Origin: Escherichia coli
GTDB lineage: Bacteria > Pseudomonadota > Gammaproteobacteria > Enterobacterales > Enterobacteriaceae
Reading direction: 5' to 3' (one strand)
Length of the DNA: 64,000 nt
Assembly (NCBI RefSeq): GCF_001677475.2
Contig: NZ_CP015229.1
Part shown: positions 1 through 64,000 of the stretch, piece by piece
How positions within the stretch are numbered: position 1 is the first letter of the stretch
Layout of the letters: each line of letters starts with the position of its first letter
Made by a program: the position numbers and the translations under genes
The notes under the pieces: generated by a model
Told to the model about the DNA's origin: nothing
The model's input: the letters and a program-made list of their open reading frames with translations, nothing else
Databases searched by the model: none

Positions 1-2829
1 AAGGTATTTGATTACCATCTGGATATTCCTGGTGTTCAGACGCAAACCCATACCCTGGCAACCGGTCCGGTTAATGACCTTGAACTGGCCCTGTTCCCGG
101 ATGAACACGGTGATTTGAGTATTGAAATCCTCGCCAATAAACAGCGTTACGCTGAGCCAACGTTAATCCAGCATGCTGAACGCCTGAAAATGCTGATCGC
201 CCAGTTTGCCGCGGATCCGGCGCTGTTGTGCGGCGATGTCGATATTATGCTGCCAGGTGAGTATGCGCAGCTGGCGCAGATCAACGCCACTCAGGTTGAG
301 ATTCCAGAAACCACGCTGAGCGCGCTGGTGGCAGAACAAGCGGCAAAAACACCGGATGCTCCGGCGCTGGTTGATGCGAGTTACCAGTTTAGCTATCGGG
401 AAATGCGCGAGCAGGTGGTGGCGCTGGCGAATCTGCTGCGTGAGCGCGGCGTTAAACCGGGGGACAGCGTGGCGGTGGCACTACCGCGCTCGGTCTTTTT
501 GACCCTGGCGCTACATGCGATAGTTGAAGCTGGCGCGGCCTGGCTACCGCTGGATACCGGCTATCCGGACGATCGCCTGAAAATGATGCTGGAAGATGCG
601 CGTCCGTCGCTGTTAATCACCACCGACGATCAACTGCCGCGCTTTGCCGATGTTCCAGATTTAACCAACCTTTGCTATAACGCCCCGCTTACACCGCAGG
701 GCAGTGCGCCGCTGCAACTTTCACAACCGCATCACACGGCTTATATCATCTTTACCTCTGGCTCCACCGGCAGGCCGAAAGGGGTAATGGTCGGGCAGAC
801 GGCTATCGTTAACCGCCTGTTGTGGATGCAAAATCATTATCCGCTTACAGGCGAAGATGTCGTTGCCCAAAAAACGCCGTGCAGTTTTGATGTCTCGGTG
901 TGGGAGTTTTTCTGGCCGTTTATTGCCGGGGCTAAACTGGTGATGGCTGAACCGGAAGCGCACCGCGACCCGCTCGCTATGCAGCAATTCTTTGCCGAAT
1001 ATGGCGTAACGACCACGCACTTTGTTCCCTCAATGCTGGCGGCATTTGTTGCATCGCTGACGCCGCAAACCGCTCGCCAGAGTTGCGTGACGTTGAAACA
1101 GGTTTTCTGTAGTGGTGAGGCCTTACCGGCTGATTTATGCCGCGAATGGCAACAGTTAACCAGCGTGCCGTTGCATAATCTATATGGCCCAACGGAAGCG
1201 GCGGTAGATGTCAGCTGGTATCCGGCTTTTGGCGAGGAACTGGCACAGGTGCGCGGCAGCAGTGTGCCGATTGGTTATCCGGTATGGAATACGGGTCTGC
1301 GTATTCTTGATGCGATGATGCATCCGGTGCCGCCGGGTGTGGCGGGTGATCTCTATCTCACCGGCATTCAACTGGCGCAGGGGTATCTTGGACGACCCGA
1401 TCTGACCGCCAGCCGTTTTATTGCCGATCCTTTTGCCCCAGGTGAACGGATGTACCGTACCGGAGACGTTGCCCGCTGGCTGGATAACGGCGCGGTGGAG
1501 TACCTCGGGCGCAGTGACGATCAGCTAAAAATTCGCGGGCAGCGTATCGAACTGGGCGAAATCGATCGCGTGATGCAGGCGCTGCCGGATGTCGAACAAG
1601 CCGTTACCCACGCCTGTGTGATTAACCTGGCGGCAGCCACCGGTGGTGATGCGCGTCAGTTGGTGGGCTATCTGGTGTCGCAATCAGGTCTGCCGTTGGA
1701 TACCAGCGCATTACAGGCACAGCTTCGCGAAACATTGCCGCCGCATATGGTGCCGGTCGTTCTGATGCAACTGCCGCAGTTGCCACTTAGCGCCAACGGC
1801 AAGCTGGATCGCAAAGCCTTACCGTTGCCTGAACTGAAGGCACAAGCGCCGGGACGTGCGCCGAAAGCGGGCAGTGAAACGATTATCGCCGCGGCATTCG
1901 CATCGTTGCTGGGTTGTGACGTGCAGGATGCCGATGCTGATTTCTTCACGCTTGGCGGTCACTCGCTACTGGCAATGAAACTGGCAGCGCAGTTAAGTCG
2001 ACAGTTTGCTCGTCAGGTGACGCCGGGGCAGGTGATGGTCGCGTCAACCGTCGCCAAACTGGCAACGATTATTGATGGTGAAGAAGACAGCTCCCGGCGC
2101 ATGGGATTCGAAACCATTCTGCCGTTGCGTGAAGGTAATGGCCCGACGCTGTTTTGTTTCCATCCGGCGTCCGGTTTTGCCTGGCAGTTTAGTGTGCTCT
2201 CGCGTTATCTCGATCCACAATGGTCGATTATTGGCATTCAGTCGCCGCGCCCTCATGGACCCATGCAGACAGCGACAAACCTGGATGAAGTCTGCGAAGC
2301 GCATCTGGCAACGCTACTTGAGCAACAACCGCACGGTCCTTATTACCTGCTGGGGTATTCCCTTGGCGGTACGCTGGCGCAGGGTATTGCGGCGCGACTG
2401 CGTGCCCGTGGCGAACAGGTGGTATTTCTTGGCTTGCTGGATACCTGGCCGCCAGAAACGCAAAACTGGCAGGAAAAAGAGGCTAATGCTCTGGACCCGG
2501 AAGTGCTGGCGGAGATTAACCGCGAACGCGAGGCCTTCCTGGCGGCACAGCAGGGAAGTACTTCAACGGAGTTGTTTACCACCATTGAAGGCAACTACGC
2601 TGATGCTGTGCGCCTGCTGACGACTGCTCATAGCGTACCGTTTGACGGTAAAGCGACGCTGTTTGTTGCTGAACGCACGCTTCAGGAAGGTATGAGTCCC
2701 GAACGCGCCTGGTCGCCGTGGATAGCGGAGCTGGATATCTATCGTCAGGATTGTGCGCATGTGGATATTATCTCTCCAGGGGCGTTTGAAAAAATTGGGC
2801 CGATTATTCGCACTACGCTAAACAGGTAA
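1..2829 (+). CDS. entF: Enterobactin NRPS component F, 3' portion (5' end lies outside the window)
   Basis: Frame is open from base 1 to the stop at 2829. Translation shows adenylation core FTSGSTGRPKG, carrier-domain serine motif FFTLGGHSLLAMKL and thioesterase GYSLGG. Followed by fepE/fepCGD. Confidence 0.95.
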   Translation, partial: KVFDYHLDIPGVQTQTHTLATGPVNDLELALFPDEHGDLSIEILANKQRYAEPTLIQHAERLKMLIAQFAADPALLCGDVDIMLPGEYAQLAQINATQVEIPETTLSALVAEQAAKTPDAPALVDASYQFSYREMREQVVALANLLRERGVKPGDSVAVALPRSVFLTLALHAIVEAGAAWLPLDTGYPDDRLKMMLEDARPSLLITTDDQLPRFADVPDLTNLCYNAPLTPQGSAPLQLSQPHHTAYIIFTSGSTGRPKGVMVGQTAIVNRLLWMQNHYPLTGEDVVAQKTPCSFDVSVWEFFWPFIAGAKLVMAEPEAHRDPLAMQQFFAEYGVTTTHFVPSMLAAFVASLTPQTARQSCVTLKQVFCSGEALPADLCREWQQLTSVPLHNLYGPTEAAVDVSWYPAFGEELAQVRGSSVPIGYPVWNTGLRILDAMMHPVPPGVAGDLYLTGIQLAQGYLGRPDLTASRFIADPFAPGERMYRTGDVARWLDNGAVEYLGRSDDQLKIRGQRIELGEIDRVMQALPDVEQAVTHACVINLAAATGGDARQLVGYLVSQSGLPLDTSALQAQLRETLPPHMVPVVLMQLPQLPLSANGKLDRKALPLPELKAQAPGRAPKAGSETIIAAAFASLLGCDVQDADADFFTLGGHSLLAMKLAAQLSRQFARQVTPGQVMVASTVAKLATIIDGEEDSSRRMGFETILPLREGNGPTLFCFHPASGFAWQFSVLSRYLDPQWSIIGIQSPRPHGPMQTATNLDEVCEAHLATLLEQQPHGPYYLLGYSLGGTLAQGIAARLRARGEQVVFLGLLDTWPPETQNWQEKEANALDPEVLAEINREREAFLAAQQGSTSTELFTTIEGNYADAVRLLTTAHSVPFDGKATLFVAERTLQEGMSPERAWSPWIAELDIYRQDCAHVDIISPGAFEKIGPIIRTTLNR

Positions 2830-2844
2830 ATTAATATTATCTAT

Positions 2845-2890
2845 AAACCCATAATTACAGAAAATAATTATGGGTTTGTTATTTATTTTA
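2845..2890 (+). terminator. Intrinsic terminator downstream of entF
   Basis: Perfect 13-bp inverted repeat aaacccataatta / taattatgggttt with 7-nt loop, followed by a T-rich tract. Confidence 0.6.
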
Positions 2891-3044
2891 TTTATAAGTT
2901 TAGTGGTTATTTCTCTTAAATAGAATGAATGTTGCATTCAGTGGAAGGAATTTACAAACTTCAGCTTCGGATAATTCTCACCAACTGGTAAAGTGAGCGC
3001 CGTGGAGATTTTCCCCTATTGGACTCATTTTCAGGTTATACCCC

Positions 3045-4178
3045 ATGTCATCACTGAATATTAAACAGGGAAGTGACGCTCATTTTCCTGAGTATCCTCT
3101 GGCGTCGCCCAGTAATAATGAAATTGATTTACTTAATCTAATCGAAGTTTTATGGCGGGCCAAAAAAACGGTCATGGCGGTCGTTTTTGCATTTGCCTGC
3201 GCAGGTTTACTGATCTCTTTCATCCTGCCGCAAAAATGGACCAGCTCAGCCGTTATTACTCCCGCCGAAGCCATTCAGTGGCAGGACCTGGAGAAAACCT
3301 TTACCAAACTCCGCGTTCTTGATCTCGATGTTAATATCGACCGTGGCGGTGCATTTAACCTGTTTATCAAGAAGTTTCAGTCGGTTAGCTTGCTGGAAGA
3401 GTACCTACGTTCATCACCTTATGTGATGGACCAATTAAAAGAGGCGAAAATCGACGAACTGGATTTGCATCGCGCAATTGTCGCATTGAGCGAAAAAATG
3501 AAAGCGGTTGATGACAATGCCAGTAAGAAAAAAGATGAACCGTCACTGTATACCTCCTGGACGCTAACTTTTACCGCACCAACCAGTGAAGAAGCGAAGA
3601 CCGTTTTGAGCGGGTATATCGATTATATCTCTGCGTTGGTGGTGAAAGAGTCGATAGAAAACGTCCGTAATAAACTGGAGATCAAAACCCAGTTTGAAAA
3701 AGAAAAACTGGCTCAGGATCGCATTAAAACGAAAAATCAACTTGATGCAAACATTCAGCGCCTCAATTATTCACTCGACATTGCCAACGCGGCAGGAATT
3801 AAAAAGCCCGTATACAGTAATGGTCAGGCCGTTAAAGATGACCCCGATTTCTCTATTTCTCTCGGCGCAGACGGTATTGAACGCAAACTGGAAATTGAAA
3901 AAGCGGTCACTGACGTTGCGGAACTGAACGGTGAATTACGTAATCGTCAGTATCTTGTTGAGCAGTTAACAAAAGCAAATATCAACGATGTGAATTTTAC
4001 GCCATTTAAATATCAGTTAAGCCCGTCATTGCCAGTGAAAAAAGACGGTCCGGGTAAGGCGATTATTGTGATCCTTTCCGCGTTGATCGGCGGAATGGTG
4101 GCTTGTGGTGGCGTGCTGTTGCGCCATGCGATGGCATCCAGAAAACAGGATGCCATGATGGCAGACCACTTAGTTTAA
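3045..4178 (+). CDS. fepE: Polysaccharide co-polymerase (Wzz-like chain-length regulator)
   Basis: 377-aa ORF with N- and C-terminal hydrophobic segments flanking a long coiled periplasmic region; position between entF and fepC. Confidence 0.9.
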   Translation: MSSLNIKQGSDAHFPEYPLASPSNNEIDLLNLIEVLWRAKKTVMAVVFAFACAGLLISFILPQKWTSSAVITPAEAIQWQDLEKTFTKLRVLDLDVNIDRGGAFNLFIKKFQSVSLLEEYLRSSPYVMDQLKEAKIDELDLHRAIVALSEKMKAVDDNASKKKDEPSLYTSWTLTFTAPTSEEAKTVLSGYIDYISALVVKESIENVRNKLEIKTQFEKEKLAQDRIKTKNQLDANIQRLNYSLDIANAAGIKKPVYSNGQAVKDDPDFSISLGADGIERKLEIEKAVTDVAELNGELRNRQYLVEQLTKANINDVNFTPFKYQLSPSLPVKKDGPGKAIIVILSALIGGMVACGGVLLRHAMASRKQDAMMADHLV

Positions 4179-4990
4179 ATATTTGCGGTTGAAGGTGCCG
4201 TTCGTCCGAGCGGCACCACGAGCGGCGTTCCGGCTACCGGATCGTCAATTATCATGCAGCGCAGACCATAAATGCGCTCGATCAATTCAGCAGTGACAAT
4301 CTCCTTCGGCGCTCCCTGAGCAATAATTTTCCCTTCCCGCAATGCAATCAAATGGCTGGCGTAACGACAGGCCTGGTTAAGATCGTGCAGCACTGCCGCC
4401 AGGGTATAGCCTTTCTCACGGTTCAGTTCGCTCAACAGTTCCAGTAGATCAATCTGATGACTGATATCCAGCCAGGTCGTTGGTTCGTCGAGCAGCATAA
4501 TTGCCGTTTCCTGGGCCAGCACCATCGCGATCCACGCTCGCTGGCGTTGTCCACCAGAAAGGGTATCCACGCTTTGATTTGCCAGATGAGTTATTCCCGT
4601 GGCCTGCATCGCTTTCGTTACCGCTTCTTCATCTTCTTTGCGCCAGCGGGTAAACAGCGGTTGATGCGGGTAACGTCCACGCGCCACCAGCTCCTGCACG
4701 GTGATATCGCCCGGCGTGGTAGCATTTTGCGCCAACAGACCAATCCGGCGTGCAACCTCTTTACTGGCGTAATGTTGAATGTGCTCACCATCCAGCCAGA
4801 CATGCCCGTGAGCAGGCGTCATCAGGCGGCTTAAAGTACGCAGTAAAGTGGATTTACCGCAGCCATTTGGCCCGATAATTGCCGTGAAGTGACCATCAGG
4901 TATTTCTACAGTCAGATTTTCCGCAACGGTATATTTGCCATATCCGAGGGTTAACTGTTCGCCGCGCAAACGGGCTACTGATTCGGTCAT
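4175..4990 (-). CDS. fepC: Ferric enterobactin ABC transporter ATP-binding protein
   Basis: ORF-track frame trimmed to internal ATG (MTESV...). Walker A GPNGCGKST, ABC signature LSGGQRQR, Walker B LLDEPT. ATGA overlap with fepG. Confidence 0.93.
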   Translation of the reverse strand: MTESVARLRGEQLTLGYGKYTVAENLTVEIPDGHFTAIIGPNGCGKSTLLRTLSRLMTPAHGHVWLDGEHIQHYASKEVARRIGLLAQNATTPGDITVQELVARGRYPHQPLFTRWRKEDEEAVTKAMQATGITHLANQSVDTLSGGQRQRAWIAMVLAQETAIMLLDEPTTWLDISHQIDLLELLSELNREKGYTLAAVLHDLNQACRYASHLIALREGKIIAQGAPKEIVTAELIERIYGLRCMIIDDPVAGTPLVVPLGRTAPSTANI

Positions 4991-5979
4991 TTTTTGCGAG
5001 ACTCCTGAATTAACAAGACGATAAGGTAAATACCGCCGAGGCTGACGGTAACGACGCCAACCGGAAGTTGATACGGCATAAACAGTTGTTGGGCGCAGAG
5101 ATCGGCCGCCAGCAGTAACAGCGCCCCGCACAGCGCCGCCTGGGTCAGCCCCCAGCGAGCGGTGCCGCTAATGCGTCGGGCAATGTGCGGCGCGACTAAA
5201 GCAATAAAGGAAATCGGCCCGGCAAGCGCTGTTGCCGCAGCGGTAAGCACCACTGCAACCAGCATCATTAATAGACGCGAACGTTCGACGCTGACGCCCA
5301 GCGCACACGCGGTATCATCGCCCATCTCCAGCAAGCGCATTCGCCGCACCAGTAAGGCGGCGGCAATGAGCATCAATATAATGATGGGGGCGGAAGGCGA
5401 GGTTTTTGCCCACGTCAGGCCGTTGAGCGATCCGGCATTCCACAAACCTGCTGTTAGCGCCGTTTCTAAAGACGCTTTCAGCAACAGCCAGGTATTAAAG
5501 GCCACCAGCATGGCGCGAACACCGATACCGATAATAATCAACCGAAAGGTGTCGATGCCGTTACGCCAGGCGAGCAGCCAGACCAACAGCGAAGTGACAA
5601 TGCCGCCCATCATTGCTGCCAGCGCGATAGCCGTCAGGTCCTGACCAAACAGCACCATCGCCACCAGCACGCCGCTCCACGCCCCGGTGTTAAAACCCAT
5701 TACGTCAGGGCTGCCGAGCGGGTTACGCATCAGCGACTGAAAAATCGCGCCGCTGACGCCCAGCGCCGCGCCAATCAACAGCGCCATCAGCACGCGTGGT
5801 AAACGCCATTCGGTGACCACCATCGTCATACTGCGCGGCGCATCGCCCATCAGCGCGGCGAATACCTGCGAGGTTTCCAGCGTGACGGCACCGCTGCGTA
5901 ATCCCCAGATACCTGCAACCACACAGGCGGAAATCAGCAGCAAACAGGTGATGAGTAATCGGCGAGAGACGTAAATCAT
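4987..5979 (-). CDS. fepG: Ferric enterobactin ABC transporter permease
   Basis: 330-aa polytopic membrane ORF of the FecCD permease type; 4-nt overlaps with fepC and fepD. Confidence 0.93.
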   Translation of the reverse strand: MIYVSRRLLITCLLLISACVVAGIWGLRSGAVTLETSQVFAALMGDAPRSMTMVVTEWRLPRVLMALLIGAALGVSGAIFQSLMRNPLGSPDVMGFNTGAWSGVLVAMVLFGQDLTAIALAAMMGGIVTSLLVWLLAWRNGIDTFRLIIIGIGVRAMLVAFNTWLLLKASLETALTAGLWNAGSLNGLTWAKTSPSAPIIILMLIAAALLVRRMRLLEMGDDTACALGVSVERSRLLMMLVAVVLTAAATALAGPISFIALVAPHIARRISGTARWGLTQAALCGALLLLAADLCAQQLFMPYQLPVGVVTVSLGGIYLIVLLIQESRKK

Positions 5980-6980
5980 GCACCACCTCGCGTTTTACGT
6001 CGCACGAGGAAGATTAGCACCGGTGCACCAATAAACGCACTGACCACAGAAACGCGCAACTCGCCGGGCACAATCACCCGCCCGATGATATCGGCAAACA
6101 GCAGCAGGGCAGGGGTGGCGAGTAGCGTGACGGGCAGCGACCAGCGATGATCGGCACCCACCAGCCAACGCGCCATATGCGGCATCATCAGGCCAATAAA
6201 GGCAATCGGGCCAACTACCGCTGTCGCACTACCACAAAGCACGGTAATCGCCAGCAGACCAATTAACTGTGTGCGCGCCACGCGACTGCCCAGCGCCGTC
6301 GCGGTGTCGCTGCCGAGGCTTAAACTGTTCAGTGCGCGGCTCAGTAATAGCGCGGTTGCTCCGGCGACCAGCACCGGGATCAGCACCACTTTTAAGGTAT
6401 GTAGATTGCGAATATCCAGCGAACCGGCTTGCCAGAAACGTAGTTGATCGTAGACGTCAGGATTAAGCAGGGCGATGCCGCTGGTCAGCCCTTCCAGCAC
6501 CGCCGCCAGCGCCACGCCCGCCAGGGTTAAACGCACCGGACTTAACTGCCCGCCGCCCTGGCTGCCGGTAAAGGCAACAATCAACGAGGCCACCAGCGCC
6601 CCGGCGAAGGCCATCGCCAGTTGTTCCTGTGCGGAAGAGTAACCAAACAGCGCCGCACCCAGCACAATGGCAAAGCTGGCTCCGGCGTTCACGCCAAGCA
6701 AGCCGGGGTCGGCAAGTGGATTTCGGGTGAGGGTTTGCATCAACGCCCCGGCAAGGCCAAGCGCGCCGCCTGCAAGTAAACCGGCAAGGGTGCGCGGCAG
6801 TCGCGCGTCGAGCACGATGGTGCAGTCGGCGCTCTGACAGGTGCCGGAGAGGGCCTCCAGCACTACGGAAGCGGGGAGTGATTTTGCCCCAATGAGCAGG
6901 CTTAATGCCGTCGCGATAATCAGTAATAACAGCAATCCGGGCACGGCAATGGCGCGTGTCACGGCAACAGAACCAGACAT
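5976..6980 (-). CDS. fepD: Ferric enterobactin ABC transporter permease
   Basis: ORF-track frame trimmed to second ATG (MSGSVAV...), which has GGAAG 5 nt upstream. The first ATG directly abuts the Fur box. Confidence 0.9.
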   Translation of the reverse strand: MSGSVAVTRAIAVPGLLLLLIIATALSLLIGAKSLPASVVLEALSGTCQSADCTIVLDARLPRTLAGLLAGGALGLAGALMQTLTRNPLADPGLLGVNAGASFAIVLGAALFGYSSAQEQLAMAFAGALVASLIVAFTGSQGGGQLSPVRLTLAGVALAAVLEGLTSGIALLNPDVYDQLRFWQAGSLDIRNLHTLKVVLIPVLVAGATALLLSRALNSLSLGSDTATALGSRVARTQLIGLLAITVLCGSATAVVGPIAFIGLMMPHMARWLVGADHRWSLPVTLLATPALLLFADIIGRVIVPGELRVSVVSAFIGAPVLIFLVRRKTRGGA

Positions 6981-6992
6981 ACGAACTTCCAT

Positions 6993-7011
6993 GATAATGA
7001 AATTAATTATC
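6993..7011. promoter_or_regulatory. Fur box in the divergent fepD / entS promoter region
   Basis: gataatgaaattaattatc is a close match to the Fur consensus GATAATGATAATCATTATC; lies between divergent iron-uptake genes. Confidence 0.7.
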
Positions 7012-7090
7012 GTTATCGATCTTATTTGGATATGTTAGCATGTGCAGCCTAAGAATAGGTATTTAAAATATTTGATGGCAAGGCATTGTA

Positions 7091-8341
7091 ATGAATAAAC
7101 AATCCTGGCTGCTTAACCTCAGCCTGTTGAAAACGCACCCGGCGTTTCGCGCAGTATTCCTCGCTCGTTTTATCTCAATTGTGTCTCTGGGTTTGCTCGG
7201 CGTCGCGGTACCGGTGCAGATCCAGATGATGACGCATTCTACCTGGCAGGTGGGGCTTTCGGTGACGCTGACCGGCGGCGCGATGTTTGTTGGCCTGATG
7301 GTCGGCGGTGTGCTGGCGGATCGCTATGAGCGCAAAAAAGTGATTTTACTGGCGCGCGGCACCTGTGGCATTGGCTTCATTGGACTGTGCCTGAATGCGC
7401 TGCTGCCGGAGCCGTCATTGCTGGCAATCTATTCACTCGGTTTATGGGATGGTTTTTTCGCATCGCTTGGCGTTACGGCGCTACTGGCGGCGACACCTGC
7501 ACTGGTAGGGCGTGAAAACCTAATGCAGGCCGGGGCGATCACCATGTTGACCGTGCGTCTGGGATCGGTGATTTCGCCCATGATTGGCGGTTTACTGCTG
7601 GCGACTGGCGGCATAGCCTGGAACTACGGGCTGGCGGCGGCGGGCACGTTTATTACCTTGCTACCGTTGTTAAGCCTTCCGGCGTTGCCACCGCCACCGC
7701 AGCCGCGTGAGCATCCGTTGAAATCATTACTGGCAGGATTTCGTTTTCTGCTCGCCAGCCCGCTGGTAGGAGGGATTGCGCTGCTGGGTGGTTTATTGAC
7801 GATGGCGAGCGCGGTGCGGGTACTGTATCCGGCGCTGGCTGACAACTGGCAGATGTCGGCGGCACAGATTGGTTTTCTCTATGCGGCGATCCCGCTCGGT
7901 GCGGCTATTGGCGCGTTAACCAGCGGGAAGCTGGCACATAGCGCGCGACCAGGGTTATTGATGTTGCTCTCCACGCTGGGATCGTTCCTCGCCATTGGTC
8001 TGTTTGGCCTGATGCCGATGTGGATTTTAGGCGTGGTTTGTCTGGCGCTGTTCGGCTGGCTGAGCGCGGTTAGTTCGTTGCTGCAATATACAATGCTGCA
8101 AACGCAAACCCCGGAAGCGATGTTAGGGCGGATTAACGGTTTGTGGACGGCGCAAAATGTGACGGGAGATGCCATAGGCGCGGCGCTGCTGGGCGGTTTG
8201 GGAGCGATGATGACACCGGTTGCTTCCGCAAGCGCGAGCGGTTTTGGTTTGTTGATTATCGGCGTGTTGTTGTTGCTGGTGCTGGTGGAGTTGCGACGTT
8301 TTCGCCAGACGCCGCCGCAGGTGACAGCGTCCGACAGTTAG
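7091..8341 (+). CDS. entS: Enterobactin exporter, MFS family
   Basis: 416-aa ORF with about 12 hydrophobic segments; divergent from fepD behind a Fur box. Confidence 0.93.
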
Positions 8342-8353
8342 CTAAAGGTGCAT

Positions 8354-8396
8354 TTTCCCCTCACCCTAACCCTCTCCCCAAAGGGGCGAGGGGACT
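8354..8396. repeat. GC-rich palindromic intergenic element, copy 1
   Basis: cccctcaccctaaccctctcccc aaa ggggcgaggggac; the same 23-nt core recurs at 16753-16775. Sits between convergent entS and fepB, so a likely bidirectional terminator hairpin. Confidence 0.6.
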
Positions 8397-8421
8397 GTTA
8401 GTGCTCTAATTTTATGTTTTA

Positions 8422-9387
8422 TCAATCTTTTTTAAACAGTGAATTAAGTCTGTCCAGCACTTGCATGGCGCTGTAGTAATCCAGGCGGAACGTCTCGGTT
8501 CCCAGCGCATAAACCTGCTTGTTTTGTACTGCGGGCAGGTGTGCGAGCAGCGGATTAGCATAAATAGCATCGGCGTCTTTCTGATCACCGGCGAACAGGA
8601 ATAGTGACTCGCCATTTAACCCTGCAGCCAGATTTTCCCCACCAAGCTGAATGATGTCATGGCGTTTGCCCTGGCTTTGGCTGGCGTTTAAGCCTGCGGG
8701 CAACTTCGCCAGCGTAAAGCCGAGTTGTTCCAGCATCTGCCCTTGTGCTGATTCCGGCGTCCAGAGATTGGCACTGTGTGCAGCGGCAGTATAGACAATG
8801 GCAGTGATCGGCTGCGGCGGTAATTTGATTTGCTCTTTCGCCGCTGCCAGTTGCTTATCAAACTGTGCAATCCGCTTTGCCGCTTGTTTCTCATGCCCGG
8901 TAATTTCGCCAAGCTGCGTTAACAGCGACTGCCAGCTTTTGTCGTCGTAATTGATGATTAATGTCGGGGCGATGGTAGAGAGCTGATCATACAGCGCCAG
9001 CGCCGAATCACCGCCGGTTGCGCTAATTAAAATCAGATCCGGCATTTGCGCGGCAACGGCTTCTGCACTCGGTTCGCCGATATAGAGCCGTTGCAGTTTG
9101 CGTTCTGTCGCCACCTTGCTCCACTGGCGTAAAAAGCCCTGGTCATCCGCGACGCGGTTATTTGGCGTGGTCGCGCCGCTGGCGATCACCGGAGCATCAA
9201 TCGCCAGCAGTGAGCCGGTCAAGGTGACGCTGGTGGAAACAATACGCTGCGGCTGGCTTTCCAGGGTATGAGTGCCACGGCTGTCAGTAATCTGACGCGG
9301 CCAGTCGGCAGCCTGAACTACGGCTATTCCTGAAAGCAAAAGTCCTGTTAATAGAAGGGCGTTGCGGTAGAGCGAGGCGAGTCTCAC
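8422..9387 (-). CDS. fepB: Ferric enterobactin periplasmic binding protein
   Basis: 321-codon ORF beginning at GTG (MRLASLYRN...), signal-peptide-like N-terminus; Fur-regulated divergent partner of entC. Confidence 0.9.
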
Positions 9388-9527
9388 AAATCAGCTTCCT
9401 GTTATTAATGAAGTTAATGCTTCTCATTTTCATTGTAACCACAACCAGATGCAACCCCGAGTTGCAGATTGCGTTACCTCAAGAGTTGACATAGTGCGCG
9501 TTTGCTTTTAGGTTAGCGACCGAAAAT

Positions 9528-9546
9528 ATAAATGATAATCATTATT
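9528..9546. promoter_or_regulatory. Fur box in the divergent fepB / entC promoter region
   Basis: Core tgataatcattat (9533-9545) matches the Fur consensus exactly, with partial matches on both flanks. Confidence 0.7.
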
Positions 9547-9575
9547 AAAGCCTTTATCATTTTGTGGAGGATGAT

Positions 9576-10751
9576 ATGGATACGTCACTGGCTGAGGAAG
9601 TACAGCAGACCATGGCAACACTTGCGCCCAATCGCTTTTTCTTTATGTCGCCGTACCGCAGTTTTACGACGTCAGGATGTTTCGCCCGCTTCGATGAACC
9701 GGCTGTGAACGGGGATTCGCCCGACAGTCCCTTTCAGCAAAAACTCGCCGCGCTGTTTGCCGATGCCAAAGCGCAGGGCATCAAAAATCCGGTGATGGTC
9801 GGGGCGATTCCCTTCGATCCACGTCAGCCTTCGTCGCTGTATATTCCTGAATCCTGGCAGTCGTTCTCCCGTCAGGAAAAACAAGCTTCCGCACGCCGCT
9901 TCACCCGCAGCCAGTCGCTGAACGTGGTGGAACGCCAGGCAATTCCGGAACAAACCACGTTTGAACAGATGGTTGCTCGCGCTGCCGCACTTACCGCCAC
10001 GCCGCAGGTCGACAAAGTGGTGTTGTCACGGTTGATTGATATCACCACTGACGCCGCCATTGATAGTGGCGTATTGCTGGAACGGTTGATTGCGCAAAAC
10101 CCGGTTAGTTACAACTTCCATGTCCCGCTGGCTGATGGTGGCGTCCTGCTGGGGGCCAGCCCGGAACTGCTGCTACGTAAAGACGGCGAGCGTTTTAGCT
10201 CCATTCCGTTAGCCGGTTCCGCGCGTCGTCAGCCGGATGAAGTGCTCGATCGCGAAGCGGGTAATCGTCTGCTGGCGTCAGAAAAAGATCGCCATGAACA
10301 TGAACTGGTGACTCAGGCGATGAAAGAGGTACTGCGCGAACGCAGTAGTGAGTTACACGTTCCCTCCTCTCCACAATTGATTACCACGCCGACGCTGTGG
10401 CATCTCGCAACTCCCTTTGAAGGTAAAGCGAATTCGCAAGAAAACGCACTGACTCTGGCCTGTCTGCTGCATCCGACCCCCGCGCTGAGCGGTTTCCCGC
10501 ATCAGGCCGCGACCCAGGTTATTGCTGAACTGGAGCCGTTCGACCGCGAACTGTTTGGAGGCATCGTGGGTTGGTGTGACAGCGAAGGTAACGGCGAATG
10601 GGTGGTGACCATCCGCTGCGCGAAGCTGCGGGAAAATCAGGTGCGTCTGTTTGCCGGAGCGGGGATTGTGCCTGCGTCGTCACCGTTGGGTGAGTGGCGC
10701 GAAACAGGCGTCAAACTTTCTACCATGTTGAACGTTTTTGGATTGCATTAA
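9576..10751 (+). CDS. entC: Isochorismate synthase
   Basis: ORF-track GTG start trimmed to ATG at 9576 (MDTSLAEEV...), which has GGAGG upstream; first gene of entCEBAH. Confidence 0.93.
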
Positions 10752-10760
10752 GGAGCGAGG

Positions 10761-12371
10761 ATGAGCATTCCATTCACCCGCTGGCCGGAAGAGTTTGCCC
10801 GTCGCTATCGGGAAAAAGGCTACTGGCAGGATTTGCCGCTGACCGACATTCTGACTCGCCACGCTGCGAGTGACAGCATCGCGGTTATCGACGGCGAGCG
10901 GCAGTTGAGTTATCGGGAGCTGAATCAGGCGGCGGATAACCTCGCGTGTAGTTTACGCCGTCAGGGCATTAAACCTGGTGAAACCGCGCTGGTACAATTG
11001 GGTAACGTCGCTGAACTTTACATTACCTTTTTCGCACTACTGAAACTGGGCGTTGCGCCGGTGCTGGCGCTGTTCAGCCATCAGCGTAGTGAACTGAACG
11101 CCTATGCCAGCCAGATTGAACCGGTGTTACTGATTGCCGATCGCCAACATGCGCTGTTTAGCGGAGATGATTTCCTTAATACTTTCGTCACAGAACATTC
11201 CTCCATTCGCGTGGTGCAACTGCTCAACGACGGCGGTGAGCATAACTTGCAGGATGCGATTAACCATCCGGCTGAGGATTTTACTGCCACGCCATCACCT
11301 GCTGATGAAGTGGCTTATTTCCAGCTTTCCGGCGGCACCACCGGCACACCGAAACTGATCCCGCGCACTCATAACGACTACTACTACAGCGTGCGTCGTA
11401 GCATCGAGATTTGTCAGTTCACACAACAGACACGCTACCTGTGTGCGATCCCGGCGGCTCATAACTATGCCATGAGTTCGCCAGGATCGCTGGGCGTCTT
11501 TCTTGCCGGAGGAACGGTTGTTCTGGCGGCCGATCCCAGCGCCACGCTTTGCTTCCCATTGATTGAAAAACATCAGGTGAACGTCACCGCGCTGGTGCCG
11601 CCAGCAGTCAGCCTGTGGTTGCAGGCACTGGCTGAAGGCGAAAGCCGAGCGCAGCTTGCCTCGCTGAAACTGTTACAGGTCGGTGGTGCACGTCTTTCTG
11701 CCACGCTTGCGGCGCGTATTCCCGCAGAGATTGGCTGCCAGTTACAGCAGGTGTTTGGCATGGCGGAAGGGCTGGTGAACTACACCCGTCTTGATGATAG
11801 CGCGGAGAAAATTATCCATACCCAGGGTTACCCAATGTGCCCGGACGATGAAGTGTGGGTTGCCGATACTGAAGGAAATCCACTGCCGCAAGGGGAAGTC
11901 GGACGCCTGATGACGCGCGGTCCGTACACCTTCCGTGGCTATTACAAAAGCCCGCAGCACAATGCCAGCGCCTTTGATGCCAACGGTTTTTACTGTTCCG
12001 GCGATCTGATCTCTATTGATCCCGACGGTTATATCACCGTGCAGGGGCGCGAGAAAGATCAGATCAACCGTGGCGGCGAGAAGATCGCAGCCGAAGAGAT
12101 CGAAAACCTGCTGCTGCGCCATCCGGCGGTGATCTACGCCGCACTGGTGAGCATGGAAGATGAGCTGATGGGCGAAAAAAGCTGTGCTTATCTGGTGGTA
12201 AAAGAGCCTCTACGCGCGGTGCAGGTGCGTCGTTTCTTGCGTGAACAGGGTATTGCCGAATTTAAATTACCGGATCGCGTGGAGTGTGTGGATTCACTTC
12301 CGCTGACGGCGGTCGGGAAAGTCGATAAAAAACAATTACGTCAGTGGCTGGCGTCACGCGCATCAGCCTGA
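10761..12371 (+). CDS. entE: 2,3-dihydroxybenzoate-AMP ligase
   Basis: 536 aa; adenylation motif SGGTTGTPK. Confidence 0.95.
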
Positions 12372-12384
12372 AGGAGAGAACACG

Positions 12385-13241
12385 ATGGCTATTCCAAAAT
12401 TACAGGCTTACGCACTGCCGGAGTCTCACGATATTCCGCAGAATAAAGTCGACTGGGCCTTTGAACCGCAACGTGCCGCGTTGTTAATCCATGATATGCA
12501 GGACTATTTTGTCAGCTTCTGGGGCGAGAACTGCCCGATGATGGAGCAGGTGATCGCGAATATTGCGGCACTACGCGACTACTGCAAACAGCACAATATC
12601 CCGGTTTATTACACCGCCCAGCCGAAAGAGCAGAGCGATGAAGATCGGGCGCTGTTGAATGATATGTGGGGACCGGGCCTGACCCGTTCGCCGGAACAGC
12701 AAAAGGTGGTGGATCGCCTGACGCCAGATGCCGACGACACGGTGCTGGTGAAGTGGCGCTACAGCGCGTTTCATCGTTCTCCGCTGGAGCAAATGCTCAA
12801 AGAGAGTGGACGTAACCAGCTGATTATTACCGGGGTATATGCCCACATTGGCTGTATGACCACCGCAACCGACGCATTTATGCGCGATATTAAACCGTTT
12901 ATGGTGGCGGATGCGCTGGCCGATTTCAGCCGTGACGAGCATTTGATGTCGCTGAAATATGTGGCTGGACGTTCTGGCCGGGTGGTGATGACCGAAGAAT
13001 TACTGCCAGCACCTATCCCCGCCAGCAAAGCGGCGCTGCGTGAGGTTATCCTGCCGTTGCTGGACGAGTCCGATGAACCGTTCGATGATGACAACCTGAT
13101 CGACTACGGTTTGGATTCGGTGCGCATGATGGCGCTGGCGGCGCGCTGGCGCAAAGTACATGGCGATATCGACTTTGTCATGCTGGCGAAAACCCCAACC
13201 ATTGATGCCTGGTGGAAACTGCTCTCCCGCGAGGTGAAATA

Positions 13242-13242
<1 letters not shown>
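12385..13242 (+). CDS. entB: Isochorismatase / aryl carrier protein
   Basis: 285 aa; C-terminal carrier motif DYGLDSVRMMAL; stop overlaps the entA start by 1 nt. Confidence 0.95.
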
Positions 13243-14404
<1,162 letters not shown>

Positions 14405-14447
14405 GCCCGACAGAATTAAATGAGATTGCAGGAAAACTCGGTTAACG

Positions 14448-14467
14448 GAGTGATCGAGTTAACATTG
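14448..14467. promoter_or_regulatory. Candidate CRP-type site upstream of cstA
   Basis: gaGTGATcgagtTAACAttg resembles TGTGA-N6-TCACA; cstA is a known CRP-dependent gene. Weak call. Confidence 0.3.
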
Positions 14468-14584
14468 TTAAGTTAAATATTGGTTTCAACTCCGATTTAC
14501 ATGGTTGCTGTGTTGTTAAATTGTACAAAGATGTTATAGAAACAAAATGTAACATCTCTATGGACACGCACACGGATAACAACT

Positions 14585-16690
14585 ATGAACAAATCAGGGA
14601 AATACCTCGTCTGGACAGTGCTCTCTGTAATGGGAGCATTTGCTCTGGGATACATTGCTTTAAATCGTGGGGAACAGATCAACGCGCTGTGGATTGTGGT
14701 GGCGTCGGTCTGTATCTATCTGATCGCTTATCGTTTTTATGGTCTGTATATCGCCAAAAATGTGCTGGCGGTTGACCCGACGCGTATGACGCCAGCGGTG
14801 CGCCATAACGACGGGCTGGATTATGTGCCGACGGACAAGAAAGTGCTGTTCGGTCACCATTTTGCGGCCATTGCCGGAGCTGGTCCGTTGGTGGGGCCGG
14901 TGCTGGCAGCGCAAATGGGCTACCTGCCGGGGATGATCTGGCTGCTTGCTGGGGTGGTTCTCGCCGGTGCGGTACAGGATTTCATGGTGCTGTTTGTTTC
15001 CACGCGCCGTGACGGTCGCTCGCTGGGTGAGCTGGTCAAAGAAGAGATGGGGCCAACCGCCGGGGTGATTGCGCTGGTTGCCTGCTTTATGATCATGGTC
15101 ATCATCCTTGCCGTGCTGGCGATGATCGTGGTGAAAGCCCTGACCCATAGCCCGTGGGGAACGTATACCGTTGCGTTCACCATTCCGCTGGCGCTGTTCA
15201 TGGGGATCTACCTGCGCTATCTGCGTCCAGGGCGTATTGGCGAAGTGTCGGTCATTGGCCTGGTGTTCCTGATTTTCGCCATTATCTCTGGCGGCTGGGT
15301 GGCAGAAAGTCCGACCTGGGCACCGTACTTTGACTTTACCGGCGTGCAGCTGACCTGGATGCTGGTGGGTTACGGCTTCGTGGCGGCGGTGCTGCCGGTG
15401 TGGTTGCTGCTGGCCCCGCGTGACTACCTCTCAACCTTCCTGAAAATCGGGACTATTGTCGGTCTGGCGGTAGGCATTCTGATTATGCGCCCGACGCTGA
15501 CCATGCCTGCTCTGACCAAATTTGTTGATGGCACTGGCCCGGTATGGACCGGTAACCTGTTCCCGTTCCTGTTTATTACTATCGCCTGTGGCGCGGTGTC
15601 TGGCTTCCATGCGCTGATCTCTTCTGGCACCACGCCGAAGATGCTGGCGAACGAAGGGCAGGCGTGCTTTATCGGCTACGGTGGGATGTTAATGGAATCC
15701 TTCGTGGCGATTATGGCGCTGGTTTCCGCCTGTATCATCGATCCGGGCGTTTACTTCGCAATGAACAGCCCAATGGCGGTGCTGGCTCCGGCAGGGACGG
15801 CGGATGTGGTTGCTTCTGCCGCGCAGGTGGTGAGTAGCTGGGGCTTTGCGATTACCCCGGATACGCTAAACCAGATTGCCAGCGAAGTGGGTGAACAGTC
15901 GATCATTTCCCGTGCGGGCGGTGCGCCGACCCTGGCGGTGGGGATGGCCTACATTCTGCACGGTGCGCTGGGCGGCATGATGGATGTGGCGTTCTGGTAT
16001 CACTTCGCCATTCTGTTTGAAGCACTGTTTATTCTGACGGCGGTGGATGCAGGTACGCGTGCTGCGCGCTTTATGTTGCAGGATCTGCTGGGCGTGGTGT
16101 CTCCGGGCCTGAAACGGACAGATTCTCTGCCTGCTAACCTGCTGGCAACGGCGCTGTGTGTGCTGGCGTGGGGCTACTTCCTGCATCAGGGCGTGGTCGA
16201 TCCGCTGGGCGGTATTAACACCCTGTGGCCGCTGTTTGGTATTGCCAACCAGATGCTGGCAGGGATGGCGCTGATGCTCTGTGCCGTAGTGCTGTTCAAG
16301 ATGAAACGTCAACGTTACGCCTGGGTGGCGCTGGTGCCAACGGCCTGGCTGCTGATTTGTACCCTGACCGCAGGCTGGCAGAAAGCGTTCAGCCCGGATG
16401 CGAAAGTGGGCTTCCTGGCCATTGCTAATAAGTTCCAGGCAATGATCGACAGCGGTAATATTCCGTCGCAGTATACTGAGTCACAACTGGCGCAACTGGT
16501 GTTCAACAACCGTCTGGATGCCGGGTTGACCATCTTCTTTATGGTGGTTGTGGTGGTTCTGGCGCTGTTCTCGATTAAGACGGCACTGGCGGCATTGAAA
16601 GAGCCGAAGCCAACGGCGAAAGAAACGCCGTATGAGCCAATGCCGGAAAATGTCGAGGAGATCGTGGCGCAGGCGAAAGGCGCGCACTAA
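14585..16690 (+). CDS. cstA: Carbon starvation protein A (peptide/pyruvate transporter family)
   Basis: 701-aa polytopic membrane ORF; characteristic N-terminus MNKSGKYLVWT. Confidence 0.95.
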   Translation: MNKSGKYLVWTVLSVMGAFALGYIALNRGEQINALWIVVASVCIYLIAYRFYGLYIAKNVLAVDPTRMTPAVRHNDGLDYVPTDKKVLFGHHFAAIAGAGPLVGPVLAAQMGYLPGMIWLLAGVVLAGAVQDFMVLFVSTRRDGRSLGELVKEEMGPTAGVIALVACFMIMVIILAVLAMIVVKALTHSPWGTYTVAFTIPLALFMGIYLRYLRPGRIGEVSVIGLVFLIFAIISGGWVAESPTWAPYFDFTGVQLTWMLVGYGFVAAVLPVWLLLAPRDYLSTFLKIGTIVGLAVGILIMRPTLTMPALTKFVDGTGPVWTGNLFPFLFITIACGAVSGFHALISSGTTPKMLANEGQACFIGYGGMLMESFVAIMALVSACIIDPGVYFAMNSPMAVLAPAGTADVVASAAQVVSSWGFAITPDTLNQIASEVGEQSIISRAGGAPTLAVGMAYILHGALGGMMDVAFWYHFAILFEALFILTAVDAGTRAARFMLQDLLGVVSPGLKRTDSLPANLLATALCVLAWGYFLHQGVVDPLGGINTLWPLFGIANQMLAGMALMLCAVVLFKMKRQRYAWVALVPTAWLLICTLTAGWQKAFSPDAKVGFLAIANKFQAMIDSGNIPSQYTESQLAQLVFNNRLDAGLTIFFMVVVVVLALFSIKTALAALKEPKPTAKETPYEPMPENVEEIVAQAKGAH

Positions 16691-16706
16691 AGTCAGAGTG
16701 AGGGGG

Positions 16707-16736
16707 GAATGTTGGCGAATGTTGGCGAAAGTTGGC
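16707..16736. repeat. Tandem 10-mer repeat, three copies
   Basis: gaatgttggc gaatgttggc gaaagttggc, lying between the cstA stop and the second copy of the GC-rich palindrome. Confidence 0.6.
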
Positions 16737-16748
16737 ATGGTGCCGAGG

Positions 16749-16793
16749 GTTCCCCCTCACCCTAACCCTCTCCCCGGTGGGGTGAGGGGACTG
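16749..16793. repeat. GC-rich palindromic intergenic element, copy 2
   Basis: ccccctcaccctaaccctctcccc ggt ggggtgaggggac; same core and orientation as 8354-8396. Confidence 0.6.
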
Positions 16794-16853
16794 ACCGAGC
16801 GCGTTGATAGCTATTAATGCACTCTCTCAGCAATCTGATTACCGGAGGTATTG

Positions 16854-17051
16854 ATGTTTGATTCACTGGCAAAAGCCGGAAAATATTTAGGTCAGGCGGC
16901 GAAGCTGATGATTGGTATGCCTGATTACGACAACTATGTCGAACATATGCGGGTTAACCATCCCGATCAAACGCCGATGACCTACGAAGAGTTTTTCCGT
17001 GAGCGGCAGGACGCGCGCTACGGTGGAAAAGGTGGCGCGCGCTGCTGCTAA
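16854..17051 (+). CDS. ybdD: Small DUF466-family protein paired with cstA
   Basis: 65 aa from the ATG at 16854, with GGAGG upstream; conserved cstA-ybdD pairing. Confidence 0.85.
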
Positions 17052-17060
17052 ATTTGTACG

Positions 17061-18149
17061 TCAGGCTTTAAACGATTCCACTTTTTCGAACGCTGCACGC
17101 AACGTATCTGGTGTCAGCGTGACTGGCAGGTAATGAATGGACTCCACCGGACGTAAGGTGTGGGCAATCACTTTGTCGATCTCCGCCTGATTATTGATAT
17201 CCACTTCCAGCTCCGCCAGCGTAGTCGGCAGATGAAAACGTTGATACGCCCCGGTTAATTGCGCCAGCACATCATCCTGACCCAGCAAGGCGCTTTGCAC
17301 CAGAATGCCGTAGGCGACTTTGGTGCCGTGGAGAAACTTCTCGGTTTGCGGCAAAACGGTCAGACCGTTATGCACGGCATGGGCCGCCGCCACACGCGTA
17401 AAACGATCGCCCAGACCACCGACCATCCCACCACCAGCAATAATAGCATCCACCACATCGCAAAATGATTGCGTTAACTGTTGTTTTTGCTGATCGCTCA
17501 GCGCCTGTTCGCTACTGTTTAACAAGACGTCGCGAATGGCCTGCGCATTATTGATCCCCAGACGCACGGTTAGCGGCAAGGTTTCTGGTTGCGGAGCCAG
17601 CACCACCGCTTCATACCATTTCGCCAGCGTGTCACCGATCCCCGCCAGCAGATATTCTTGCGGCGCATTGAGGATAATCTCTGGCTCCACCAGCACCATA
17701 AAATTGGCGTCGTCGAAAATCTCATAATGCAGCGCCTGTCCGGCATCGTTATACCAGACGGAGAGCGGTGTCCAGGCGGCGCAGGTGGCGGCGATCGTCG
17801 GAACGGCAACAAACGGCAGACCGAGACGGCGGGCGAGGGCTTTCGCGGTGTCGAGCAGTGCGCCGCCGCCGACGCCAATCACCACGCTGCGATCGTCACC
17901 GGACTCAGCCGCCAGGTGCTGTACATCGCTTTCGCTGCAATGACCGCGAAACAAAATATGCTTTGCACCAGGCAGTTGAAACGCTGGTGGAAGTCTGATT
18001 TGCGCCGCAGCAATGGCGCGTTCGCCGTAGATCCACACCGCGCGAGAAAGCTGTTCATCAGTGAAAAAGTCGTGCAGGTGATTGAAACTTCCTGGATGTG
18101 AAAAGTAGTTAGCCGGGCCGACGACGACGCGGATAGGATTGTGAGGCAT
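17061..18149 (-). CDS. ybdH: Iron-containing alcohol/hydroxycarboxylate dehydrogenase family protein
   Basis: 362-aa ORF with glycine-rich NAD-binding stretch GVGGGALLDTAK. Confidence 0.9.
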   Translation of the reverse strand: MPHNPIRVVVGPANYFSHPGSFNHLHDFFTDEQLSRAVWIYGERAIAAAQIRLPPAFQLPGAKHILFRGHCSESDVQHLAAESGDDRSVVIGVGGGALLDTAKALARRLGLPFVAVPTIAATCAAWTPLSVWYNDAGQALHYEIFDDANFMVLVEPEIILNAPQEYLLAGIGDTLAKWYEAVVLAPQPETLPLTVRLGINNAQAIRDVLLNSSEQALSDQQKQQLTQSFCDVVDAIIAGGGMVGGLGDRFTRVAAAHAVHNGLTVLPQTEKFLHGTKVAYGILVQSALLGQDDVLAQLTGAYQRFHLPTTLAELEVDINNQAEIDKVIAHTLRPVESIHYLPVTLTPDTLRAAFEKVESFKA

Positions 18150-18257
18150 GTTGTGTTGTCCTTATTGTTTTATTTAGACATCTAAACGTCTTGATTGCCA
18201 AATACTAGCATCGTGTTATAGTGCCTTCAACACGCAACTTCGTCAGGCACAATAAAA

Positions 18258-19418
18258 ATGACAAATAACCCTCTGATTCCACAAAGCAAACTTCCACAAC
18301 TTGGCACTACCATTTTCACCCAGATGAGCGCGCTGGCGCAGCAACACCAGGCGATTAACCTGTCGCAAGGCTTTCCTGATTTTGATGGTCCGCGCTATTT
18401 ACAGGAGCGGCTGGCGTACCACGTTGCCCAGGGGGCAAACCAATACGCGCCCATGACCGGCGTGCAGGCCTTGCGCGAGGCGATTGCTCAGAAAACGGAA
18501 CGTTTGTATGGCTATCAACCAGATGCCGATAGCGATATCACCGTAACGGCAGGGGCGACGGAAGCGTTATATGCAGCGATTACCGCATTGGTGCGCAATG
18601 GTGATGAAGTGATCTGCTTTGATCCCAGCTATGACAGTTACGCGCCCGCCATCGCGCTTTCGGGGGGAATAGTGAAACGTATTGCACTGCAACCACCGCA
18701 TTTTCGCGTGGACTGGCAGGAATTTGCCGCATTGTTAAGCGAGCGCACCCGACTGGTGATCCTCAACACCCCGCATAACCCCAGTGCAACTGTCTGGCAG
18801 CAGGCTGATTTCGCCGCTTTGTGGCAGGCAATTGCCGGGCACGAGATTTTTGTCATTAGCGATGAAGTTTACGAGCACATCAACTTTTCACAACAGGGCC
18901 ATGCCAGCGTGCTGTCGCATCCGCAGCTGCGTGAGCGGGCGGTGGCAGTTTCTTCATTTGGCAAGACTTATCATATGACCGGCTGGAAAGTGGGTTATTG
19001 CGTTGCGCCAGCGCCCATCAGTGCCGAAATTCGCAAGGTACATCAGTATCTGACCTTTTCGGTAAATACCCCGGCGCAACTGGCGCTTGCCGATATGCTA
19101 CGTGCAGAACCTGAGCATTATCTTGCGTTACCGGACTTTTATCGCCAGAAACGCGATATTCTGGTGAATGCCTTAAGTGAGAGTCGGCTGGAGATTTTAC
19201 CGTGCGAAGGTACATACTTTTTGCTGGTGGATTACAGCGCCGTGTCTACGCTGGATGACGTTGAGTTTTGCCAGTGGCTGACGCGGGAGCACGGTGTAGC
19301 GGCGATTCCGCTGTCGGTGTTTTGCGCCGATCCCTTCCCCCATAAACTGATTCGTCTCTGTTTTGCCAAGAAGGAATCGACGTTGCTGGCAGCAGCTGAA
19401 CGCCTGCGCCAGCTGTAG
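18258..19418 (+). CDS. ybdL: PLP-dependent aminotransferase (methionine aminotransferase family)
   Basis: 386 aa; PLP-lysine motif SFGKTYHMTGWKVGY. Confidence 0.9.
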   Translation: MTNNPLIPQSKLPQLGTTIFTQMSALAQQHQAINLSQGFPDFDGPRYLQERLAYHVAQGANQYAPMTGVQALREAIAQKTERLYGYQPDADSDITVTAGATEALYAAITALVRNGDEVICFDPSYDSYAPAIALSGGIVKRIALQPPHFRVDWQEFAALLSERTRLVILNTPHNPSATVWQQADFAALWQAIAGHEIFVISDEVYEHINFSQQGHASVLSHPQLRERAVAVSSFGKTYHMTGWKVGYCVAPAPISAEIRKVHQYLTFSVNTPAQLALADMLRAEPEHYLALPDFYRQKRDILVNALSESRLEILPCEGTYFLLVDYSAVSTLDDVEFCQWLTREHGVAAIPLSVFCADPFPHKLIRLCFAKKESTLLAAAERLRQL

Positions 19419-20048
19419 TTATTTAACCGTCCAGGCGCGGGAAAATTGACGGTCGGCAAACAGTTCTTGCAGGCCGTTAATTTGCTTCAGGCGCAGCACT
19501 TCGTCGCTGTCCATTCCCAGCTCTTTGCCGATTTTATGATCGTCCCATCCCAACTGGCTGAGTTCACGAACAATTTCGGACATGGCAGTGATTTGGTGGC
19601 GACCACGAGCGCGGTTATGACGAATAGTCGCGGCGATGCGTTGATTACGCGTACCTTCCAGACAGGTCACCGGCAAATAACCTTTTAAGCGTAATTTTAA
19701 CGATGATGAGCCTTTACCAATTTCATGGCGGTGAAAACCATCCACGATTTCCAGGGCATTTTTATCCGTATGCGTGACCACAATGGGTTGGGTAAAACCA
19801 TCTATTTCAATGGATTTTTTCAGCAGTTTTTTTTCGGGTGGTGCCACGTTGTTTGGGTTGTAATCATTAGGCATAAGTTGGCTGTTTTTAACCCACAGAA
19901 CGCAATCCACTGGCTCTTCTCGAAAGGGGCTAACCTGATGGATCGCCATGCGGATTTCATTAATCGCTTTGATGCGATCGTCTTCCGGCAAGCTGGCGAG
20001 AAATTGGGTTAAATCCTGCGTTAATCGTTGTTGCATAGTATCCCCCAT
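19419..20048 (-). CDS. ybdM: ParB/sulfiredoxin-like domain protein
   Basis: 209 aa; DGFHRH motif and arginine-rich RHNRARGRH; start overlaps the 3' end of ybdN by 28 nt. Confidence 0.85.
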   Translation of the reverse strand: MGDTMQQRLTQDLTQFLASLPEDDRIKAINEIRMAIHQVSPFREEPVDCVLWVKNSQLMPNDYNPNNVAPPEKKLLKKSIEIDGFTQPIVVTHTDKNALEIVDGFHRHEIGKGSSSLKLRLKGYLPVTCLEGTRNQRIAATIRHNRARGRHQITAMSEIVRELSQLGWDDHKIGKELGMDSDEVLRLKQINGLQELFADRQFSRAWTVK

Positions 20049-21241
20049 TCCTGACGTTTTCCTTTTATTCGTTCGTTATAACGCTGATAGTTCTTCGCTT
20101 TGGTCGGGCTAAATGATAATGCCCGACACCAGTAATCGTTATTGAGTAAAACTTTGCATATTCGCCGCCAGGAGGGGATATCTTTCGCGCCAATGTCCCC
20201 TTGCTGGGTTTGTGGAACCTCGATGCCTTTTTTCTGATACCAGTGCAAATAAATGGCGATTTTATTGCGATAATGCTCAGCTGTTTTCTCCGGCATGCTG
20301 TTGAGTAGCAATAATGCATACTCCTGCCAGTCTAAATGTTCGGGCTTGAGGATTTTCCGATGACCATAAAAATGGTTGTCATGTCCGGCGTAAATGCCGC
20401 CACTTTTTACCCCGCTGACTCGTGCGCACATAGCAGCCCAGCGATCCGGTTCGATAACGTGATAGAGCCATAATCCTTGCCGTTGTTCCGGACCAAAAGG
20501 TTCGCAAATTCGCATATGACGCAGAGGAACGCCTGCCTGATACATTAGGTTATACAGTGGGTTGCAGAGACTTTGATGATTTGCATACCAGGTCCAGATA
20601 TCAGCCACTTTCCAGTCGTAGATGGGGTAAATGTACCAACTATGACCGCCTGGTGCGGCAGTAGTCCAGGGCTTATCATCGGCAAAACGTTGTTTATTTA
20701 AACTGGCGATGGCGACAAAACGGTTGTAGGACTCATCCGCACGGATGCCGATCATCATCGCCGCCGGACGTTTTTGCGAAAACCATTCGGCAAACTCACG
20801 CACAAATTGTTCGAAGGTCATGCCAGGCTGGTAAAAGGAGAAAAAGTCAGGATCGGTTATCGCATCTTGCGGGGGCTGACGTACCCATTCGACATCAGGT
20901 TCCCAGCACTGCCATTCGGGTTGGTATTGTGATAGGGAATTTTGCGTTGTAAGCGGGAGCGCAACCCAGTAAAACTCTTCGATGACATCGGTGTACAACT
21001 CGCGCAGAGACTGAACATAGTTAATGGTGCAAGAGAACTGAGCTTCCCAGTCGATAAATAAAACACAAATTTTTTTGCCCATTTGTCGGGCAAGTTCGGC
21101 GGTCAGATGCAGCATTAATCCGGAATCTTTACCACCCGAAAAAGAAACGCAGACGCGGGGTAGGGTGTTAAGTGTCCAGGTAATACGTTCTTTTGCAGCT
21201 TCCAGAATATTCAGTGGAAGCGGGATTTTATAAATAGACAT
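20021..21241 (-). CDS. ybdN: PAPS-reductase-like / PP-loop ATP pyrophosphatase family protein
   Basis: 406 aa; PP-loop SFSGGKDS near the N-terminus. Confidence 0.85.
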   Translation of the reverse strand: MSIYKIPLPLNILEAAKERITWTLNTLPRVCVSFSGGKDSGLMLHLTAELARQMGKKICVLFIDWEAQFSCTINYVQSLRELYTDVIEEFYWVALPLTTQNSLSQYQPEWQCWEPDVEWVRQPPQDAITDPDFFSFYQPGMTFEQFVREFAEWFSQKRPAAMMIGIRADESYNRFVAIASLNKQRFADDKPWTTAAPGGHSWYIYPIYDWKVADIWTWYANHQSLCNPLYNLMYQAGVPLRHMRICEPFGPEQRQGLWLYHVIEPDRWAAMCARVSGVKSGGIYAGHDNHFYGHRKILKPEHLDWQEYALLLLNSMPEKTAEHYRNKIAIYLHWYQKKGIEVPQTQQGDIGAKDIPSWRRICKVLLNNDYWCRALSFSPTKAKNYQRYNERIKGKRQEWGILCNND

Positions 21242-21387
21242 CTGAAAACGCTCTCTGAACGTTACGGGGTGATCAGTGAGATAAGACTGTTAATTATAAA
21301 GTAAACACTGTAAAGCAGAGTGTTTTATTTTTCATTCGCGCCGTGAATAAATAGATGAAAGTTATAGTAGCTGTCTGAAGTTATATA

Positions 21388-22290
21388 TCAAAAACTCTCA
21401 TTTAGGCGGTCAATAAATCGGGAGAACACCAGGTTATTTAAAGAAGATTTATTATAGGAAATGTAAAGCTTTATTGAAGGTAACGGATGCTCTAGTTTTA
21501 TCTCTTTTAAATTAAGAAAGTCACGGTGGGAGTTATAAAGTTCATAGGGAACTATTCCCAGTAAATCTGTAACTGCAATGCTATTAATGATTGTCAGCAA
21601 AGAGGAACCACGAAATGAAATTTTGCGATTCATAAACTTCTCATCTATTTCCATTTGAATATCATCAACCCCTGCTGATTTGGATATTAATTGGGTGAAC
21701 TCTTCTGCCATAATTTGCTCATAAGTGCTATTGTCAGTAATTCGCGGATGCTTATTACTACAAATTAGAGTATTGCGAATTGTATGCAATGGCATGCAAA
21801 TAACGGAACGGCTGATTACTGGCATTTGGGTGATCACCAGATCGGCTTTGCGGTGAACCAACAGTTCTTCAGCATTCTCTGCTGACATGAGGATATCATG
21901 GCACTCAATCTCGACAGAGGCATCTTGTCGTAGGCAGCGGATCAGCATACTATTATTAGAGCAAGAAATGAGCTGAGGGCCGTAGATAATAAAATTTTTC
22001 TTTAGTTCGGACTTATTGACTATATTAATTGTTTGTTCAAGGTCTCTGAGATTTTTCTCAAGATGGTGATGCAGATTTAACCCTGTCGTCGTCGGCGCGA
22101 TACCTTTTCCTGAGCGAATGAATAAAGGGTCATTAAATTGCGCACGTAAGCGTTGTAACGACTGGCTCACGGCTGATGGGGTGATATATAGTGATTCAGC
22201 AGCCTTGCTAATGCTTAAATGCTGATAAATACACTCAAATATGACAAGAAGATTTAAGTCGAACTTTTTCAAGTCGTAGAGATTGGCCAT
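21388..22290 (-). CDS. ybdO: LysR-family transcriptional regulator
   Basis: 300 aa; N-terminal helix-turn-helix (ISKAAESLYITPSAVSQSLQRL); AT-rich gene. Confidence 0.85.
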   Translation of the reverse strand: MANLYDLKKFDLNLLVIFECIYQHLSISKAAESLYITPSAVSQSLQRLRAQFNDPLFIRSGKGIAPTTTGLNLHHHLEKNLRDLEQTINIVNKSELKKNFIIYGPQLISCSNNSMLIRCLRQDASVEIECHDILMSAENAEELLVHRKADLVITQMPVISRSVICMPLHTIRNTLICSNKHPRITDNSTYEQIMAEEFTQLISKSAGVDDIQMEIDEKFMNRKISFRGSSLLTIINSIAVTDLLGIVPYELYNSHRDFLNLKEIKLEHPLPSIKLYISYNKSSLNNLVFSRFIDRLNESF

Positions 22291-22499
22291 ACACTACTCC
22301 GGTTATATTTTTCTTCCATGGTATATTCACTTAATCAATGTTTTTTTGCGTATATATTTTTATTGATTATATTTTTTTGCTTAACTCAGGATTAAGTTTT
22401 TCTAAAATAGCACAGCCACTTAGGGCAGAGCGAGCAATTCATGCTTTTTTAGGATGGTTGAAAAGCAGGGATGTATTTCAACCATCCATGAATTATCTT

Positions 22500-23246
22500 T
22501 TATTTATTCCCCATAATGATATTAAGCGTTTTCTGATCGGGCAACCCCACGGCCTGTTGCAGCGTATTTTCCTTACTCATGTAATAGATAGCTGGTGTGA
22601 CATTTGCCCCCAGATCGTCCATGAGTTTTTCGTTGTCGCTTAACACTTTCATTTGCTCTGTACTTACGTTTGCAGGCACGTTTAGCTTAAGCTTGCCACC
22701 AGAGGATTCATATTCTTGCCAGGTTTTTGCGGGATCTTTGGAGGCAAGAATTGCCGCTGCTGTAGCCGGGCTTTCTGGCTTGATAACCCCAACCAACAAT
22801 GTTCTTAATTGCACTTTGCCAGAATCTACCCACGGGCGCGCCTGCTGCCAGAACTGTTTACAATATGGGCAGAACGGATCGGCGAAGACGTAGACAATGA
22901 CCGGCGCATCTTTTTTACCGTCGAGGAGCCAGTGGGATTGTTCCATCCGTTGCCACATTTCGCGTCCGGCTGGTGCGTAAATTTCTTTTTCGATAAGTGT
23001 GTTACTCAGGTTTTCACCTTTCTCGTTGTACATGTAACCGGATATGGCGTGCTTACCATCTGGAGTCAGGTAGATGGTGACGCCCATATCCTGATACTTT
23101 CCGAGATAACCTTTCATTCCTCCGGGGGCATCGAACGTTTTGATGATTGTAATGCCCTGTTTTTCAATCGCTTTTACTGGGGCAGGAAGTTCCTCTGCGA
23201 AGGCGATTGCTGGAAGCAGAGCCAGTAAAAGTATCTTTTTTAACAT
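22500..23246 (-). CDS. dsbG: Periplasmic thiol:disulfide interchange protein
   Basis: Trimmed to ATG at 23246 ([11 protein letters not shown]...); signal peptide; CPYC active site. Confidence 0.9.
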
Positions 23247-23617
23247 TAATTTGTCCTTTTCAGTCAGTGCAAAAGTCGAGTAAAAGGCATAACCTATCAC
23301 TGTCATAGGTAAGAGCTTAGATCAGGTGATTGCCCTTTGTTTATGAGGGTGTTGTAATCCATGTCGTTGTTGCATTTGTAAGGGCAACACCTCAGCCTGC
23401 AGGCAGGCGCTGAAGATACCAAAGGGTAGTTCAGATTACACGGTCACCTGGAAAGGGGGCCATTTTACTTTTTATCGCCGCTGGCGGTGCAAAGTTCACA
23501 AAGTTGTCTTACGAAGGTTGTAAGGTAAAACTTATCGATTTGATAATGGAAACGCATTAGCCGAATCGGCAAAAATTGGTTACCTTACATCTCATCGAAA
23601 ACACGGAGGAAGTATAG

Positions 23618-24181
23618 ATGTCCTTGATTAACACCAAAATTAAACCTTTTAAAAACCAGGCATTCAAAAACGGCGAATTCATCGAAATCACCGAAAAAGA
23701 TACCGAAGGCCGCTGGAGCGTCTTCTTCTTCTACCCGGCTGACTTTACTTTCGTATGCCCGACCGAACTGGGTGACGTTGCTGACCACTACGAAGAACTG
23801 CAGAAACTGGGCGTAGACGTATACGCAGTATCTACCGATACTCACTTCACCCACAAAGCATGGCACAGCAGCTCTGAAACCATCGCTAAAATCAAATATG
23901 CGATGATCGGCGACCCGACTGGCGCCCTGACCCGTAACTTCGACAACATGCGTGAAGATGAAGGTCTGGCTGACCGTGCGACCTTCGTTGTTGACCCGCA
24001 GGGTATCATCCAGGCAATCGAAGTTACCGCTGAAGGCATTGGCCGTGACGCGTCTGACCTGCTGCGTAAAATCAAAGCAGCACAGTACGTAGCTTCTCAC
24101 CCAGGTGAAGTTTGCCCGGCTAAATGGAAAGAAGGTGAAGCAACTCTGGCTCCGTCTCTGGACCTGGTTGGTAAAATCTAA
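23618..24181 (+). CDS. ahpC: Alkyl hydroperoxide reductase, peroxiredoxin subunit C
   Basis: 187 aa; peroxidatic cysteine motif FTFVCPTEL. Confidence 0.97.
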
Positions 24182-24320
24182 ATTTCCTTCGTCTTTCACG
24201 CCATAGCGGCGTTGGCGTCGCCCGCTCACCCCGGTCACTTACTTGTGTAAGCTTCCGGGGATTCACAGGCTAGCCGCCTTGCTCTGGCGTGAAATACTTC
24301 GGAAATTCACCTAATTCTTC

Positions 24321-24345
24321 GGGTGCTGCGGCACCCGATTTTCTT
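24321..24345 (+). terminator. Intrinsic terminator/attenuator between ahpC and ahpF
   Basis: gggtgc-tgcg-gcaccc hairpin followed by gattttctt. Confidence 0.55.
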
Positions 24346-24425
24346 CCCCGCATCATGATGCAAGCTGCATCCAGGTAGCCGCAGAGGCCGCTTGCATGAT
24401 GATGTTTAAAGCCCAGGAGATAAAC

Positions 24426-25991
24426 ATGCTCGACACAAATATGAAAACTCAACTCAAGGCTTACCTTGAGAAATTGACCAAGCCTGTTGAGTTAATTGCC
24501 ACGCTGGATGACAGCGCTAAATCGGCAGAAATCAAGGAACTGTTGGCTGAAATCGCAGAACTGTCAGACAAAGTCACCTTTAAAGAAGATAACAGCTTGC
24601 CGGTGCGTAAGCCGTCTTTCCTGATCACCAACCCAGGTTCCAACCAGGGGCCACGTTTTGCAGGCTCCCCGCTGGGCCACGAGTTCACCTCGCTAGTACT
24701 GGCGTTGCTGTGGACCGGTGGTCATCCGTCGAAAGAAGCGCAGTCTCTGCTGGAGCAGATTCGCCATATTGACGGTGATTTTGAATTCGAAACCTATTAC
24801 TCGCTCTCTTGCCACAACTGCCCGGACGTGGTGCAGGCGCTGAACCTGATGAGCGTACTGAACCCGCGCATCAAGCACACTGCAATTGACGGCGGCACCT
24901 TCCAGAACGAAATCACTGATCGCAACGTGATGGGCGTTCCGGCAGTGTTCGTAAACGGGAAAGAGTTTGGTCAGGGCCGCATGACGTTGACTGAAATCGT
25001 TGCCAAAATTGATACTGGCGCGGAAAAACGTGCGGCAGAAGAGCTGAACAAGCGTGATGCTTATGACGTATTAATCGTTGGTTCCGGCCCGGCGGGTGCA
25101 GCGGCAGCGATTTACTCCGCACGTAAAGGCATCCGTACCGGCCTGATGGGCGAACGTTTCGGTGGTCAGATCCTCGATACCGTTGATATCGAAAACTACA
25201 TTTCTGTACCGAAGACCGAAGGGCAGAAACTGGCAGGTGCGCTGAAAGTTCACGTTGATGAATACGACGTTGATGTGATCGACAGCCAGAGCGCCAGCAA
25301 ACTGATCCCGGCAGCGGTTGAAGGTGGTCTGCATCAGATTGAAACAGCTTCTGGCGCGGTACTGAAAGCACGCAGCATTGTCGTGGCGACCGGTGCAAAA
25401 TGGCGCAACATGAACGTTCCGGGCGAAGATCAGTATCGCACCAAAGGCGTGACCTACTGCCCGCACTGCGACGGCCCGCTGTTTAAAGGCAAACGCGTAG
25501 CGGTTATCGGCGGCGGTAACTCCGGCGTGGAAGCAGCAATCGACCTGGCGGGTATCGTTGAGCACGTAACTCTGCTGGAATTTGCGCCAGAAATGAAAGC
25601 CGACCAGGTTCTGCAGGACAAACTGCGCAGCCTGAAAAACGTCGACATTATTCTGAATGCGCAAACCACGGAAGTGAAAGGCGACGGCAGCAAAGTCGTT
25701 GGTCTGGAATATCGAGATCGTGTCAGCGGCGATATTCACAACATCGAACTGGCCGGTATTTTCGTCCAGATTGGTCTGCTGCCGAACACCAACTGGCTGG
25801 AAGGCGCAGTCGAACGTAACCGCATGGGCGAGATTATCATTGATGCGAAATGCGAAACCAACGTCAAAGGCGTGTTCGCAGCGGGTGACTGTACAACGGT
25901 TCCGTACAAGCAGATCATCATCGCCACTGGCGAAGGTGCCAAAGCCTCTCTGAGTGCTTTTGACTACCTGATTCGCACCAAAACAGCATAA
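24426..25991 (+). CDS. ahpF: Alkyl hydroperoxide reductase, flavoprotein subunit F
   Basis: Trimmed to ATG at 24426 ([10 protein letters not shown]...), which has AGGAG upstream; redox motifs CHNCPD and CPHCDG. Confidence 0.95.
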
Positions 25992-26020
25992 GAAGAAGTA
26001 AGATTCACCTGCAATTGCTT

Positions 26021-26053
26021 AGCCGCCGGGGTCAAACCTGGCGGCTTTTTTAT
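26021..26053 (+). terminator. Intrinsic terminator of ahpF
   Basis: agccgcc...ggcggc hairpin followed by a T6 run. Confidence 0.6.
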
Positions 26054-26055
26054 TG

Positions 26056-26096
26056 CAATAAAAAGCCCCGCCGGGATGGCTCCGGGCAGGGCGGGA
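26056..26096 (-). terminator. Intrinsic terminator of uspG (convergent with the ahpF terminator)
   Basis: GC-rich inverted repeat cccgcc...ggcggg followed on the minus strand by a U-run (plus-strand aataaaaag). Confidence 0.5.
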
Positions 26097-26112
26097 TAAA
26101 TACTTTTATCTA

Positions 26113-26541
26113 TTAGCGAACGACCAGCACCGGCAGATTGGCGTGGCGGATAACGCTGGAGGCGTTAGAACCTAACAGATGGGTCGAAATCGATGGGTTG
26201 CGCGAACCGATAACGACAACATCAGCCCCCAGTTCTTCTGCCAACTCATTGACTTCATCCCGCACGCTACCAAAACGGACATGTTGTTTAATGCGGGAAG
26301 GATCGATGGTGAAGTGGCTGACCATCGTTTGCAGACGTTCTTCTGCTTCATGTTGCAGATGCTCTTCAAAACGACGCACATCAGCGGCAAAACGGTGCAG
26401 GCTCAGGCTGGCTGACCCCGGTAGTACGTGAAGTAGATGAATAACTCCGTCATCCTGGGCGAGGAATTCAGCGTGGCGAACAGCTTTGTCGCTCAATTCC
26501 ATTTCGAAAACATCCACTGGCATGATGATTGTTTTGTACAT
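26113..26541 (-). CDS. uspG: Universal stress protein G
   Basis: Trimmed to ATG at 26541 ([10 protein letters not shown]...), which has AGGAGAG upstream; 142 aa UspA fold. Confidence 0.9.
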
Positions 26542-26664
26542 AAGCATTCTCTCCTTGTTTTTGCATGTATACATAACAGCACATTATTGGTTATGAATCT
26601 ATAATTTGCGAGGCTGATTTGATCTGAATTTGCTATTGAGCTGGAAAATAAATAAAACCAGGCG

Positions 26665-26754
26665 CTACCAGCGTTGTTCAAGGTATAGCACTGCAGCAAC
26701 AATAATTGCTGCTATGAATATATAAAATGCAGTGATACCGAGAGCTTCGCTCAT
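26665..26754 (-). CDS. Hypothetical 29-aa hydrophobic small protein (unverified)
   Basis: ATG-to-TAG ORF MSEALGITAFYIFIAAIIVAAVLYLEQRW, one predicted transmembrane helix; weak GGAA upstream. Could be a chance ORF. Confidence 0.15.
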   Translation of the reverse strand: MSEALGITAFYIFIAAIIVAAVLYLEQRW

Positions 26755-26896
26755 ATGAGGTTCCGCAGATGAATAACCAGTTCAGATTAGAATGCTGCGC
26801 TTAAGAGCAAAATGATAAATCTGGTTGATATTTGAGCGGAAAGAGGATGCGAGTGCATCCTCTGGGCAAAGCGAGTTATCGCTTGTGCAGATGGGA

Positions 26897-27307
26897 TTAA
26901 AGCAGGTAGTCGCCAGCAGCTTCTGGCTGGTATTCGAGTTCCAGCACTTCAAGGTGGGTTGCAACGCCGCCCGGAAGTTCCCAGTGAATGGAATCGCCAA
27001 CGCGCAGTCCCAGCAGTGCGGCACCTACCGGAGCCATAACGGAAAGCTGAGTATTGCTATCGGTCATTTTTGCCGGATACACCAGCGTGCGCACACGCAC
27101 TTCGCCATCGCTAAGATTGCGGAATTTAACCCGGCTGTTCATTGTCACCACGTCGTGTGGCATCTGTTCTGGCGAACACATTTGGGCGCGATCCAACTCT
27201 GCGTTTAACGCGTCGGCGATTGGCAAACCAGCATAGGCGGGTTGCTCCAGCAGAATATCGATGCGTTCGGCATCCAGGTCGTTAATGATGATAGTTGGTC
27301 TGGACAT
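26897..27307 (-). CDS. rnk: Regulator of nucleoside diphosphate kinase (GreA/GreB-like)
   Basis: ORF-track TTG-initiated frame trimmed to ATG at 27307 ([10 protein letters not shown]...); 136 aa. Confidence 0.9.
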
Positions 27308-27535
27308 TTTTACTCCATGTCGTCGGTACTGCGAGTGTCGCAGTAAACATACCCAAAAGAAAACCCTCACCGTCAGGCGGCGAGGGTTTAACTCACATGA
27401 TGATACTGACTGTTGCTCACTCTTTGAAGTGATTTGCGTCACATTCAGGGAATTCCTCAATGCAGCGCATTATGTATAATTCTTAATCGTCACGGTTTAT
27501 GGAAGACGAATTAGCGTGTTTTGTAAATCAGATGA

Positions 27536-28342
27536 TTAATAACCCACTTTATCAATCAGAAAGGTTTTGCCACAGTTGCCTGGGTGTGGTTGTGGCAAGA
27601 ATGAGTTTGCAGAAAGCGGAGCGTTGATGGCGTCAGCTTTGATCGAGATCTGAATTTCAGTCAAATACGCAGGGTTACCCTGGCACGTTAGCTTAACTGC
27701 TTTCACGTTCTCTTTTCCCCAGCTTTTGGCAAAGGCGGCATCAAAGTCACGGCGGCTCACTGTTTTACCGTAGTTATCCGCTAGGAATTTTCCGGCTTCG
27801 CTCTCTTTAATTTCTTGATTCAGGCGTACCATCGTGCCGAAGTATGCGTCTGGATCAAAACCAAAGCAGGCACCGTGTTTGGCATATTCGTAGCGTTCCA
27901 GGCAGGAACGTCCGCCAGCTCCTGGCATGACTTCACTTAGTTTAGCGGCCGTTTCCAGTGATAACCCGGTTTCCGGCGATGAACACATTCGGCTGGCGCG
28001 CGCTTCTGGTAGATTCGGGATTGGGCGAGTAGCGCAACCGAAGCGCATCCAGCGGCGTTCATCAACACCACGAGCAGCAACCGATTTAGGCAATCCTGGC
28101 CACAGACCATGTACGGTCAGAAAATCAGCTTTGTTGGTCGTTTCGGTTTGCAGGCGACATTCATCTCGTTCGTTACGATTTCGATCGTGTTGACTCTGGC
28201 AAAATCCGGTTTGCCAGGAGAGGGCCAGGACATAGCGATCAAAATCGCCATACTGTTTTGCCTGCAACGCCACGGCGTTGGCAGAAGAGAAGGGAAGCAG
28301 AGAAACCGCGAGCAACGCGGCGTTACGCCAGAATGCTTTCAT
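27536..28342 (-). CDS. rna: Periplasmic ribonuclease I (RNase T2 family)
   Basis: Trimmed to ATG at 28342 (MKAFWRNAAL...); signal peptide; RNase T2 active-site motifs HGLWP and KHGAC. Confidence 0.93.
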   Translation of the reverse strand: MKAFWRNAALLAVSLLPFSSANAVALQAKQYGDFDRYVLALSWQTGFCQSQHDRNRNERDECRLQTETTNKADFLTVHGLWPGLPKSVAARGVDERRWMRFGCATRPIPNLPEARASRMCSSPETGLSLETAAKLSEVMPGAGGRSCLERYEYAKHGACFGFDPDAYFGTMVRLNQEIKESEAGKFLADNYGKTVSRRDFDAAFAKSWGKENVKAVKLTCQGNPAYLTEIQISIKADAINAPLSANSFLPQPHPGNCGKTFLIDKVGY

Positions 28343-28389
28343 AATGGGTGTGGAACTCATACATACACTGAATACTATCTATTAAATCA

Positions 28390-28424
28390 TAAAAAAGCCC
28401 GCCAGGTGGGCTTACCTGGCGGGC
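28390..28424 (-). terminator. Intrinsic terminator of citT
   Basis: gcccgccagg / cctggcgggc inverted repeat, followed on the minus strand by a U6 run. Confidence 0.65.
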
Positions 28425-28455
28425 GTGATGATTTATTCAGCGTTTGGCGAACGTA

Positions 28456-29919
28456 TTAGTTCCACATGGCGAGAATCGGCCAGCCAACCAACAGCAACAT
28501 AGAGATGTAAATCACCCCGAAGATTGCGCCAAGTCGCCAGTAATCTTTTGATTTCACATAGCCACAGCCGTAAATAATCACCCCAGGACCGGTTGCATAC
28601 GGCGTCAGACAGCCCATGATACCGATAGACAGCACCAGCAGGATACACAGTTGTTCCATTGGTACGCCCGGAATACCTTTACCGACGGCCAGAATAACCG
28701 GCAGCATGGTTGCAGTGTGCGCAGACAGGCTGGCAAACAGGTAGTGTGCAAAGTAGAACACCAGAACCAGTACAATCACCGTTGCGTTTGGTGAGAATCC
28801 TTCCAGGTGCGTACTCATGGTACCGGCGAACCAGTCAATAAAACCAGAACGAGTCAGGCCGTTAGCCATCACAACCAGAGTTGCCAGGTTGACCAGCGTG
28901 TTCCATGCGCTGTTATAGCGGGTAATGTCTTTCCACGGCACAACGTGCAGGGCCAGCATTAGCGAAACTGCCAGCAGACCAACCGCAGTAGCATTAATGA
29001 CTTCACTGCCAAATACCCACAAACCTAAGCTGAGCAATACAAGGCCAATCAGCGTCCACTCTCTGCGTGTCAGCGCACCCATGGTTTTTAGTTCATCACC
29101 CGCCCAGGTTGCCACTTCTTCACTGTGTGTGATTTCCGGTTTGTACAACACGTAGGAAAGCCACGGCGCAATGATAAGCAAGATAACCCCAACCGGCAGG
29201 AAGCAGAGGAACCACTGCAACCAGCTAATCTGGATACCGGCAATTTTGCTGACGAACTCCAGACCCAGCACGTTTGGTGCCGCACCGGTGACAAACATGG
29301 ACGAACTCAGACTGGTACTAATGACCATCATCCACATCAAATAGCCGCCAATACGACGCGCGGACGGATCGTTCGGGAATGATTTAAACAACGGCGGCAG
29401 GTTTTTAATGACCGGAAAAACCGTACCCCCGGTACGCGCGGTGTTGGACGGTGTAAACGGTGCCAGCAGAATGTCGATAATGACAATCGCATAACCCAAC
29501 GTCAGCGTGCGTTTGCCCATGAATTTCACCAGGAAAAGGGCAATGCGACGACCTAACCCGGAAACTTCATACCCTAATGCAAAAATAAATGCGCCAAATA
29601 CCAGCCATACCGTGGTGCTGGAAAAACCAGCCAGACCCCATTTCAGCGCCTGTTTTTGCGCATTAAACGCTGGGTCAGCTAATTCTTTGGCATCAAAGAG
29701 CAGGTAATTACTGCCAATAACGCAAATAGTAACCGCAATAAAACTGATCGCTGTTGCCGGAATTGGCTCGAGGATCATGCCGACAATCATTGCCACAAAC
29801 ACAGCGAAGTAATGCCATGCCTGCGGCGGCATACCGTCGGGGACAGGGATAAGAAACATGACACCCATCACCACCAGTGGGGCCAATAGTTTCCATATAT
29901 TATCTTTTGCTAAAGACAT
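28456..29919 (-). CDS. citT: Citrate:succinate antiporter
   Basis: 487-aa polytopic membrane ORF at the distal end of the cit gene cluster. Confidence 0.93.
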   Translation of the reverse strand: MSLAKDNIWKLLAPLVVMGVMFLIPVPDGMPPQAWHYFAVFVAMIVGMILEPIPATAISFIAVTICVIGSNYLLFDAKELADPAFNAQKQALKWGLAGFSSTTVWLVFGAFIFALGYEVSGLGRRIALFLVKFMGKRTLTLGYAIVIIDILLAPFTPSNTARTGGTVFPVIKNLPPLFKSFPNDPSARRIGGYLMWMMVISTSLSSSMFVTGAAPNVLGLEFVSKIAGIQISWLQWFLCFLPVGVILLIIAPWLSYVLYKPEITHSEEVATWAGDELKTMGALTRREWTLIGLVLLSLGLWVFGSEVINATAVGLLAVSLMLALHVVPWKDITRYNSAWNTLVNLATLVVMANGLTRSGFIDWFAGTMSTHLEGFSPNATVIVLVLVFYFAHYLFASLSAHTATMLPVILAVGKGIPGVPMEQLCILLVLSIGIMGCLTPYATGPGVIIYGCGYVKSKDYWRLGAIFGVIYISMLLLVGWPILAMWN

Positions 29920-29969
29920 ACGAGTTCTCCGAAAATTAATATTTCCAAATTTATCAAGTGCTTAAATAA

Positions 29970-31374
<1,405 letters not shown>

Positions 31375-31377
31375 GGC

Positions 31378-32910
31378 TTATTCCTTCACCTGATGCACAA
31401 CATCGATCACCGAGCCATCGCGGTAACGCACAACGGCAACGACGCGGTCGGTGAATTCAATCGGCTGTGGTTCACCGGTCAGCAGACGCGCACGTTCGCG
31501 CAGCCACTCAATAGAAACCACTTTGATACCTGCTTCCTGCAGACGTTCTGCCAGCTCCGGACGTGCCGGGTTAACAGCGATACCGTGGTCGGTAACCAGG
31601 ATATCGACGCTGGAACCCGGGGTGATGCAGGTCAGCACGTTATCCACCAGAGTCGGAATACGACCGCGTACCAGCGGTGCGACGATGATGGAAAGGGCGG
31701 ATGCAATCGCGGTATCGCAGTGACCGCCGGAAGCGCCACGCAGTACGCCGTCAGAGCCAGTCAGCACGTTGACGTTGAACTGGGTGTCAATTTCCAGCGC
31801 GCTCAGTACCACCACGTCGAGACGATCAACCGATGCACCTTTCGAACCCCAGTTGGCGTACTGGTTGGCGCTGATTTCGATATGATTCGGGTTACGAGCC
31901 AGCGATTGCGCAGCGTGGCTGTCAAAGCTCTGCACATCCAGCAGTTTGCGGATCAGACCTTTTTCGTGCAGGTCAACCATCGTCGCGGTAATACCGCCAA
32001 GGGCGAAGTCGGCGCGAATATCGTGGCTACGCATTTTGTCTTCCAGGAAACGGGTTACCGCCAGCGATGCGCCGCCGGTGCCGGTTTGCATGGAGAAACC
32101 TTCTTTGAAGTAGCCAGAGTTGACAATCACATCCGCAGCGCTACGGGCAATAAGCAGTTCGCGCGGGTTAGTGGTCATACGGGTTGCACCAGCGCCGATT
32201 TTTGCAGCATCGCCAACGCGATCAACTTTGACGATCAGATCAACCTGATCTTGCTCAATGCTTGCCGGATTATGCGGATAAGGCAGCAGTTCTTCGGTAA
32301 GCATCACAACCTGTTTTGCGTTGTCGGCATCAACCATTGCATAGCCGAGGGAGCCGCAGCAGGCTTTACCGGTGTAGCCGTTGGCATTACCGAATTCATC
32401 ACAGGACGGGACGCCGAGGAAAGCCACGTCGATATTCAGTTCGCCGCTCTGTACCAGATGCACACGTCCGCCGTGAGAGTGGATTTGCACCGGTTCCGCC
32501 AGCAGACCACGGGAGATCTCTTCCGCCAGTGGACCGCGCAGGCCGGAGGTATAAATGCGGGTGACCACACCCTGACGAATATGTTCTACCAGCGGTGCAT
32601 GGCAGTCGCTCAAAGAGCTGGACGCCAGGGTCAGGTTTTTAAAGCCCATCTTCGCGATGACGTCCATCACCATATTGACGGTCAGGTCACCGCCACGGAA
32701 AGCGTGGTGGAAGGAGACGGTCATGCCGTCCTTTAAACCAGAACGACGAATAGCGTCTTCCAGGTTGGCGCACAGTTTGCGATCGCGCGCTTTTTCAGCC
32801 TGGTAGGTTTGCTTTGGCGAGTTCTGGAAAGCGGCAAGATCGCATTCAGCGCGACGATTCCAGGCCGCTACCCGTTCTTGTCGTTGAGATTGTTCAATTT
32901 TCTGCGTCAT
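31378..32910 (-). CDS. citF: Citrate lyase alpha subunit
   Basis: Trimmed to ATG at 32910 (MTQKIEQSQR...); 510 aa. Confidence 0.95.
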   Translation of the reverse strand: MTQKIEQSQRQERVAAWNRRAECDLAAFQNSPKQTYQAEKARDRKLCANLEDAIRRSGLKDGMTVSFHHAFRGGDLTVNMVMDVIAKMGFKNLTLASSSLSDCHAPLVEHIRQGVVTRIYTSGLRGPLAEEISRGLLAEPVQIHSHGGRVHLVQSGELNIDVAFLGVPSCDEFGNANGYTGKACCGSLGYAMVDADNAKQVVMLTEELLPYPHNPASIEQDQVDLIVKVDRVGDAAKIGAGATRMTTNPRELLIARSAADVIVNSGYFKEGFSMQTGTGGASLAVTRFLEDKMRSHDIRADFALGGITATMVDLHEKGLIRKLLDVQSFDSHAAQSLARNPNHIEISANQYANWGSKGASVDRLDVVVLSALEIDTQFNVNVLTGSDGVLRGASGGHCDTAIASALSIIVAPLVRGRIPTLVDNVLTCITPGSSVDILVTDHGIAVNPARPELAERLQEAGIKVVSIEWLRERARLLTGEPQPIEFTDRVVAVVRYRDGSVIDVVHQVKE

Positions 32911-32920
32911 TTTGATTGCC

Positions 32921-33829
32921 TTATTCTTCGCGGATGCCGGAAAGTTCTGCGCGGGAGAGCACCAGACGGGCACGATCGATAACCGGACCGTCAACCATCT
33001 TGCCGTTCAGGGAAACCACACCGAGGCCTTCGCGAGCGGCGGCTTCAGCGGCTTCTACGACGCGGCGTGCGTGATCCACTTCTTTCTGGGTTGGTGCGTA
33101 GAGGTTGTGGAGCAGATCAATCTGACGCGGGTTGATCAGCGATTTGCCGTCAAAGCCCAGCTGTTTGATGTGGGCGGCTTCTTGCAGGAATCCGGCTTCG
33201 TTGTTGGCGTCGGAATAGACGGTATCGAACGCCTGGATACCGGCAGAGCGCGCGGCTTGCAAAATGGAGCAGCGAGCGAACAGCAGTTCCGTACCTTCCG
33301 GTGAGCGTTCAGTGCGCAGGTTACGCACGTAGTCTTCCGCGCCCAGCGCGATACCGATTAAACGTTCAGATGCGTGAGCGATTTCTACCGTGCGGGTAAT
33401 ACCCAGCGGAGATTCAATCGCCGCCAGCAGGCCGGTGCTGCCGGGTTCACGACCACAGGCTTTTTCGATACGCAGGATCTCTTTTTCGATATCCAGCACA
33501 TCCTGAGCGGTATCGGTTTTCGGCAGACGCACAACGTCCGCACCACCGCGAACGACGGCTTCCAGGTCGTTAACACCCCATTCGGAATCCAGCGCGTTTA
33601 CACGCACAATGGTTTCAATATCGCGATACAGCGGATGTTGCAGCGCGTGGTAAACCATGCGGCGGGCGGTGTCTTTTTCACGCAATGCTACGGAGTCTTC
33701 GAGGTCAAACATCAGGGCATCAGCCGGGTAGATGAAGGAGTTGCTGACCATCGCGGCATTGGCACCAGGCACAAACAACATGCTGCGGCGGGTGCGAGTT
33801 TTACGTTGTTGCAGCGAAGCGGAAATCAT
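32921..33829 (-). CDS. citE: Citrate lyase beta subunit
   Basis: Trimmed to ATG at 33829 ([10 protein letters not shown]...); 302 aa; 4-nt overlap with citD. Confidence 0.95.
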
Positions 33830-34122
33830 TGGCAATCCTCCCATGGCAGAGCCGGGATACCGCTGGCGCGTGCCAGCAGGGCTTCCAGTCGTGCACGTAA
33901 AATGCAGTCCAGTGCGCCTTTGTCATCGACATTCAGCTGTACGCCGCGCACGTTGTAGCGGGCGAGAACGTCCAGAATGGTGGTGCGAATGGCATCGCCA
34001 AACTGTTTCTCAACGCTGCTGTTGATTTGCAGGTCGATATCCTGCGTATCGAGTGGGGCGATGCGTATCATCACATCCCCAGACTCAAGGGTGCCTGCAA
34101 CGGCGGGCTGGTTTATTTTCAT
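33826..34122 (-). CDS. citD: Citrate lyase acyl carrier protein (gamma subunit)
   Basis: 98 aa. Confidence 0.93.
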
Positions 34123-34136
34123 TTTTCACCTGTTTC

Positions 34137-35195
34137 TCATGCGGGGGTCTTTTGACGAGCTGCCGCGTCCTGGCGGGAGTGCTCAAGCAGGTTCTGCAAA
34201 TAATGCAGCGTGACTGCAGGGACCAGCGGCGCGATAGCCGTGAGATCGTTTTTCGCCAGCAGTTGACGTACCCGGGAAGCGGATATCGGCATCTCCTGGT
34301 AACGCAGCCGCTCAATTTCAACCAGTTCGATGGGCGGTGCGGAGATAGTCGGCGTTTCCAGCCAGTAGCGCATATCCTGGTTGTACTGGGCGGTAACGCG
34401 ACAAAAGGGTTCAGTACCGACAAAGCGGTGAGTTACACCCAGCGCGGGAGCGAGGTACTGACGGAAAATCTTCAGATCAATTTCGGTGTAACAATGGTTA
34501 ATGACGCTCTGTTCTTTAATGAAGTAGCAAGGGAACGTGGCGCGGGAGATGATGTATTCGGAGCCGCGATGCACAGTCAGGCGTGGAATATCGGCGGTGC
34601 CTTTTAACACCAGATCCAGCCGGTCTTCATAGGGGAAGCGTGAAGAATCTTCTTTGACTAAAAACAGATGCAACCAGTCGCACTGTGCTGCAGCCTGTTG
34701 AATCAGATAACGGTGACCATTCGTAAAGGGATTGGCGTTCATCACAATGCAGCCAATCTTATTCCCTGGATGACGAAATTTTTTCAGCGATTCGGCATAG
34801 CGTTTCAGTCGCGTGGCGCTGTTTTCCATCAGCACCATCACGCCGGGTACACTAGTCAGCGTGGAAAAACCGCACTGGCGGAACAGCGCCTCGTATTCGG
34901 TTTTGGTATAAATAAATAGATGCGTGCTGTGCCGCTCATAGGCGAGGTTAATTAGCTCGGTGGCTAATGTCAGCGCCAGTCCTTCACCGCGAACGGATTC
35001 ACTGATAGCAACGCATTTAATAATATTTCCGGCAATTCCACCGCACGCGATAAGCTTTTCATCGCGGGTTACGGTAATAAATACTTCGACTGTGGTGTCA
35101 ACGCTCAAATCATTTTCATGCAGGAATTGGGCGATTTCCGCCATTTTTTTATTTTCTGAACGTTTTACACGGGTGAAAATATCATTGCCGAACAT
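34137..35195 (-). CDS. citC: [Citrate (pro-3S)-lyase] ligase
   Basis: Trimmed to ATG at 35195 (MFGNDIFTRV...); 352 aa; first gene of the cit operon. Confidence 0.9.
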   Translation of the reverse strand: MFGNDIFTRVKRSENKKMAEIAQFLHENDLSVDTTVEVFITVTRDEKLIACGGIAGNIIKCVAISESVRGEGLALTLATELINLAYERHSTHLFIYTKTEYEALFRQCGFSTLTSVPGVMVLMENSATRLKRYAESLKKFRHPGNKIGCIVMNANPFTNGHRYLIQQAAAQCDWLHLFLVKEDSSRFPYEDRLDLVLKGTADIPRLTVHRGSEYIISRATFPCYFIKEQSVINHCYTEIDLKIFRQYLAPALGVTHRFVGTEPFCRVTAQYNQDMRYWLETPTISAPPIELVEIERLRYQEMPISASRVRQLLAKNDLTAIAPLVPAVTLHYLQNLLEHSRQDAAARQKTPA

Positions 35196-35574
35196 AATAA
35201 ATAGTATCCTGAAGGTGCATGTTGTTATCGATTTGCAACAAATGTTGTTCGATGTTGCAAACTGATAACCTTTTATTTTCACTTGGGAGAAAGGGGGGCG
35301 ATCGAGGTATATCTTTTTCTCCTTTCGCTATACATCCTAAGGAGTATTGCAGCGTGAAATTTTGATTTATTTCACATAGAGTTAGTGGTTTTTTATTTAT
35401 TTAATGGTTTTAAGTTTTTTAATTAATGTAATTACGAAATGACCCGCAGGTTTAAGTGATTTAATTGATTTAATGAATAAAATTTGCCACGATTATATTT
35501 AATATCTATGTATTTTGATTCAACATTTTAATTACATTCGTCAAAGAGGCTCGGGACAACCCGCAAGGAAAACA

Positions 35575-37233
35575 ATGTTGCAGCTTAACGAGAATAAACA
35601 GTTTGCATTTTTCCAAAGACTGGCATTTCCGCTGCGTATCTTTTTGCTGATTCTGGTGTTCTCAATATTTGTCATTGCAGCCCTGGCGCAATATTTTACG
35701 GCCAGTTTTGAGGACTATTTAACGCTTCATGTACGCGACATGGCAATGAATCAGGCAAAAATTATTGCTTCTAATGACAGTATCATCAGCGCAGTGAAAA
35801 CGCGTGACTACAAGAGGCTGGCGACCATCGCTGACAAATTACAAAGAGATACTGATTTCGATTATGTGGTGATTGGCGATCGGCACTCGATTCGTCTTTA
35901 CCATCCTAATCCGGAGAAAATTGGTTATCCTATGCAGTTCACCAAACCGGGCGCGCTGGAGAAAGGGGAGAGCTACTTCATCACCGGGAAAGGGTCAATT
36001 GGCATGGCAATGCGTGCCAAAACGCCAATCTTTGATGACGATGGAAAAGTCATCGGCGTGGTGTCGATTGGCTACCTGGTGAGTAAAATCGATAGCTGGC
36101 GTGCTGAGTTTTTATTACCGATGGCAGGTGTGTTTGTCGTGCTGTTAGGGATTCTGATGTTGCTATCGTGGTTCCTGGCCGCGCATATCCGTCGGCAGAT
36201 GATGGGCATGGAGCCAAAGCAAATCGCACGCGTGGTCCGTCAGCAAGAGGCGCTGTTTAGTTCGGTTTATGAAGGGCTGATTGCGGTGGATCCGCACGGT
36301 TACATTACCGCCATCAATCGTAACGCAAGAAAGATGCTGGGGCTGAGTTCCCCTGGACGACAATGGTTGGGTAAACCCATTGCTGAAGTGGTCAGGCCTG
36401 CCGATTTCTTTACCGAACAGATTGATGAAAAACGTCAGGATGTGGTGGCTAACTTTAACGGCCTGAGCGTTATTGCCAATCGGGAAGCTATTCGTTCAGG
36501 TGATGATTTGCTGGGGGCCATTATCAGCTTTCGCAGTAAAGACGAAATTTCCACCCTCAATGCGCAACTGACGCAAATTAAACAATACGTCGAGAGCCTG
36601 CGCACATTGCGACACGAGCATCTCAATTGGATGTCGACGCTCAATGGTCTGTTGCAGATGAAAGAGTATGATCGCGTGCTGGCGATGGTGCAGGGGGAGT
36701 CTCAGGCCCAGCAACAGCTTATTGACAGCCTGCGCGAGGCGTTTGCCGATCGCCAGGTGGCGGGGCTGCTTTTTGGTAAAGTGCAGCGCGCCCGCGAACT
36801 GGGGCTAAAAATGATCATCGTCCCCGGCAGCCAGCTTTCGCAACTGCCGCCAGGACTGGATAGCACCGAGTTTGCCGCCATTGTTGGCAATTTACTTGAT
36901 AACGCCTTCGAAGCCAGCCTGCGTAGCGATGAAGGAAACAAGATCGTTGAATTATTCCTCAGCGATGAAGGCGATGATGTGGTGATTGAAGTCGCCGATC
37001 AGGGCTGCGGCGTTCCAGAGTCTCTACGAGACAAAATATTTGAGCAGGGTGTCAGTACGCGTGCTGACGAGCCCGGCGAACATGGCATTGGGTTGTACTT
37101 GATTGCCAGCTACGTAACGCGCTGCGGTGGTGTTATCACTCTCGAAGATAATGATCCCTGCGGTACCTTATTTTCAATCTATATTCCGAAAGTGAAACCT
37201 AATGACAGCTCCATTAACCCTATTGATCGTTGA
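35575..37233 (+). CDS. dpiB: Sensor histidine kinase (citrate-responsive)
   Basis: Trimmed to ATG at 35575 (MLQLNENKQF...), which has AAGGA upstream; two transmembrane segments; H-box LRHEHLNW; ATPase domain. Confidence 0.9.
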   Translation: MLQLNENKQFAFFQRLAFPLRIFLLILVFSIFVIAALAQYFTASFEDYLTLHVRDMAMNQAKIIASNDSIISAVKTRDYKRLATIADKLQRDTDFDYVVIGDRHSIRLYHPNPEKIGYPMQFTKPGALEKGESYFITGKGSIGMAMRAKTPIFDDDGKVIGVVSIGYLVSKIDSWRAEFLLPMAGVFVVLLGILMLLSWFLAAHIRRQMMGMEPKQIARVVRQQEALFSSVYEGLIAVDPHGYITAINRNARKMLGLSSPGRQWLGKPIAEVVRPADFFTEQIDEKRQDVVANFNGLSVIANREAIRSGDDLLGAIISFRSKDEISTLNAQLTQIKQYVESLRTLRHEHLNWMSTLNGLLQMKEYDRVLAMVQGESQAQQQLIDSLREAFADRQVAGLLFGKVQRARELGLKMIIVPGSQLSQLPPGLDSTEFAAIVGNLLDNAFEASLRSDEGNKIVELFLSDEGDDVVIEVADQGCGVPESLRDKIFEQGVSTRADEPGEHGIGLYLIASYVTRCGGVITLEDNDPCGTLFSIYIPKVKPNDSSINPIDR

Positions 37234-37882
37234 GGACGAAACGCCGCTGGCAGAGATGCATGCGGAATATATTCGTCACATTCCCGGATTCAGTCAGATA
37301 TTACTGGCGGGAAACCTGGCGCAGGCCCGAATGATGATCGAGCGTTTTAAGCCGGGGCTAATCTTGCTCGATAACTATCTTCCTGACGGTAGAGGGATTA
37401 ATTTACTGCATGAACTGGTGCAGGCGCATTTTCCCGGCGACGTGGTGTTTACCACTGCAGCCAGCGATATGGAAACGGTGTCTGAAGCCGTACGTTGTGG
37501 TGTATTTGATTATCTCATTAAGCCCATTGCCTATGAGCGGCTGGGGCAAACGCTAACCCGTTTCCGCCAGCGTAAACATATGCTGGAAAGTATTGATAGC
37601 GCCAGCCAGAAGCAAATTGATGAGATGTTTAATGCCTATGCTCGCGGTGAACCTAAAGACGAACTGCCGACCGGCATTGACCCCTTGACGCTAAACGCGG
37701 TGCGAAAACTGTTTAAAGAGCCTGGTGTGCAACATACGGCAGAAACGGTGGCGCAGGCACTGACCATCAGCCGCACCACTGCCAGGCGTTATCTTGAATA
37801 TTGCGCCAGCCGCCATCTGATTATTGCTGAAATTGTTCACGGCAAAGTTGGCAGACCGCAACGCATATACCACAGTGGGTGA
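37202..37882 (+). CDS. dpiA: Response regulator
   Basis: 226 aa; receiver-domain aspartate context LLDNYLPDG; overlaps dpiB by 32 nt. Confidence 0.93.
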   Translation: MTAPLTLLIVEDETPLAEMHAEYIRHIPGFSQILLAGNLAQARMMIERFKPGLILLDNYLPDGRGINLLHELVQAHFPGDVVFTTAASDMETVSEAVRCGVFDYLIKPIAYERLGQTLTRFRQRKHMLESIDSASQKQIDEMFNAYARGEPKDELPTGIDPLTLNAVRKLFKEPGVQHTAETVAQALTISRTTARRYLEYCASRHLIIAEIVHGKVGRPQRIYHSG

Positions 37883-37885
37883 CAT

Positions 37886-37914
37886 GAAAAAGCCGGAGGA
37901 AACTTGCCTCCGGC
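37886..37914 (-). terminator. Intrinsic terminator of dcuC, in the dpiA/dcuC convergent gap
   Basis: gccggagg-aaacttg-cctccggc hairpin with an A5 run on the plus strand (U-run on the minus strand). Confidence 0.6.
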
Positions 37915-37922
37915 ATGACTAT

Positions 37923-39308
37923 TTACTTGCCTGTGACCACTGCTGCCGTTCCTGGCACCATCAGCTCTGTAGCAACGATAACAATCACTAGCCCAACAAG
38001 CACCGGCACCGAGGTGCGTTTTACGACTTCAAATGGTGAGATTTTCGCCATCCCGGCAACCGCAACGACTACGCCAGAAACGGGTGATAGGGTACGACCC
38101 AGGTTTGACGCCTGCAGCATCGGGATAGTCAAATACGCCGGGTTAATGCCGGAAGAGTGCGCCAGTTTCGGGATCATCTCAACAAACGCATAAAACGGCG
38201 CATTGCCTGAACCGGTCGTGACTGCCGCCAGCATTGTCAGAATCACCAATACCAGCATCAGGATGATACTCGCCGAACCAAACGAGGTAGCAATAGAAAT
38301 CAGACTTTGAATAAAGCCGATGGTGCTAAGCCCCTGAGCGAATACCCCAGCGGCAACCAGCAGCATCACCACGTTAGCAAACGCATCTGCCATCCCGCGA
38401 TAAGCCACTTCCAGACCAGAGAAAACTTTCTGGGTATTAAAGCTGCGGATGAACTCCAGAATGGAGGCAATCAGCATACAAATCACCAGAATAGTGATGA
38501 TGTGTAATTGCGGACCCCATTTGCCGTCAAAAATCAGTACACCGATGATAGGCGTGAACGGCAAAATGGCATAAAACGCAGGAGCAGTGGTGGTGATTTC
38601 ACTGACATCTAACATTTCATGAGAGATGTGCTCTTTTTTATCCAGATAACGTTGCCAGAAGAAGTGGGCGATCGCCATGCCGATAATTGCAGCAATTGAG
38701 ATAGGCAGCGTCGTTTTGAAGGCGAAGTCAATCAGCGACATTTCGGAAGCCTGCGCCGCCAGCACCACATCCCCTGAAGTCGGTGCGAGAATAATCGCCG
38801 CCGGGGAGGCACAAATGGCAGCTGCTGCGCCACGACTGATACCAACGTTTACCATCACCGGAAACAGGGTTGCCATCAGCAAAACACCCAGACCGGTCGC
38901 GGAAGAGACGGCCAGAGACATCAGACAGGCGACAAAATAGGCGGCAATCATCAGCAGGTAAGGGGAGTTAATATACTGCAATGGTTTTGACGCCAGCTTG
39001 ACCACCATATCATTCGCGCCGATATGGGTCATGTAAGCGGCAAAGCCACACAGCATCATAATCATCATGCCGAGGTCGCCGCCGCGGCTCATTAGCAATA
39101 TTTTAACGTATTCAACGATATCCGTGGCGCTGTAGCCTGTTGAAGCCTGGCTGGACGGTAACACTTTGTGCCCCATAATGGCACTGATAATCAGCAATAA
39201 CAGGCCACCGACAAATAACACGCCAGTGGCGGAATACCCTTTAATGATGTAGCGAGCTACACCCACAATAACCACAACCCCAATAAGGAGTTCAATGAAT
39301 GTCAGCAT
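37923..39308 (-). CDS. dcuC: Anaerobic C4-dicarboxylate transporter
   Basis: 461-aa polytopic membrane ORF; uninterrupted. Confidence 0.93.
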   Translation of the reverse strand: MLTFIELLIGVVVIVGVARYIIKGYSATGVLFVGGLLLLIISAIMGHKVLPSSQASTGYSATDIVEYVKILLMSRGGDLGMMIMMLCGFAAYMTHIGANDMVVKLASKPLQYINSPYLLMIAAYFVACLMSLAVSSATGLGVLLMATLFPVMVNVGISRGAAAAICASPAAIILAPTSGDVVLAAQASEMSLIDFAFKTTLPISIAAIIGMAIAHFFWQRYLDKKEHISHEMLDVSEITTTAPAFYAILPFTPIIGVLIFDGKWGPQLHIITILVICMLIASILEFIRSFNTQKVFSGLEVAYRGMADAFANVVMLLVAAGVFAQGLSTIGFIQSLISIATSFGSASIILMLVLVILTMLAAVTTGSGNAPFYAFVEMIPKLAHSSGINPAYLTIPMLQASNLGRTLSPVSGVVVAVAGMAKISPFEVVKRTSVPVLVGLVIVIVATELMVPGTAAVVTGK

Positions 39309-39896
39309 AATTTTTCCTGTCTCCAGGCCCCAAAGTAAATAATAAAAAATTCCTAAAACTTAAGGAAAAAATATGCCCAATAAATTGGCGATGAATGCTG
39401 ATTAAAATCAAGAAAAACTGCCATTAACACATTGAAGTTACTGTTTTTATACATAGATAACAAAACACATATTTAGCGGTTGGTAATTATCACATAATAA
39501 TGTGTGTAAATTGATGGCGGATTGATGCAAATTTGTTAATAGCAATGGTGTTAGCTGCGATTGCGTGCTCAAAAAATAATCTGTAATGAGCATGGGTTGA
39601 CGATATATAATATATTTTTCGTTAAGATTCTTTTTGTATGTTGTTAAAAAATAAAGTAATTTTATCCTGGTTGTATTTTGTTATCAGAACCGACTTGCTT
39701 TTTATTTAATGACTATTCCCATCACAGAAAACGAAGTATCATCTTAAATCGATGCGCGGAAATATTTAACTTGAACAAGCGGAAATAAATAGAGCAGCTA
39801 TTCAGATTATTCTTTATATTGGGGCTATTAAGGTTATGTTAATTGTAGCTTTGCTATGCTAGTAGTAGATTTTTGATAAATGTTTTATGGTCACAA

Positions 39897-40457
39897 ATGA
39901 ACGTGAGTAAGTATGTCGCTATCTTTTCCTTTGTTTTTATTCAGTTAATCAGCGTTGGTAAAGTTTTTGCTAACGCAGATGAGTGGATGACAACGTTTGG
40001 AGAAAATATTACACAAACCTGGCAACAGCCTGAACATTATGATTTATATATTCCTGCCATCACCTGGCATGCTCGTTTCGCTTACGACAAAGAAAAAACC
40101 GATCGCTATAACGAGCGACCGTGGGGTGGCGGTTTTGGTCAGTCGCGATGGGATGAAAAAGGAAACTGGCATGGCCTGTATGCCATGGCATTTAAGGACT
40201 CGTGGAACAAATGGGAACCGATTGCCGGATACGGATGGGAAAGTACCTGGCGACCGCTGGCGGATGAAAATTTTCATTTAGGACTGGGATTCACCGCTGG
40301 CGTAACGGCACGCGATAACTGGAATTACATCCCTCTCCCGGTTCTACTGCCATTGGCCTCTGTGGGTTATGGTCCAGTGACTTTTCAGATGACCTACATT
40401 CCGGGTACCTATAACAATGGCAATGTGTACTTTGCCTGGATGCGCTTTCAGTTTTGA
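39897..40457 (+). CDS. pagP: Lipid A palmitoyltransferase (outer-membrane beta-barrel)
   Basis: ORF-track TTG start trimmed to ATG at 39897 ([10 protein letters not shown]...); 186 aa. Confidence 0.9.
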
Positions 40458-40631
40458 GACAAATGAAATTTTAGTAAACTCTTTAAAATCAATGGGTAAA
40501 ATAATTAACATCAAAAATAACGCGACTTTTATCACTTTTTAGTAAAGTTGCACTGGACAAAGCGTACCACAATTGGTGTACTGGTAACCGACACAGCATT
40601 TGTGTCTATTTTTCATGTAAAGGTAATTTTG

Positions 40632-40841
40632 ATGTCTAAGATTAAAGGTAACGTTAAGTGGTTTAATGAGTCCAAAGGATTCGGTTTCATTACTCCGGAA
40701 GACGGCAGCAAAGACGTGTTCGTACACTTCTCTGCAATCCAGACTAATGGTTTTAAAACTCTTGCTGAAGGTCAGCGCGTAGAGTTCGAAATCACTAACG
40801 GTGCCAAAGGCCCTTCTGCTGCAAACGTAATCGCTCTGTAA
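40632..40841 (+). CDS. cspE: Cold-shock-domain protein
   Basis: 69 aa; RNP1 motif KGFGFI. Confidence 0.97.
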
Positions 40842-40860
40842 GATACGTCAGCAAGAATTC

Positions 40861-40889
40861 AAAACCCGCTTAATCAGCGGGTTTTTTTT
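40861..40889. terminator. Bidirectional intrinsic terminator between cspE and crcB
   Basis: aaacccgct-taatc-agcgggttt hairpin flanked by an A-run and a T8 run. Confidence 0.7.
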
Positions 40890-40894
40890 GGTCT

Positions 40895-41278
40895 TTAGTG
40901 TGCGGTTGAGGCTGAAAACAGCCAGAATGCCAGTGCGGTCATGGCAAAAGAGCCCAGAAGGTTGACGAAAACGTTCAGTAATGCCCAGCCAAAGCGACCC
41001 TCTTGTAACAAAAACACCACTTCTGCCGAAAATGTTGAGAAGGTTGTTAGACCGCCACAAAATCCGGTGGTGATTAATACTTTCCACACTGGATCAATGT
41101 TCGTCATCCTGCTGAACCAGGCGAATCCCATTCCTATGATGAATGCCCCAATCAGGTTTGCTGTCAGCGTCCCCAACGGAATCGCCTGATGCAGTGGGTT
41201 AAATCGCATACTTAACAGCCATCTCGCCACGCTTCCCGTACCACCGCCAATAAAAACTGCTAAAAGAAGTTGTAACAC
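40895..41278 (-). CDS. crcB: Fluoride channel
   Basis: 127-aa small membrane protein with four hydrophobic segments. Confidence 0.93.
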
Positions 41279-41370
41279 TGCAAAATCCTGCTATTTGATT
41301 TGTATGAGTGATAAGTGTAACGCCGAATAATCGTCGTTGGCGAATTTTACGACTCTGACAGGAGGTGGCA

Positions 41371-42159
41371 ATGCTGGTTGCTGCAGGACAGTTTGCTGTT
41401 ACATCTGTGTGGGAAAAGAACGCTGAGATTTGTGCCTCGTTGATGGCGCAGGCGGTGGAAAACGACGTATCGCTGTTTGTCCTGCCGGAAGCATTGCTGG
41501 CGCGCGATGATCATGATGCAGATCTATCGGTTAAATCAGCACAGCTGCTGGAAGGCGAATTCCTCGGACGTTTACGGCGAGAAAGTAAACGTAACATGAT
41601 GACGACAATTCTGACGATTCATGTTCCTTCAACGCCGGGGCGCGCATGGAATATGCTGGTGGCACTTCAGGCAGGAAACATCGTCGCCCGTTATGCCAAA
41701 CTGCATCTCTATGATGCATTTGCCATTCAGGAATCACGTCATGTTGATGCTGGTAATGAAATAGCTCCGTTACTGGAGGTGGAAGGGATGAAGGTCGGTC
41801 TGATGACCTGTTATGACTTACGCTTTCCAGAGCTGGCGCTGGCACAGGCATTACAGGGAGCTGAAATCCTGGTAGTTCCTGCCGCCTGGGTTCGTGGGCC
41901 GCTCAAAGAGCATCACTGGTCAACGTTGCTTGCCGCTCGTGCGCTGGATACCACCTGTTATATGGTGGCGGCGGGGGAGTGCGGGAACAAAAATATCGGG
42001 CAAAGCCGAATTATAGATCCCTTTGGCGTCACGATTGCGGCAGCGTCAGAAATGCCTGCACTCATTATGGCGGAAGTGACGCCCGAACGTGTGCGTCAGG
42101 TGCGCGCGCAACTGCCCGTCTTAAACAACCGTCGCTTTGCGCCGCCGCAATTATTATGA
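41371..42159 (+). CDS. ybeM: Nitrilase-superfamily (C-N hydrolase) protein, intact reading frame
   Basis: 262 aa from the ATG, with GGAGG 5 nt upstream. Catalytic triad contexts present: Glu (VLPEAL), Lys (YAKLHLYD), Cys ([10 protein letters not shown]). Confidence 0.85.
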
Positions 42160-42287
42160 TGTTTTTTTACTCGGCGCTTGATTCACCTTGTTACAGATTG
42201 CTATTGTGTGCGCGCGTCGAATGACCGTTAATATTCTCTGGTTTTTAAGGCGCGTTCTGTTGCCGGTTATATGTCAAGAAGGTATCT

Positions 42288-42491
42288 ATGGGTGAGATTA
42301 GTATTACCAAACTGCTGGTAGTTGCGGCGCTGGTCGTTCTGCTGTTTGGGACTAAGAAGTTACGTACGCTGGGCGGAGACCTTGGAGCGGCCATTAAAGG
42401 GTTCAAGAAGGCGATGAATGATGACGATGCTGCGGCGAAAAAAGGCGCAGACGTTGATCTTCAGGCTGAAAAGCTCTCTCATAAAGAGTGA
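42288..42491 (+). CDS. tatE: Twin-arginine translocase subunit (TatA paralog)
   Basis: 67 aa; single transmembrane helix followed by an amphipathic segment. Confidence 0.95.
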
Positions 42492-42531
42492 CGTGGCGAG
42501 CAGGACGCTCCCTCAATATCTTGTTCGATAC

Positions 42532-42563
42532 AAAAAAACCCGCTTCAAAAAGCGGGTTTTTTA
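42532..42563. terminator. Bidirectional intrinsic terminator between tatE and lipA
   Basis: aaacccgctt-caaaa-agcgggttt hairpin flanked by an A7 run and a T6 run. Confidence 0.7.
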
Positions 42564-42592
42564 TCAGACAGATGTAAGTAATTATTACAGGA

Positions 42593-43558
42593 TTACTTAA
42601 CTTCCATCCCTTTCGCCTGCAAATCGGCGTGGTAAGACGAGCGGACAAACGGACCGCATGCAGCATGGGTAAAGCCCATCGCCAGCGCTTCGGCTTTCAT
42701 TTCGTCGAACTCATCCGGGCTAACGTAACGTTGAACCGGCAGGTGATGGCGGCTTGGCTGCAAATATTGCCCCAGCGTTAGCATCGTCACACCATGACGG
42801 CGCAGGTCGCGCATTACCTCAATAATTTCTTCATTGGTTTCACCCAGACCCACCATCAGACCAGACTTGGTCGGGATTTCCGGATGCGCTTCTTTAAAGC
42901 GTTCCAGCAGCTTCAGCGACCAGTTGTAATCTGCACCAGGCCGTACCTGACGGTAAATACGCGGTACGTTTTCCAGGTTATGGTTGAACACATCTGGTGG
43001 TGTGGCGGTCAGAATATCCAGAGCACGATCCATACGACCGCGGAAATCCGGCACCAGAGTTTCAATTTTGATTTGCGGGCTTTTTTCCCGAATGGCAGTA
43101 ATGCAATCCGCAAAGTGTTGGGCACCGCCATCGCGCAGGTCATCACGGTCAACGGAGGTGATAACCACATAACGCAGCGCCATATCGGCAATGGTCTGCG
43201 CCAGTTTCACTGGTTCATTGGCATCCGGAGCTACCGGGCGACCGTGGGCAACGTCACAGAACGGACAACGGCGGGTACAAATAGCGCCGAGGATCATAAA
43301 CGTTGCTGTGCCGTGGTTGAAGCATTCCGCCAGGTTAGGGCAGGAGGCTTCCTCGCAGACAGAATGCAGGCCATTTTTGCGCATTGCGGCTTTGATGCCC
43401 TGGATACGTGTAGAGTCCGCTGGAAGCTTGATTTTCATCCATTCCGGCTTGCGCAGCAGGGCTTCGCGCTCTGTTGCCACGTTTTTAACCGGGATAAGGG
43501 CCATCTTATCGGCATCGCGGTATTTAACACCGCGTTCCATCACAATGGGTTTACTCAT
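42593..43558 (-). CDS. lipA: Lipoyl synthase (radical SAM)
   Basis: 321 aa; radical-SAM CTRRCPFC and auxiliary cluster [12 protein letters not shown]. Confidence 0.97.
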
Positions 43559-43766
43559 AGCGTGCGTGTTCCAGTTGCGAATTACGAAGGAAAGCGTTTC
43601 AATTCAATAGATTGTTGTAATTATCAACTATTTTTGAATTAACGACTGGCAGTATATCATTGAAACGGACCTGAAAGCAGCCAAAGCGGTCGCGAAAATG
43701 TAAAATTGTTGTTGGATTGTGCCATTTTTTCGCTCTTCGCTGTGATCTGGCTGTAACAATACTTTT

Positions 43767-44720
43767 TCAAAATGCATTACGGATAACATCTATTACCCCG
43801 TGCAGGATGGGATCACGCAGGCTGAATTTGTTGTAGTGGATAGAGAAATCTATTTGCTCCTCATTTAAGGACGGAAAAGGCAGTTTTTCTAGCGGCCAAC
43901 AACGGCTAAACAGGTTATAAAAACGGCTGGGAATAATCGCTAACATGTCACTGTTGGCAACCAGTGCAGCGATTGTCAAAATGTTGTAGCTGGTGAAACT
44001 GATTTGCCGGTCCGGAAACATCTCTTGAACTCTCTGCCGCAGACCGCTGAAATTTTGCCCTTCCGGTAACAGGAGTATATGCGCAGCGTTGTCGATAGTC
44101 TCCCTGTCATCTTCTAAAGAGAGTAGTGGATTTCCCTCACGGCAAATTAACACCATATTGTCGGTGAACAGAACATGATGTTGCACCGTACGATTGGTGC
44201 AAAACATGTTATCGATGATGAGATCGGTTTGAAACTGACTGAGTTGGTTTTCCGCGTCGCTGATGGGCGGGTTGCGCAGTAAAAGCTGCGGATAGTGAGT
44301 TTTAATCGCCCGATAGATGACAGGAAGGACCAGGGCTCCGACCGAGGGGGTGGTCGCAATAGTTATCGTTCGTTGCTTATCATAGCTTCCTTCGATATCC
44401 AGCGCGCCAAGAATGGACTCAAGGCCCTGACTGATATACTCATGTAGATGCATCGCAAATGCGGTAGGAGTGACACCCTGGCCTTTGCGAATAAACAATG
44501 GGTCAGGGAATATAACGCGCAGTTTCTGAATAGACTGACTGATTGCCGAGGGTGTCAGATTAAGCACTTTCGCTGCATTAACGATCCCTTTATGTACATA
44601 TACAGCTTCAAAAATAGTCAGAAGGTTAAGATCAATATTTCGTAAGGTTGTAAATATTTGTGGTTTACCTTCTGACGACTTTCTGCTTAAACAGGTTTCA
44701 ATTTGATTATTACTATCCAC
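43767..44720 (-). CDS. ybeF: LysR-family transcriptional regulator
   Basis: 317 aa; N-terminal helix-turn-helix (VNAAKVLNLTPSAISQSIQKLR). Confidence 0.88.
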   Translation of the reverse strand: MDSNNQIETCLSRKSSEGKPQIFTTLRNIDLNLLTIFEAVYVHKGIVNAAKVLNLTPSAISQSIQKLRVIFPDPLFIRKGQGVTPTAFAMHLHEYISQGLESILGALDIEGSYDKQRTITIATTPSVGALVLPVIYRAIKTHYPQLLLRNPPISDAENQLSQFQTDLIIDNMFCTNRTVQHHVLFTDNMVLICREGNPLLSLEDDRETIDNAAHILLLPEGQNFSGLRQRVQEMFPDRQISFTSYNILTIAALVANSDMLAIIPSRFYNLFSRCWPLEKLPFPSLNEEQIDFSIHYNKFSLRDPILHGVIDVIRNAF

Positions 44721-44979
44721 GCACTTACTCCAATTTTATTCATGGAAAAATAATATTTAAAAAAATTACAATAATCTTATGTCTAATTGGAACGGAACGC
44801 TTTTGCTCACCATAATCAACTATTTCAATAAGTTAATCAATGGGGTGAGTTACGGAGCAAGGCGTAGCATCGCATTTCTGCAAGTGATAAAGAAAATATA
44901 CAAACGCGAAGGAGATGTAAAGCATTAGCGGGTATTATGAGTAATGACCCAGTGTAAATTGGGCCATTGAGGTATGCAA

Positions 44980-45621
44980 TTAAGCGGTAATATATTCGAA
45001 GTCAGGATTGTTTAGTAGCGCTAAAATATTTTCCAGTAAACGTGGTGCAATATTATTAGTCGTCGCTTCGGGTTTCCATTGTGATATTTTAGCCATTTCC
45101 ATTCCGGCATACCCACAAGGATTAATACGTAAAAATGGTGAAAGATCCATATTGACGTTTAATGCCAGACCGTGGAATGAACAACCGCGTCGAATACGTA
45201 AACCCAGTGAGCAAATTTTCTTTTCCCCGACATAGACACCAGGCGCGTCAGCCCGAGGATGCGCTTCTATACCCAGTTCAGCCAGGGTATTCACCACTGT
45301 TTGCTCAAGCAAGGTCACCAGTTCACGCACACCGAGTTTACGGCGTTTCAGGTTAAGCAACACATACATCACCTGTTGCCCCGGCCCGTGATAAGTCACC
45401 TGCCCACCGCGATCGCTCTGAATCACCGGAATATCACCCGGCATTAAAATGTGCTCCGCTTTTCCTGCCTGCCCTTGAGTGAATACCGGATAGTGCTCGA
45501 CCAGCCAGATTTCATCAAGGGTACTTTCATCGCGGGTATCGGTGAATTCATGCATAGCCTGGGAGATTGGCTCGTAAGGCTGAAGACCGAGCTGGCGGAC
45601 AAGAATTTTATCCTGATACAA
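44980..45621 (-). CDS. lipB: Octanoyltransferase (lipoate-protein ligase B)
   Basis: 213 aa; conserved position between ybeD and ybeF/lipA. Confidence 0.93.
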
Positions 45622-45721
45622 AACGGCATCTCCGTGGAGAATGAGTAAAAGTGGGGGAAAAGTATATCACAGCGAGGAGAGGGGAGTTACCCGACCAGGA
45701 GCCGGGTAACGGAGAAGCGAG

Positions 45722-45985
45722 TTACAGAACCATGCGGACAATATCGATTTTGCCCAGTTCTTCATACAGTGTTTCAACCTGCTCGATATGAGTCGCGTTG
45801 ATAGTGATAGATACCGAGTGGTAGTTGCCTTTGCTGCTTGGTTTTACCGTTGGGGTGTAGTCACCTGGCGCATGGCGCTGTACCACTTCAACCACCTGAT
45901 CAACCAGCTCAGGTAACGCCTGCCCCATAACTTTGTAAGTAAAAGGAGTAGGGAATTCAAGCAGTTCGTTAAGTTTGGTTTTCAT
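45722..45985 (-). CDS. ybeD: UPF0250 family small protein
   Basis: 87 aa; between dacA and lipB. Confidence 0.93.
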
Positions 45986-46094
45986 GTCAGCTCCGGCGTA
46001 ACGTAATTAAATAGCAACTCCCGCCAGAAGGCGGGAGTTTTTTACTGATGCTTAGTATATGGGGACGGAAATTACACTTTCAAGTGTTCAATTT

Positions 46095-47306
46095 TTAACC
46101 AAACCAGTGATGGAACATTAATTTAATGTAATCAATGATTTTGCCGAAGAAGTTACCTTCCGGGATTTCTTGCAACACAACCAGCGGGCGTTGCTCGATC
46201 GTTTTGCCATCAAGCTGGAAGTTGATAGTTCCGACGACCTGATTCTTTTGCAGCGGCGCATGCAATTCACTGCTGTTCAGCACATAGCTGGCTTTCAGAT
46301 CTTTCATGCGACCACGCGGAATGGTCAGGTACACGTCTTTATCAACCCCTAACGAAGCGCGATCAGAATCACCAAACCAAACCGGTTCAGAGGCGAACTC
46401 TTTACCTACTTTCAGTGGGTTAACGGTTTCGAAGAAACGGAAGCCCCAGGTCAGCAGTTTTTTACTTTCGGCTTCACGGCCTTTAAAAGTACGTCCGCCC
46501 ATCACCGCAGAGATCAAGCGCATCTGGCCTTCAGTCGCAGAAGCAACAAGGTTGTAACCTGCTTTGTCAGTGTGTCCGGTTTTGATGCCGTCGACATTCA
46601 GGCTGTTATCCCATAACAGACCGTTACGGTTCAGCTGGCGAATACCGTTAAACGTAAATTCTTTTTCTTTATAGATCGAGTATTCATTTGGTACGTCACG
46701 GATCAACGCCTGGCCGATCAGCGCCATATCGCGCGCGGAGCTGTACTGACCATCAGCATCCAGACCATGTACCGTCTGGAAGTGGGTATTTTTCAGGCCC
46801 AGGGCGTTAACGTAGCTGTTCATCAAGCCAACAAAAGCGTCCTGGCTACCAGCGGCAAAATCGGCCATGGCGACGCAAGCATCGTTACCCGATTGCAGGT
46901 TAATACCGCGGATCAGCTGAGAAACCGGAACCTGCATGCCCGGTTTGAGGAACATCAGCGAAGAACCTTTAAACACCGGGTTACCGGTGGCCCATGCGTC
47001 GTTGCCGATAGTGACTAAATCAGTTTCTTTAAATTTACCGGCTTTCATTGCCTGGCCGATAACGTAACTGGTCATCATTTTGGTCAGGCTGGCAGGATCG
47101 CGGCGGACATCTGCGTTCTGTTCGGCGAGCACTTTGCCGGAGTTATAGTCAATCAGGATGTAGGACTCCGCGTCGATCTGCGGTACACCCGGGATCATAG
47201 TTTTGATATTCAGGTCATCGGCATGTGCAGCAGAGATAAAGGCTGTGCAAAGAGCCGTGGTGAGCGCCAGGCGCTTCATGATACGAGCGGAAAAAATGGT
47301 ATTCAT
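46095..47306 (-). CDS. dacA: D-alanyl-D-alanine carboxypeptidase (PBP5)
   Basis: 403 aa; signal peptide; SLTK, SGN and KTG motifs. Confidence 0.96.
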
Positions 47307-47445
47307 GGTCTGAACTACGACATCCGTGATGGAATTAAAAAAAGTGCCCTACTATAGCAAATGCACTACCGGCAGGCATCTGACTTTCCGCGTGACTTTG
47401 TTAACGTCATTTACAGAAATTGACACATCAGATGCCTGCTTTACG

Positions 47446-48534
47446 CTACTGCGCGGTGGTAATAAATGACTGTAATTGGGCTTCGGTTTGCAAACGTTGC
47501 TGCAAGGTACTGGCTTCGGCTTTGCTGGCGAATGGGCCAAGCTGGATCCGCCAGACCGCGCCATTTTGAGTTACGCGACCGGGGACGCCGAACTTCTGTC
47601 CCAGTTGCTGTTGGTACTGTTGCGCACGCGCCTGATCGCTTACGGCCCCAACTTGCACCATAAAGTTGCCGCTGGCGCTTTGCGAGGCGGCTTGCGGTGT
47701 CACCATTGCAGGCGAGGTTGCAGGCGTTGTCGACGGAGCTGTAACAACGGGCTGTGGCGCAGGTGTTGGTTCGCTGCCTTCCAGAACACCAGGCGCTAAG
47801 GTCGTTGGTGCACCGAGGAAACCGCTGCTGGTTACCGGCGCGCCGGTCGGATCTTCGCTTTTTAGCGTCGAATTACTGACCGGAAGAATGTCACCCTGCG
47901 GGCCAGACACTGAACTTGTTCCCGCGCCACCGCTTAAATCGGGAGGTGCAGGCAGGGCATAAGTCTGTTTAGCAACTGTGGTACAGGCCATACCAGGACC
48001 AGAAAGCGAACCATCCTGGGCGACAATAATCGGATCGATACGAACTTTGGTGTTGTTTGACGTGTTAAGACGGTCAGCTGCCGCGCGAGAAAGCGAAATA
48101 ACGCGGTCGTTGCCGTAAGGACCGCGATCATTAATGCGCACCACGATCATTCGCCCGTTAGCCAGGTTAGTGATTCTGGCGTAGCTGGGGATCGGAAGCG
48201 TTGGATGGGCCGCCGTCAACTGTGTCGGATCGAATGCTTCGCCAGAGGCCGTCAGGTTACTGCCGGGTTCGGCATCATAGATTGCCGCCAGTCCCGCCAG
48301 GCTAAATCGAGACGGATCCTGTACGATTTTGTAGCTTTTACCGTCGCGCTGGTAATCCTGGTTTGCCGTCGCGTTCAGTGGTTCGAAACGCGGGTCCGCC
48401 CCGCTAATTTCAACTATGGGGCCGTTACATACCGCAGGCTGCGGTACACTTACCGTCTGTTGCTGACCATCATCGCTTGTACATGCCGCGAGCATTCCTG
48501 CCGCGATGCAGATCCCGAGCCACTGCTTACGCAT
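47446..48534 (-). CDS. rlpA: Septal ring lytic transglycosylase RlpA (rare lipoprotein A)
   Basis: 362 aa; lipobox LAAC; Pro/Thr/Ala-rich linker; C-terminal SPOR-like region. Confidence 0.93.
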   Translation of the reverse strand: MRKQWLGICIAAGMLAACTSDDGQQQTVSVPQPAVCNGPIVEISGADPRFEPLNATANQDYQRDGKSYKIVQDPSRFSLAGLAAIYDAEPGSNLTASGEAFDPTQLTAAHPTLPIPSYARITNLANGRMIVVRINDRGPYGNDRVISLSRAAADRLNTSNNTKVRIDPIIVAQDGSLSGPGMACTTVAKQTYALPAPPDLSGGAGTSSVSGPQGDILPVSNSTLKSEDPTGAPVTSSGFLGAPTTLAPGVLEGSEPTPAPQPVVTAPSTTPATSPAMVTPQAASQSASGNFMVQVGAVSDQARAQQYQQQLGQKFGVPGRVTQNGAVWRIQLGPFASKAEASTLQQRLQTEAQLQSFITTAQ

Positions 48535-48544
48535 TGCGCACCTC

Positions 48545-49657
48545 TTACACGCTTTTCGACAACATTTTCCTGTGGGTGTGGATTGACATTACAATCCCGA
48601 ACCCAGCCATCAGCACAATAAGCGCCGATCCTCCATAACTGACCAGTGGGAGCGGAACCCCTACAACCGGCAGAATACCGCTTACCATACCAATATTTAC
48701 GAAGACATAAACGAATAATATCAGCATTAAGCCGCCAGCCATGACGCGACCAAAGGTGGTTTGCGCTCTGGCGGCTATCCACAGCCCGCGCATGATCAGC
48801 AGAATGTAAAGAGCGAGCAGAATCAAAATGCCCACTAATCCCAGCTCTTCCGCCAGTACCGCGAAGATAAAGTCGGTATGGCGTTCGGGGAGAAATTCAA
48901 GCTGTGACTGAGTGCCATGCAGCCAGCCTTTGCCGCGTAATCCGCCGGAGCCAATAGCAATTTTAGACTGAATAATGTGATAGCCCGCGCCGAGTGGGTC
49001 TGATTCCGGGTCCAGGAGCATCATTACGCGCTGGCGCTGGTAATCATGCATCAGGAAGAACCACAGAATAGGAATGAACGCCGCCACCAGCACTACTGCG
49101 ACGCCAATCAGACGCCAGCTAAGGCCAGAGAGGAACAGTACAAACAGACCGGAAAGCGCAACGAGGATTGATGTCCCCAGGTCAGGCTGCGCAGCCACCA
49201 GCAGCGTGGGCATAAATATCAGCACCAGCGCGATGCCTGTGTTCTTCAACGACGGCGGGCAAACGTCGCGGTTGATAAAGCGCGCAACCATCAGTGGTAC
49301 GGCTATTTTGGCAATTTCCGACGGCTGAAAACGAACAATACCGAGGTCCAGCCAGCGTTGAGCGCCTTTAGAGATGGCACCGAAAGCATCTACCGCCACC
49401 AGCAAAATAATACAGATGATATAGAGATAGGGGGCCCAGCCTTCATAAACGCGTGGAGGAATTTGCGCCATCACCACCATGATGACCAGACCCATCGCGA
49501 TTTGGCCTATTTTACGCTCCATCATGCCAATATCCTGACCGCTGGCGCTCCAGATAACCAGGGCGCTGTAAACCAGCAATGCCAGTAAAATCAGCAGCAT
49601 TGTGGGATCGAGATGGACTTTATCCCAGAATGTTTTTTTATTCGGATTATCCGTCAT
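48545..49657 (-). CDS. mrdB: Peptidoglycan glycosyltransferase RodA (SEDS family)
   Basis: 370-aa polytopic membrane ORF immediately downstream of mrdA. Confidence 0.96.
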
Positions 49658-49659
49658 GA

Positions 49660-51561
49660 TTAATGGTCCTCCGCTGCGGCAACCGCTGGATTTTCCGCAG
49701 GCAGATCGGTGTTGTTATCACCCAGCATAATGTGGTCGAGGATCTGGCGCATCAGCGTACCAACCGCTGGACCCGCGCCACCGTTCTCCAGAATCATGGC
49801 GACAGCCACTTGCGGATTGTTGTATGGCGCAAAGGCAGTCATCAGTTTGTGGTCACGTAAACGCTCGGCAATTTTGTGCGCATTATAGGTTTCGTTCGCT
49901 TTCAGACCGAAGACCTGAGCTGTACCAGATTTCGCCGCAATTTTGTACGGTGCGCTGGCAAAGTATTTATGCGCCGTACCGTTAGGGCGGTTAGCAACAC
50001 CGTACATACCGTCTTTCGCCAGCTCCCAGTAACCGGAATGAATATCGCCGACGGGTGGTTCATGCGGTTGTACCCATGGCACCTGTTTGCCGTCTTCGGC
50101 GGTGCTCATCAGCAAATGCGGAACCTTCACGATACCGTCATTAATCAGGATCATCAGTGCCTTACTCATCTGGATTGGGGTCGCTGTCCAGTAACCCTGG
50201 CCGATACCAACCGGAATGGTGTCACCCTGATACCACGGTTTTTTAAAGCGTTTCTGTTTCCATTCGCGGGTAGGCATGTTGCCGGAACGTTCTTCCGCCA
50301 GGTCGATACCGGTATAATGACCATAACCGAATTTACCCATCCATTCGGAGAGGCGATCGATCCCCATATCGTAGGCCACCTGATAGAAGAAGGTATCCGC
50401 AGATTCTTCCAGCGATCTTGTGACATTCAGACGCCCGTGGCCCCATTTTTTCCAGTCACGATAACGTTTTTCCGAACCTGGCAGTTGCCACCAGCCTGGG
50501 TCAAACAGCGTCGTATTGCGCGTGATCACCCCGGCGCTTAATGCCGAAACCGCCACATAGGGTTTAACTGTAGACGCGGGAGGATAAACCCCCTGTGTGG
50601 CGCGGTTCACCAGCGGTGTATTCGGGTCGTTCAGCAAGGCGGAATAATCTTTGCTGGAGATACCGTCAACAAATAGGTTTGGGTCATAACTAGGCGTGGA
50701 AACCAGCGCCAGCACCCCACCTGTACGCGGATCGGTGACTACCACAGCTGCGCGGCTACCCGCCAGCAGCGTTTCAATATATTGCTGGAGTTTGAGATCC
50801 AGCGTCAGGTAAATATCGTGTCCGGCTTGCGGTGGCACTTCTTTTAACTGGCGGATAACACGCCCACGGTTGTTAACTTCAACCTCTTCATAACCAGTCT
50901 GACCGTGCAGCACGTCTTCATAGTAACGCTCAATGCCCAGCTTACCTATATCATGCGTTGCCGCATAGTTGGCCAGTTTGCCGTCATTATTCAGGCGTTC
51001 GACGTCTTTATCGTTGATTTTCGACACATAGCCGATGACGTGGGTCAACGCCGAACCGTAAGGATAGTAACGACGTTTATAGCCTTTAACTTCAACACCC
51101 GGAAAACGGTACTGATTGACGGCAAAGCGAGCTACTTGTACTTCGGTCAGGTTAGTTTTCACCGGAATGGAGGTGAAACGGTGTGAACGTGCGCGCTCTT
51201 TTCGGAATGCAGCAATATCGTCATCGGTCAGATCAACCACGCTGCGCAAAGCGTCCAGCGTTTGCTGCACGTTATCGACTTTCTCCGGCATCATCTCTAT
51301 CTGGTAGATAGTGCGGTTAAGTGCCAGAGGGATACCGTTACGGTCGTAGATAATGCCGCGGCTGGGCGCGATAGGCACCAGCTTAATGCGGTTTTCATTA
51401 GAGCGGGTCTGGTAATCGGTAAAGCGAACAATTTGCAGATTATACAGGTTGGCGATAAGCACGCCGGTCAGCAGCAAAATCCCCAAAAAGGCGACCAGCG
51501 CCCGGCGCACAAACAGCGCGGACTCTGCCGTATAGTCGCGAAAAGAGTTCTGTAGTTTCAT
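49660..51561 (-). CDS. mrdA: Penicillin-binding protein 2 (elongasome transpeptidase)
   Basis: 633 aa; STVK and KSGT motifs. Confidence 0.96.
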
Positions 51562-51591
51562 CCGCTGCGTTTTCTACTCAAAGCTCCCTTA

Positions 51592-52059
51592 TCACTCACG
51601 GTGATAAGGATGGTTGGTGGTGATGCTCCACGCCCGGTACAGACTCTCTGCGACCAGCACGCGAACCAGCGGATGGGGGAGGGTAAGCGCCGACAGCGAC
51701 CAGCTCTGCTCTGCCGCCGCTTTACAGGCAGGCGACAACCCTTCAGGCCCGCCAATCAGTAGACTGACGTCGCGACCATCCAGCTTCCAGCGTTCCAGCT
51801 CAGCGGCTAACTGCGGCGTATCCCAGGGCTTGCCTGGAATATCGAGGGTGACAATGCGGTTTTTGCCTGCGGCCGCCAACATCTGCTCACCCTCTTTGTC
51901 GAGTATGCGCTTGATGTCCGCATTCTTGCCGCGTTTTCCGGCCGGAATTTCAATCAGCTCGAAGGGCATATCTTTCGGAAAACGACGCAGGTACTCGGTA
52001 AAACCGGTTTGTACCCAGTCCGGCATTTTCGTTCCCACGGCGACAAGTTGCAGCTTCAC
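51592..52059 (-). CDS. rlmH: 23S rRNA (pseudouridine1915-N3)-methyltransferase (SPOUT)
   Basis: 155 aa; operon position after rsfS. Confidence 0.95.
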
Positions 52060-52062
52060 GCA

Positions 52063-52398
<336 letters not shown>

Positions 52399-52639
52399 TC
52401 AAATAGATAAAAATGGTCTGTCAGTATACCTGAACCAGAGGCGATTTCGGGACAATTGTCGCCGAATCGGCTTTCGAAAGTGGGCTATCATCCCACCCCG
52501 CGCCGCAGATTGCATCGCCATTTTTGTAAAACAATTTCTACAAAGTCGTGTCTGGCGAAAAAAGTCTGGCTGCGGAGAATATCAGCCTGCCCGGGGCTGT
52601 CAATGGTCGTTGCGGCTTACCCGTAAAAAAACAGAAAAG

Positions 52640-53251
52640 TCATGCATTCTCGACCCCGATGGCACGGCTATTGAGGACGCGTAGCGTCGCGAATTTTTGG
52701 TTGATATCAATGGCGCTCCAACACCCCTGGTCAACGCGAAAATGCCACATAGCTTCGGCAGGCATACCAATTAAACGGGCGATTAACAGACTCAGTACAC
52801 CCTGATGGCTGACGACTAAAATATTCTGATAGTGCTGAAATTCACTAAGCCTTGCGATAAACCGTTCCACTCGTTGTGAAAATGCCTGAAATCCTTCACC
52901 GTTCGTGGGGATAGCATGCTGCCAGTCATTGCACCACGCGCTATAGTTTTCGGCATCTTCTTGCATGAGGTCGCGATGATGTCGCATCTCCCAGTCGCCA
53001 AAAAACATTTCGTTGAGTTCAGGGATGATTTGCACGGGAAGCTGGCGATCACTGAGAACCAGTCGCGCGGTATGCTGTGCCCGTTCCAGTTCACTGCATA
53101 AAACCAGGTCAAAGGAAACATCATCTAGCAGCGTATGCAGATTTTGCGCTTGCTCAATACCGCGCGCGGTCAGGGGAGTGGGCGCATGACCGCTGTACAG
53201 ACCATCGACATTCGCTTGCGTTTCGCCATGACGAATTAACCACAGTCGCAT
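52640..53251 (-). CDS. cobC: Alpha-ribazole phosphatase / histidine-phosphatase family
   Basis: Trimmed to second ATG (MRLWLIRHGETQ...); RHG catalytic motif. Confidence 0.9.
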   Translation of the reverse strand: MRLWLIRHGETQANVDGLYSGHAPTPLTARGIEQAQNLHTLLDDVSFDLVLCSELERAQHTARLVLSDRQLPVQIIPELNEMFFGDWEMRHHRDLMQEDAENYSAWCNDWQHAIPTNGEGFQAFSQRVERFIARLSEFQHYQNILVVSHQGVLSLLIARLIGMPAEAMWHFRVDQGCWSAIDINQKFATLRVLNSRAIGVENA

Positions 53252-53274
53252 CATGCCCTCCGTAACGACAGGTA

Positions 53275-53916
53275 TCAGCGATACAAGCCTTGTTGGTTAA
53301 TGTAAGTCAGTACCGGTTCCGGCAATAAATCCTCACACGATTCACCGTTTTGCAAACGTTCGCGGATGATGGTCGCCGAGATGTTAAACCACGGCGTTTC
53401 AGCCAGATAAATTTTACCGGCAGGCTGAAGGTGAAGATCTTCCGGGTTATGTGTCAAATGATCTTCCAGCCATTGCTGGTATTGCGTTTGCGCCATTTCA
53501 AGTGGGTAACCTGGACGCCGACAGACGATCAAATGTGCATTGTCGAGTATCGTTTCGTATTCGTACCAGGTCGGAAAGGTCAGCAATGAATCCTGACCAA
53601 TAATAAACGCCAGCGGCACGTCCGGTCCTTGTTCCTGCCGCCACTCTTTCAGTGTTTGCGCAGTGTAAGAAGGGGCATTGCGCTTTAGCTCGCGTTCATC
53701 AAGAGTAAATAATGGCTTGTCGGCAATCGCCAGTTCAAGCATGTGTTTACGCTGCACGCTGTTCGCTTCCGGCTGGGGACGATGCGGAGGAACATTATTA
53801 GGAATTATTGTGACCCGCGTCAGACCAATCAAATTCGCCAGCGTTTCCACGGGTTTTAGATGACCATAGTGCACCGGATCAAAGGTGCCGCCAAACAGAG
53901 CCTGTAAAGATTTCAT
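53275..53916 (-). CDS. nadD: Nicotinate-nucleotide adenylyltransferase
   Basis: 213 aa; nucleotidyltransferase motif [11 protein letters not shown]. Confidence 0.95.
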
Positions 53917-53917
53917 A

Positions 53918-54949
53918 TCAACCGTCGATAAATACGTCCGCCAGGGGTTTATGGCACAACAGAAGAGATAACCCTTCCAGCTCTGCCCACACTGACTGAC
54001 CGTAATCTTGTTTGAGGGTGAGTTCCGTTCGTGTCAGGAGTTGCACGGCCTGACGTAACTGCGGCTGGCTTAAGCGATTTAACGCCTCGCCCATCATGCC
54101 CCGGCGGTTCTGCCATACCCGATGCTTATCAAACAACGCACGCAGTGGCGTATGGGCAGACTGGCGTTTCAGGTTAACCAGTAACAACAGTTCACGTTGT
54201 AATGTGCGCAACAAAATAACCGGCTCGCTGCCTTCCAGACGCAGTTGCTGAAGAATGTGCAATGCGCGCTTGCTTTTGCCCATCAACAAAGCATCGACCC
54301 AATGAAAAGGGGTGAAATGCGCGGCATCATTCACTGCCTGCTCAACGCGCGGTAATGTCAGTTTGCCGTCCGGCCAGAGAAGCGATAAACGCTCCAGCGC
54401 CTGTGCCAGCGCCAGCAGGTTACCTTCATAACAATAGCAGAGCATCTGATTTGCAGCGTCATCCAGTTCTAAGTTGAGCTGTTTTGCACGCGCAGCAACC
54501 CAGCGAGGAAGCTGAGCCTGCTCCGGTGTCTGACAGGTTACCTGCACGCTTCGATTAGCAAGAGCAGTAAACCAGGCAGCATTTTCCTGCGCTTTGCTTA
54601 ATTTATTGCCGCGCACGATCAGCAGCAAATCGTCATGCAGCAGTCCGGTCAGTGTCAGAAGTTGGTCATTGATCGCCGCATTTGGTCCGTTTTCTGGTAA
54701 CAGCAGCAATAGCGTTTGTCGACTGGCGAACAGGCTCATGGCCTGGCATAGCGAAAATATCGCATTCCAGTCGGTGTTGGGATCAATGGAAAAAGTGTGG
54801 TGTTCTGCAAATCCTTGTGCTGCAGCTACCTGACGAACAGCGTCCTGGCTTTCCTGCAACAACAGAGGATCGTTACCAAGCAAAAGATACGCCGCGCGCA
54901 GCCCTTCATTGAGCTGCGCGCGGAGTTGTTCCGGGTACAACCGAATCAT
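53918..54949 (-). CDS. holA: DNA polymerase III delta subunit
   Basis: 343 aa; conserved lptE-holA-nadD arrangement. Confidence 0.95.
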
Positions 54950-55527
54950 CAGTTACCCAGCGTAGTAGAGACGCGTGCAGGCGTTGCTGCAGTATCCGTT
55001 GTTTTCGACGTATCTTCGTCGGAACGGATATCCGCAGCGCGGATGCTTGGCAGCTTACGTATCAGCTGTTCGGCAGCACGGTCGTACATCTCTTGAATGA
55101 TCATGCTTTGCTCATTATCTTTCGCTAACGCCATTTGCGGGTTATCGAAGAACGAACGGAAGACTTTGGCGCTAATCGGGTAGATGTCACGGCCAGGGAT
55201 CAATACTGACGCGCTGACAGTCATCACCATTTGATATTCAGCGGTTTGACCATTACGGAAAACTGAAGCGGTATCCTGGGAGATTGATACAGCACCCAAA
55301 CGCAGGGATGGAACATCCTTACGCGTGGTTTCTTTATCAAGCAACTCAACACCGTTCAGACGCAACTGATTACGCACCGCACGGCTTAACGGCCCGTTCG
55401 GGTCGCCAGAGTCCAGGATCATGACCTTCATAGTGGAAGGAACCTGCGTGGTATCACGCAGATGCCAGCCACACCCGGCGGTGATTAACACCGCCAGAGA
55501 TAACAACAATGTTGCCAGATATCGCAC
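54949..55527 (-). CDS. lptE: LPS assembly lipoprotein
   Basis: 192 aa; lipobox ITAGC; 1-nt overlap with holA. Confidence 0.93.
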
Positions 55528-55541
55528 GCTTCCTCCCGCGC

Positions 55542-58124
55542 TTAGCCAACGACCAGATTGAGGAGTTTACCCGGTACGTAAATCACTTTACGCACGGTAA
55601 CGCCATCAAGATATTTTGCTACCAGATGTTCCTGGCCAGCACGTTCGCGAACCTGTTCTTCCGTTGCATCTACCGGAACGGTGATTTTGGCACGGACTTT
55701 ACCGTTAACCTGCACCACCACCAGCGTGGAATCTTCCACCATCGCTTTCTCGTCTGCAACCGGCCACGGCGCGTTGTCGATATCGCCTTCGCCTTTCAGT
55801 TCCTGCCACAGCGTGAAGCAGATGTGCGGCGTGAACGGGTTAAGCATACGAACAACGGCCAGCAGGGCTTCCTGCATCAGCGCGCGATCCTGCTCACCAT
55901 CGGTCGGTGCTTTTGCCAGTTTGTTCATCAGCTCCATAATCGCCGCAATTGCAGTGTTAAAGGTCTGACGACGACCGATATCATCGGTCACTTTAGCGAT
56001 AGTTTTATGAACATCACGACGCAGAGCTTTCTGATCTTCAGTCAGTGCGTCAACGTTCAGCGCCGCAACATCACCTTTCGCAGTGTGCTCGTAAACCAGT
56101 TTCCAGACACGTTTCAGGAAGCGGTTAGCCCCTTCAACGCCGGACTCCTGCCATTCGAGAGTCATATCCGCCGGAGAAGCGAACATCATAAACAGACGAA
56201 CGGTGTCCGCGCCGTAACGTTCAACCATCACCTGCGGGTCGATACCGTTGTTCTTCGACTTAGACATTTTGCTCATGCCGGTATACACCAGTTCATGGCC
56301 TGCCGCGTCTTTCGCTTTCACGATACGGCCTTTCTCGTCGCGCTCAACGATAGCATCAACCGGGGAAACCCAGTTACGTTCGCCGTTTTCGCCTACATAG
56401 TAGAAGGCATCTGCCAGCACCATCCCCTGACACAGCAGCTGTTTCGCTGGCTCGTCAGAGTTCACCATGCCTGCATCACGCATCAGTTTGTGGAAGAAGC
56501 GGAAGTAGAGCAGGTGCATGATGGCGTGTTCGATACCACCAATGTAGATATCCACTGGCAGCCAGTAGTTAGCTGCTTTGGAATCCAGCATACCCTCTTT
56601 GTACTCCGGGCAAGTGTAGCGCGCATAGTACCAGGAGGACTCCATAAAGGTGTCGAAAGTATCGGTTTCACGCAGTGCCGGCATACCATTAACGGTGGTT
56701 TTCGCCCACTCAGGATCTGCTTTGATCGGGCTGGTAATACCATCCATTACCACATCTTCCGGCAGGATCACCGGCAACTGGTCGTCCGGAGTAGGCATCA
56801 CAGTGCCGTCCTCCAGCGTCACCATCGGAATCGGTGCGCCCCAGTAACGCTGACGGGAAACACCCCAGTCGCGCAGGCGATAGTTTACTTTACGCTCGCC
56901 AACGCCCATTGCCGTCAATTTGTCGGCAATGGCGTTAAAGGCCGCTTCATGGTCAAGACCGTTGAACTCGCCAGAGTTGAACAGCACGCCTTTTTCAGTC
57001 AGGGCTTGCTGAGAAAGATCTGGCTCAGAGCCGTCAGCTGCCAGGATAACCGGTTTGATATTCAGGCCGTATTTAGAGGCAAACTCGTAGTCGCGCTGGT
57101 CGTGACCCGGAACCGCCATAACTGCGCCCGTGCCGTATTCCATCAATACGAAGTTTGCTGCCCAAACGGGAATTTCTTCGCCCGTTAATGGGTGAACCGC
57201 TTTAAAGCCAGTATCGACGCCTTTTTTCTCCATCGTCGCCATTTCAGCTTCGGCAACTTTGGTGTTACGGCATTCGTCAATAAAGGCCGCCAGTTCAGGA
57301 TTATTTTCCGCCGCTTTCTGCGCCAGCGGATGACCCGCAGCTACCGCCAGGTAGGTACAACCCATAAAGGTGTCCGGGCGGGTAGTGTAAACGGTCAGCG
57401 TGTTGTCATAGTCGTTAACGTTGAAGGTGATCTCCACGCCTTCGGAACGACCGATCCAGTTACGCTGCATGGTTTTAACGGTGTCTGGCCAGTGATCCAG
57501 TTTATCCAGATCGTTGAGCAGCTCGTCAGCGTAAGCGGTGATTTTGATAAACCACTGCGGGATCTCTTTACGCTCAACTTTGGTATCGCAGCGCCAGCAG
57601 CAGCCGTCGATAACTTGTTCGTTCGCCAGTACGGTCTGGTCGTTCGGGCACCAGTTGACCGCAGAAGTCTTCTTATATACCAGGCCTTTTTTATACAGCT
57701 CGGTGAAGAATTTCTGTTCCCAACGGTAGTATTCCGGCGTACAGGTTGCCAGCTCGCGGCTCCAGTCATAACCAAAGCCCAGCATTTTGAGCTGGTTTTT
57801 CATATACGCGATGTTGTCGTACGTCCACGGTGCCGGAGCGGTGTTGTTTTTCACCGCCGCGCCTTCCGCAGGCAGACCAAACGCGTCCCAGCCGATCGGC
57901 TGCAGAACGTTTTTGCCCAGCATGCGCTGGTAACGGGCGATCACGTCACCGATGGTGTAGTTACGTACGTGGCCCATGTGTAGTCGACCAGAAGGATAGG
58001 GAAGCATAGACAGGCAGTAATACTTCTCTTTGCTCTCGTCTTCGGTTACTTCAAATGTGCGCTTCTCATCCCAATGAAGCTGTACTTTGGATTCTATCTC
58101 TTCCGGGCGGTATTGCTCTTGCAT
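55542..58124 (-). CDS. leuS: Leucine--tRNA ligase
   Basis: Trimmed to ATG at 58124 ([10 protein letters not shown]...); class I motifs HMGH and KMSKS. Confidence 0.97.
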
Positions 58125-58359
58125 GGCAGCCAGTGGTCCTGTTTTCATTACGGCTACAAAAGTAGCGTTAGAGGTGGTTTTTCAGATCCGCATAGCATAG
58201 CCCAAACGTCCGCGTCAAAACAGCCTTTCGCGCACTCGACGTTGAAATGATGCCCGGATTATTCATACATTAATTTACAGAGTTTGTGGGCGTATTAGCA
58301 AAGCAAGGAACAAAGAACGTCTATTATTATAGTCAGTTAACGACCCGGGAGATGAAACG

Positions 58360-58842
58360 ATGAACAAGGTTGCTCAATATTACCGTGAACTGGTCGCGTC
58401 ACTGAGCGAACGCCTGCGTAATGGCGAACGTGATATCGACGCACTGGTGGAACAGGCGCGCGAGCGCGTAATAAAAACAGGGGAGTTAACGCGAACCGAG
58501 GTCGATGAGCTGACGCGAGCTGTCAGACGTGACCTGGAAGAGTTCGCCATGAGCTATGAAGAGAGCCTGAAAGAAGAATCTGACAGCGTCTTTATGCGGG
58601 TGATTAAAGAAAGCTTATGGCAGGAGCTGGCAGACATCACCGATAAAACGCAGCTTGAATGGCGCGAAGTTTTCCAGGACCTCAATCATCACGGGGTTTA
58701 TCACAGCGGAGAAGTGGTAGGGCTGGGAAATCTGGTCTGCGAGAAATGTCACTTCCATCTCCCAATCTACACACCGGAAGTGCTGACGCTATGCCCGAAA
58801 TGTGGTCATGATCAGTTCCAGAGACGCCCGTTCGAGCCGTAA
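58360..58842 (+). CDS. ybeL: DUF1451 family protein with C-terminal CxxC pairs
   Basis: 160 aa; two Cys pairs (CEKCH ... CPKCGH). Confidence 0.9.
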   Translation: MNKVAQYYRELVASLSERLRNGERDIDALVEQARERVIKTGELTRTEVDELTRAVRRDLEEFAMSYEESLKEESDSVFMRVIKESLWQELADITDKTQLEWREVFQDLNHHGVYHSGEVVGLGNLVCEKCHFHLPIYTPEVLTLCPKCGHDQFQRRPFEP

Positions 58843-58875
58843 TAGTCTGATTTCGCACAGCAATAAAGAGAATAT

Positions 58876-58908
58876 GGGCCGAATGAAATTCCCCGGCCCT
58901 TGTTTTTA
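58876..58908 (+). terminator. Intrinsic terminator of ybeL
   Basis: gggccg...cggccc stem followed by ttgttttta. Confidence 0.55.
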
Positions 58909-58911
58909 TCT

Positions 58912-59889
58912 CTACAGTAAATCTTCAATCTCACGAATTTCTTGACTGACATCTCTGGTTCCGGATGACTGAACTTTACGATACAGGTCGAGAGCCTGTC
59001 GGAGATCGACAGGTCTTCCTTCTCCGTAGTGATACATAATGGCCAGGTTATACCAGGCAGTGGCGTCATTGCATTCAGCGGCTTTCGTAAACCATTCAAA
59101 GGCGGCCTGATAATCTTTCTCAACGCCTTGTCCGTGTTTATACATATAACCGATGTTGACGTAAGCGCCGACGCTCCCCTGAGCGGCAGCCTTCAGATAC
59201 CAGTACATCGCTTGCTTATAGTCCTGGTCCACCCCTTCGCCAGCGTTATAATCCCATGCAATTTGAAACTGAGCATGCCGATTACCCTGCTGTGCGCTTT
59301 TCAAATACCAGAATGCGGCGAGTGTCTCGTTTTGAGCGACGCCTTTTCCGTCTTCATAAAGATCGGCCAGATTGTTTTGCGCGTCACTATGGCCTTGTAA
59401 TGCAGCTTGTTTGTACCAGAAAAATGCCAGCGTATAGTCTTGTGCGACTCCGTTGCCATTTCTGTACATCCACCCAAGATTATTTTGCGCATAAGACATT
59501 CCGCTCTCCGCGGCTATCTGATACCAGGCAACCGCTTCTTTATAGTTGGGGTCTTCTCCACGATCCAGTATCCAGCCAAGGGCGTTGGAAGCGAAAGTAT
59601 GGCCTTGTAGGGCAGCTTTTTTCAGCCAAAAGATGGCTTGCTCATTATCTTTATGACGGCTTTTATCCTCGGAGTATTTCCGCCCTAAGGAATATTGTGC
59701 TTCACAATGGCTTTGCTCAGCGGCCAGCTTCAGCCAGTAAAAGGCCTTTTCGTCGTCCGGAGAGTCAATTGCGCTATCGCGATTATAATAAAACCCAATA
59801 ATATATTGAGCCTCGCAATCGCCTTTTTCAGCACGTTCGATAATCTCATCTATTGATAAATTATCGCAGCAACTTGACGTAAAAATCAT
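58912..59889 (-). CDS. ybeQ: Sel1-repeat (TPR-like) protein
   Basis: Repeated Sel1 units (e.g. AQYSLGRKY, AQNNLGWMYRNG); start set at the second ATG, which has better AAGGA spacing. Confidence 0.85.
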   Translation of the reverse strand: MIFTSSCCDNLSIDEIIERAEKGDCEAQYIIGFYYNRDSAIDSPDDEKAFYWLKLAAEQSHCEAQYSLGRKYSEDKSRHKDNEQAIFWLKKAALQGHTFASNALGWILDRGEDPNYKEAVAWYQIAAESGMSYAQNNLGWMYRNGNGVAQDYTLAFFWYKQAALQGHSDAQNNLADLYEDGKGVAQNETLAAFWYLKSAQQGNRHAQFQIAWDYNAGEGVDQDYKQAMYWYLKAAAQGSVGAYVNIGYMYKHGQGVEKDYQAAFEWFTKAAECNDATAWYNLAIMYHYGEGRPVDLRQALDLYRKVQSSGTRDVSQEIREIEDLL

Positions 59890-60052
59890 TATCATTTCCT
59901 TATGGTTGTAGATAAAACATATTATATTTTTATGTGTTCCATTTTTGCGTAAACCTTATTTTATGCGTATTATGTTGCGTCAGAAAAGTATAAATAAATG
60001 AGCCTCGCAACGTGGTTAATATTCATTGAATGAATATTTAAGGATAAATTAT

Positions 60053-60759
60053 ATGGACATGGAGTCGCAAAAAATATTGTTTGCACTTTCCACTCCGATG
60101 GAAATACGCAATAAATGCTGTTTACCTTCGCATTCATCCCCCAAAATGTATTTAGGTACATGCTTTTTGACCTTTCTTCCTCATGGGGAATTGATGGCCG
60201 TGATGACCTGCTGCGCACAATTCACCGAATGATCGATAACGGTCATGCCGCGCGGTTGGCAGGGCTTTATCACCGCTGGTTTCGTTATTCTCCGTGTGAA
60301 TGGCGTGACTATCTTGCTGAACTAAATGAGCAAGGTCAGGCTTATGCGCAATTTGTCGCCAGCACCGCCGAATGCTGTGGCGAAGGGGGAATCAAAGCCT
60401 GGGATTATGTCCGGATGGGTTTTTTAAGCCGAATGGGCGTACTTAATAACTGGTTGAGCGAAGAAGAAAGTCTATGGATCCAGTCGCGCATTCATCTACG
60501 GGCGCTACGTTATTATAGTAACTGGCAGCAATACTTTGCCGGTTATACCTTTGGTCGGCAATATTGGCAGTCTCCCGAAGATGATAATCTTCAGTTATTA
60601 CGTGAATTCTTAGCGCGTAAAGAATACGACGATTCCGGCAATGATATGTTTTATCAATTATTTGCCAGTGATGATGCGTATTACCCTACCTTGTCCTGGC
60701 AACCATTGGCTTACTATTCTGCATGCCCGGAAACGCTTAAGGATATGAGCGACCTATGA
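60053..60759 (+). pseudogene. ybeR: DUF1266 family gene disrupted by a -1 frameshift in a T-run
   Basis: N-terminal 38 codons (60053..) and the C-terminal body (ORF 60115-60759) are in different frames. Alignment to the intact paralog ybeU shows the break at the T5 run 60164-60168. Confidence 0.75.
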
Positions 60760-62183
60760 AAAATTGCTGGCAGATCCTCGATATATCTCAAACGACTGAC
60801 GTCGATATTATCCGCCGCGCTTATCTGGCGCTGTTACCGTCCTTTCATCCAGAAACCGATCCGCAGGGTTTTAAACAACTTCGTCAGGCGTATGAGGATG
60901 CGCTACGGATTGCGCAGTCGCCTGCTAAATCTGTTTGGCAACCAGAAGAATATGAGGTAGCAGAACATGAAATTCTGCTCGCCTTTCGCGCGTTACTTGC
61001 CTCTGATAGCGAACGTTTTCTGCCCTCCGCCTGGCAGCGATTCATTCAGCAATTAAATTATTGCTCGATGGAAGAGATTGATGAATTACGCTGGTCGCTG
61101 TGCACAATCGCCATGAACACTGCCCATTTATCCTTCGAGTGCGTGGTGTTATTAGCAGAAAGATTGCGGTGGTTGCAGGAGGAAAACGTCGGGGAAATAG
61201 ACGAAGAAGAACTGGAATCCTTTTTATATGCCATTGCGAAGGGGAATGTTTTTAACTTCCAGACCATTCTGCATCTGCACGTTGCCGTGCAAAATGACAC
61301 TATCGATTTTTACCAAATGTTCGCTCGGATTTGGTTATCGCATCCAGAATGGCTGACATTGTATTTAGCGCAACATCGCGCAGTGATTATCCCCGATGAT
61401 GCAAAACTGCACAGAAATTTACTCCGCTGGTATAGCGCAGGTCGCCTGGGAATCCCCGAACTCCTGGATTACGCCCGGTCGTGGCGGGAAGCTGAACCTG
61501 ATAATGAAGATGCGCGTTATTATGAATACGCACAACGCGTCTATTGTGGAGAAGGCGAAAGCTTGCTGGCAGAACTTTGTGACTACTGGCGCGAGTATCC
61601 CTCCACCCAGGCGGATGCTTTAATGTTGCAATGGTGCCGTCAGCATCGGGTCGATTATTACCCGTTAGTGGTGATGATGATTGAAGCTCGTGAACTGGTT
61701 AACGATCAGGGAAAACCGCTACTTTATATCCCCGGCGACAGCGCCCGTACGCGTTTTCATTTATACGAAATACTCAGCGATGAAAAACTCTCTGCTCTGG
61801 GGCGTTCACTGGTCGAGATGGTTTTGCACAAAGGACGTAAGCCGCGAATCTCACTCACGCGTGATACAGAACATCCCTTATGGCCATTATATTTAGTTGC
61901 TAAACAATTAGTTCAGGCCAGCCAACCGACAGAAGAATCATTAATGCCGATTGTGAGCCGCCTTGATGCAGAAGCTCGTTGTCCACTGGAAGCATTAATG
62001 ATTCGTCGATTATTAATTCAGGCGGCAAATTTTACCGAGAAGCAAACCGTCGAACCGGAGCCGCAACCGCAGCCAATGCCCGTTGACGATGGTGGGCCGG
62101 GCTGTCTGGGCGTCATCAAAATTATTTTCTACATTTTTATCTTTGCCGGTTTGATAGGGAAAATACTCCATCTGTTCGGGTGA
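60756..62183 (+). CDS. djlB: J-domain (DnaJ-like) membrane-anchored co-chaperone
   Basis: 475 aa; N-terminal J-domain; C-terminal hydrophobic anchor; ATGA overlap with ybeR. Confidence 0.9.
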
Positions 62184-62192
62184 CAGTCGACG

Positions 62193-62747
62193 TTAATGTG
62201 CGGGAAGCCCGGCAAGTAATCTTTCCGCATTTTTGTAATGTTGTTTGGCGGCCAGTTTTAACCATTTTTGAGATTCATAATGGTTAACATTAATACCTGA
62301 GCCATTTCTGTAGATCAAACCCAAAGTATATTGAGCATGAGCATACCCTTGTTCAGCTGCTTCCTTATACCAGAGAATTGCTTTACGGGTATCGGGTTTG
62401 ACCCCCAGACCTTTGAGGTAGATCCACCCCAGTTTACTTTGCGCGCGTGGATTTTCCTGTTCCGCTGATTGCTCATACCAGTATCTCGCCTGTGTATAAT
62501 CCAGTGGTTTACCGTCGCTACCATGAAGATAAAATTCTCCAAGTCGATATTGCGACGTTGAGTGACCATGAATCGCGGAAAGCTCTGTGGCTGCCGTGGT
62601 GAATGGAAGACTGCCCGGTGAGCTTAAATAATCAAAGGCATAATTCGCCATGGCTTTATCACGCAACGTCGTTTTCTTGGGTTGGCTAATACAGGTTATT
62701 GCTGCAACTATAAATATTGCGAATATATACATTAATTTTTTATTCAT
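62193..62747 (-). CDS. ybeT: Sel1-repeat protein
   Basis: 184 aa; signal-peptide-like N-terminus; Sel1 units ([24 protein letters not shown]). Confidence 0.88.
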
Positions 62748-62848
62748 GTGTGAATACTTCGATTTTCTTTTTATTTTGAAAGCGTCAAGTTTATACTCAT
62801 CAATAATAAAAAAGTAGTCAGTTAATGCACTTAAGGGATTATTAACAA

Positions 62849-63556
62849 ATGAACAAGGAAGAACAATATCTTCTTTTTGCGCTTTCTGCGCCCATGGAAA
62901 TACTTAATCAGGGTTGCAAACCCGCGCATGACTCGCCAAAAATGTATACCGGGATAAAAGAATTCGATCTCTCATCATCCTGGGGAATAAATAATCGTGA
63001 TGATTTAATTCACACTATTTATCAGATGACCGATGATGGTCATGCTAATGATTTAGCTGGCTTATATCTGACATGGCATCGCTCTTCCCCTGAAGAGTGG
63101 AAAGCATTAATTGCTGGCGGCTCGGAGAGAGGGTTGATTTATACCCAATTCGTTGCCCAAACCGCTATGTGTTGTGGGGAAGGGGGAATCAAAGCCTGGG
63201 ATTATGTGCGGATGGGTTTTTTATCACGGGTTGGTGTGCTCAACAAGTGGCTGACGGAAGACGAGAGTTTATGGCTGCAATCGCGCGTCTATATACGAGC
63301 ACACCATTACTATCACAGCTGGATGCACTATTTTTCCGCCTATTCGTTAGGGCGTCTCTACTGGCAATCTTCTCAGTGCGAAGACAACGCTTCGCTACGC
63401 GAGGCGCTAACCCTGTACAAATACGATAGCGCCGGGAGTCGGATGTTCGAAGAGCTGGCAGCGGGAAGCGATCGTTTCTATGCCACGCTTCCCTGGCAGC
63501 CATTAACTGTCCAGCCTGAATGCCCGGTAACGCTTAAGGATGTGAGCGGCCTATGA
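62849..63556 (+). CDS. ybeU: DUF1266 family protein (intact paralog of ybeR)
   Basis: 235 aa; high identity to the ybeR translation (e.g. [20 protein letters not shown] identical). Confidence 0.88.
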
Positions 63557-64000
63557 AAACATGTTGGCAAATCCTCGAAATTGAAAGCACGACGCAAATA
63601 GACATTATCCGCCAGGCTTATCTTGCTCGCTTACCGTTGTGTCATCCCGAAACCGATCCGCAGGGGTTTAAAGCATTACGCCAGGCCTATGAAGAGGCGC
63701 TGCGACTGGCGGTAAATCCTGTCGAGGAAGCAGATAATGAAGAAAAAGATGCCACCGCTGAACATGAAATACTACGAGCATTCAGGACATTACTGGATTC
63801 AGAAAGTGATCGTTTTCAGCCCTCCGCCTGGCAGAAATTTATTCAGCAATTAAATACCTGGAACATGGAGGATGTCGATCAATTACGCTGGCCGCTGTGT
63901 GCAATCGCTATAGAAGCGCGATATCTTTCATTAAATTGTGCTTCTTTGCTGGCAGAGCGTTTGAACTGGCATTCGTTTAATGACAGCGAAGGAATGGATG
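63553..64000 (+). CDS. djlC: J-domain co-chaperone, 5' portion (3' end lies outside the window)
   Basis: ATG at 63553 overlaps the ybeU stop (ATGA). Translation [40 protein letters not shown]... is paralogous to the djlB N-terminus. Frame open to the window end. Confidence 0.85.

Follow-up and report, generated by a model that had tools for sequence, protein, structure and literature searches.

The Fur-controlled bidirectional fepDGC-entS promoter-operator of Escherichia coli and the choice between two in-frame start codons for fepD

The window, a stretch of 64,000 nucleotides from Escherichia coli (contig NZ_CP015229.1 of assembly GCF_001677475.2), carries at positions 6981 to 7090 exactly the annotated 110-bp intergenic region between fepD and entS. 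At an identity of at least 95%, positions 6700 to 7400 are found in 5416 of the 5426 complete E. coli genomes, where the matched segment is annotated as fepD and entS, and the 191 bp from 6940 to 7130 are 100% identical to those of K-12 MG1655. Window positions are converted to MG1655 v3 coordinates by adding 615209, and NC_000913.2 coordinates at this position equal those of v3 minus 777. As in MG1655, fepD-fepG-fepC is divergent from entS.

The fepD coding sequence occupies 5976 to 6980 on the minus strand, as supported by the ORF list and by Pfam, and has the same coordinates as b0590 of MG1655 and as fepD in the RefSeq/PGAP annotation (1005 nt, encoding 334 amino acids plus the stop). Its product is a permease of the FecCD family of ABC transporters (PF01032, 310 bits, E = 2e-92). 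A search of the PDB gave FhuB, HmuU, and BtuC as the closest solved relatives and no FepD structure that would reveal the N terminus in use. The longest mechanical ORF is larger (5976 to 6992, 338 amino acids, beginning MEVRMSGS) and opens at an upstream ATG, so that two ATG codons of the same frame have to be considered, ATG1 at 6992 to 6990 and ATG2, the annotated start, at 6980 to 6978. The same kind of longest-ORF over-extension is seen at fepC, where the mechanical ORF (4175 to 5131, minus strand, 318 amino acids) opens at a GTG at 5131, 47 codons upstream of the annotated 271-amino-acid fepC (4175 to 4990 by K-12 coordinates), and overlaps fepG.

On the plus strand, entS (ybdA), which encodes the major facilitator superfamily enterobactin exporter, spans 7091 to 8341, in agreement with the ORF list, matches to Pfam MFS_1 and MFS_3, and the MG1655/RefSeq annotation. 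Between entS and the convergent fepB (the ORF of which ends at 8422), positions 8345 to 8421 hold a repeat (…ccctcaccctaaccctctccccaaaggggcgagggg…) that is GC-rich, about 77 bp long, and presumably a Box C-like element judging from its appearance. The K-12 junction consists of only 3 bp and has no such repeat. In this strain the repeat changes the C terminus of FepB to ...LNSLFKKD. The junction is covered at 80% or more in only 38 of the 5426 complete E. coli genomes, and the element itself is multicopy, with a median of 8 places per genome. Farther downstream, the window seems to lack about 1.4 kb relative to MG1655 at some point between about 9300 and 27400, as judged from the Rfam rnk leader at 27352 to 27460 (125 bits) and the position of rnk at 28348 to 28758 in MG1655-based coordinates. 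Rfam also retrieved, at gathering threshold as for the rnk leader, an STnc70 small RNA upstream of ahpC (23380 to 23473, 44 bits) and a cspA-type thermoregulator at 40531 to 40889 (123 bits), presumably in the cspE region.

In K-12, the fepDGC-entS (ybdA) region is reportedly a Fur-regulated bidirectional promoter-operator, as Christoffersen et al. in 2001 (J Bacteriol 183:2059) and Lavrrar et al. in 2002 (J Mol Biol 322:983) are said to have described. The intergenic region of the window is the same locus, with the same gene coordinates, annotation, Fur footprint region, and transcription start sites (TSSs). No difference from K-12 exists in the control region, and the strain departs from it only elsewhere, for example, by the repeat insertion between entS and fepB. 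The region is thus the bidirectional promoter already characterized in E. coli as being under Fur control, and it holds no new biology.

Published TSSs place the two promoters within this region. The fepD TSS lies at 7025 on the minus strand (NC_000913.2 621457, 81 reads, 45-nt 5′ untranslated region [5′UTR]) according to the entry in Table S1 of Kim et al. 2012, and its placement is exact, because the 51-nt promoter string printed with that entry is identical to window positions 7075 to 7025 on the minus strand. A 5′UTR that begins there is 45 nt long if translation starts at ATG2 and 33 nt long if it starts at ATG1. The primary entS TSS lies at 7049 on the plus strand (621481, 42-nt 5′UTR) in the Cappable-seq data of Ettwiller 2016 and in the corresponding entry of Table S1 of Kim 2012. 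A secondary one at 7077 (621509, 6 reads, 14-nt 5′UTR) is given by the latter table.

With respect to these start sites, putative extended −10 elements can be assigned on both strands. For fepD this would be TGCTAACAT at 7040 to 7032 (minus strand), with the hexamer TAACAT at 7037 to 7032, 6 nt before the TSS, and for entS TGTTAGCAT at 7033 to 7041 (plus strand), with the hexamer TAGCAT at 7036 to 7041, 7 nt before the TSS. At the level of sequence, both have a TGn followed by a hexamer located 5 to 8 nt before the mapped TSS. A candidate −35 element for entS, TTATCG at 7013 to 7018, was found by inspection with a 17-bp spacer and is weak (3 of 6 positions). The mapped start sites and the extended −10 elements suggest that the fepD and entS promoters stand back to back, with −10 regions that probably overlap on opposite strands and TSSs 24 bp apart. 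The two −10 elements form a near-palindrome (ATGTTAGCAT / ATGCTAACAT) at 7032 to 7041, in which the TG motif of each promoter falls inside the −10 hexamer of the other, and this block is near-invariant across the Enterobacteriaceae. In fact, the block GCACATGCTAACATA is shared by about 95% or more of 72 non-redundant enterobacterial sequences.

The core Fur box lies at 6993 to 7011, where GATAATGAAATTAATTATC matches the 19-bp Fur consensus GATAATGATAATCATTATC at 16 of 19 positions. Within the 64 kb of the window, no other match has as few as three mismatches, and 0.01 such matches were expected from 100 dinucleotide shuffles. The box directly adjoins ATG1, as reported by the first-pass annotation. 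The consensus scan also revealed secondary matches over 6999 to 7023 that overlap the core in a 6-bp register, starting at 6999 (15/19) and 7005 (11/19), and NATWAT hexamers are present at 6993/6994 and 7005/7006. Overlapping clusters of this kind are the usual form of Fur operators. A Fur match of 16 to 17 of 19 positions is found upstream of fepD in 80 of 81 orthologous sequences (described below). Chen et al. 2007 reported Fur walkers in a cluster of four over 37 bp centered at NC_000913.2 621437, which is window position 7005, and confirmed binding of Fur to a fepD-entS oligonucleotide by gel shift. The DNase I footprint of Fur, primary and secondary, extends over NC_000913.2 621394 to 621462, or 6962 to 7030 of the window (Table 3 of Chen et al. 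2007, taken from Lavrrar et al. 2002). It covers the fepD TSS and the candidate −35 element of entS and runs from about −5 to +64 relative to the fepD transcript. With this coverage, a single operator can repress both promoters.

The region has two counterparts in the same enterobactin cluster, fepA-fes and fepB-entC, in which divergent, iron-regulated promoters likewise flank Fur boxes. Both counterparts exceed fepD-entS in length, and in fepB-entC each promoter has Fur sites of its own, whereas fepD-entS has only 110 bp, a single Fur cluster, and −10 elements that overlap. Within the window, two 15/19 matches to the Fur box, at 9413 to 9431 and 9528 to 9546, fall between fepB and entC, in what is the cluster's second bidirectional region under Fur control.

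The first-pass annotation had taken the abutment of the Fur box on ATG1 as support for ATG2 and had proposed that the promoter and operator overlap the longer reading frame. It thereby implied that the fepD promoter or TSS overlaps ATG1 or lies downstream of it, so that ATG1 would be absent from the mRNA. An example of the signal that such a model needs does exist, since a consensus scan finds a σ70-like match of 9 of 12 positions, TCGATA-17-TATCAT, at 7019 to 6991 on the minus strand; its −10 overlaps ATG1 and would give a near-leaderless transcript from about 6984. However, this match is buried in the Fur operator, and Fur boxes, being AT-rich, resemble promoter hexamers; the scan returned 2 matches where 0.7 ± 0.8 were expected. 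Moreover, the entries of Table S1 of Kim et al. 2012 that cover this region give only the one fepD TSS at 7025, with none between NC_000913.2 617434 and 621457, and hence none between ATG1 and ATG2 or near 6984. No TSS among these entries supports the 7019-to-6991 match or a second promoter-like match at 7081 to 7052 as an alternative fepD promoter. A message that lacks ATG1 is therefore highly improbable.

With the TSS at 7025, transcription begins 33 nt before ATG1, so that the message includes both the Fur box (+15 to +33) and ATG1, at +34. The operator is thus 5′UTR sequence, and its position next to ATG1 does not exclude ATG1 as a start, so that the argument from abutment fails. As for the proposed overlap with the longer frame, the promoter is outside it, since the −10 hexamer assigned to fepD at 7037 to 7032 is upstream of the Fur box; only the extended footprint at 6962 to 7030 reaches into the frame, and this covers ATG2 as well. 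The ribosome-binding site and conservation, and not the position of the operator, decide the fepD start.

Read along the minus strand, the sequence is ...TTTCATTATC ATG GAA GTT CGT ATG TCT GGT..., with ...CATTATC before ATG1 and GAAGTTCGT between ATG1 and ATG2, which share a frame at a distance of four codons (MEVR-MSGS). The stretch GGAAG occupies 6990 to 6986, and the 5 nt TTCGT separate it from ATG2, as had been noted earlier. Read as GGAAGU (6990 to 6985), it agrees with GGAGGU at 5 of 6 positions and forms a Shine-Dalgarno (SD) element 4 nt before ATG2, the 5′ end of which is overlapped by ATG1. The calculated energy of the duplex with the anti-SD sequence is −3.4 kcal/mol before ATG2 versus +0.3 kcal/mol before ATG1 in the window, and a purine-rich anti-SD element 4 to 9 nt upstream of the start is found for ATG2 and is lacking for ATG1. 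The SD element of ATG2 is nonetheless weak.

Conservation was examined across different species of Enterobacteriaceae in 80 loci with fepD orthologs, aligned by the conserved DC....DARLPR motif and counted together with the window (n = 81). The codon aligned with ATG2 is ATG in 76 of the 81 sequences, and all five exceptions are from Buttiauxella, which has divergent N termini. At the position of ATG1, ATG is found in only 24 sequences, next to AGG in 27, GGG in 11, CAG in 6, and other triplets in 13; the ATG occurs in Escherichia, in the Enterobacter/Lelliottia/Leclercia group, and in Pluralibacter and Trabulsiella. The four codons before ATG2 contain an in-frame stop in 15 of the 81 sequences, including the Klebsiella/Raoultella group and five Buttiauxella loci. 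In contrast, the GGA of the SD element is near-invariant, and GGANGT is located 3 to 6 nt upstream of ATG2 in 66 of 81 loci whatever the reading frame, which points to an RNA signal and not to coding sequence. Averaged across species, the anti-SD energy is −4.5 kcal/mol before ATG2 versus +1.3 kcal/mol before ATG1.

The fepD upstream regions of Citrobacter, Salmonella, Klebsiella, and Enterobacter resemble that of the window in the −10 block, the Fur cluster (16 to 17 of 19 positions), the GGA-type SD element, and ATG2. They differ from it in the triplet at the ATG1 position, which is mostly AGG, GGG, or CAG, and in the spacing between Fur box and ATG2; Klebsiella and Raoultella carry an in-frame stop at this place. 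The SD element is AGGGAAGT in Citrobacter and Salmonella and ATGGAAGT in Escherichia, which makes ATG1 a single-base variant of the 5′ margin of the ATG2 ribosome-binding site. The distance from the Fur box to ATG2 differs by genus, being 12, 13, 14, 16, 17, 18, or 23 nt, and the exact abutment of Fur box and ATG1 is a peculiarity of the lineage with 12-nt spacing.

These data bear on the possibility that ATG1 is the real or a co-dominant start of FepD in Escherichia, giving a 338-amino-acid protein with an MEVR extension and relying on an AU-rich, unstructured leader in place of an SD element. ATG1 opens the longest ORF and, by the TSS taken from Table S1 of Kim et al. 2012, is contained in the mapped transcript. 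It is kept in all five Escherichia sequences examined (the window and four loci, representing E. coli, E. albertii, E. whittamii, and another species), and the predicted probability of being unpaired is 0.51 for the region upstream of ATG1 versus 0.34 around ATG2. Set against this, ATG1 has no upstream SD pairing, its position holds ATG in less than a third of the 81 aligned sequences, 15 of the 81 have an in-frame stop in the four codons that precede ATG2, and the ATG triplet itself is accounted for by the SD element of ATG2. Furthermore, codon 4 of the supposed extension changes nonconservatively (R/S/A/F), and ATG2 is the start given by the curated annotation of K-12 as well as by PGAP. A principal or shared role of ATG1 is therefore unlikely. 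That the real fepD start is 6980, as had been proposed, agrees with the MG1655/RefSeq annotation, the conservation, and the SD element alike.

Evidence on the N terminus of FepD at the protein or ribosome level was sought in the supplements of TetRP and TRAINSPOTTER, and no fepD entry was found in the parts consulted. A fepD TSS of Klebsiella pneumoniae was looked for in Table S1 of Kim et al. 2012, and none was found in the entries consulted. ATG2 is base paired in the predicted minimum free energy fold (−16.5 kcal/mol), but this fold is no better than those of shuffled sequences (z = −0.75, 45 of 200 as good), and a regulatory 5′UTR structure that masks ATG2 was dropped as an explanation. 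In a review, fepD is named as a candidate target of RyhB; pairing of RyhB to the fepD leader was likewise dropped, since the duplex was no better than with shuffled targets (364 of 500 as good, with an approximate RyhB sequence).

Taken together, 6981 to 7090 is very probably a compact bidirectional Fur-repressed promoter-operator of fepDGC and entS, with fepD translated mainly from ATG2 and with ATG1 as neither the ancestral nor the principal start. In this arrangement, back-to-back promoters for fepDGC (minus strand) and entS/ybdA (plus strand) would overlap in their extended −10 elements at 7032 to 7041, and the Fur cluster, with its core at 6993 to 7011, would span the −35 region of entS and the beginning of the fepD transcription unit. 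When iron is sufficient, both transcripts would be shut off by this one operator, probably by steric hindrance. The published account of the region is said to be one of overlapping, opposing promoters under one Fur site, which agrees with such a mechanism. The fepD mRNA from 7025 would bear the Fur-box sequence as an AU-rich 5′UTR, and translation would start mainly at ATG2, directed by the weak GGAAGU; we infer that ATG2 may even be used exclusively. ATG1 would then be a lineage-specific triplet at the 5′ end of the SD element, AGG in Citrobacter and Salmonella and ATG in Escherichia.

Some minor initiation at ATG1 is improbable, though conceivable. It is similarly doubtful that the AUG overlapping the SD element, which Escherichia and the Enterobacter group carry independently, acts as a minor alternative start (giving a 338-amino-acid isoform) or as a decoy that weakens the SD element. 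If it did, the decoy AUG would lower translation of the permease relative to the rest of the system, as the SD pairing is −3.4 kcal/mol with the ATG1 triplet, as in the window, versus −5.2 kcal/mol in species with AGG.

For the annotation of fepD, the outcome is that the longest-ORF track over-extends the gene by four codons, whereas the curated K-12 and RefSeq annotations already use ATG2; the first-pass annotation had rightly called this a point of start-site annotation and not new biology. The finding has little importance beyond annotation hygiene. The general lesson is that a place right next to an operator does not disqualify an upstream in-frame ATG as a start when the operator is transcribed as 5′UTR, and that conservation and the ribosome-binding site decide.

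Follow-up and report, generated by a model that had tools for sequence, protein, structure and literature searches.

The 64,000-nucleotide stretch of Escherichia coli DNA analyzed here (the window) contains, in this order, entS, fepB (- strand), entCEBAH, cstA, ybdD, and hcxA (- strand), as judged from its open reading frames and the annotation of K-12 MG1655. Within this region the GC-rich 23-mer CCCCTCACCCTAACCCTCTCCCC occurs twice as an exact match on the + strand, at 8357-8379 (site 1) and 16753-16775 (site 2). It is followed by AAA and GGGGCGAGGGG at site 1 (8380-8393), and by GGT and GGGGTGAGGGG at site 2 (16776-16789). Both copies are intergenic, the first lying between the stop codons of entS (8341) and fepB (8422) and the second between the stop codon of cstA (16690) and the start codon of ybdD (16854). 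A preliminary description of the window had singled out this pair as a hairpin element present twice in the same orientation, with a complementary GGGG(C/T)GAGGGG arm, and had placed the copies after entS, convergent with fepB, and after cstA. Both observations are borne out by the exact matches and by the gene context, the second copy lying ahead of ybdD. No further match to the 23-mer with up to three mismatches is found in the 64 kb, and none was seen in 100 dinucleotide-preserving shuffles.

Anatomy and family of the two copies

Each copy consists of three blocks of 9-11 nt, read on the + strand as two C blocks and one G arm, and on the - strand as one C block and two G blocks (Table 1). 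In pairwise alignment the two sites are identical from ~3 nt before the core to the ACTG past the arm. The limits of the unit were set by alignment of six E. coli copies, which have about 52 nt in common (TTCCCCTCACCCTAACCCTCTCCCC-loop-GGGGNGAGGGGACTGTTnGTGC), with a weaker likeness continuing ~20 nt further into the tail. The start coordinates of the preliminary description hold, but its arm ends (8395/8396 and 16793) run 2-4 nt past the arm and the conserved unit is longer than the stretch it had marked. The observed length agrees with the ~56 bp published for BoxC, for which 32 copies are given in E. coli (Bachellier, as cited in PMC2267715).

Table 1. Positions of genes, BoxC parts, and mapped RNA 3' ends (window numbering, except 3' ends, which are in MG1655 numbering)
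Feature	Position	Strand	Remarks
entS	7091..8341	+	stop codon 13 nt before BoxC copy 1
Lineage-specific insert with copy 1	8342..8436	.	~90 bp relative to K-12; right boundary fuzzy
BoxC copy 1, full conserved unit	8354..8405	-	consensus match and 6-copy alignment; C-rich strand is +, the entS mRNA sense
Copy 1 distal C block CCCCTCACCC	8357..8366	+	followed by TAA loop 8367-8369 (type A)
Copy 1 middle C block CCCTCTCCCC	8370..8379	+	followed by AAA loop 8380-8382
Copy 1 G arm GGGGCGAGGGG	8383..8393	+	pairs with either C block, one mismatch each
Copy 1 conserved tail ACTGTTAGTGCT	8394..8405	+	family consensus GACTGTTnGTGC
fepB	8422..9387	-	converges with entS; 321 aa, ends ...LNSLFKKD
cstA	14585..16690	+	ORFs and K-12 MG1655 annotation
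GAGTGAGGGGGG, putative remnant of inverted partner	16696..16707	+	directly past cstA stop; aligned with K-12 fepB-leader and gldA-yijF doublets
Spacer, three tandem 10-mers GAATGTTGGC / GAATGTTGGC / GAAAGTTGGC	16707..16736	+	K-12 has two
BoxC copy 2, full conserved unit	16750..16801	-	C-rich strand is +, the cstA mRNA sense
Copy 2 distal C block CCCCTCACCC	16753..16762	+	followed by TAA loop 16763-16765
Copy 2 middle C block CCCTCTCCCC	16766..16775	+	followed by GGT loop 16776-16778
Copy 2 G arm GGGGTGAGGGG	16779..16789	+	perfect complement of distal C block
ybdD	16854..17051	+	start codon 52 nt past end of BoxC copy 2
3' end, cstA-ybdD	632098	MG1655 +	10 nt past G arm; site 2 orthologue (PMC7815308)
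3' end, after lldD	3781065	MG1655 +	3 nt past arm; significant Rho termination region; intrinsic score 1.32 (PMC7815308)
3' end, antisense to rluF 3' end	4231270	MG1655 -	3 nt past arm; eroded copy (PMC7815308)
3' end, orphan (intergenic)	847200	MG1655 -	4 nt past proximal hairpin; G-rich orientation (PMC7815308)
3' end, fepB leader	624680	MG1655 -	just 5' of B copy; abundant; intrinsic score 1.39 (PMC7815308)

On the - strand both copies match exactly the consensus given for the BoxC/PIT/TMECO family by Holder et al. 2015 (PMC4666352), 5'-CCCTCNCCC N3-6 GGGNGAGGG N3 GGGNGAGGG-3', at 8358-8392 and 16754-16788, with no match expected in shuffles. The second loop defines the subtype, TTA marking type A and CCG type B (Holder et al. 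2015, PMC4666352), and both copies are of type A (GGGAGAGGG-TTA-GGGTGAGGG). The same authors treat TMECO as one with the element named BoxC in the 1990s and with the potential intrastrand triplex (PIT) element described by Hoyne and Maher (2000/2002). HPG1 and HPG2 are the names used by Kaplan et al. 2016 (PMC5100583), whose HPG1 table for K-12 includes cstA>>>ybdD (no. 19, midpoint 632058), fepB<<< >>>entC, and fabI/ycjD; the K-12 orthologue of site 2 corresponds to no. 19. The 21-mer core is identical at the K-12 fabI-ycjD and fepB-entC loci and has one mismatch at cstA-ybdD. In K-12 the element is reported in 23 copies, all of them between genes; 13 copies are on one strand and 10 on the opposite one, and five form inverted A+B pairs (Holder et al., PMC4666352). 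The K-12 cstA copy is missing from the strict list of Holder et al. because of a point change in its third block (CTCTCACCC), a block that is intact in the window.

The two copies share with BoxC, PIT, TMECO, and HPG1 the exact consensus, the TTA loop of type A, the intergenic position, the multi-copy state, and the tail, and nothing essential differs. The repeat family, which the preliminary description had left open, is settled, and both elements are assigned to BoxC (PIT, TMECO type A, HPG1), a GC-rich repeat of ~50-56 bp dispersed between the genes of E. coli and its relatives. In Rfam no family matched, the hits being at chance level and far below the gathering scores (for example, 19 bits for Antizyme_FSE, which has a gathering score of 40). 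The earlier remark that the element is not a classical REP also proves correct, as neither copy resembles the REP consensus palindrome of the kind found in the true REP adjoining the K-12 cstA BoxC. REP/BIME sequences are likewise short, GC-rich, intergenic, hairpin-forming, and highly repeated, but they are unrelated in sequence; BoxC is built from three blocks whereas REP is a single palindrome, and no RAYT association was found for BoxC in 1.8 Mb of flanking DNA. The element is already known: four names have been given to it since the first descriptions in the 1990s, and BoxC is said to go back to Bergler in 1992 and Bachellier in 1996.

RNA folding and transcript 3' ends

In the + strand RNA of both sites the G arm pairs with the distal C block, with one A·C mismatch at site 1 and perfectly at site 2, and the 43-nt RNA cores have minimum free energies of -19.7 and -27.2 kcal/mol, respectively. 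With pairing to the distal block disallowed, the arm folds onto the middle block instead (about -17 kcal/mol); since the arm can pair with either C block, two alternative hairpins are available. The hairpin of the preliminary description is real, but the 61-nt stretches surpass composition-matched shuffles only modestly (z = -1.36 at site 1 and -2.85 at site 2). Much of the stability of the hairpin is owed to base composition. With the C-rich strand present in both transcripts, the entS and cstA RNAs would each fold into a GC hairpin of 10-11 bp.

The preliminary description had offered two functions for such a hairpin, terminator or mRNA stabilizer. As a Rho-independent and possibly bidirectional terminator it would serve entS and fepB, and cstA. 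BoxC does resemble intrinsic terminators in having a stable GC-rich stem-loop just past a stop codon (here by 13-60 nt), a terminator role has been speculated on by Kaplan et al. (PMC5100583), and Term-seq of K-12 maps an RNA 3' end 10 nt beyond the cstA copy (PMC7815308). However, the U-tract is absent on either strand. A consensus scan returned no terminator-like site within 8200-8600 or 16600-17000 on either strand because there is no T-run behind the stems. The BoxC-linked 3' ends that carry a score reach only 1.3-1.4 with the cut-off for an intrinsic terminator at 3.0 (PMC7815308), which argues against intrinsic termination. Reporter assays on PIT elements by Hoyne and Maher, as far as they are summarized in PMC4666352, gave neither terminator nor promoter activity; in the same earlier work, according to that summary, neither RNA polymerase nor reverse transcriptase nor conjugation was affected, and replication was not blocked in vivo. 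The placement of the family also speaks against termination, as K-12 copies occur in both orientations and more often upstream than downstream of ORFs (PMC4666352, PMC5100583), including 5' leaders and positions upstream of operons. Moreover, site 2 sits between cstA and ybdD, the products of which are reported to work as one pyruvate transporter. Taken with the assays as summarized, these points make a terminator very improbable.

The association with transporter genes in the preliminary description is coincidental, as the neighbors of BoxC in K-12 are genes of every sort, with the element in either orientation (PMC4666352, PMC5100583). Of the co-oriented K-12 loci in the table of Kaplan et al. 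(PMC5100583), six carry the C-rich strand in their RNA and three the G-rich one.

RNA 3' ends were taken from the curated Term-seq tables of Adams et al. 2021 (PMC7815308), in which the printed sequence runs from -50 to +10 and was checked against the coordinates. The 3'-end mapping that the preliminary description had called for gives an end at the K-12 orthologue of site 2 (632098; PMC7815308). Of three growth conditions, only one yielded this end, with a modest read count; its entry lacks the Rho and intrinsic scores given for the LB OD 0.4 set, to which it therefore does not belong. The abundant end at 624680 hints at an effect of the inverted BoxC doublet in that leader on the fepB leader transcript. 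With a few dozen hairpins in all, four 3' ends linked to BoxC are by a rough estimate only mildly above the intergenic expectation, and are taken here as suggestive. Ends that lie a few nt beyond a stable stem lacking a U-tract are as expected of exonucleolytic trimming to a protective hairpin.

REPs protect upstream mRNA from 3' exonucleases. The BoxC RNA hairpin would not end transcription in the manner of an intrinsic terminator, but would block 3'-to-5' exonucleases, or mark a processed end, a few nt downstream. By analogy with the K-12 ends, such an exonuclease block or processed end downstream of the hairpin is the most likely outcome for the copies in the window, and the mRNA-stabilizer or 3'-end-barrier effect is plausible there. 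The BoxC, triplex, and G-quadruplex literature cited here does not report RNA 3'-end mapping, a statement that extends to these papers and not to other work linking the two. Our literature search found no newer functional work on TMECO or HPGQ after 2016.

Gain, loss, and erosion of copies

In K-12-type alleles the stop codons of entS and fepB are 3 bp apart, and the first copy, in departure from published BoxC copies, occupies a locus without an element in K-12 and >99% of complete E. coli genomes. Only 38 of 5,426 such genomes have the insert; strain 2014C-3011 carries it with three differences in 161 nt. The last codons of fepB are altered as well, up to about 8444 (window 8422-8444). K-12 FepB has 318 aa and ends ...LKALF, and the C terminus of FepB in the window is rewritten together with the BoxC insert. 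The right flank of the insert resembles that of the gldA-yijF copy of another strain, suggesting that the unit may extend ~20 nt further. A match to a sigma-70 promoter (TTTAAA-16-TAAAAT, 9/12, 8436-8409 on the - strand) in the AT-rich part of the insert points towards entS and is probably due to chance.

The flanks of site 1 suggested a target-site duplication of TAAA or CTAA/TTAA, and the clean empty allele that this predicts was searched for in the 5,426 genomes. No clean empty site was found, all empty alleles in 30 sampled rows being of the K-12 type, 4 bp longer. These K-12-like alleles also end fepB with different codons, and a duplication can therefore not be claimed. A second candidate, the apparent repeat GACAGTTAG/GACTGTTAG, is the conserved tail of the element itself. 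Recombination with a divergent lineage may have brought in the entS-fepB allele. Over 24 kb (window 20000-44000) the best identity to any of the 5,426 complete E. coli genomes is 98.2%, a distance that explains the unusual allele. The window thus belongs to a lineage without near kin in this set, possibly Shigella or an outlying branch of Escherichia.

At site 2, directly after the cstA stop codon, GAGTGAGGGGGG-AATGTTGGC resembles the inner G block and spacer of inverted BoxC doublets found elsewhere, a likeness suggesting that site 2 may be a decayed doublet; GAGTGAGGGGGG is probably the remnant of the inverted partner copy. Most genomes align through the element, and in ST131 only GTTCCCCTTACTCTCAGC remains and the hairpin is lost. 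Site 2 is an old but eroding copy. Near the position equivalent to ~16816, ST131 has a different small hairpin, AGCCCTCTTAATTCAGGAGGGC. K-12 carries a classical REP just downstream of its BoxC, which the window does not have (about 16816).

Inverted A+B doublets with homologous spacers and tails are found in the K-12 fepB leader and at gldA-yijF. The former, of ~190 bp, occupies the fepB 5' leader of K-12 and is present in 2,722 of the 5,426 genomes; it is absent from the window (fepB-entC region, 9388-9575). Strain 2014C-3011 combines this doublet with the site 1 insert, which shows that they are independent of each other. The ent-fep-cstA region holds three independent BoxC presence/absence polymorphisms within 9 kb, in agreement with the finding of Holder et al. 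(PMC4666352) that BoxC loci are unusually variable, with a pattern of gain, loss, and erosion across 56 strains. A further, incomplete hairpin resembling BoxC (CCCCCTCGCTCTTTCAGGGAGAGGGT) lies at the 3' end of ycjD in K-12, ~170 bp away from the BoxC of fabI-ycjD.

The genome-wide search proposed in the preliminary description shows that the motif is not unique to the two sites. With the 161-nt site 1 query, 5,425 of 5,426 complete E. coli genomes have megablast-detectable places (median 8, up to 15); 38,646 of these 38,656 places are chromosomal and only 10 are on plasmids. Holder et al. (PMC4666352) reported 3,610 copies in 262 proteobacterial genomes, with none in Salmonella and 1 to 29 among E. 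coli strains, and no link between BoxC and transposons, phages, or plasmids. In Enterobacter asburiae the copy number is about 143.

A generic consensus matched at least 120 loci in species-representative genomes, and the matches listed come from Mitsuaria chitosanitabida, a Methylomirabilota MAG, and a Contendobacter MAG. A variant among them, CCCTC[TG]CCCGCTTGCGGGAGAGGGnnGGGGTGAGGG, often occurs in inverted pairs. Among the matches listed, the three-block motif is extremely abundant in the betaproteobacterium and present in the NC10-phylum MAG, for the most part in inverted pairs with a distance of 15-270 bp. The hairpins of these pairs face inward, the opposite of the arrangement in the E. 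coli doublets. The exact 23-mer is also found in 72 IMG/VR contigs (viral or prophage-predicted), most of which have GC-rich flanks and a GGGGAGAGGGGACGTGCC arm and few of which have the enterobacterial tail; these contigs may represent host flanks of predicted prophages. A second related hairpin often follows the IMG/VR cores by ~55 nt. The three-block core is thus far more widespread than the enterobacterial BoxC unit, be it through common descent, horizontal spread, or structural convergence.

DNA structure, mobility, and the nature of BoxC

Read on the - strand, the element runs GGGG-AGA-GGG-TTA-GGG-TGA-GGGG, and the canonical G-quadruplex motifs at 8357-8379 and 16752-16775 are the only ones in the 64-kb window. 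One possibility is that BoxC acts as non-B DNA, through an intrastrand C·G*G triplex or a switch between G-quadruplex, hairpin, and duplex, which would stall replication or recombination or regulate neighboring genes. Such a structure would explain rearranged BoxC loci, and the three polymorphic sites within 9 kb match the instability reported by Holder et al. Both copies fit the triplex consensus, and a consensus oligonucleotide forms the triplex and the G-quadruplex/hairpin in vitro by CD and NMR (PMC4666352). The conserved third block is left unexplained by a plain hairpin; its invariance suggests another constraint, be it triplex, G-quadruplex, or protein recognition. In vivo DMS footprinting, however, gave no support for a stable triplex, the double-stranded form behaved as B-DNA, and no in vivo effect on replication, transcription, or conjugation was found, at least in the results set out in PMC4666352. 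The link to variability could just as well arise because the repeat itself is mobile. On balance, a role as non-B DNA is rather unlikely.

In another reading, BoxC is a non-autonomous MITE- or REPIN-like element that an enzyme moves in trans, with an inverted doublet as its basic unit and single copies such as these two as decayed halves. The polymorphism at defined loci, the A+B doublets with homologous spacers and tails in the fepB leader and at gldA-yijF, the partner remnant adjoining site 2, the copy numbers that vary widely between strains and species (PMC4666352), and the occurrence of the core in distant bacteria, often as inverted pairs, are all consistent with it. Yet site 1 offers neither a clean empty site nor a target-site duplication, its empty alleles being K-12-like with different fepB codons, and the K-12 doublet offers a 3-bp TAA as its sole candidate for a duplication. 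Moreover, tblastn with K-12 RayT found no homologue in 1.8 Mb of BoxC-flanking DNA (best E = 1.7), and the lack of a transposon, phage, or plasmid link (Holder et al., PMC4666352) is matched by the near absence of plasmid places. We regard this kind of mobility as possible but doubtful. A bolder combination, in which BoxC is actively spreading (in trans or by recombination), its recent arrival at entS-fepB rewrote the end of FepB, and its hairpins are general 3'-end barriers like those of REPs, we consider unlikely. If it were true, the arrival of BoxC would have pushed apart convergent genes that normally have 3 bp between their stop codons.

The explanation we favor, and hold with good confidence, joins three parts: the two elements are BoxC copies, they belong to a labile, probably selfish or neutral repeat, and they produce a non-terminating RNA hairpin that likely serves as an exonuclease barrier or marks a processed end. 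As such a repeat, BoxC would be gained, lost, and eroded between strains, and would probably be selfish or neutral and not a gene-specific regulator.

As the family has long been known and the cstA-ybdD locus stands in published tables, the discovery value is small; the rare insert at site 1, together with the altered FepB C terminus, is the new detail. Both sequences should be annotated as BoxC, and not as terminators or a new repeat. RNA 3' ends at BoxC hairpins are already on record in the Term-seq tables, which suggests a REP-like effect at the RNA level, and the ent-fep-cstA region is a natural test bed for the spread of BoxC and its effect on neighboring genes.

Follow-up and report, generated by a model that had tools for sequence, protein, structure and literature searches.

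The composite element that follows cstA in this stretch of Escherichia coli DNA belongs to a catalogued repeat family set in a layout derived from paired repeats, and is no new regulatory RNA. Judged by its sequence, the palindrome that ends the composite is the known E. coli intergenic repeat variously called BoxC, PIT, TMECO type A or HPG1. The G-run and the three tandem 10-mers that precede it form one module with it (16692-16803), in which a truncated left partner, reduced to its last block, is followed by a spacer expanded by the 10-mers and by a complete right type A element. Sense RNA of this module is predicted to adopt a single dominant and very stable Y-shaped fold of two hairpins. 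We are modestly inclined to the view that this BoxC-derived module, with its pair layout, acts passively, its hairpin structure defining or protecting the 3' end of the cstA transcript, and that the number of 10-mer units has no function.

The cstA-ybdD spacer

In the window (the whole 64,000-nt stretch of DNA analysed here), the cstA stop codon and the ybdD ATG (16854) are separated by a 163-nt spacer that holds the G-run, the 10-mers and the palindrome (Table 1). The products of the two genes cooperate as a pyruvate transporter (PMC5847655). An earlier note on this DNA had described the three parts as a composite element between cstA and ybdD; all of them are present at the positions given in Table 1, they are not explained by chance, and together they constitute one BoxC-derived module. 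Co-transcription of cstA and ybdD, which had also been assumed, is compatible with our scans of 16400-17200, which detected no sigma-70-type promoter and, on either strand, no intrinsic terminator-like site. The module itself lacks the form of an intrinsic terminator, that is, a GC-rich hairpin with a direct U-tract, and hairpin 2 is followed by ACUGACCGAG. An Rfam scan of 14000-18500 at E <= 1 returned no family above its gathering score; two sub-threshold chance matches were to mir-423, at 25 bits (cut-off 71), and to bxd_5. A sigma-54-like or CsrA-like reading of the 10-mer, considered by eye, was dropped as unsupported. Upstream, within cstA, a 9-nt tandem repeat (TGGTGGTTC, 2.3 copies, 16542-16562) codes for the valine run of ...FFMVVVVVLAL... 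and looks like an ordinary coding repeat.

Table 1. Positions of the genes, BoxC parts and predicted RNA elements in the window.
Feature	Position	Strand	Remarks
Second BoxC type A copy	8353-8394	-	entS-fepB spacer
cstA CDS, pyruvate/proton symporter	14585-16690	+	701-aa ORF; RefSeq annotation of matching E. coli loci
cstA stop codon, TAA	16688-16690	+	
GUCAG, 5' half of closing helix	16692-16696	+	pairs with CUGAC (16791-16795) in the MFE and centroid structures
G-run arm GTGAGGGGGGA, 5' arm of predicted hairpin 1	16698-16708	+	homologous to GGGGTGAGGG, last block of the left BoxC partner
Three tandem 10-mers, GAATGTTGGC, GAATGTTGGC, GAAAGTTGGC	16707-16736	+	tip of predicted hairpin 1
Left flank of BoxC type A, TGGTGCCGAGGGTT	16738-16751	+	family consensus roughly (A/T)GTGCYGGCCTGTT
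3' arm of predicted hairpin 1, TTCCCCCTCAC	16750-16760	+	complement of the third BoxC block
BoxC / PIT / TMECO type A core	16753-16789	-	G-rich strand reads CCCCTCACCCCACCGGGGAGAGGGTTAGGGTGAGGGG; minus-strand pattern match; Table 1 of PMC4666352
Predicted hairpin 2: CCCUCUCCCC, loop GGU, GGGGUGAGGG	16766-16788	+	one U-U mismatch at 16771/16783
Right flank of BoxC type A, ACTGACCGAGCGCG	16790-16803	+	family GGGGACYGNYYGNGC; includes CUGAC, 3' half of closing helix
ybdD Shine-Dalgarno, GGAGG	16844-16848	+	no predicted pairing with the module (accessibility, 11 alleles)
ybdD CDS, 65 aa, YbdD/YjiX family, CstA partner	16854-17051	+	ORF list; RefSeq annotation of matching loci; PMC5847655

The palindrome is a BoxC type A element

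Both the BoxC repeat family and its K-12 copy between cstA and ybdD are already known and catalogued. BoxC is the oldest of its names, followed by PIT element and, later, TMECO type A. Table 1 of the paper on the HPG1 motif, a putative G-quadruplex-hairpin-duplex (PMC5100583), contains the K-12 cstA-ybdD copy as no. 19. Reported copy numbers for K-12 run from 23 to 33, and the K-12 cstA-ybdD copy is too degenerate for the list of 23 in PMC4666352. A full-length BoxC spans ~51-59 bp (PMC5172473).

In the window, the palindrome arms CCCCTCACCC (16753-16762) and GGGTGAGGGG (16780-16789) are 100% complementary. The earlier note took this palindrome to be the second copy of an element, and the 22-mer CCCTCACCCTAACCCTCTCCCC does have exactly two occurrences in the window (8358 and 16754), with none expected in 100 shuffles; both copies are intergenic, as in a multi-copy intergenic family. 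The three-block pattern of type A, defined on one strand as CCCTC(G/T)CCC(C), a loop of 3-4 nt, GGG(G)AGAGGG, TTA and GGGTGAGGG(G), was found on the minus strand of 16753-16789, with block 1 carrying an A in place of the G or T of the family. When 16754-16774 is reverse-complemented, it gives the exact 21-mer GGGAGAGGGTTAGGGTGAGGG that identifies HPG1 (at most one mismatch allowed). We also aligned 12 K-12 BoxC type A copies with both window copies, and the sequences on either side of the core, TGGTGCCGAGGGTT on the left and ACTGACCGAGCGC on the right (16790-16802), align with the flanks of the K-12 copies.

Block 1 of the module reads CCCTCACCCC, as opposed to CCCTCGCCCC or CCCTCTCCC in the family, where the commonest K-12 type A variant is CCCTCGCCCC-loop-GGGGAGAGGGTTAGGGTGAGGGG (PMC4666352, Table 1). 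A T at 16783, which gives GGGGTGAGGGG, stands where every fetched E. coli allele has a C, so that the outer palindrome of BoxC becomes a perfect 10-bp inverted repeat in the window.

The G-run and 10-mers derive from a paired BoxC layout

At five sites in K-12, a type A and a type B element stand as an inverted pair, with a short spacer of about 16-27 nt between their GGGTGAGGG blocks, which face one another. We compared the cstA-ybdD alleles with three of these pairs (fepB-entC, ygfF-gcvP and alx-sstT). The alleles align with the pairs over their full length, and the block GTGAGGG is invariant. The spacers of the K-12 pairs read TTAATGTTCGCACCAGTGCTGGCTGTT and TAAATATTCGCGCCAGTGCCGGCCTGTT, and the one-unit cstA allele reads GGAATGTTGGCATAGTGCCGAGGGTT at this place; where the 10-mers sit in cstA-ybdD, the K-12 pair spacers read AATGTTCGCAC / AATATTCGCGC. 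From this alignment, the G-run (GTGAGGGGGG, 16698-16707) corresponds to the last block of a left partner that lacks its other two blocks, which are missing because the cstA stop codon occupies their place. By the same sequence comparison, the 10-mers arose by tandem duplication of part of the canonical inter-element BoxC spacer. A complete inverted pair of type A plus type B is absent: the left partner consists of its last block GAGTGAGGGGGG only, and what lies 5' of that block is the cstA stop codon and coding sequence, while the spacer and the right element align well. The module is thus a derivative of the pair layout and not a complete pair.

Tandem Repeats Finder reported 3.0 copies of a period-10 repeat at 16707-16736 (95% matches, score 53, consensus GAATGTTGGC), in which the third 10-mer, GAAAGTTGGC, is a T-to-A variant. 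The proposed complementarity between the G-run and a downstream C-run is real, as the G-run region is 87% complementary to 16752-16766 over 15 nt and includes a perfect 7-mer (GGGGGAA/TTCCCCC).

At K-12 ygfF-gcvP, the sequence CAATGTTGGCACG, ~20 nt 5' of the type B element, matches the 10-mer region of cstA (AATGTTGGCATG) at 11 of 12 positions. This match sits on the outer side of the BoxC pair, and may be due to chance or belong to a longer ancestral unit. AATGTTGGC also has a 9-mer match 5' of the ygfF-gcvP pair.

The module RNA is predicted to fold into two hairpins

The minimum free energy of the sense RNA of 16688-16808 is -60 kcal/mol (z -4.22), a stability reached by 0 of 200 shuffles. 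In hairpin 1, the G-run pairs with CCCCCUCAC at predicted probabilities of 0.97-1.0 and the 10-mer region makes an imperfect inner stem; hairpin 2, with pair probabilities of 0.90-0.93, is predicted in all BoxC-bearing alleles. The same architecture was predicted in all 11 alleles that we folded, and added 10-mers lengthen only the tip of hairpin 1. Pairing between the outer palindrome arms, which would be the alternative to the G-run helix, received a probability of 0.0 and carried a penalty of 7.4 kcal/mol when forced. None of the 11 alleles is predicted to pair the module with the Shine-Dalgarno sequence or AUG of ybdD, both of which pair only locally. Across seven distinct Escherichia arm pairs, 92% of the cells in hairpin 1 are paired and one double-sided change is present, a covariation level that 129 of 500 shuffles also reached.

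The cstA-ybdD spacer differs among E. coli strains

The earlier note had called for a comparison of repeat copy number among strains. The cstA-ybdD spacer was found, at varying length, in 5,419 of 5,426 complete E. coli genomes, and counting by allele-specific queries gave 0 to 3 units over these 5,419 genomes, so that the number is not invariant. Two units are present in about 3,860 genomes (71%) and one unit in about 320 (6%), about 134 of which are without the BoxC core. About 1,189 genomes (22%), of B2 type such as Nissle and ST131, have neither a unit nor the core. Three units, the allele class of the window, occur in about 49-54 genomes (1%), and a synthetic query for a 4-unit allele found none in the 5,419. 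Overall, the BoxC core is present in about 76% of E. coli genomes and absent from about 24%.

Because the same unit occurs at the same place in 0, 1 or 2 copies elsewhere, the tandem repeat is a genuine duplication. All three fully read 3-copy alleles (the window, L002 and L003) carry the identical T-to-A variant in the third unit, which suggests, from three sequences only, a single old event and not a fast-changing repeat. The three-unit allele is a rare strain variant. The closest complete-genome match to the window spacer is 97.8% identical over 180 nt, none is exact, and the full-length window-type spacer was found in seven genomes only. The locus also does not behave as a hypermutable tandem repeat or contingency locus, given that the 5,419 genomes have only 0-3 units and that the predicted fold keeps the same base, and leaves the ybdD ribosome-binding site unaffected, whatever the number of units.

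The 11 fetched alleles differ in unit number (0-3), in the presence of the BoxC core, in the presence of a REP and in a 9-nt deletion variant. YbdD is annotated as WP_000460431.1 in 10 of them and as WP_000460435.1 in the remaining one, L011. A REP sequence, recognised by the GCCGGATAAGGCGTTCACGCCGCATCCGGC consensus, is absent from the window spacer and present in K-12-type alleles and in E. albertii. In the K-12-type alleles, GCCGGATAAGGCGTTCACGCCGCATCCGGC lies between BoxC and ybdD, in place of TATTAATGC (16804-16853 of the window). Around the ybdD Shine-Dalgarno sequence, the alleles fall into three families, GGAGGTATTGATG, GGAGGCCAAGATG and GGAGGTTTAGATG.

A hairpin between cstA and ybdD is the rule in Enterobacteriaceae

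Outside E. coli, the spacers of E. albertii, E. whittamii and two further Escherichia lineages contain only a hairpin (GAGTGAGGGG...CCCCTCAC) and a REP, without the BoxC core. A hairpin is kept both in the E. coli alleles and in the Escherichia species that lack the core. The core-less outgroups, together with core-less B2-type E. coli, favour gain of the BoxC core within part of E. coli; the B2-type alleles retain both BoxC flanks, which favours loss of the core by internal deletion.

We then compared 70 cstA-ybdD spacers from species-representative Enterobacteriaceae. The 67 spacers of at least 40 nt all fold at -18.6 kcal/mol or below, with a median z of -3.65 relative to dinucleotide shuffles and z below -2 in 57 of 67. 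Their hairpins are unrelated in sequence and comprise BoxC-like blocks (in 17), REP-like palindromes and unique hairpins, some with T-runs. The other three spacers, from Kosakonia and one Enterobacter, are only 14-20 nt long and have no hairpin. With a strong hairpin of unrelated sequence in 67 of 70 spacers, such a structure is normal at this place irrespective of its source, and this near-universality suggests a deliberate uncoupling of the two partner genes on the level of RNA. The element is nevertheless dispensable, as the core is absent from about 24% of E. coli genomes and the three short spacers are hairpin-less.

RNA 3' ends map just past the module and two other BoxC copies

In published Term-seq data for K-12 MG1655 (PMC7815308, supplementary files 1 and 3), an RNA 3' end with 1,686 reads in LB at OD600 2.0 maps to 632098(+), 84 nt upstream of the ybdD ATG. 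On the K-12 sequence this end reads ...CUGACCGAG-3'; it lies 4 nt past the closing-helix CUGAC and upstream of the K-12 REP, and coordinate transfer via the K-12 allele (L016) places it at about 16799 of the window. The peak is weak, was recorded in one condition only, and belongs to the K-12 allele, with two copies plus a REP, not to the window allele. By the filter rule of PMC7815308, 632098 would have a start site no farther than 200 bp upstream. An end 4 nt past the module makes some effect on read-through or 3'-end formation plausible. The influence on read-through proposed in the earlier note thus gains weak support from the K-12 end, while the pairing switch through which it was thought to work does not.

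Two other BoxC-A copies are followed by Term-seq ends in the same data. The end at 164636(+) is 5 nt past the hrpB copy, and the end at 3781065(+), which carries a Rho-region flag and a low intrinsic-terminator score, is 4 nt past the lldD copy. The hrpB, lldD and cstA copies are all transcribed with the C-rich side first. Listed 3' ends are absent from ten other expected BoxC positions in K-12. Given 3,110 listed ends, we estimated a chance of ~0.007 per 20-nt strand-specific window, so that three ends at about 13 expected positions is far above chance, with the caveat that 3' UTRs are enriched in ends anyway. Earlier in vivo work observed no promoter or terminator activity of PIT/BoxC elements (summarised in PMC4666352).

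On the minus strand, a Rho termination region has its peak at 631994 (Rho score 4.49, p 7.9e-6; PMC7815308, supplementary file 2), 7 nt beyond the module on its other side and equivalent to ~16685 of the window. This Rho region concerns antisense transcription from the hcxA side through ybdD, so that the module may be a marker of RNA ends in both directions of transcription.

Possible functions of the module

In the account that we favour, the cstA transcript is predicted to form hairpin 1, with the 10-mers at its tip, and hairpin 2, both closed by the GUCAG:CUGAC helix. The double hairpin would be a passive barrier between cstA and ybdD that sets and shields an RNA 3' end, most likely in that 3' exonucleases would be stopped by it once termination or cleavage has taken place further downstream. 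The cstA message would be stabilised in this way, part of the transcripts would end at the structure, and ybdD would be expressed from transcripts that run on through it. Because CstA and YbdD jointly make up the pyruvate transporter, it is plausible that such a hairpin uncouples the level of one mRNA from that of the other. The number of repeats is probably neutral, and would be a functionless lineage marker born by duplication at an indel-prone BoxC locus.

The strongest competing account treats the module as neutral repeated DNA, in which BoxC has spread and decayed and the hairpin, the 3' end and the duplication are all incidental, with no effect on cstA or ybdD. We regard this as possible, if somewhat doubtful. 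The core comes and goes among strains (about 76% with, about 24% without), yet in the fetched examples with and without it the annotation shows CstA and YbdD intact; BoxC positions at entS-fepB and fepB-entC also differ between the window and K-12, TMECO loci are reported to be hypervariable, no part in regulation has been found for them, and the covariation in hairpin 1 is not significant for its seven arm pairs. Neutrality does not readily account, however, for a strong hairpin in every Escherichia allele examined and in nearly all Enterobacteriaceae spacers despite unrelated sequences, nor for Term-seq ends 4-5 nt past three BoxC-A copies. A related view places the activity in the DNA, where the G-rich minus strand would form an intrastrand triplex or G-quadruplex that either regulates transcription, as a quadruplex-hairpin-duplex switch, or stalls replication and so generates indels such as the 10-mer duplication. 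Consensus oligonucleotides of this sequence family do form a triplex or quadruplex in vitro by CD and NMR, variability is in excess around TMECO loci, and the spacer is an indel hotspot (0-3 units, core and REP present or absent, a 9-nt deletion variant), so this reading may explain why the locus is indel-prone. Instability accounts for the origin of the alleles, however, and not for a function; no regulatory effect in vivo has been reported, and the G-rich strand, being the template of cstA, would not be the strand freed by cstA transcription. As an account of what the module does, we consider a DNA-level role very unlikely.

The mechanism put forward in the earlier note was a switch, in which the G-run, repeats and palindrome compete in long-range pairing and thereby govern read-through or ybdD translation, with repeat number as the tuner. 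Two possible partners for CCCCUCACCC do exist in the sequence, and repeat number does differ among strains. The predicted fold leaves almost no room for competition, though, since the alternative pairing has no probability and a high cost, and the favoured helix is also the one transcribed first. Control of ybdD translation fares no better, as in no allele is the module predicted to touch the Shine-Dalgarno sequence or AUG. Added units merely extend the tip of hairpin 1, and no Rfam family scored above threshold. We therefore hold a switch to be extremely improbable.

A passive hairpin at cstA could be one case of a wider rule, namely that BoxC elements, which have long been seen as without function or as curiosities of DNA structure, are RNA-level elements that define and protect 3' ends in the manner of REP, and that a spacer hairpin is needed across Enterobacteriaceae to set the ratio of the transporter to its small partner. 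We think this generalisation rather unlikely. If it is true, strains that differ in BoxC, REP and 10-mers would differ heritably in how strongly they express the pyruvate transporter. The 3' ends mapped 4-5 nt past three BoxC copies offer a modest lead to a REP-like role for a family without an accepted function, and the natural alleles with 0, 1, 2 and 3 units or without the core form a ready series in which to study the role of the hairpin.

Comparison with known systems

The module shares with BoxC/TMECO type A (PMC4666352) its three blocks, TTA loop and flanks, its intergenic and multi-copy nature and a locus that is hypervariable among strains; it also aligns with the inverted pairs that the family forms across spacers of about 16-27 nt. 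It differs from BoxC family members in its block 1, which makes its outer palindrome perfect, and from BoxC pairs in having a left partner reduced to the last block and a spacer in which a 10-bp unit occurs three times. With HPG1 (PMC5100583) it has in common the exact 21-mer and a C-rich upstream block. That paper proposes a regulatory switch at the DNA level, whereas the evidence for the module concerns a hairpin in the sense RNA, the G-rich strand being antisense to cstA.

A functional parallel may be the REP/BIME element REP325 between yjdM and yjdN (yjdMN), a palindromic 3'UTR element that stabilises the upstream message and attenuates read-through (bioRxiv 10.64898/2026.03.23.713779). 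Like REP325, which is linked with upstream-biased expression, the module is a GC-rich palindrome between co-oriented genes that has no U-tract, is associated with RNA 3' ends and varies in location among strains. The two belong to unrelated sequence families, however, and the window spacer has no REP, whereas K-12-type alleles have one just downstream of BoxC. The module resembles VNTR or contingency loci in its tandem units of strain-dependent number. It differs from them in having only 0-3 units, in lying outside promoter and coding sequence, in showing no sign of rapid switching, and in a variant unit common to the three fully read 3-copy alleles, which points to a single origin.

A second BoxC copy in the ent-fep cluster

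The other BoxC type A copy in the window lies between the convergent genes entS and fepB. In K-12, entS and fepB are 3 bp apart and have no BoxC between them, and a BoxC A+B pair is found in the fepB-entC spacer; comparison of 9388-9563 with K-12 showed that the window lacks this pair. BoxC positions thus vary among strains inside the ent-fep cluster.

What the first reader, a model, noticed from the sequence alone, without database searches (positions are those of the whole stretch)
19419..22290. ybdM-ybdN overlapping pair (ParB/sulfiredoxin-like + PP-loop PAPS-reductase-like) next to AT-rich LysR gene ybdO
Seen in sequence: ybdN carries a PP-loop (SFSGGKDS), the hallmark of PAPS-reductase / ATP-pyrophosphatase enzymes. 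ybdM carries a ParB/sulfiredoxin-type DGFHRH motif plus an arginine-rich RHNRARGRH segment. The two genes overlap by 28 nt (20021-20048), implying co-expression. ybdO, directly upstream on the same strand, is a visibly AT-rich LysR regulator. Established knowledge: this pair is paralogous to the IbrA/IbrB pair, and ParB-like plus PAPS-reductase-like pairs have been predicted by comparative genomics to act on DNA or nucleotides; I know of no demonstrated biochemical function for ybdMN. Inference: this is the most plausible seat of uncharacterised enzymology in the window, possibly a DNA-modifying or defence-like two-protein system kept silent by H-NS-type repression.
Basis: partly seen in the sequence, partly recalled or inferred. 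Interest (0 to 1): 0.55.

Follow-up and report, generated by a model that had tools for sequence, protein, structure and literature searches.

The report
ybdNM: ParB-like plus adenylating enzyme
These are the already catalogued but still functionless E. coli genes ybdN and ybdM: an ATP-splitting enzyme (probably misnamed a sulfate-pathway reductase) tightly coupled to a ParB-like DNA-binding protein, a pair that occurs widely in phages and phage-like contigs as well as in bacteria and probably acts on DNA, though no one has shown what it does.

Summary
ybdM (19419-20048), ybdN (20021-21241) and ybdO/citR (21388-22290) lie on the minus strand with a 28-nt overlap, and the stated motifs are present.

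Both folds are supported:
- YbdN has an invariant PP-loop and sits in the CysD / FMN-adenylyltransferase / PAPS-reductase clade. It has no family-wide conserved cysteine, so it is probably an ATP pyrophosphatase, not a PAPS reductase.
- YbdM is a truncated ParB: a nucleotide-pocket N-domain plus an HTH, closest to CTP-binding ParB, Noc and KorB.

The pair is strongly co-conserved. It is adjacent in 82/83 cellular and phage loci and within two genes in 71/80 viral contigs. Third partners vary: an SNF2 ATPase, a Cys/His-rich protein (X1) sometimes fused to ParB, GNAT, and an EctC-like cupin.

In E. coli the pair is core (5422/5426 genomes), syntenic across Enterobacteriaceae and under purifying selection. 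Published work shows CitR represses it. It is therefore not a variable defence island, and PADLOC gives only weak sub-threshold hits.

The locus, its IbrAB paralogy and its regulator are already known; the biochemistry is not. My best guess, at modest confidence, is an NTP-gated, DNA-targeted adenylylation or modification module.

The parts
20021..21241 (-). ybdN CDS (406 aa): PAPS_reduct-fold PP-loop ATP pyrophosphatase domain (residues ~30-234) plus the family-specific helical domain DUF3440 (237-383)
21122..21145 (-). PP-loop SFSGGKDS (YbdN residues 33-40), the ATP alpha/beta-phosphate binding loop
   Evidence: Translation. G37, K38 and S40 are invariant in 63 representatives; S35, G37, K38, D39 and S40 are >=95% conserved in 162 relatives.
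19419..20048 (-). ybdM CDS (209 aa): N-terminal two-helix extension, ParB/Srx nucleotide-pocket domain, HTH-like domain and a conserved C-terminal tail FSxxWTV
   Evidence: ORF. Pfam ParB_N 2.8e-4. PHROG 2159 1e-68. Family profile vs PDB: Noc 6e-7, ParB 1e-5. Foldseek of the modelled YbdM part: ParB-CDP 6sdk 4e-7, Noc, KorB, 136-156 aligned columns.
19728..19742 (-). DGFHR (YbdM 103-107), at the position of the ParB GERR / sulfiredoxin GCHR phosphate-binding motif
   Evidence: Translation. D103, G104 and R107 are invariant and H106 is >=90% conserved in 39 relatives. It aligns to 'GERR' of Noc and ParB.
19596..19628 (-). TIRHNRARGRH (YbdM 141-151), an invariant motif between the ParB N-domain and the HTH. 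By its order in the sequence it sits where ParB has box III (ENxxR); this correspondence is inferred.
   Evidence: Translation. R143-G149 and H151 are invariant.
19458..19556 (-). HTH-like C-terminal region of YbdM (QLGWDDHKIGKELGMDSDEVLRLKQINGLQELF)
   Evidence: G178, M179, E183 and G192 are invariant. Three short helices in the model. The Foldseek alignments to ParB, Noc and KorB are long enough to extend beyond the N-domain.
20021..20048 (-). 28-nt overlap of the ybdN 3' end with the ybdM 5' end (translational coupling)
   Evidence: The same overlap is found in 10/10 full-length enterobacterial orthologous loci, and the genes overlap or abut in most other loci.
21242..21387 (-). citR-ybdN intergenic region (146 bp, GC 0.349). 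The promoter-like site TTGATA-16-TACTAT lies at 21364-21391, its first hexamer starting in the last codons of citR. No terminator-like site.
   Evidence: The region is poorly conserved between genera.
21388..22290 (-). ybdO = citR, the LysR-type repressor of ybdNM
   Evidence: NCBIfam NF047710 CitR, 465 bits against a cut-off of 400. ChIP-exo peak upstream of citR-ybdNM, and derepression in the deletion mutant (PMC9068703).

Best explanation
ybdN-ybdM is the chromosomal, CitR-repressed E. coli copy of the IbrA/IbrB two-gene module.

YbdM is a truncated ParB. It has a nucleotide-binding ParB/Srx N-domain whose pocket is altered but invariant within the family (NxYNPN, DGFHR, RHNRARGxH), followed by an HTH. 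I take it to be the DNA-targeting, NTP-gated subunit.

YbdN is an ATP pyrophosphatase (adenylyl-transferring enzyme) of the CysD / FMN-adenylyltransferase / PAPS-reductase clade, with an intact PP-loop and a private helical domain (DUF3440). It is probably not a PAPS reductase.

Together they most likely perform an ATP-dependent adenylylation-type step on or at the DNA bound by YbdM. This would be a covalent nucleic-acid modification or activation. In cells the read-out would be altered expression of silenced, horizontally acquired genes, as reported for IbrAB and the prophage eib genes. In phages it would serve the incoming or replicating genome.

Shown here: the folds, the invariant motifs, co-conservation, the variable accessory partners, core status and purifying selection. 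Shown in the literature: repression by CitR. Inferred: that DNA is the substrate, the chemistry, and the physiological consequence.
For: Enzyme:
- The PP-loop is invariant, as are D64, E66, R167, E170, S171, R174, D209 and D214.
- dN/dS is 0.05.

DNA link:
- The YbdM model matches CTP-bound ParB, Noc and KorB over 136-156 columns.
- The same ParB subtype cross-hits ParB-DNA-methyltransferase fusion families (phrog_498 1e-10; PADLOC MTase_II).
- An SNF2-type ATPase (Pfam SNF2-rel_dom + Helicase_C) lies next to the pair in about 33 of 163 loci, immediately upstream in most. These include three unrelated sequenced phages.
- In viral contigs the pair sits among replication and recombination genes.

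Coupling:
- The genes are adjacent in 82/83 loci and within two genes in 71/80 loci, with overlapping reading frames.
- Accessory enzymes are fused to the ParB subunit: X1 in 20 loci and an EctC-like cupin in phage Gaia.

Phenotype of the paralogue: ibrB presence enhances Eib expression (Sandt 2002, as cited in PMC7649339).

Regulation: CitR represses ybdNM.
Against: - No activity on DNA, or any other biochemical activity, has been shown for any family member.
- The E. coli locus lacks every accessory partner (no X1 in the window; no helicase).
- DUF3440 has no recognisable DNA-binding fold, and the integrase-SAM hint failed (1/63 members).
- The linker-fused AF2 model gave pTM 0.56, so a rigid YbdN-YbdM complex is not supported.
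- No conserved DNA site was found near the locus.
- The IbrAB phenotype could be plain transcription factor action.
- Stable vertical inheritance as a core gene is unusual for DNA-modification cassettes.
Confidence: 0.35

Rival explanations
1. Non-covalent transcription co-activator pair. YbdM binds DNA as a KorB-like NTP-dependent regulator. YbdN acts as a ligand-sensing or ATP-consuming cofactor (as KorA does for KorB) without modifying nucleic acid. The pair switches on silenced horizontally acquired genes.
For: Presence of ibrB enhances Eib expression (cited in PMC7649339), and databases name the family 'prophage gene co-activator'. YbdM's structural neighbours include the transcriptional repressor KorB. 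Accessory E. coli copies sit next to a fimbrial (F4/K88) operon, a TonB-dependent receptor gene, glycosyltransferase genes and, in STEC, perC.
Against: Catalytic residues of the PP-loop enzyme are invariant across phyla and phages, which argues for catalysis rather than mere sensing. The recurrent enzymatic partners (SNF2 ATPase, GNAT, EctC-like cupin) are not expected for a simple activator.
Confidence: 0.25
2. The target is RNA (for example tRNA) or a small molecule or nucleotide rather than DNA. YbdM would then act as a ParB/Srx-fold kinase or NTPase (like SerK/SbnI or sulfiredoxin) that feeds or regulates an adenylyl transfer by YbdN, possibly touching sulfur or adenylyl-sulfate metabolism.
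Against: YbdM keeps an HTH-like domain and matches DNA-binding ParBs over both domains. The SNF2 partner is expected to act on double-stranded DNA. The module is placed among phage DNA replication genes. The cys regulon change is only a correlation, and it comes from a single mutant.
Confidence: 0.17
3. A silent anti-phage defence system.
For: ParB-like plus PAPS-reductase-like proteins occur in Dnd, Ssp and type 4 BREX defence (PMC10853773 and PMC12839542). YbdN gives weak hits to DndC (1.9e-5) and BrxP (1.2e-4). The block is GC-poor and repressed.
Against: No PADLOC model matches beyond those weak partial hits. The locus is core, single-copy and syntenic in Enterobacteriaceae, not variable. 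No restriction or effector partner is present. The module is abundant in phages and viral contigs.
Confidence: 0.07
4. A genuine assimilatory PAPS/APS reductase (the current RefSeq product name, and the 'cysH AMG' reading for the viral DUF3440 clade).
For: Pfam PAPS_reduct domain. CysH is the top Foldseek hit. RefSeq names it so. The viral DUF3440 clade is treated as CysH in bioRxiv 10.1101/2021.01.05.425418.
Against: No cysteine is conserved across the family: C246, the only one near the CysH catalytic position, is 52-56% conserved and is replaced by Ala or Asp. The PP-loop is the ATP-binding type. NCBIfam CysH models score 25-36 bits against cut-offs of 154-254. The enzyme has an obligate ParB partner and the extra DUF3440 domain.
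Confidence: 0.03

Closest known systems
IbrA/IbrB (immunoglobulin-binding regulator pair of E. coli ECOR-9 and STEC)
   Same: Same two-gene architecture: PAPS_reduct+DUF3440 followed by an IbrB-like ParB, overlapping and on the same strand. Identity to an accessory E. coli pair annotated as 'IbrB-like' is 59% and 55%. The mechanism of IbrAB is equally unknown.
   Different: ybdNM is a core, syntenic, CitR-controlled locus. IbrAB-like copies are accessory: up to 5 matching places per genome, 118 of them on plasmids, in IS-rich islands or next to fimbrial genes. No eib-type target is known for ybdNM.
DndB/DndC (and SspD, BrxP) of DNA phosphorothioation systems
   Same: They also pair a ParB-superfamily protein carrying a DGxHR-type motif with a PP-loop ATP pyrophosphatase of the PAPS-reductase fold that acts on DNA (PMC10853773). 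YbdN gives weak hits to DndC and BrxP.
   Different: No Fe-S or dyad cysteines are conserved. There are no DndA/D/E or Ssp partners. Scores are far below family cut-offs (DndC 22 bits vs 290). YbdM has no PADLOC hit other than a weak match to a type II methyltransferase model. DUF3440 is absent from DndC (from knowledge, not tested).
CTP-dependent ParB-family clamps (ParB/Spo0J, Noc, KorB)
   Same: Best structural and profile matches of YbdM cover the N-terminal nucleotide domain plus the HTH. KorB is also a transcriptional regulator.
   Different: GERR is replaced by DGFHR and box I 'QPR' by 'NPN'. The protein ends just after the HTH, so there is no room for a C-terminal dimerisation domain (inferred from length and alignment, not compared directly). 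No ParA is nearby. The TIGR00180 score is 15.8 against a cut-off of 58. Nucleotide specificity is unknown.
CysD (ATP sulfurylase small subunit), eukaryotic FMN adenylyltransferase, and CysH
   Same: Nearest solved folds and profiles for the YbdN catalytic domain. Like CysD and FMNAT, it has an ATP-type PP-loop.
   Different: It carries the extra DUF3440 domain, has an obligate ParB partner, and lacks a conserved catalytic Cys. All NCBIfam scores are far below cut-off.
ParB-domain fusions to DNA methyltransferases in phages
   Same: The YbdM-type ParB domain cross-matches these families (phrog_498 1e-10; PADLOC MTase_II 8e-4). This suggests the ParB domain serves as a DNA-targeting module for a modifying enzyme.
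   Different: Here the partner is a separate PP-loop enzyme, not a SAM-dependent methylase.

Membership tests
IbrA/IbrB-type two-gene module | Protein with a PAPS_reduct domain followed by DUF3440 | tested here: met
   Pfam. All 63 representatives carry DUF3440 and 62 carry PAPS_reduct at E<=0.001.
IbrA/IbrB-type two-gene module | Adjacent, co-oriented IbrB-like ParB/HTH gene | tested here: met
   28-nt overlap in the window. Adjacent in 82/83 cellular and phage loci and within two genes in 71/80 viral loci. RefSeq names YbdM 'IbrB-like domain-containing protein'.
IbrA/IbrB-type two-gene module | Sequence relationship to E. coli IbrAB-like pairs | tested here: met
   59% (YbdN) and 55% (YbdM) identity over the full length. 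I did not have the ECOR-9 IbrAB sequences themselves.
IbrA/IbrB-type two-gene module | Trans-activation of prophage eib (or other) genes | not testable with these tools
   Known only for IbrAB (Sandt 2002, cited in PMC7649339).
Assimilatory PAPS/APS reductase (CysH) | Adenine-nucleotide alpha-hydrolase fold of the PAPS_reduct type | tested here: met
Assimilatory PAPS/APS reductase (CysH) | Conserved C-terminal catalytic cysteine (ECG[LI]H) | tested here: not met
   No cysteine is conserved family-wide. C246 is 52% conserved in 63 sequences and 56% in 162, with Ala or Asp in the rest.
Assimilatory PAPS/APS reductase (CysH) | Score above the curated NCBIfam cut-offs | tested here: not met
   TIGR02057 35.5 vs 254; NF002537 34.3 vs 154; TIGR00434 25.1 vs 165.
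DndC / SspD / BrxP DNA phosphorothioation enzymes | Score above the family cut-off; conserved Fe-S and dyad cysteines; DndA/D/E or Ssp/BREX partners nearby | tested here: not met
   TIGR03183 22.3 vs 290. PADLOC DndC 1.9e-5 and BrxP 1.2e-4, both partial. No conserved Cys. No such neighbours.
ParB/Spo0J/Noc/KorB CTPase DNA clamps | ParB N-terminal nucleotide domain followed by an HTH DNA-binding domain | tested here: met
   Family profile vs PDB: Noc 6e-7, ParB 1e-5. Foldseek: ParB-CDP 4e-7, KorB 5e-6, 136-156 columns.
ParB/Spo0J/Noc/KorB CTPase DNA clamps | GERRxR motif, C-terminal dimerisation domain, ParA (or KorA) partner, family cut-off | tested here: not met
   DGFHR stands in place of GERR. 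The protein ends just after the HTH. No ParA in the neighbourhood. TIGR00180 15.8 vs 58.45.
ParB/Spo0J/Noc/KorB CTPase DNA clamps | CTP (NTP) binding and hydrolysis; DNA binding | not testable with these tools
   The pocket residues are invariant within the family, but nucleotide specificity cannot be read from the sequence.
Known anti-phage defence systems (PADLOC-DB 2.0) | Significant match of the components to a defence-system model; location in variable islands | tested here: not met
   Only weak partial hits. The locus is present in 5422/5426 E. coli genomes at a fixed position.
CitR (LysR-type repressor), for ybdO | Score above the NF047710 equivalog cut-off | tested here: met
   465.4 bits vs a cut-off of 400, full length.

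The most novel reading that the evidence does not exclude
IbrA/IbrB-type modules, including E. coli YbdNM, may be a so far unrecognised class of NTP-gated, DNA-targeted adenylylating (nucleic-acid modifying) systems. They would be spread largely by phages and have interchangeable accessory enzymes: an SNF2 translocase, the Cys/His-rich protein X1 (sometimes fused to the ParB subunit), GNAT, and an EctC-like cupin. E. coli would keep a minimal, CitR-silenced two-gene version in its core genome. As a corollary, the viral 'cysH + DUF3440' auxiliary metabolic genes would not be sulfur-assimilation genes.
Probability: 0.25. Interest if true: 0.8.

Novelty: already known. Interest (0 to 1): 0.45.

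Why it matters
ybdN and ybdM are among the remaining function-unknown genes of the best-studied bacterium. They are core genes, under purifying selection, and specifically repressed.

The same module is common in phages of Firmicutes, Actinobacteria and Bacteroidetes and in many viral contigs. There it is annotated either as a 'prophage co-activator' or as a sulfur-metabolism 'cysH' auxiliary gene. Neither label rests on biochemistry, and the second conflicts with the lack of a conserved catalytic cysteine.

Working out the reaction would do four things:
- assign a function to a widespread phage and bacterial gene pair;
- correct a propagated annotation;
- test whether ParB-type nucleotide switches are general loaders for DNA-modifying enzymes, as suggested by DndB and the ParB-methylase fusions;
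- explain how IbrAB switches on virulence-associated surface proteins.

E. coli offers a ready genetic handle, because deleting citR derepresses the operon.

Tried and rejected
1. **Linker-fused AF2 model.** I modelled YbdN-(GGGGS)6-YbdM with 20 paired sequences to test complex formation. It gave pLDDT 77 and pTM 0.56, so a rigid complex is not supported. Only a hint remains: new beta strands at YbdN 5-11 and YbdM 204-208. No coordinates or PAE were available.

3. **Conserved operator or parS-like site.** The citR-ybdN intergenic regions of 10 enterobacterial loci align poorly. The only inverted repeat in 19300-22600 lies next to dsbG. Nothing usable.

4. **High allelic diversity of the locus as a sign of diversifying selection on ybdMN.** In one search, 1309 genomes matched at 80-90%. 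The divergence is confined to citR; ybdM and ybdN diverge like the flanking genes. Rejected.

5. **Long or fused YbdN relatives as Rosetta stones.** One (P0123) carries an N-terminal small domain that by eye resembles a small protein (cluster c8; phrog_26647) found immediately upstream of ybdN relatives in four viral loci. The others look like frameshift or chimeric products.

6. **Family assignment of X1 and X2.** No hit in Pfam, PHROGs or NCBIfam.

7. **Literature.** Sandt 2002, Maindola 2014 and Iyer 2013 are not held in the library. What I say about them rests on citations in other papers or on my own memory, and is marked as such.


Full report
**1. The observation**

The window carries three co-oriented minus-strand ORFs exactly as described: ybdM 19419-20048 (209 aa), ybdN 20021-21241 (406 aa) and ybdO 21388-22290 (300 aa). 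ybdN and ybdM overlap by 28 nt. The motifs translate as claimed: SFSGGKDS at 21122-21145, DGFHR at 19728-19742 and TIRHNRARGRH at 19596-19628.

The block is GC-poor relative to its surroundings. GC is 0.475 for ybdM, 0.472 for ybdN, 0.386 for ybdO and 0.349 for the ybdO-ybdN spacer. This compares with 0.541 for the neighbouring ybdL and 0.512 for the window.

The flanking genes are hcxA/ybdH and ybdL on one side and dsbG and ahpCF on the other. This is the standard Escherichia coli arrangement.

**2. What is already known**

RefSeq annotates the three genes as follows:
- ybdN: 'phosphoadenosine phosphosulfate reductase'
- ybdM: 'IbrB-like domain-containing protein'
- ybdO: citR

NCBIfam confirms YbdO as CitR, at 465 bits against a cut-off of 400.

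Rodionova et al. (PMC9068703) reported three things:
- A CitR ChIP-exo peak upstream of citR-ybdNM.
- A citR deletion raises ybdN by log2 5.5 and ybdM by log2 2.5.
- Basal expression is very low.

They left the function of ybdNM open. A 2022 proteomics paper calls YbdM 'completely uncharacterized' (PMC8764527). Searches for later functional work on YbdMN or IbrAB found none.

Paralogy to IbrAB is real. An accessory E. coli pair that RefSeq annotates as 'IbrB-like' is 59% (YbdN) and 55% (YbdM) identical over the full length. The only phenotype known for the family is that ibrB presence enhances expression of the prophage-borne Eib proteins (Sandt 2002, as cited in PMC7649339).

**3. YbdN**

*Domains and fold.* Pfam finds PAPS_reduct (residues 30-234, 1e-13) and DUF3440 (237-383, 5e-23). 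All 63 diverse relatives carry this combination. An AF2 model built on that alignment is confident, with pLDDT 91.9 and pTM 0.89.

*Nearest relatives.*
- The family profile against PDB sequences ranks CysD (1e-10) and FAD synthase (2e-9) ahead of CysH (3e-6).
- Foldseek agrees on the clade.

*Conserved residues.* The invariant or near-invariant residues are the PP-loop S35-G-G-K-D-S40, D64, E66, W119, R121, G165, R167, E170, S171, R174, D209, W210 and D214.

*Cysteines.* No cysteine is conserved across the family.
- C246 lies just after the core domain, where CysH carries its catalytic ECGLH cysteine. It is present in only 52-56% of members and is Ala or Asp in the rest.
- C372 is 94% conserved among the 162 closer relatives but only 54% among representatives clustered at 50% identity.

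*Family scores.* NCBIfam CysH, CysD and DndC models all score far below their cut-offs.

*Conclusion.* YbdN is a catalytically intact ATP pyrophosphatase or adenylyl-transfer enzyme of the CysD/FMNAT/CysH clade. The product name 'PAPS reductase' describes the fold, not the function. It is not a DndC-type Fe-S sulfurtransferase either. DUF3440 has no structural or profile neighbour.

**4. YbdM**

*Profile evidence.* Pfam ParB_N is weak for the single sequence (2.8e-4). The family evidence is stronger:
- PHROG 2159 'ParB-like partition protein' matches at 1e-68.
- A 39-sequence family profile hits Noc (6e-7), ParB (1e-5) and Spo0J. It hits SbnI and free serine kinase weakly.

*Structural evidence.* The YbdM part of a model is closest to B. 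subtilis ParB-CDP (4e-7), M. xanthus ParB-CTPgammaS, Noc, KorB and C. crescentus ParB. These matches cover 136-156 columns, long enough to span the nucleotide-binding N-domain and the following HTH.

*Invariant motifs.* The alignment shows invariant motifs across bacteria, one archaeal MAG and three phages:
- NxYNPN (residues 61-66), at the position of ParB box I.
- DG[FY]HR (103-107), at the GERR position.
- T-I-R-H-N-R-A-R-G-x-H (141-151).
- An LGM..DE.LRLKQ..GL helix-turn-helix-like stretch.
- A conserved C-terminal F-S-x-x-W tail.

*Conclusion.* YbdM is a truncated ParB. Its pocket is altered but strictly conserved, it has no room for a C-terminal dimerisation domain, and it has no ParA partner. 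It falls below the ParB family cut-off (TIGR00180 15.8 against 58). Its only PADLOC hit at E<=0.01 is a weak match to a type II methyltransferase model. Together with the hit to phrog_498, that reflects ParB-methyltransferase fusions.

**5. Co-conservation and partners**

*Adjacency.* A scan of one genome per species returned 80 loci, to which I added three sequenced phages.
- The IbrB-like gene is adjacent to the IbrA-like gene in 82 of these 83 loci. The one exception is a 2.5-kb contig that ends there.
- The order is almost always N then M, on one strand, overlapping or abutting.
- In 80 IMG/VR viral contigs the ParB gene lies within two genes in 71.

*Family size and range.* The family is large and phylogenetically wide. 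There are 1,686 clusters at 50% identity with E<=1e-3 among 1.84 billion representatives. Hosts include Proteobacteria, Bacteroidota, Firmicutes, Verrucomicrobiota, Actinobacteria, Campylobacterota and a Heimdallarchaeote MAG.

*Variable partners.* The position next to the pair is occupied by variable third components.

| Partner | Where it is found |
|---|---|
| SNF2-type ATPase (Pfam SNF2-rel_dom + Helicase_C) | about 33 of 163 loci, including Streptococcus phage CHPC1148, Mycobacterium phage Gaia and Flavobacterium phage 2A |
| X1, a ~135-aa Cys/His-rich protein (RIFHxYxKWE...SCEHxLTN..NRIAWLGQAxxC) with no family assignment | 56 viral loci; fused to the C-terminus of the ParB protein in 20 of them |
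| X2, an unrelated 137-aa protein | Bacteroidales |
| GNAT acetyltransferase | 5 viral loci |
| Ectoine-synthase-like cupin (NF009806, 154 bits against a cut-off of 128) | 4 viral loci; fused N-terminally to the ParB protein of phage Gaia |

In viral contigs the neighbours are replication and recombination genes: DnaB, RecT-like, exonuclease, NinG/Rap, RusA, VRR-NUC and a beta clamp.

*Nearest outgroup.* The X1-associated, mostly viral group is the nearest outgroup of the enterobacterial YbdN/IbrA clade. Its median identity to YbdN is 41%, against 32-34% for the other groups. The window itself encodes no X1 and no helicase near the locus.

**6. Status in E. coli and relatives**

*Core locus.* The 3.1-kb region is present in 5422 of 5426 complete E. 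coli genomes. It is almost always a single chromosomal copy. In nine loci from other enterobacterial genera, plus a partial E. albertii locus, it sits in the same synteny...dsbG, citR, ybdN, ybdM, ybdL....

*Selection.* Against a distant E. coli allele:
- ybdM is 97.5% identical at the nucleotide level, with dN/dS 0.04.
- ybdN is 95.2% identical, with dN/dS 0.05.

Both values resemble those of the flanking genes. The genes are therefore functional and vertically maintained, and this is not a variable island.

*Accessory paralogues.* Accessory IbrAB-like paralogues do behave as mobile cargo. There are 8087 matching places in 5420 genomes, up to five per genome, and 118 on plasmids. They lie in IS-rich islands or beside the F4/K88 fimbrial operon.

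*Transcription.* ybdL and ybdM converge with abutting stop codons and no terminator-like site between them. The pair is listed as a convergent excludon in K-12 RNA-seq (PMC12288877).

**7. How it most likely works**

*What is shown.*
- A catalytically intact ATP alpha-beta-cleaving enzyme is obligatorily paired with a ParB-type nucleotide-pocket-plus-HTH protein.
- The pair recurrently recruits a predicted double-stranded-DNA translocase or small enzymes, some of them fused to the ParB subunit.
- It is widespread in phages, where it lies in the DNA replication module.
- In E. coli it is repressed by its neighbour CitR.

*What is inferred.*
- YbdM targets DNA under nucleotide control.
- YbdN performs an adenylylation-type activation or modification there.
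- The outcome is a change in expression or protection of the DNA concerned.

I put this at 0.35.

*Rivals.*
- A non-covalent co-activator mechanism, at 0.25. It explains the IbrAB phenotype but not the invariant catalytic residues or the enzymatic partners.
- An RNA or small-molecule target, at 0.17. The ParB/Srx fold includes kinases and the YbdN clade works on small molecules. The CysB regulon rises together with ybdNM in the citR mutant, but that is only a correlation.
- A defence system, at 0.07.
- A true PAPS reductase, at 0.03.

*Complex formation.* A linker-fused AF2 model did not support a rigid complex (pTM 0.56).

**8. Novelty and verdict**

The locus, its gene names, its paralogy to IbrAB and its regulator are already on record.

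This analysis adds the following:
- Evidence that the 'PAPS reductase' label is a misnomer. The 'cysH AMG' reading of the viral DUF3440 clade (bioRxiv 10.1101/2021.01.05.425418) is affected in the same way.
- A quantified co-conservation of the pair.
- The catalogue of variable third partners, including fusions to the ParB subunit.
- The ParB, Noc and KorB-like architecture of YbdM.
- The demonstration that the E. coli copy is a core gene pair under purifying selection, not a defence island.

The biochemical function remains open and is directly testable in E. coli. Interest is moderate (0.45).

Noticed in passing
window 21388-22290 (citR/ybdO); L084 8089-8991: citR has at least two deeply divergent allele classes within E. 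coli. The window and strain 1380 differ at 79.6% nt / 88.7% aa identity, with dS about 2.3. The adjacent ybdN, ybdM, ybdL, hcxA and dsbG are 95-97.5% identical. This explains the 1309 genomes that match the region at only 80-90%. It suggests ancient allelic replacement or balancing selection at the regulator alone.
   Followed up: partly
window 17061-22400: The window is not identical to any of 5,426 complete E. coli genomes. The best match is 98.9% over ybdM-citR and 97.4% over ybdL-hcxA, with most genomes around 96%. The source appears to be an Escherichia lineage outside those represented.
   Followed up: no
L004 (CAUHML010000335.1, 2537 bp): A contig binned into an 'uncultured Bacteroides sp.' MAG carries a ybdN 100% identical to the window, preceded by a citR-family ORF (it clusters with the enterobacterial CitR genes). 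It is almost certainly a mis-binned Escherichia contig.
   Followed up: no
window 19416-19421: The convergent genes ybdL and ybdM have directly abutting stop codons with no terminator-like structure between them. The pair is listed as a convergent 'excludon' in E. coli K-12 RNA-seq (PMC12288877). Transcription of ybdL may therefore interfere with ybdNM, and the reverse.
   Followed up: partly
window 22452-22487: A perfect 12-nt inverted repeat (GGATGGTTGAAA / TTTCAACCATCC, 12-nt spacer) lies between the dsbG stop and the citR start. It could be a dsbG terminator stem or a regulator site upstream of citR.
   Followed up: no
L087-L166 (viral contigs), e.g. L125 7559-7981; fused forms e.g. L134 746-1885: X1 is a ~135-aa Cys/His-rich protein family (RIFHxYxKWE ... 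SCEHxLTN..NRIAWLGQAxxC) with no Pfam, PHROG or NCBIfam assignment. It lies immediately upstream of the IbrA-like gene in many viral contigs and is fused to the C-terminus of the ParB-like protein in 20 of them.
   Followed up: partly
L002 5290-6189 (Mycobacterium phage Gaia gp104); L166 2251-2634 and three other viral loci: An ectoine-synthase-like cupin (NF009806, above its cut-off) is inserted between the IbrA-like and IbrB-like genes in four viral loci. In phage Gaia it is fused to the N-terminus of the ParB-like protein. A GNAT acetyltransferase occupies a neighbouring position in five other loci.
   Followed up: partly
literature: PMC9068703 Table 1; PMC8764527; PMC12147183: Three unexplained phenotypes are on record. 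The CysB sulfur regulon is up by log2 1.8-2.8 in the citR deletion mutant, together with ybdNM. YbdM protein rises 29-fold in MG1655 carrying plasmid pUUH239.2, linked to blaCTX-M-15. The Keio ybdM knockout scored in a lacritin-peptide resistance screen.
   Followed up: no
L085 8992-10844; L086 6989-8844: Accessory IbrAB-like pairs in E. coli sit in IS-rich islands beside a TonB-dependent receptor gene and glycosyltransferase genes. On a virulence plasmid one sits directly after the F4/K88 fimbrial operon. In STEC, ibrB is next to perC (PMC7649339). This pattern suggests control of surface or virulence genes.
   Followed up: partly

Follow-up and report, generated by a model that had tools for sequence, protein, structure and literature searches.

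In Escherichia coli, endogenous hydrogen peroxide is scavenged mainly by AhpCF, and AhpC is among the most abundant proteins of this bacterium. There is a single promoter for both genes, yet the cell requires far more AhpC than AhpF.

Concerning the region between the two genes, several described systems offer close parallels. Intrinsic terminators situated within operons place a GC-rich hairpin and a U-tract between co-transcribed genes and give rise to an upstream-only transcript together with distal read-through. In the T7 early mRNAs and in pflB, RNase III leaves a stabilising 3' hairpin and it is the upstream message that is stabilised, as is the case for ahpC. The ERIC/IRU elements (Sharples & Lloyd 1990; Hulton, Higgins & Sharp 1991) are 127-bp imperfect palindromes of enterobacteria, described in a passage of a review as a MITE of approximately 127 bp found in Enterobacteriaceae.

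The nearest precedent is the ahpC-ahpF locus of E. coli K-12 itself. Gordon et al. 2017 (mBio, PMC5371410) reported position 639695, designated "intergenic (ahpC-ahpF)", as the second-ranked novel RNase III site of strain MG1655, with 4 reads in each wild type replicate versus 3,598 reads in the rnc mutant (a ratio of approximately 900). In the same study, purified RNase III cut a T7 transcript that begins at position 24109 of the window (the stretch of 64,000 nucleotides of E. coli DNA analysed here), the cleavage sites were confirmed by 5' RACE, and ahpC mRNA had a half-life of approximately 14 min in the wild type, which the rnc mutation shortened to approximately 6 min, ahpF stability being unchanged. 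Those authors proposed that cleavage leaves an exonuclease-blocking hairpin at the ahpC 3' end; they raised the issue of stoichiometry, an effect on the AhpC:AhpF protein ratio being proposed, while a passage of a later review states that the mechanism of the RNase III effect on ahpC had not been elucidated. The main text of Altuvia et al. 2018 makes no mention of ahpC or ahpF, and a literature search on northern analysis or on mono- versus bicistronic transcripts of E. coli ahpC/ahpF found nothing useful.

In the present work, the spacer of the window is resolved into three separate modules, namely an ERIC repeat (A), a terminator-type hairpin (B) and an RNase III site (C). Every module is of a known kind, and B and C had already been documented for K-12 at this locus. 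It is likely that these three independent modules together make the ahpC-only message more abundant and longer-lived than the ahpF message, in which case the spacer would illustrate how unequal output is obtained from a leaky terminator combined with an RNase III cut that leaves a protective hairpin on the upstream message. The additions made here are the apparent evolutionary layering of the region (an old terminator, a later hairpin C and a changing repeat slot) and the frequencies of the ERIC alleles.

Organisation of the spacer

The features of the locus are given below in window coordinates; the corresponding K-12 coordinate (NC_000913.3) is the window position plus 615327, which places the ahpF start at 639753.

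23618-24181, plus strand: ahpC coding sequence, 187 aa, with its TAA stop codon at 24179-24181 (open reading frame list and K-12/E. coli annotation).
24181-24307, no strand assigned: ERIC/IRU repeat (module A), a 127-bp imperfect palindrome (inverted arms, fold, alignment to other copies).
24223-24266, minus strand: conserved ERIC core, the ERIC1R/ERIC2 primer region, with the consensus orientation on this strand.
24319-24345, plus strand: hairpin B, of the intrinsic-terminator type (structure, K-12 Term-seq, covariation).
24351-24404, plus strand: hairpin C, RNase III processing site (structure, and Gordon et al. 2017 for K-12).
24415-24419 and 24426-24428, plus strand: ahpF Shine-Dalgarno sequence AGGAG and ATG start codon (sequence; the start agrees with RefSeq ahpF).
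24426-25991, plus strand: ahpF coding sequence (open reading frame list and RefSeq ahpF start).
26021-26056, plus strand: strong terminator-like hairpin following ahpF, with a 10-bp stem of which 8 pairs are G-C, TTTTTTATT (terminator scan); this is the end of the operon.

Over 801 bases, the ahpC and ahpF DNA of the window is 99.4% identical to that of E. coli K-12. The spacer itself comprises 244 nt (24182-24425) and is matched in K-12 by one of equal length without indels, the two differing at four of the 244 positions (24254, 24287, 24290 and 24353); these are also the positions at which the window strain departs from the source of the in vivo and in vitro evidence, all of which comes from K-12. 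Three of the four differences convert a mismatch in K-12 into a base pair in the window, two being located in the right ERIC repeat and one in hairpin C, and such changes could have been selected for the pairing they provide or have arisen through templated correction of quasi-palindromes.

A first-pass annotation of this DNA had described the spacer as highly structured, a description substantiated by a minimum free energy of -103.1 kcal/mol as compared with -76.2 +/- 4.8 kcal/mol for shuffled sequences (z = -5.56). A sigma-70 scan of the spacer yielded no internal promoter for ahpF, and this candidate was rejected. An Rfam search of the spacer returned no match to a cis-regulatory family. 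Its sole signal was a minus-strand match to Vibrio AS5, which at 23.9 bits lies below the gathering score of 96; it coincides with the ERIC core, and the AS5 model probably contains ERIC-like sequence. A known RNA family was consequently rejected as an explanation.

The ahpF open reading frame as listed extends 5' to an ATG in the same frame at 24396, whereas the annotation places the start at 24426. In E. coli, the 3' arm of hairpin C contains three ATGs that share the ahpF frame and belong to this reading frame from 24396. An upstream reading frame or an N-terminal extension of ahpF commencing at ATGATGATG (24396) was nevertheless rejected despite its in-frame position in E. coli, since the frame and the stop codons vary among Citrobacter, Enterobacter and Superficieibacter and since no Shine-Dalgarno sequence precedes it.

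The ERIC/IRU repeat and its alleles

The segment 24181-24307 is an ERIC/IRU repeat, an element of the mobile type, and overlaps the ahpC stop codon by a single base. With the described elements it shares the exact length (127 bp), the long inverted repeats at its termini, the conserved core, dispersed copies, an intergenic and co-transcribed position and internally deleted short forms, and there is no substantive difference between them. Its terminal arms of 27 nt (24181-24207 and 24281-24307) are 81% complementary, and an inner 14-nt pair is also present. The plus strand folds with -57.1 kcal/mol (z = -6.46) and the minus strand with -69.1 kcal/mol (z = -9.73), i.e. the RNA of the transcribed orientation has the weaker fold of the two. 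A core pattern assembled from the ERIC1R and ERIC2 primers, the sequences of which were confirmed from the published literature, matched with one mismatch at 24223-24266 on the minus strand, as against no match in 100 shuffles. Full-length alignments were obtained with the ERIC copies at aceF-lpdA, 3' of ybiT and at ybhI-ybhJ, and across E. coli the segment was detected at 31,487 places in 5,424 genomes, with a median of seven BLAST-detectable places per genome. The copy at ahpC-ahpF is presumably an entry in the original ERIC papers. A TA target-site duplication has been attributed to the ERICs of Yersinia; at the present locus no clear duplication is visible, the element being bordered by TA on the left (24179-24180) and by CA on the right (24308-24309), with TA on the right in Enterobacter sp. 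Bisph1 and different flanks in other genera.

The identity of this repeat had been missed in the first-pass annotation, which assigned two distal 9-bp arms to the control region. Of these, tttcacgcc is located at 24194-24202 as had been indicated, while ggcgtgaaa occupies 24286-24294 and not 24285-24293, a shift of one base; both constitute the best-paired part of the terminal inverted repeats of the ERIC.

Within E. coli, K-12 and the window carry a full ERIC at this locus, SCU-106 carries a copy with a 74-bp internal deletion, and in O157:H7 approximately 14 nt are left. An allele census was performed over 5,426 E. coli genomes, in which a full copy was defined by at least 90% identity and the number of short forms was obtained by subtraction. 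The full allele (127 bp) accounts for approximately 1,763 genomes (~32%) and the short allele (53 bp) for approximately 2,543 (~47%), these two together being present in 4,306 genomes, and the remnant allele (14 nt) was found in 1,114 (~21%). Since the repeat is shortened or nearly gone at the locus in approximately two thirds of E. coli genomes, it is dispensable and represents a non-obligatory passenger of the control region. One pair of the terminal repeats varies: it is A-U in the window and A.C in K-12, and SCU-106, with its short allele, has G-C there.

In other genera the same slot contains a full ERIC (Enterobacter sp. Bisph1, Citrobacter werkmanii, Superficieibacter and one MAG) or a short one (E. 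albertii and one MAG). The ERIC of Superficieibacter electus resembles the E. coli copy with but a handful of differences, the rest of its spacer being more diverged; this likeness may represent unexpected conservation for a supposedly neutral repeat or, alternatively, a sign of transfer. In Citrobacter sp. FP75, with the full C. werkmanii copy as reference, the outer ERIC ends are joined (AATTCGCT directly followed by GCGAATT), and such apparently empty alleles thus retain the outermost ends of the inverted repeat. A comparison of these junctions suggests that empty alleles may have arisen by internal deletion of an old ERIC and do not represent a site that was never occupied, although the O157:H7 remnant is less clear in this regard. 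REP/BIME-like palindromes, of which GCCGGATGGCGCGATGCTTATCCGGCCTAC is an example, were observed in the ERIC slot of RIT691 (Enterobacteriaceae), E. asburiae and Leclercia. The slot following the ahpC stop codon has been occupied and vacated time and again by ERIC and REP repeats, different repeat families recurrently landing or being retained there.

Terminator-type hairpin B and RNase III hairpin C

Hairpin B consists of an 8-bp stem formed by TCGGGTGC and GCACCCGA (24319-24338), in which six pairs are G-C, with a UGCG loop and, thereafter, the tract UUUUCUU; a GC stem, a 4-nt loop and a U-rich tract, i.e. the features of an intrinsic terminator, are all present. The element had been recognised in the first-pass annotation as gggtgc, tgcg and gcaccc at 24321-24336 followed by gattttctt at 24337-24345, and these positions hold, the full stem measuring 8 bp. 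It folds with -16.6 kcal/mol (z = -5.99), a value that was equalled by none of 200 shuffles. A terminator-pattern scan of a 3-kb region gave six sites, hairpin B among them, where 3.8 were expected, which is not significant alone, and the significance of hairpin B is consequently drawn from its folding z-score and its phylogenetic conservation.

Concerning the latter, hairpin B and a T-rich tract were found in nearly all of 22 orthologous Enterobacterales spacers, which were collected via AhpC from a listing of 80 loci in which Salmonella and Klebsiella are absent. In an alignment of 18 Enterobacterales spacers, 98.6% of the hairpin B cells are paired and three pairs have changed on both sides: in E. 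asburiae a C-G pair has become U-A, in Erwinia a G-C pair has become A-U, and in Enterobacter sp. Ag1 a G-C pair has become C-G. The closing pair alternates between A-U and U-A. The resulting covariation score was reached in none of 500 shuffles, and slid controls were paired to 31-41%. Short spacers of 68-129 nt, in which the hairpin is located 20-22 nt before the ahpF start, occur in Pantoea, Providencia, Brenneria, Arsenophonus, Erwinia and Mangrovibacter. The T-tract is also retained in genera that lack hairpin C, where a spacer of approximately 70 nt amounts to the terminator and the ribosome-binding site and the T-runs are 6-8 long. Judged from these comparisons, the terminator-type hairpin B is ancient across Enterobacterales.

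The first-pass annotation had named Term-seq as a means of finding ahpC-only ends, and published data for K-12 provide them. In the Term-seq analysis of MG1655 by Adams et al. 2021 (supplementary file 1), a plus-strand 3' end was called at 639668 under two conditions and at 639670 under a third; these correspond to window positions 24341 and 24343, both within the U-tract of hairpin B. No further 3' end was called between 638796 and 643497 in that analysis, neither after ahpF nor inside hairpin C. Term-seq alone does not prove termination at B, because trimming subsequent to RNase III cleavage can produce the same 3' end. However, since the T-tract is retained where hairpin C is missing, and since a block to exonucleases needs the hairpin only, hairpin B would appear to terminate transcription and not merely to stop exonucleases. 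In this respect it resembles the intra-operon terminators described above, from which it differs in that the read-through RNA is also cut by RNase III just downstream.

Hairpin C is formed by the arms catcatgatgcaagc (24351-24365) and gcttgcatgatgatg (24390-24404), which lie where the first-pass annotation had located them and in which 14 of 15 positions are paired, the exception being a G.G mismatch at 24357/24398. The stem thus comprises 6 + 8 bp (7 + 8 bp with the flanking pair G24350-U24405) and carries a weaker apical extension and a variable apex; when extended, its arms measure 21 nt and are 86% complementary, equivalent to approximately two helical turns. It folds with -27.7 kcal/mol (z = -4.05) and ends 10 nt 5' of the AGGAG Shine-Dalgarno sequence, as had also been noted previously. 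Position 639695 of Gordon et al., whose reads were mapped to NC_000913.3, corresponds to window position 24368 on the 5' side of the hairpin C apex. The MG1655 site is therefore the same locus and hairpin as that of the window, apart from a T at 24353 instead of the K-12 C, by which a U-A pair takes the place of a C.A mismatch close to the stem base. In contrast to the T7 and pflB examples, the protecting hairpin at ahpC is probably the separate, older stem B and not the leftover half of the RNase III substrate, given that no 3' end was called inside hairpin C.

Hairpin C occurs at one place per E. coli genome, and its interpretation as a repeat family was rejected on this basis. Of 5,426 E. 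coli genomes, 5,421 carry B and C together at 95-99% identity; both are single-copy and, save for position 24353 in hairpin C, unchanged among four aligned E. coli alleles. Their folding is independent of module A, as the pair probabilities of B and C are alike in alleles with a full, short or remnant ERIC: those of the B stem are 0.99-1.0 and of its closing pair 0.86-0.99, and those of hairpin C are 0.99-1.0 in the window and 0.77-1.0 across the three alleles.

Beyond E. coli, hairpin C was found in 13 of 23 spacers, those of Escherichia, Citrobacter, Enterobacter, Leclercia, Superficieibacter and relatives. The distance from the terminator to the ATG is 86-93 nt where hairpin C is present versus 20-31 nt where it is not, and the compared junctions read TTTCTTGCCAGGGAGATAAACATG in Mangrovibacter versus TTTCTT and, further on, GCCCAGGAGATAAACATG in E. 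coli. On account of this restricted distribution and longer distance, hairpin C represents a block of approximately 66 nt inserted between the older terminator and the ribosome-binding site. No compensatory changes were observed in hairpin C among the 13 genera: eight of 16 pairs are invariant and six depart only by mismatches. As the arms are invariant in sequence and the few changes break pairs, the comparison speaks neither for nor against this fold, the support for which is experimental; RNase III sites are not defined by compensatory change. The 3' arm together with the following TTT (GCTTGCATGATGATGTTT, 24390-24407) is nearly invariant in the 13 genera, whereas the 5' arm and the apex vary, and this near-invariance hints at a possible constraint beyond recognition by RNase III.

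Proposed mechanism and rival explanations

In the mechanism that we propose, transcription from the ahpC promoter would cross the ERIC (24181-24307), yielding a long imperfect RNA hairpin that is carried as a passenger. At hairpin B (24319-24338 and UUUUCUU) some polymerases would stop, producing ahpC-only RNAs that end at 24341-24343. The RNA arising from read-through would carry hairpin C and would be cut by RNase III in essentially every molecule, thereby separating the ahpC and ahpF halves. The ahpC half would presumably be trimmed in the 3'-to-5' direction back to B, where exonucleases would be blocked and the ahpC mRNA would become longer-lived; the terminator hairpin would in this manner also protect the processed RNA at its 3' end. 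The ahpF half would begin in the 3' arm of hairpin C, approximately 30-40 nt upstream of the start codon. The net result would set the AhpC:AhpF ratio. The first-pass annotation had anticipated partial termination and/or an RNA processing element, an outline that agrees with the Term-seq and RNase III data for K-12; its inclusion of what is now seen to be the ERIC is not sustained, the repeat being non-obligatory.

A different reading of the same data would dispense with termination altogether: B would be no terminator in vivo, read-through would be complete, and exonucleases would trim back to B after cleavage of C. Processing is clearly very efficient, as there is almost no wild type RNA across the apex of hairpin C (4 versus 3,598 reads), the high coverage at 24368 in the rnc mutant indicates substantial read-through, loss of RNase III lowers the stability of ahpC mRNA, and the U-tract of E. 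coli is interrupted (UUUUCUU). This reading is nonetheless considered decidedly unlikely, as the U-rich tract, for which an exonuclease block has no need, is conserved across families and even in taxa devoid of hairpin C, with T-runs of 6-8, and as the combination of stem, loop and tract is that of a canonical intrinsic terminator. RNase III might instead act on translation, if hairpin C, or a long-range pairing promoted by it, were to mask the ahpF ribosome-binding site until the cut is made, as at adhE. The stem of C does end 10 nt before the Shine-Dalgarno sequence, and its near-invariant 3' arm becomes the 5' leader of ahpF. Moreover, the minimum free energy structure of the spacer pairs the Shine-Dalgarno sequence with UCUUC (24342-24346; segment z = -1.75), and a fold that includes 33 nt of ahpC pairs GUCUCUGG (24154-24161), at the 3' end of ahpC, with CCAGGAGAU. 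Such pairing is missing from the centroid structures, has a probability of 0.04 once 60 nt of ahpC are included and is not a conserved feature in other genera, and ahpF mRNA is equally stable in the rnc mutant; masking was accordingly rejected as an artefact of sequence context and is held to be highly improbable.

The term attenuator, used in the first-pass annotation, would imply regulated termination, in which an antiterminator fold, a leader peptide or a ligand would turn termination at B on or off. The location of B between two genes of one operon speaks for such an element, but no spacer sequence competes for either arm of B, the pairs of which have probabilities of 0.86-1.0 in all alleles with the stem at 0.99-1.0 in every one; no Rfam cis-regulatory family is found in the spacer, and the upstream sequence is freely replaced by ERIC, by REP or by nothing. 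Regulated attenuation is therefore extremely unlikely, and partial termination at B is retained as the preferred reading. The ERIC itself might also be an active regulator, if the stability of ahpC mRNA were altered by the long hairpin of the repeat or by an RNase E site that one orientation exposes, and in that event the three alleles would endow E. coli lineages with different AhpC levels. The repeat adjoins the ahpC stop codon and is co-transcribed, several genera have a full or short ERIC at the same site, and the A-U, G-C and A.C variation at one terminal pair suggests upkeep of pairing in E. coli; in addition, a passage of a review cites work on Yersinia in which ERICs located 3' of a gene alter decay of the upstream mRNA via RNase E. 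Set against this, just ~32% of E. coli genomes carry the full copy and ~21% have merely the 14-nt remnant, other genera have REP-like palindromes or nothing in the slot, and hairpins B and C fold alike with or without the ERIC. We consider a regulatory ERIC unlikely, and the passenger status assigned to it above is maintained.

A more speculative proposal, to which we attach little credence, is that the ERIC allele changes the decay of ahpC mRNA and hence the AhpC:AhpF ratio, or else that the 3' arm of hairpin C (GCTTGCATGATGATG) serves ahpF translation. If the former is true, peroxide defence would be tuned by a selfish repeat in a natural, lineage-specific way. The three ERIC alleles of E. 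coli represent natural material for comparison.

Upstream of the operon, the dsbG-ahpC gap of the window contains a match to the Rfam family STnc70, an enterobacterial sRNA, at 23380-23473 on the plus strand (44.1 bits versus a gathering score of 40). The K-12 Term-seq data of Adams et al. 2021 place a 3' end, observed in three conditions, at 638796, which corresponds to window position 23469 and lies 149 nt upstream of ahpC.

Follow-up and report, generated by a model that had tools for sequence, protein, structure and literature searches.

At the uspG–rnk locus of Escherichia coli K-12 (the b0607–b0610 region), ybdR, a plus-strand gene coding for a protein of 412 aa, lies between uspG and rnk. 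YbdR belongs to the Zn-dependent alcohol dehydrogenase family (PF08240 and PF00107). According to the annotation of the K-12 derivative NEB5-alpha, the interval measures 1,689 bp and is made up of 220 bp, ybdR (1,239 bp, plus strand), 3 bp, the small gene yldA (90 bp, minus strand) and a further 137 bp, ybdR and yldA being convergent. This pair has been listed as a convergent ‘excludon’ (PMC12288877). Translation of yldA was shown by chromosomal tagging for the K-12 allele (VanOrsdel et al. 2018, PMC6001520), the only allele for which it has been demonstrated experimentally.

The corresponding locus in the 64-kb stretch of E. coli DNA analysed here (the window) shares with K-12 the flanking genes, their orientation, the hairpin of the putative rnk terminator, a 29-codon yldA and a homologous putative uspG promoter block, but it differs in the absence of ybdR. 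The preliminary description had noted this short spacer and had stated, correctly, that K-12 carries ybdR on the plus strand between uspG and rnk; the K-12 spacer is not about 355 bp but 1,689 bp long, an excess of about 1.33 kb over the window. We consider it likely that the short (S) form found in the window and the long (L) form of K-12 represent old, deeply diverged cassettes that are not related by a recent deletion. The L cassette carries the same functional parts as S in strongly diverged form, plus the 1.24-kb Zn-dependent dehydrogenase gene ybdR. Exchange between the two appears to take place by homologous recombination within conserved flanking sequences, namely the uspG coding sequence and the rnk terminator.

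Layout of the uspG–rnk spacer

The spacer covers 355 bp (26542–26896), the sequence and the ORF list placing the uspG start at 26541 and the rnk stop codon from 26897. Along the window, ahpC (23618–24181) and ahpF (24396–25991) on the plus strand are followed in the ORF list by the minus-strand genes uspG (26113–26541; universal stress protein G, 142 aa, with RefSeq equivalents in WP4-S18, IAI39 and 042), rnk (26897–27307; regulator of nucleoside diphosphate kinase, 136 aa), rna and citT. The genes rna, rnk, yldA and uspG all have the same orientation in the short haplotype, from which ybdR is missing; along the minus strand, rnk is followed by its hairpins, by yldA and, some 40 nt further on, by the putative uspG promoter block and uspG. 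A tblastn search with K-12 YbdR (E ≤ 1e-3) detected ybdR nowhere in the 64-kb window, and the matches within the spacer were at chance level only. Since ybdR is missing, a ybdR–yldA excludon is impossible in the short haplotype, and strains of this type would be without the YbdR dehydrogenase and without convergent ybdR/yldA transcription.

Comparison with K-12 by blastn gave 93.9% identity over 26000–26574 and 98.3% over 26825–27400, the homology starting again at 26825 beside the rnk hairpin region. Between these segments lies a strandless core of 250 bp specific to the short haplotype (26575–26824), which has no BLAST-detectable match to the 1,586 bp present there in K-12. The genes on either side are close to those of K-12 at the DNA level (rnk 99.5%, ahpF 98.7% and uspG 96.3% identity). 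Synonymous variants tied to the short haplotype reach into the first 12 or so codons of uspG, where this haplotype has TAC AAA and K-12 and other genera have TAT AAG. A repeat search returned only short pairs, none of which marks a junction: two direct repeats, one of 18 nt (83%) and one of 11 nt (exact), and, on either side of yldA, inverted repeats that are 77–85% complementary.

According to the preliminary description, no protein-like ORF of more than 30 codons lies in the spacer. This is literally true but overlooks the 29-codon yldA (26665–26754, minus strand; MSEALGITAFYIFIAAIIVAAVLYLEQRW), which begins 142 bp after the rnk stop codon on the same strand and codes for a small membrane protein. 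RefSeq labels its equivalent ‘small membrane protein YldA’ (WP_001287361.1), and the gene is annotated in every short-form genome examined (WP4-S18, UTI89, IAI39 and 042). The window allele scores 59 bits against the NCBIfam equivalog NF041476 (‘membrane_YldA’; cut-off 45) and the K-12 allele 57.9 bits; with Pfam PF23689 (gathering score 27) the window protein stays below the threshold at 22.9 bits (E = 9e-5), and that of K-12 reaches 73.6 bits. Like other proteins of the YldA/YoaI family, it has 29 aa, a hydrophobic core and the conserved C-terminal AVLYLE motif, the match to YoaI (NF041475) being weaker, at 30 bits.

The yldA alleles of the window and K-12 are only 58% identical in nucleotide sequence and have 15 of 29 residues in common. 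Within the short haplotype, by comparison, the protein is the same in the window, in strains of groups B2, D and F and in E. albertii, and the window allele departs from that of E. albertii at six nucleotides, in each case synonymously. Of 80 Enterobacteriaceae loci, about 30 have a 29-codon homologue with the C-terminal AVLYLE motif at this position just after rnk. Judged by this comparative evidence, the short-haplotype yldA is a real gene, conserved under purifying selection. The locus illustrates how a short, seemingly ‘empty’ spacer can conceal a validated 29-codon gene.

The putative rnk terminator region (26842–26888, minus strand) consists of two hairpins, 26888–26866 and 26863–26842, followed by UUUCC. 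The second of these, also present in K-12, Salmonella, Citrobacter and Enterobacter, is formed by a perfect 9-bp inverted repeat (26842–26850/26855–26863). The region folds at −24.6 kcal/mol as RNA (z = −4.4); the U tract after the 9-bp stem is limited to UUUCC, and a consensus terminator scan made no call. No terminator was predicted between yldA and uspG, nor was any stable structure found there, and read-through from yldA into uspG is possible in the short haplotype.

On the uspG side, an alignment of 18 sequences over about 125 nt upstream of the gene revealed a block that is kept in genomes of all genera, with or without ybdR. In the window about 85 nt upstream of uspG fall within this conserved block, and the segment 26542–26625 (minus strand) comprises the uspG 5′ UTR and a probable promoter block. 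A candidate −10 element, AATAAT (26588–26583), is separated by 17 nt from a candidate −35 element, CTCGCA (26611–26606); at the aligned positions K-12 reads CAGACA-N18-TATAAT, compared with CTCGCA-N17-AATAAT in the window. A sigma-70 consensus scan of the spacer gave no strong promoter match. The block presumably drives uspG in short-haplotype strains and would differ there from its K-12 counterpart at most positions. K-12 is a poor reference for the uspG promoter and for the yldA allele of the extra-intestinal pathogenic lineages among them (UTI89 and ST131).

An Rfam search found no non-coding RNA near threshold in the spacer. The sole real match was the rnk_leader (RF01771; 27352–27460, minus strand), which lies upstream of rnk, outside the spacer, and scored 124.9 bits against a gathering score of 50 with the covariance model. 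A 12-bp hairpin of this leader (27389–27361) was called by the terminator scan.

Short and long forms within E. coli

The short form is an ordinary, widespread and already annotated polymorphism of E. coli and is not specific to the strain studied here. Of 5,426 complete E. coli genomes, 1,816 (about a third) match a 1,221-nt query across the locus without interruption; elsewhere the match breaks at query position 737, which corresponds to 26836 in the window. The 250-bp core was present in 1,818 of the 5,426 genomes, at 99% identity or more in 1,567, and is 98.4–100% identical in all E. coli carriers but four. RefSeq annotates the order uspG–yldA–rnk in WP4-S18, UTI89, IAI39 and 042, and the short form also occurs in O25b:H4-ST131. 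The order uspG–ybdR–yldA–rnk is annotated in the K-12 derivative and in O145, and the long form is also found in O157, O121, O111 and O103. We take UTI89 and ST131 to belong to phylogroup B2, IAI39 to F, 042 to D, K-12 to A, and O157:H7 and O145 to E; the strains in which the long form was seen would thus fall into A, B1 and E. UTI89, ST131, IAI39 and 042, as well as E. albertii, agree with the window in architecture and junctions and show point differences only. ybdR can thus be regarded as an accessory gene of E. coli, missing from the main extra-intestinal pathogenic lineages sampled (UTI89 and ST131).

The length difference of about 1.33 kb could at first sight be taken for a recent deletion of ybdR from a K-12-like ancestor, in this strain or its immediate lineage, the more so as clean deletions of ybdR do occur in other genera, for example between the Enterobacter asburiae loci L056 and L030. 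We regard such an event as very improbable. There is no alignable junction, 250 bp facing 1,586 bp without BLAST similarity; the yldA alleles are far too different and no repeats mark the junctions; and E. albertii shares the structure with the 1,816 genomes mentioned above. The preliminary description had proposed either a deletion in this strain or an insertion in K-12. A private deletion does not stand, and neither does a simple indel, but the second alternative, an insertion in K-12, fits the data for E. coli better. That the short spacer is an artefact of assembly, a collapsed or misjoined region, is scarcely conceivable, as many independent complete genomes match the 250-bp core at 100% identity and the sequence to either side of it in the window is collinear with that of K-12 and IAI39.

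The attribution of the window to a non-K-12 lineage, made in the preliminary description, was borne out: among the 5,426 complete genomes, the best identity over 18 kb (18000–36000) was 97.8–98.0%, and ybeM is intact. In bins of 500 bp over the same 18 kb, identity swings from 92% to 100% against K-12, WP4 and UTI89. The nearest uspG is that of strain WP4-S18-ESBL-07, with 4 differences, compared with 22 for 042, 24 for IAI39 and 30 of 429 nt for UTI89. The window comes from an under-sampled, mosaic lineage. The ybeM gene (41371–42156; deaminated glutathione amidase) aligns over 262 aa without a frameshift, its counterpart in the K-12 derivative being a pseudogene with a frameshift.

The uspG gene is itself unusually polymorphic. 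E. coli strains are up to 36 of 429 nt apart (K-12 versus IAI39), almost all of the differences being at 3-nt spacing, and the UTI89 allele is nearer to that of Escherichia sp. MOD1-EC7003 (23 differences) than to that of K-12 (32). This suggests that uspG alleles are mosaic and common to several species, irrespective of the presence of ybdR. Strong dimorphism is seen once more some 4 kb away, on the citR/dsbG side, in a block (21001–22500) that is only 78–82% identical to the window in UTI89 and 93–98% in K-12. Elsewhere in the window, a 90-bp insertion (8341–8430) that is missing in K-12 and IAI39 separates the convergent genes entS and fepB. It contains ccctcaccctaaccctctcccc-aaa-ggggcgagggg, a sequence that resembles a BoxC-type intergenic repeat.

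Candidate remnants of ybdR

Another way to account for the spacer would be decay of ybdR in place, with a vestige of codons 57–63 surviving at 26583–26602 and E. coli HH97 representing an intermediate stage. The 20-mer matches ybdR at 17 of 20 nt, the codon position being identical in seven species, and a narrow shuffle test (5 of 200,000) made the match look convincing. It fell in the proper test: shuffling of 90 nt gave p of about 0.02 (55 of 3,000), and about 0.15 with the E. albertii sequence. The 20-mer aligns instead with the putative uspG promoter block, which is conserved in genomes with and without ybdR.

Strain HH97 (GCF_028201635.1, NZ_CP116409.1) joins codons 1–67 of ybdR to S-like sequence at the very site of the proposed vestige. 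Its locus (2688–3102 of the extracted region) is annotated as a ybdR pseudogene and a yldA of 46 aa. This chimera was found in only 1 of 5,426 genomes, and its changes relative to K-12 are biased towards C (13 G>C, 12 T>C, 9 A>C and six inserted C) and accompanied by many 1-nt indels. Given this bias and these indels, we rejected HH97 as an evolutionary intermediate; its L/S chimera is probably an artefact of assembly or consensus building at a site where S and L reads are irreconcilable. Taken as a whole, the derivation of the spacer from a decayed ybdR seems improbable. The 3′ end of ybdR was also considered as a possible survivor downstream of yldA in the short form, but comparison with the 3′ ends of nine ybdR genes gave no convincing alignment.

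The two forms in other genera

The age of the two forms was examined in 80 Enterobacteriaceae loci, collected by a single Rnk scan of species-representative genomes, a set to which E. fergusonii, E. marmotae and E. ruysiae do not belong. All three Escherichia loci outside E. coli, those of E. albertii NBRC 107761, Escherichia sp. MOD1-EC7003 and SCPM-O-B-8794 (a separate species in the collection, titled E. coli), are of the short form, their junctions and class of yldA allele being those of the window. Spacer identity to the window is 88.9% in E. albertii (bin 26501–27000), 93.8% in MOD1-EC7003 and 94.4% in SCPM-O-B-8794, and neighbouring bins give similar values. The identity of S thus follows the distance between species, which argues for vertical inheritance and against recent introgression. 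YbdR protein clusters, searched with a view to the locus of E. fergusonii or E. marmotae, yielded nothing beyond variants from E. coli, Salmonella and one locus with another gene neighbourhood.

Both forms have relatives in Citrobacter. The short form aligns end-to-end, across the rnk terminator, yldA and the uspG promoter, at 65–67%, with three Citrobacter loci lacking ybdR (L015, L016 and L021), and over most of its length, at 72%, with a fourth (L027). The long form aligns with Citrobacter sedlakii, in which ybdR is present, with Citrobacter koseri and with two further Citrobacter loci (L020 and L023). To judge from these alignments, there are two old cassette families, each of them present in both Escherichia and Citrobacter. 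The K-12 ybdR is 80% identical in DNA sequence to the genes of Salmonella and C. sedlakii, and the flanks are alike, at 78–86%. Since this divergence equals that of the flanks, the donor of the K-12 gene cannot be named, and L may just as well be an old allele of the Escherichia lineage. A recent transfer of ybdR into K-12 from Salmonella or Citrobacter was likewise rejected, the 80% identity being that of the flanks and the GC content unremarkable.

Within E. coli, we lean towards the short form being native and the long, K-12-type form secondary, because the sampled Escherichia species other than E. coli and the B2, D and F references are S, and L is found in A, B1 and E; this direction is based on a few typed reference strains and not on the phylogroups of all 5,426 genomes. 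S would then be native to Escherichia, and L would have replaced it on the branch leading to A, B1 and E.

The reverse polarity, with the ybdR-bearing L form ancestral in Escherichia or E. coli and S either a long-lived polymorphism or an introgression from a Citrobacter-like donor, appears unlikely, although it has several observations in its favour. ybdR lies at this locus in Salmonella, C. sedlakii, most Enterobacter, Leclercia and Silvania as well; the K-12 gene differs from theirs to the same extent as do the flanks, which were inherited vertically; the L-type 5′ codons of uspG and the rnk–yldA spacer resemble those of other genera; and S-family sequences also occur in Citrobacter. Against introgression of S stands the agreement between identity and species distance in the comparison of the window with E. 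albertii, MOD1-EC7003 and SCPM-O-B-8794. An ancestral L, for its part, would require many independent replacements or a very long-lived polymorphism, as S occupies all the sampled Escherichia loci outside E. coli as well as B2, D and F. The synonymous states of the 5′ uspG codons, in which K-12 matches other genera, fit an imported and an ancestral L alike.

The preferred reading, a native S replaced by L, can be extended beyond Escherichia, albeit tentatively, to an ancient two-cassette locus shared across genera, at which the presence of both families in Escherichia and in Citrobacter would imply repeated exchange through recombination in the flanks, and at which the lineage of K-12 (groups A, B1 and E) regained ybdR by way of a foreign cassette. 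It is conceivable to the same degree that one cassette is devoid of ybdR and the other carries it in intact members, each having its own yldA, uspG promoter and rnk–yldA spacer. Diverged cassettes distributed in this way across genera would provide a tidy example of replacement at the level of a locus, without introducing a new principle.

Throughout the family ybdR behaves as a dispensable gene at this position. It lies between uspG and rnk in just 24 of the 80 Enterobacteriaceae loci, those of Salmonella, C. sedlakii, most Enterobacter, Leclercia, Silvania and a few others. In the E. asburiae pair (L056 versus L030), exactly 1,262 bp are gone and the last 57 nt or so of ybdR remain, together with the stop codon; in a Lelliottia pair 1,351 bp are gone, with ends that differ from those of the E. 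asburiae deletion. Sequence comparison indicates that ybdR was lost independently in these two. As in the short form of Escherichia, no ybdR separates yldA from the uspG promoter, and both of the neighbouring genes, yldA and uspG, are retained. The Enterobacter and Lelliottia cases are, however, clean indels relative to a close ybdR-plus relative, whereas the two Escherichia forms are too diverged for deletion ends to be recognized.

A YbdR-like protein of 397 aa, about 80% identical to K-12 YbdR, occurs in Citrobacter amalonaticus, Kluyvera, Kosakonia, Yokenella and Phytobacter. It must be encoded elsewhere in the genome, since these genera are without ybdR at the uspG–rnk locus. Klebsiella also encodes a 397-aa protein of this kind. 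Within E. coli, at least 24 contigs (e.g. GCA_022353885.1) carry a ybdR with an in-frame deletion of 51 bp, which codes for 395 aa (5001–6188 of the extracted region in that genome), with a brief diverged segment midway along the protein; this hints at a relaxed constraint on ybdR in the species.
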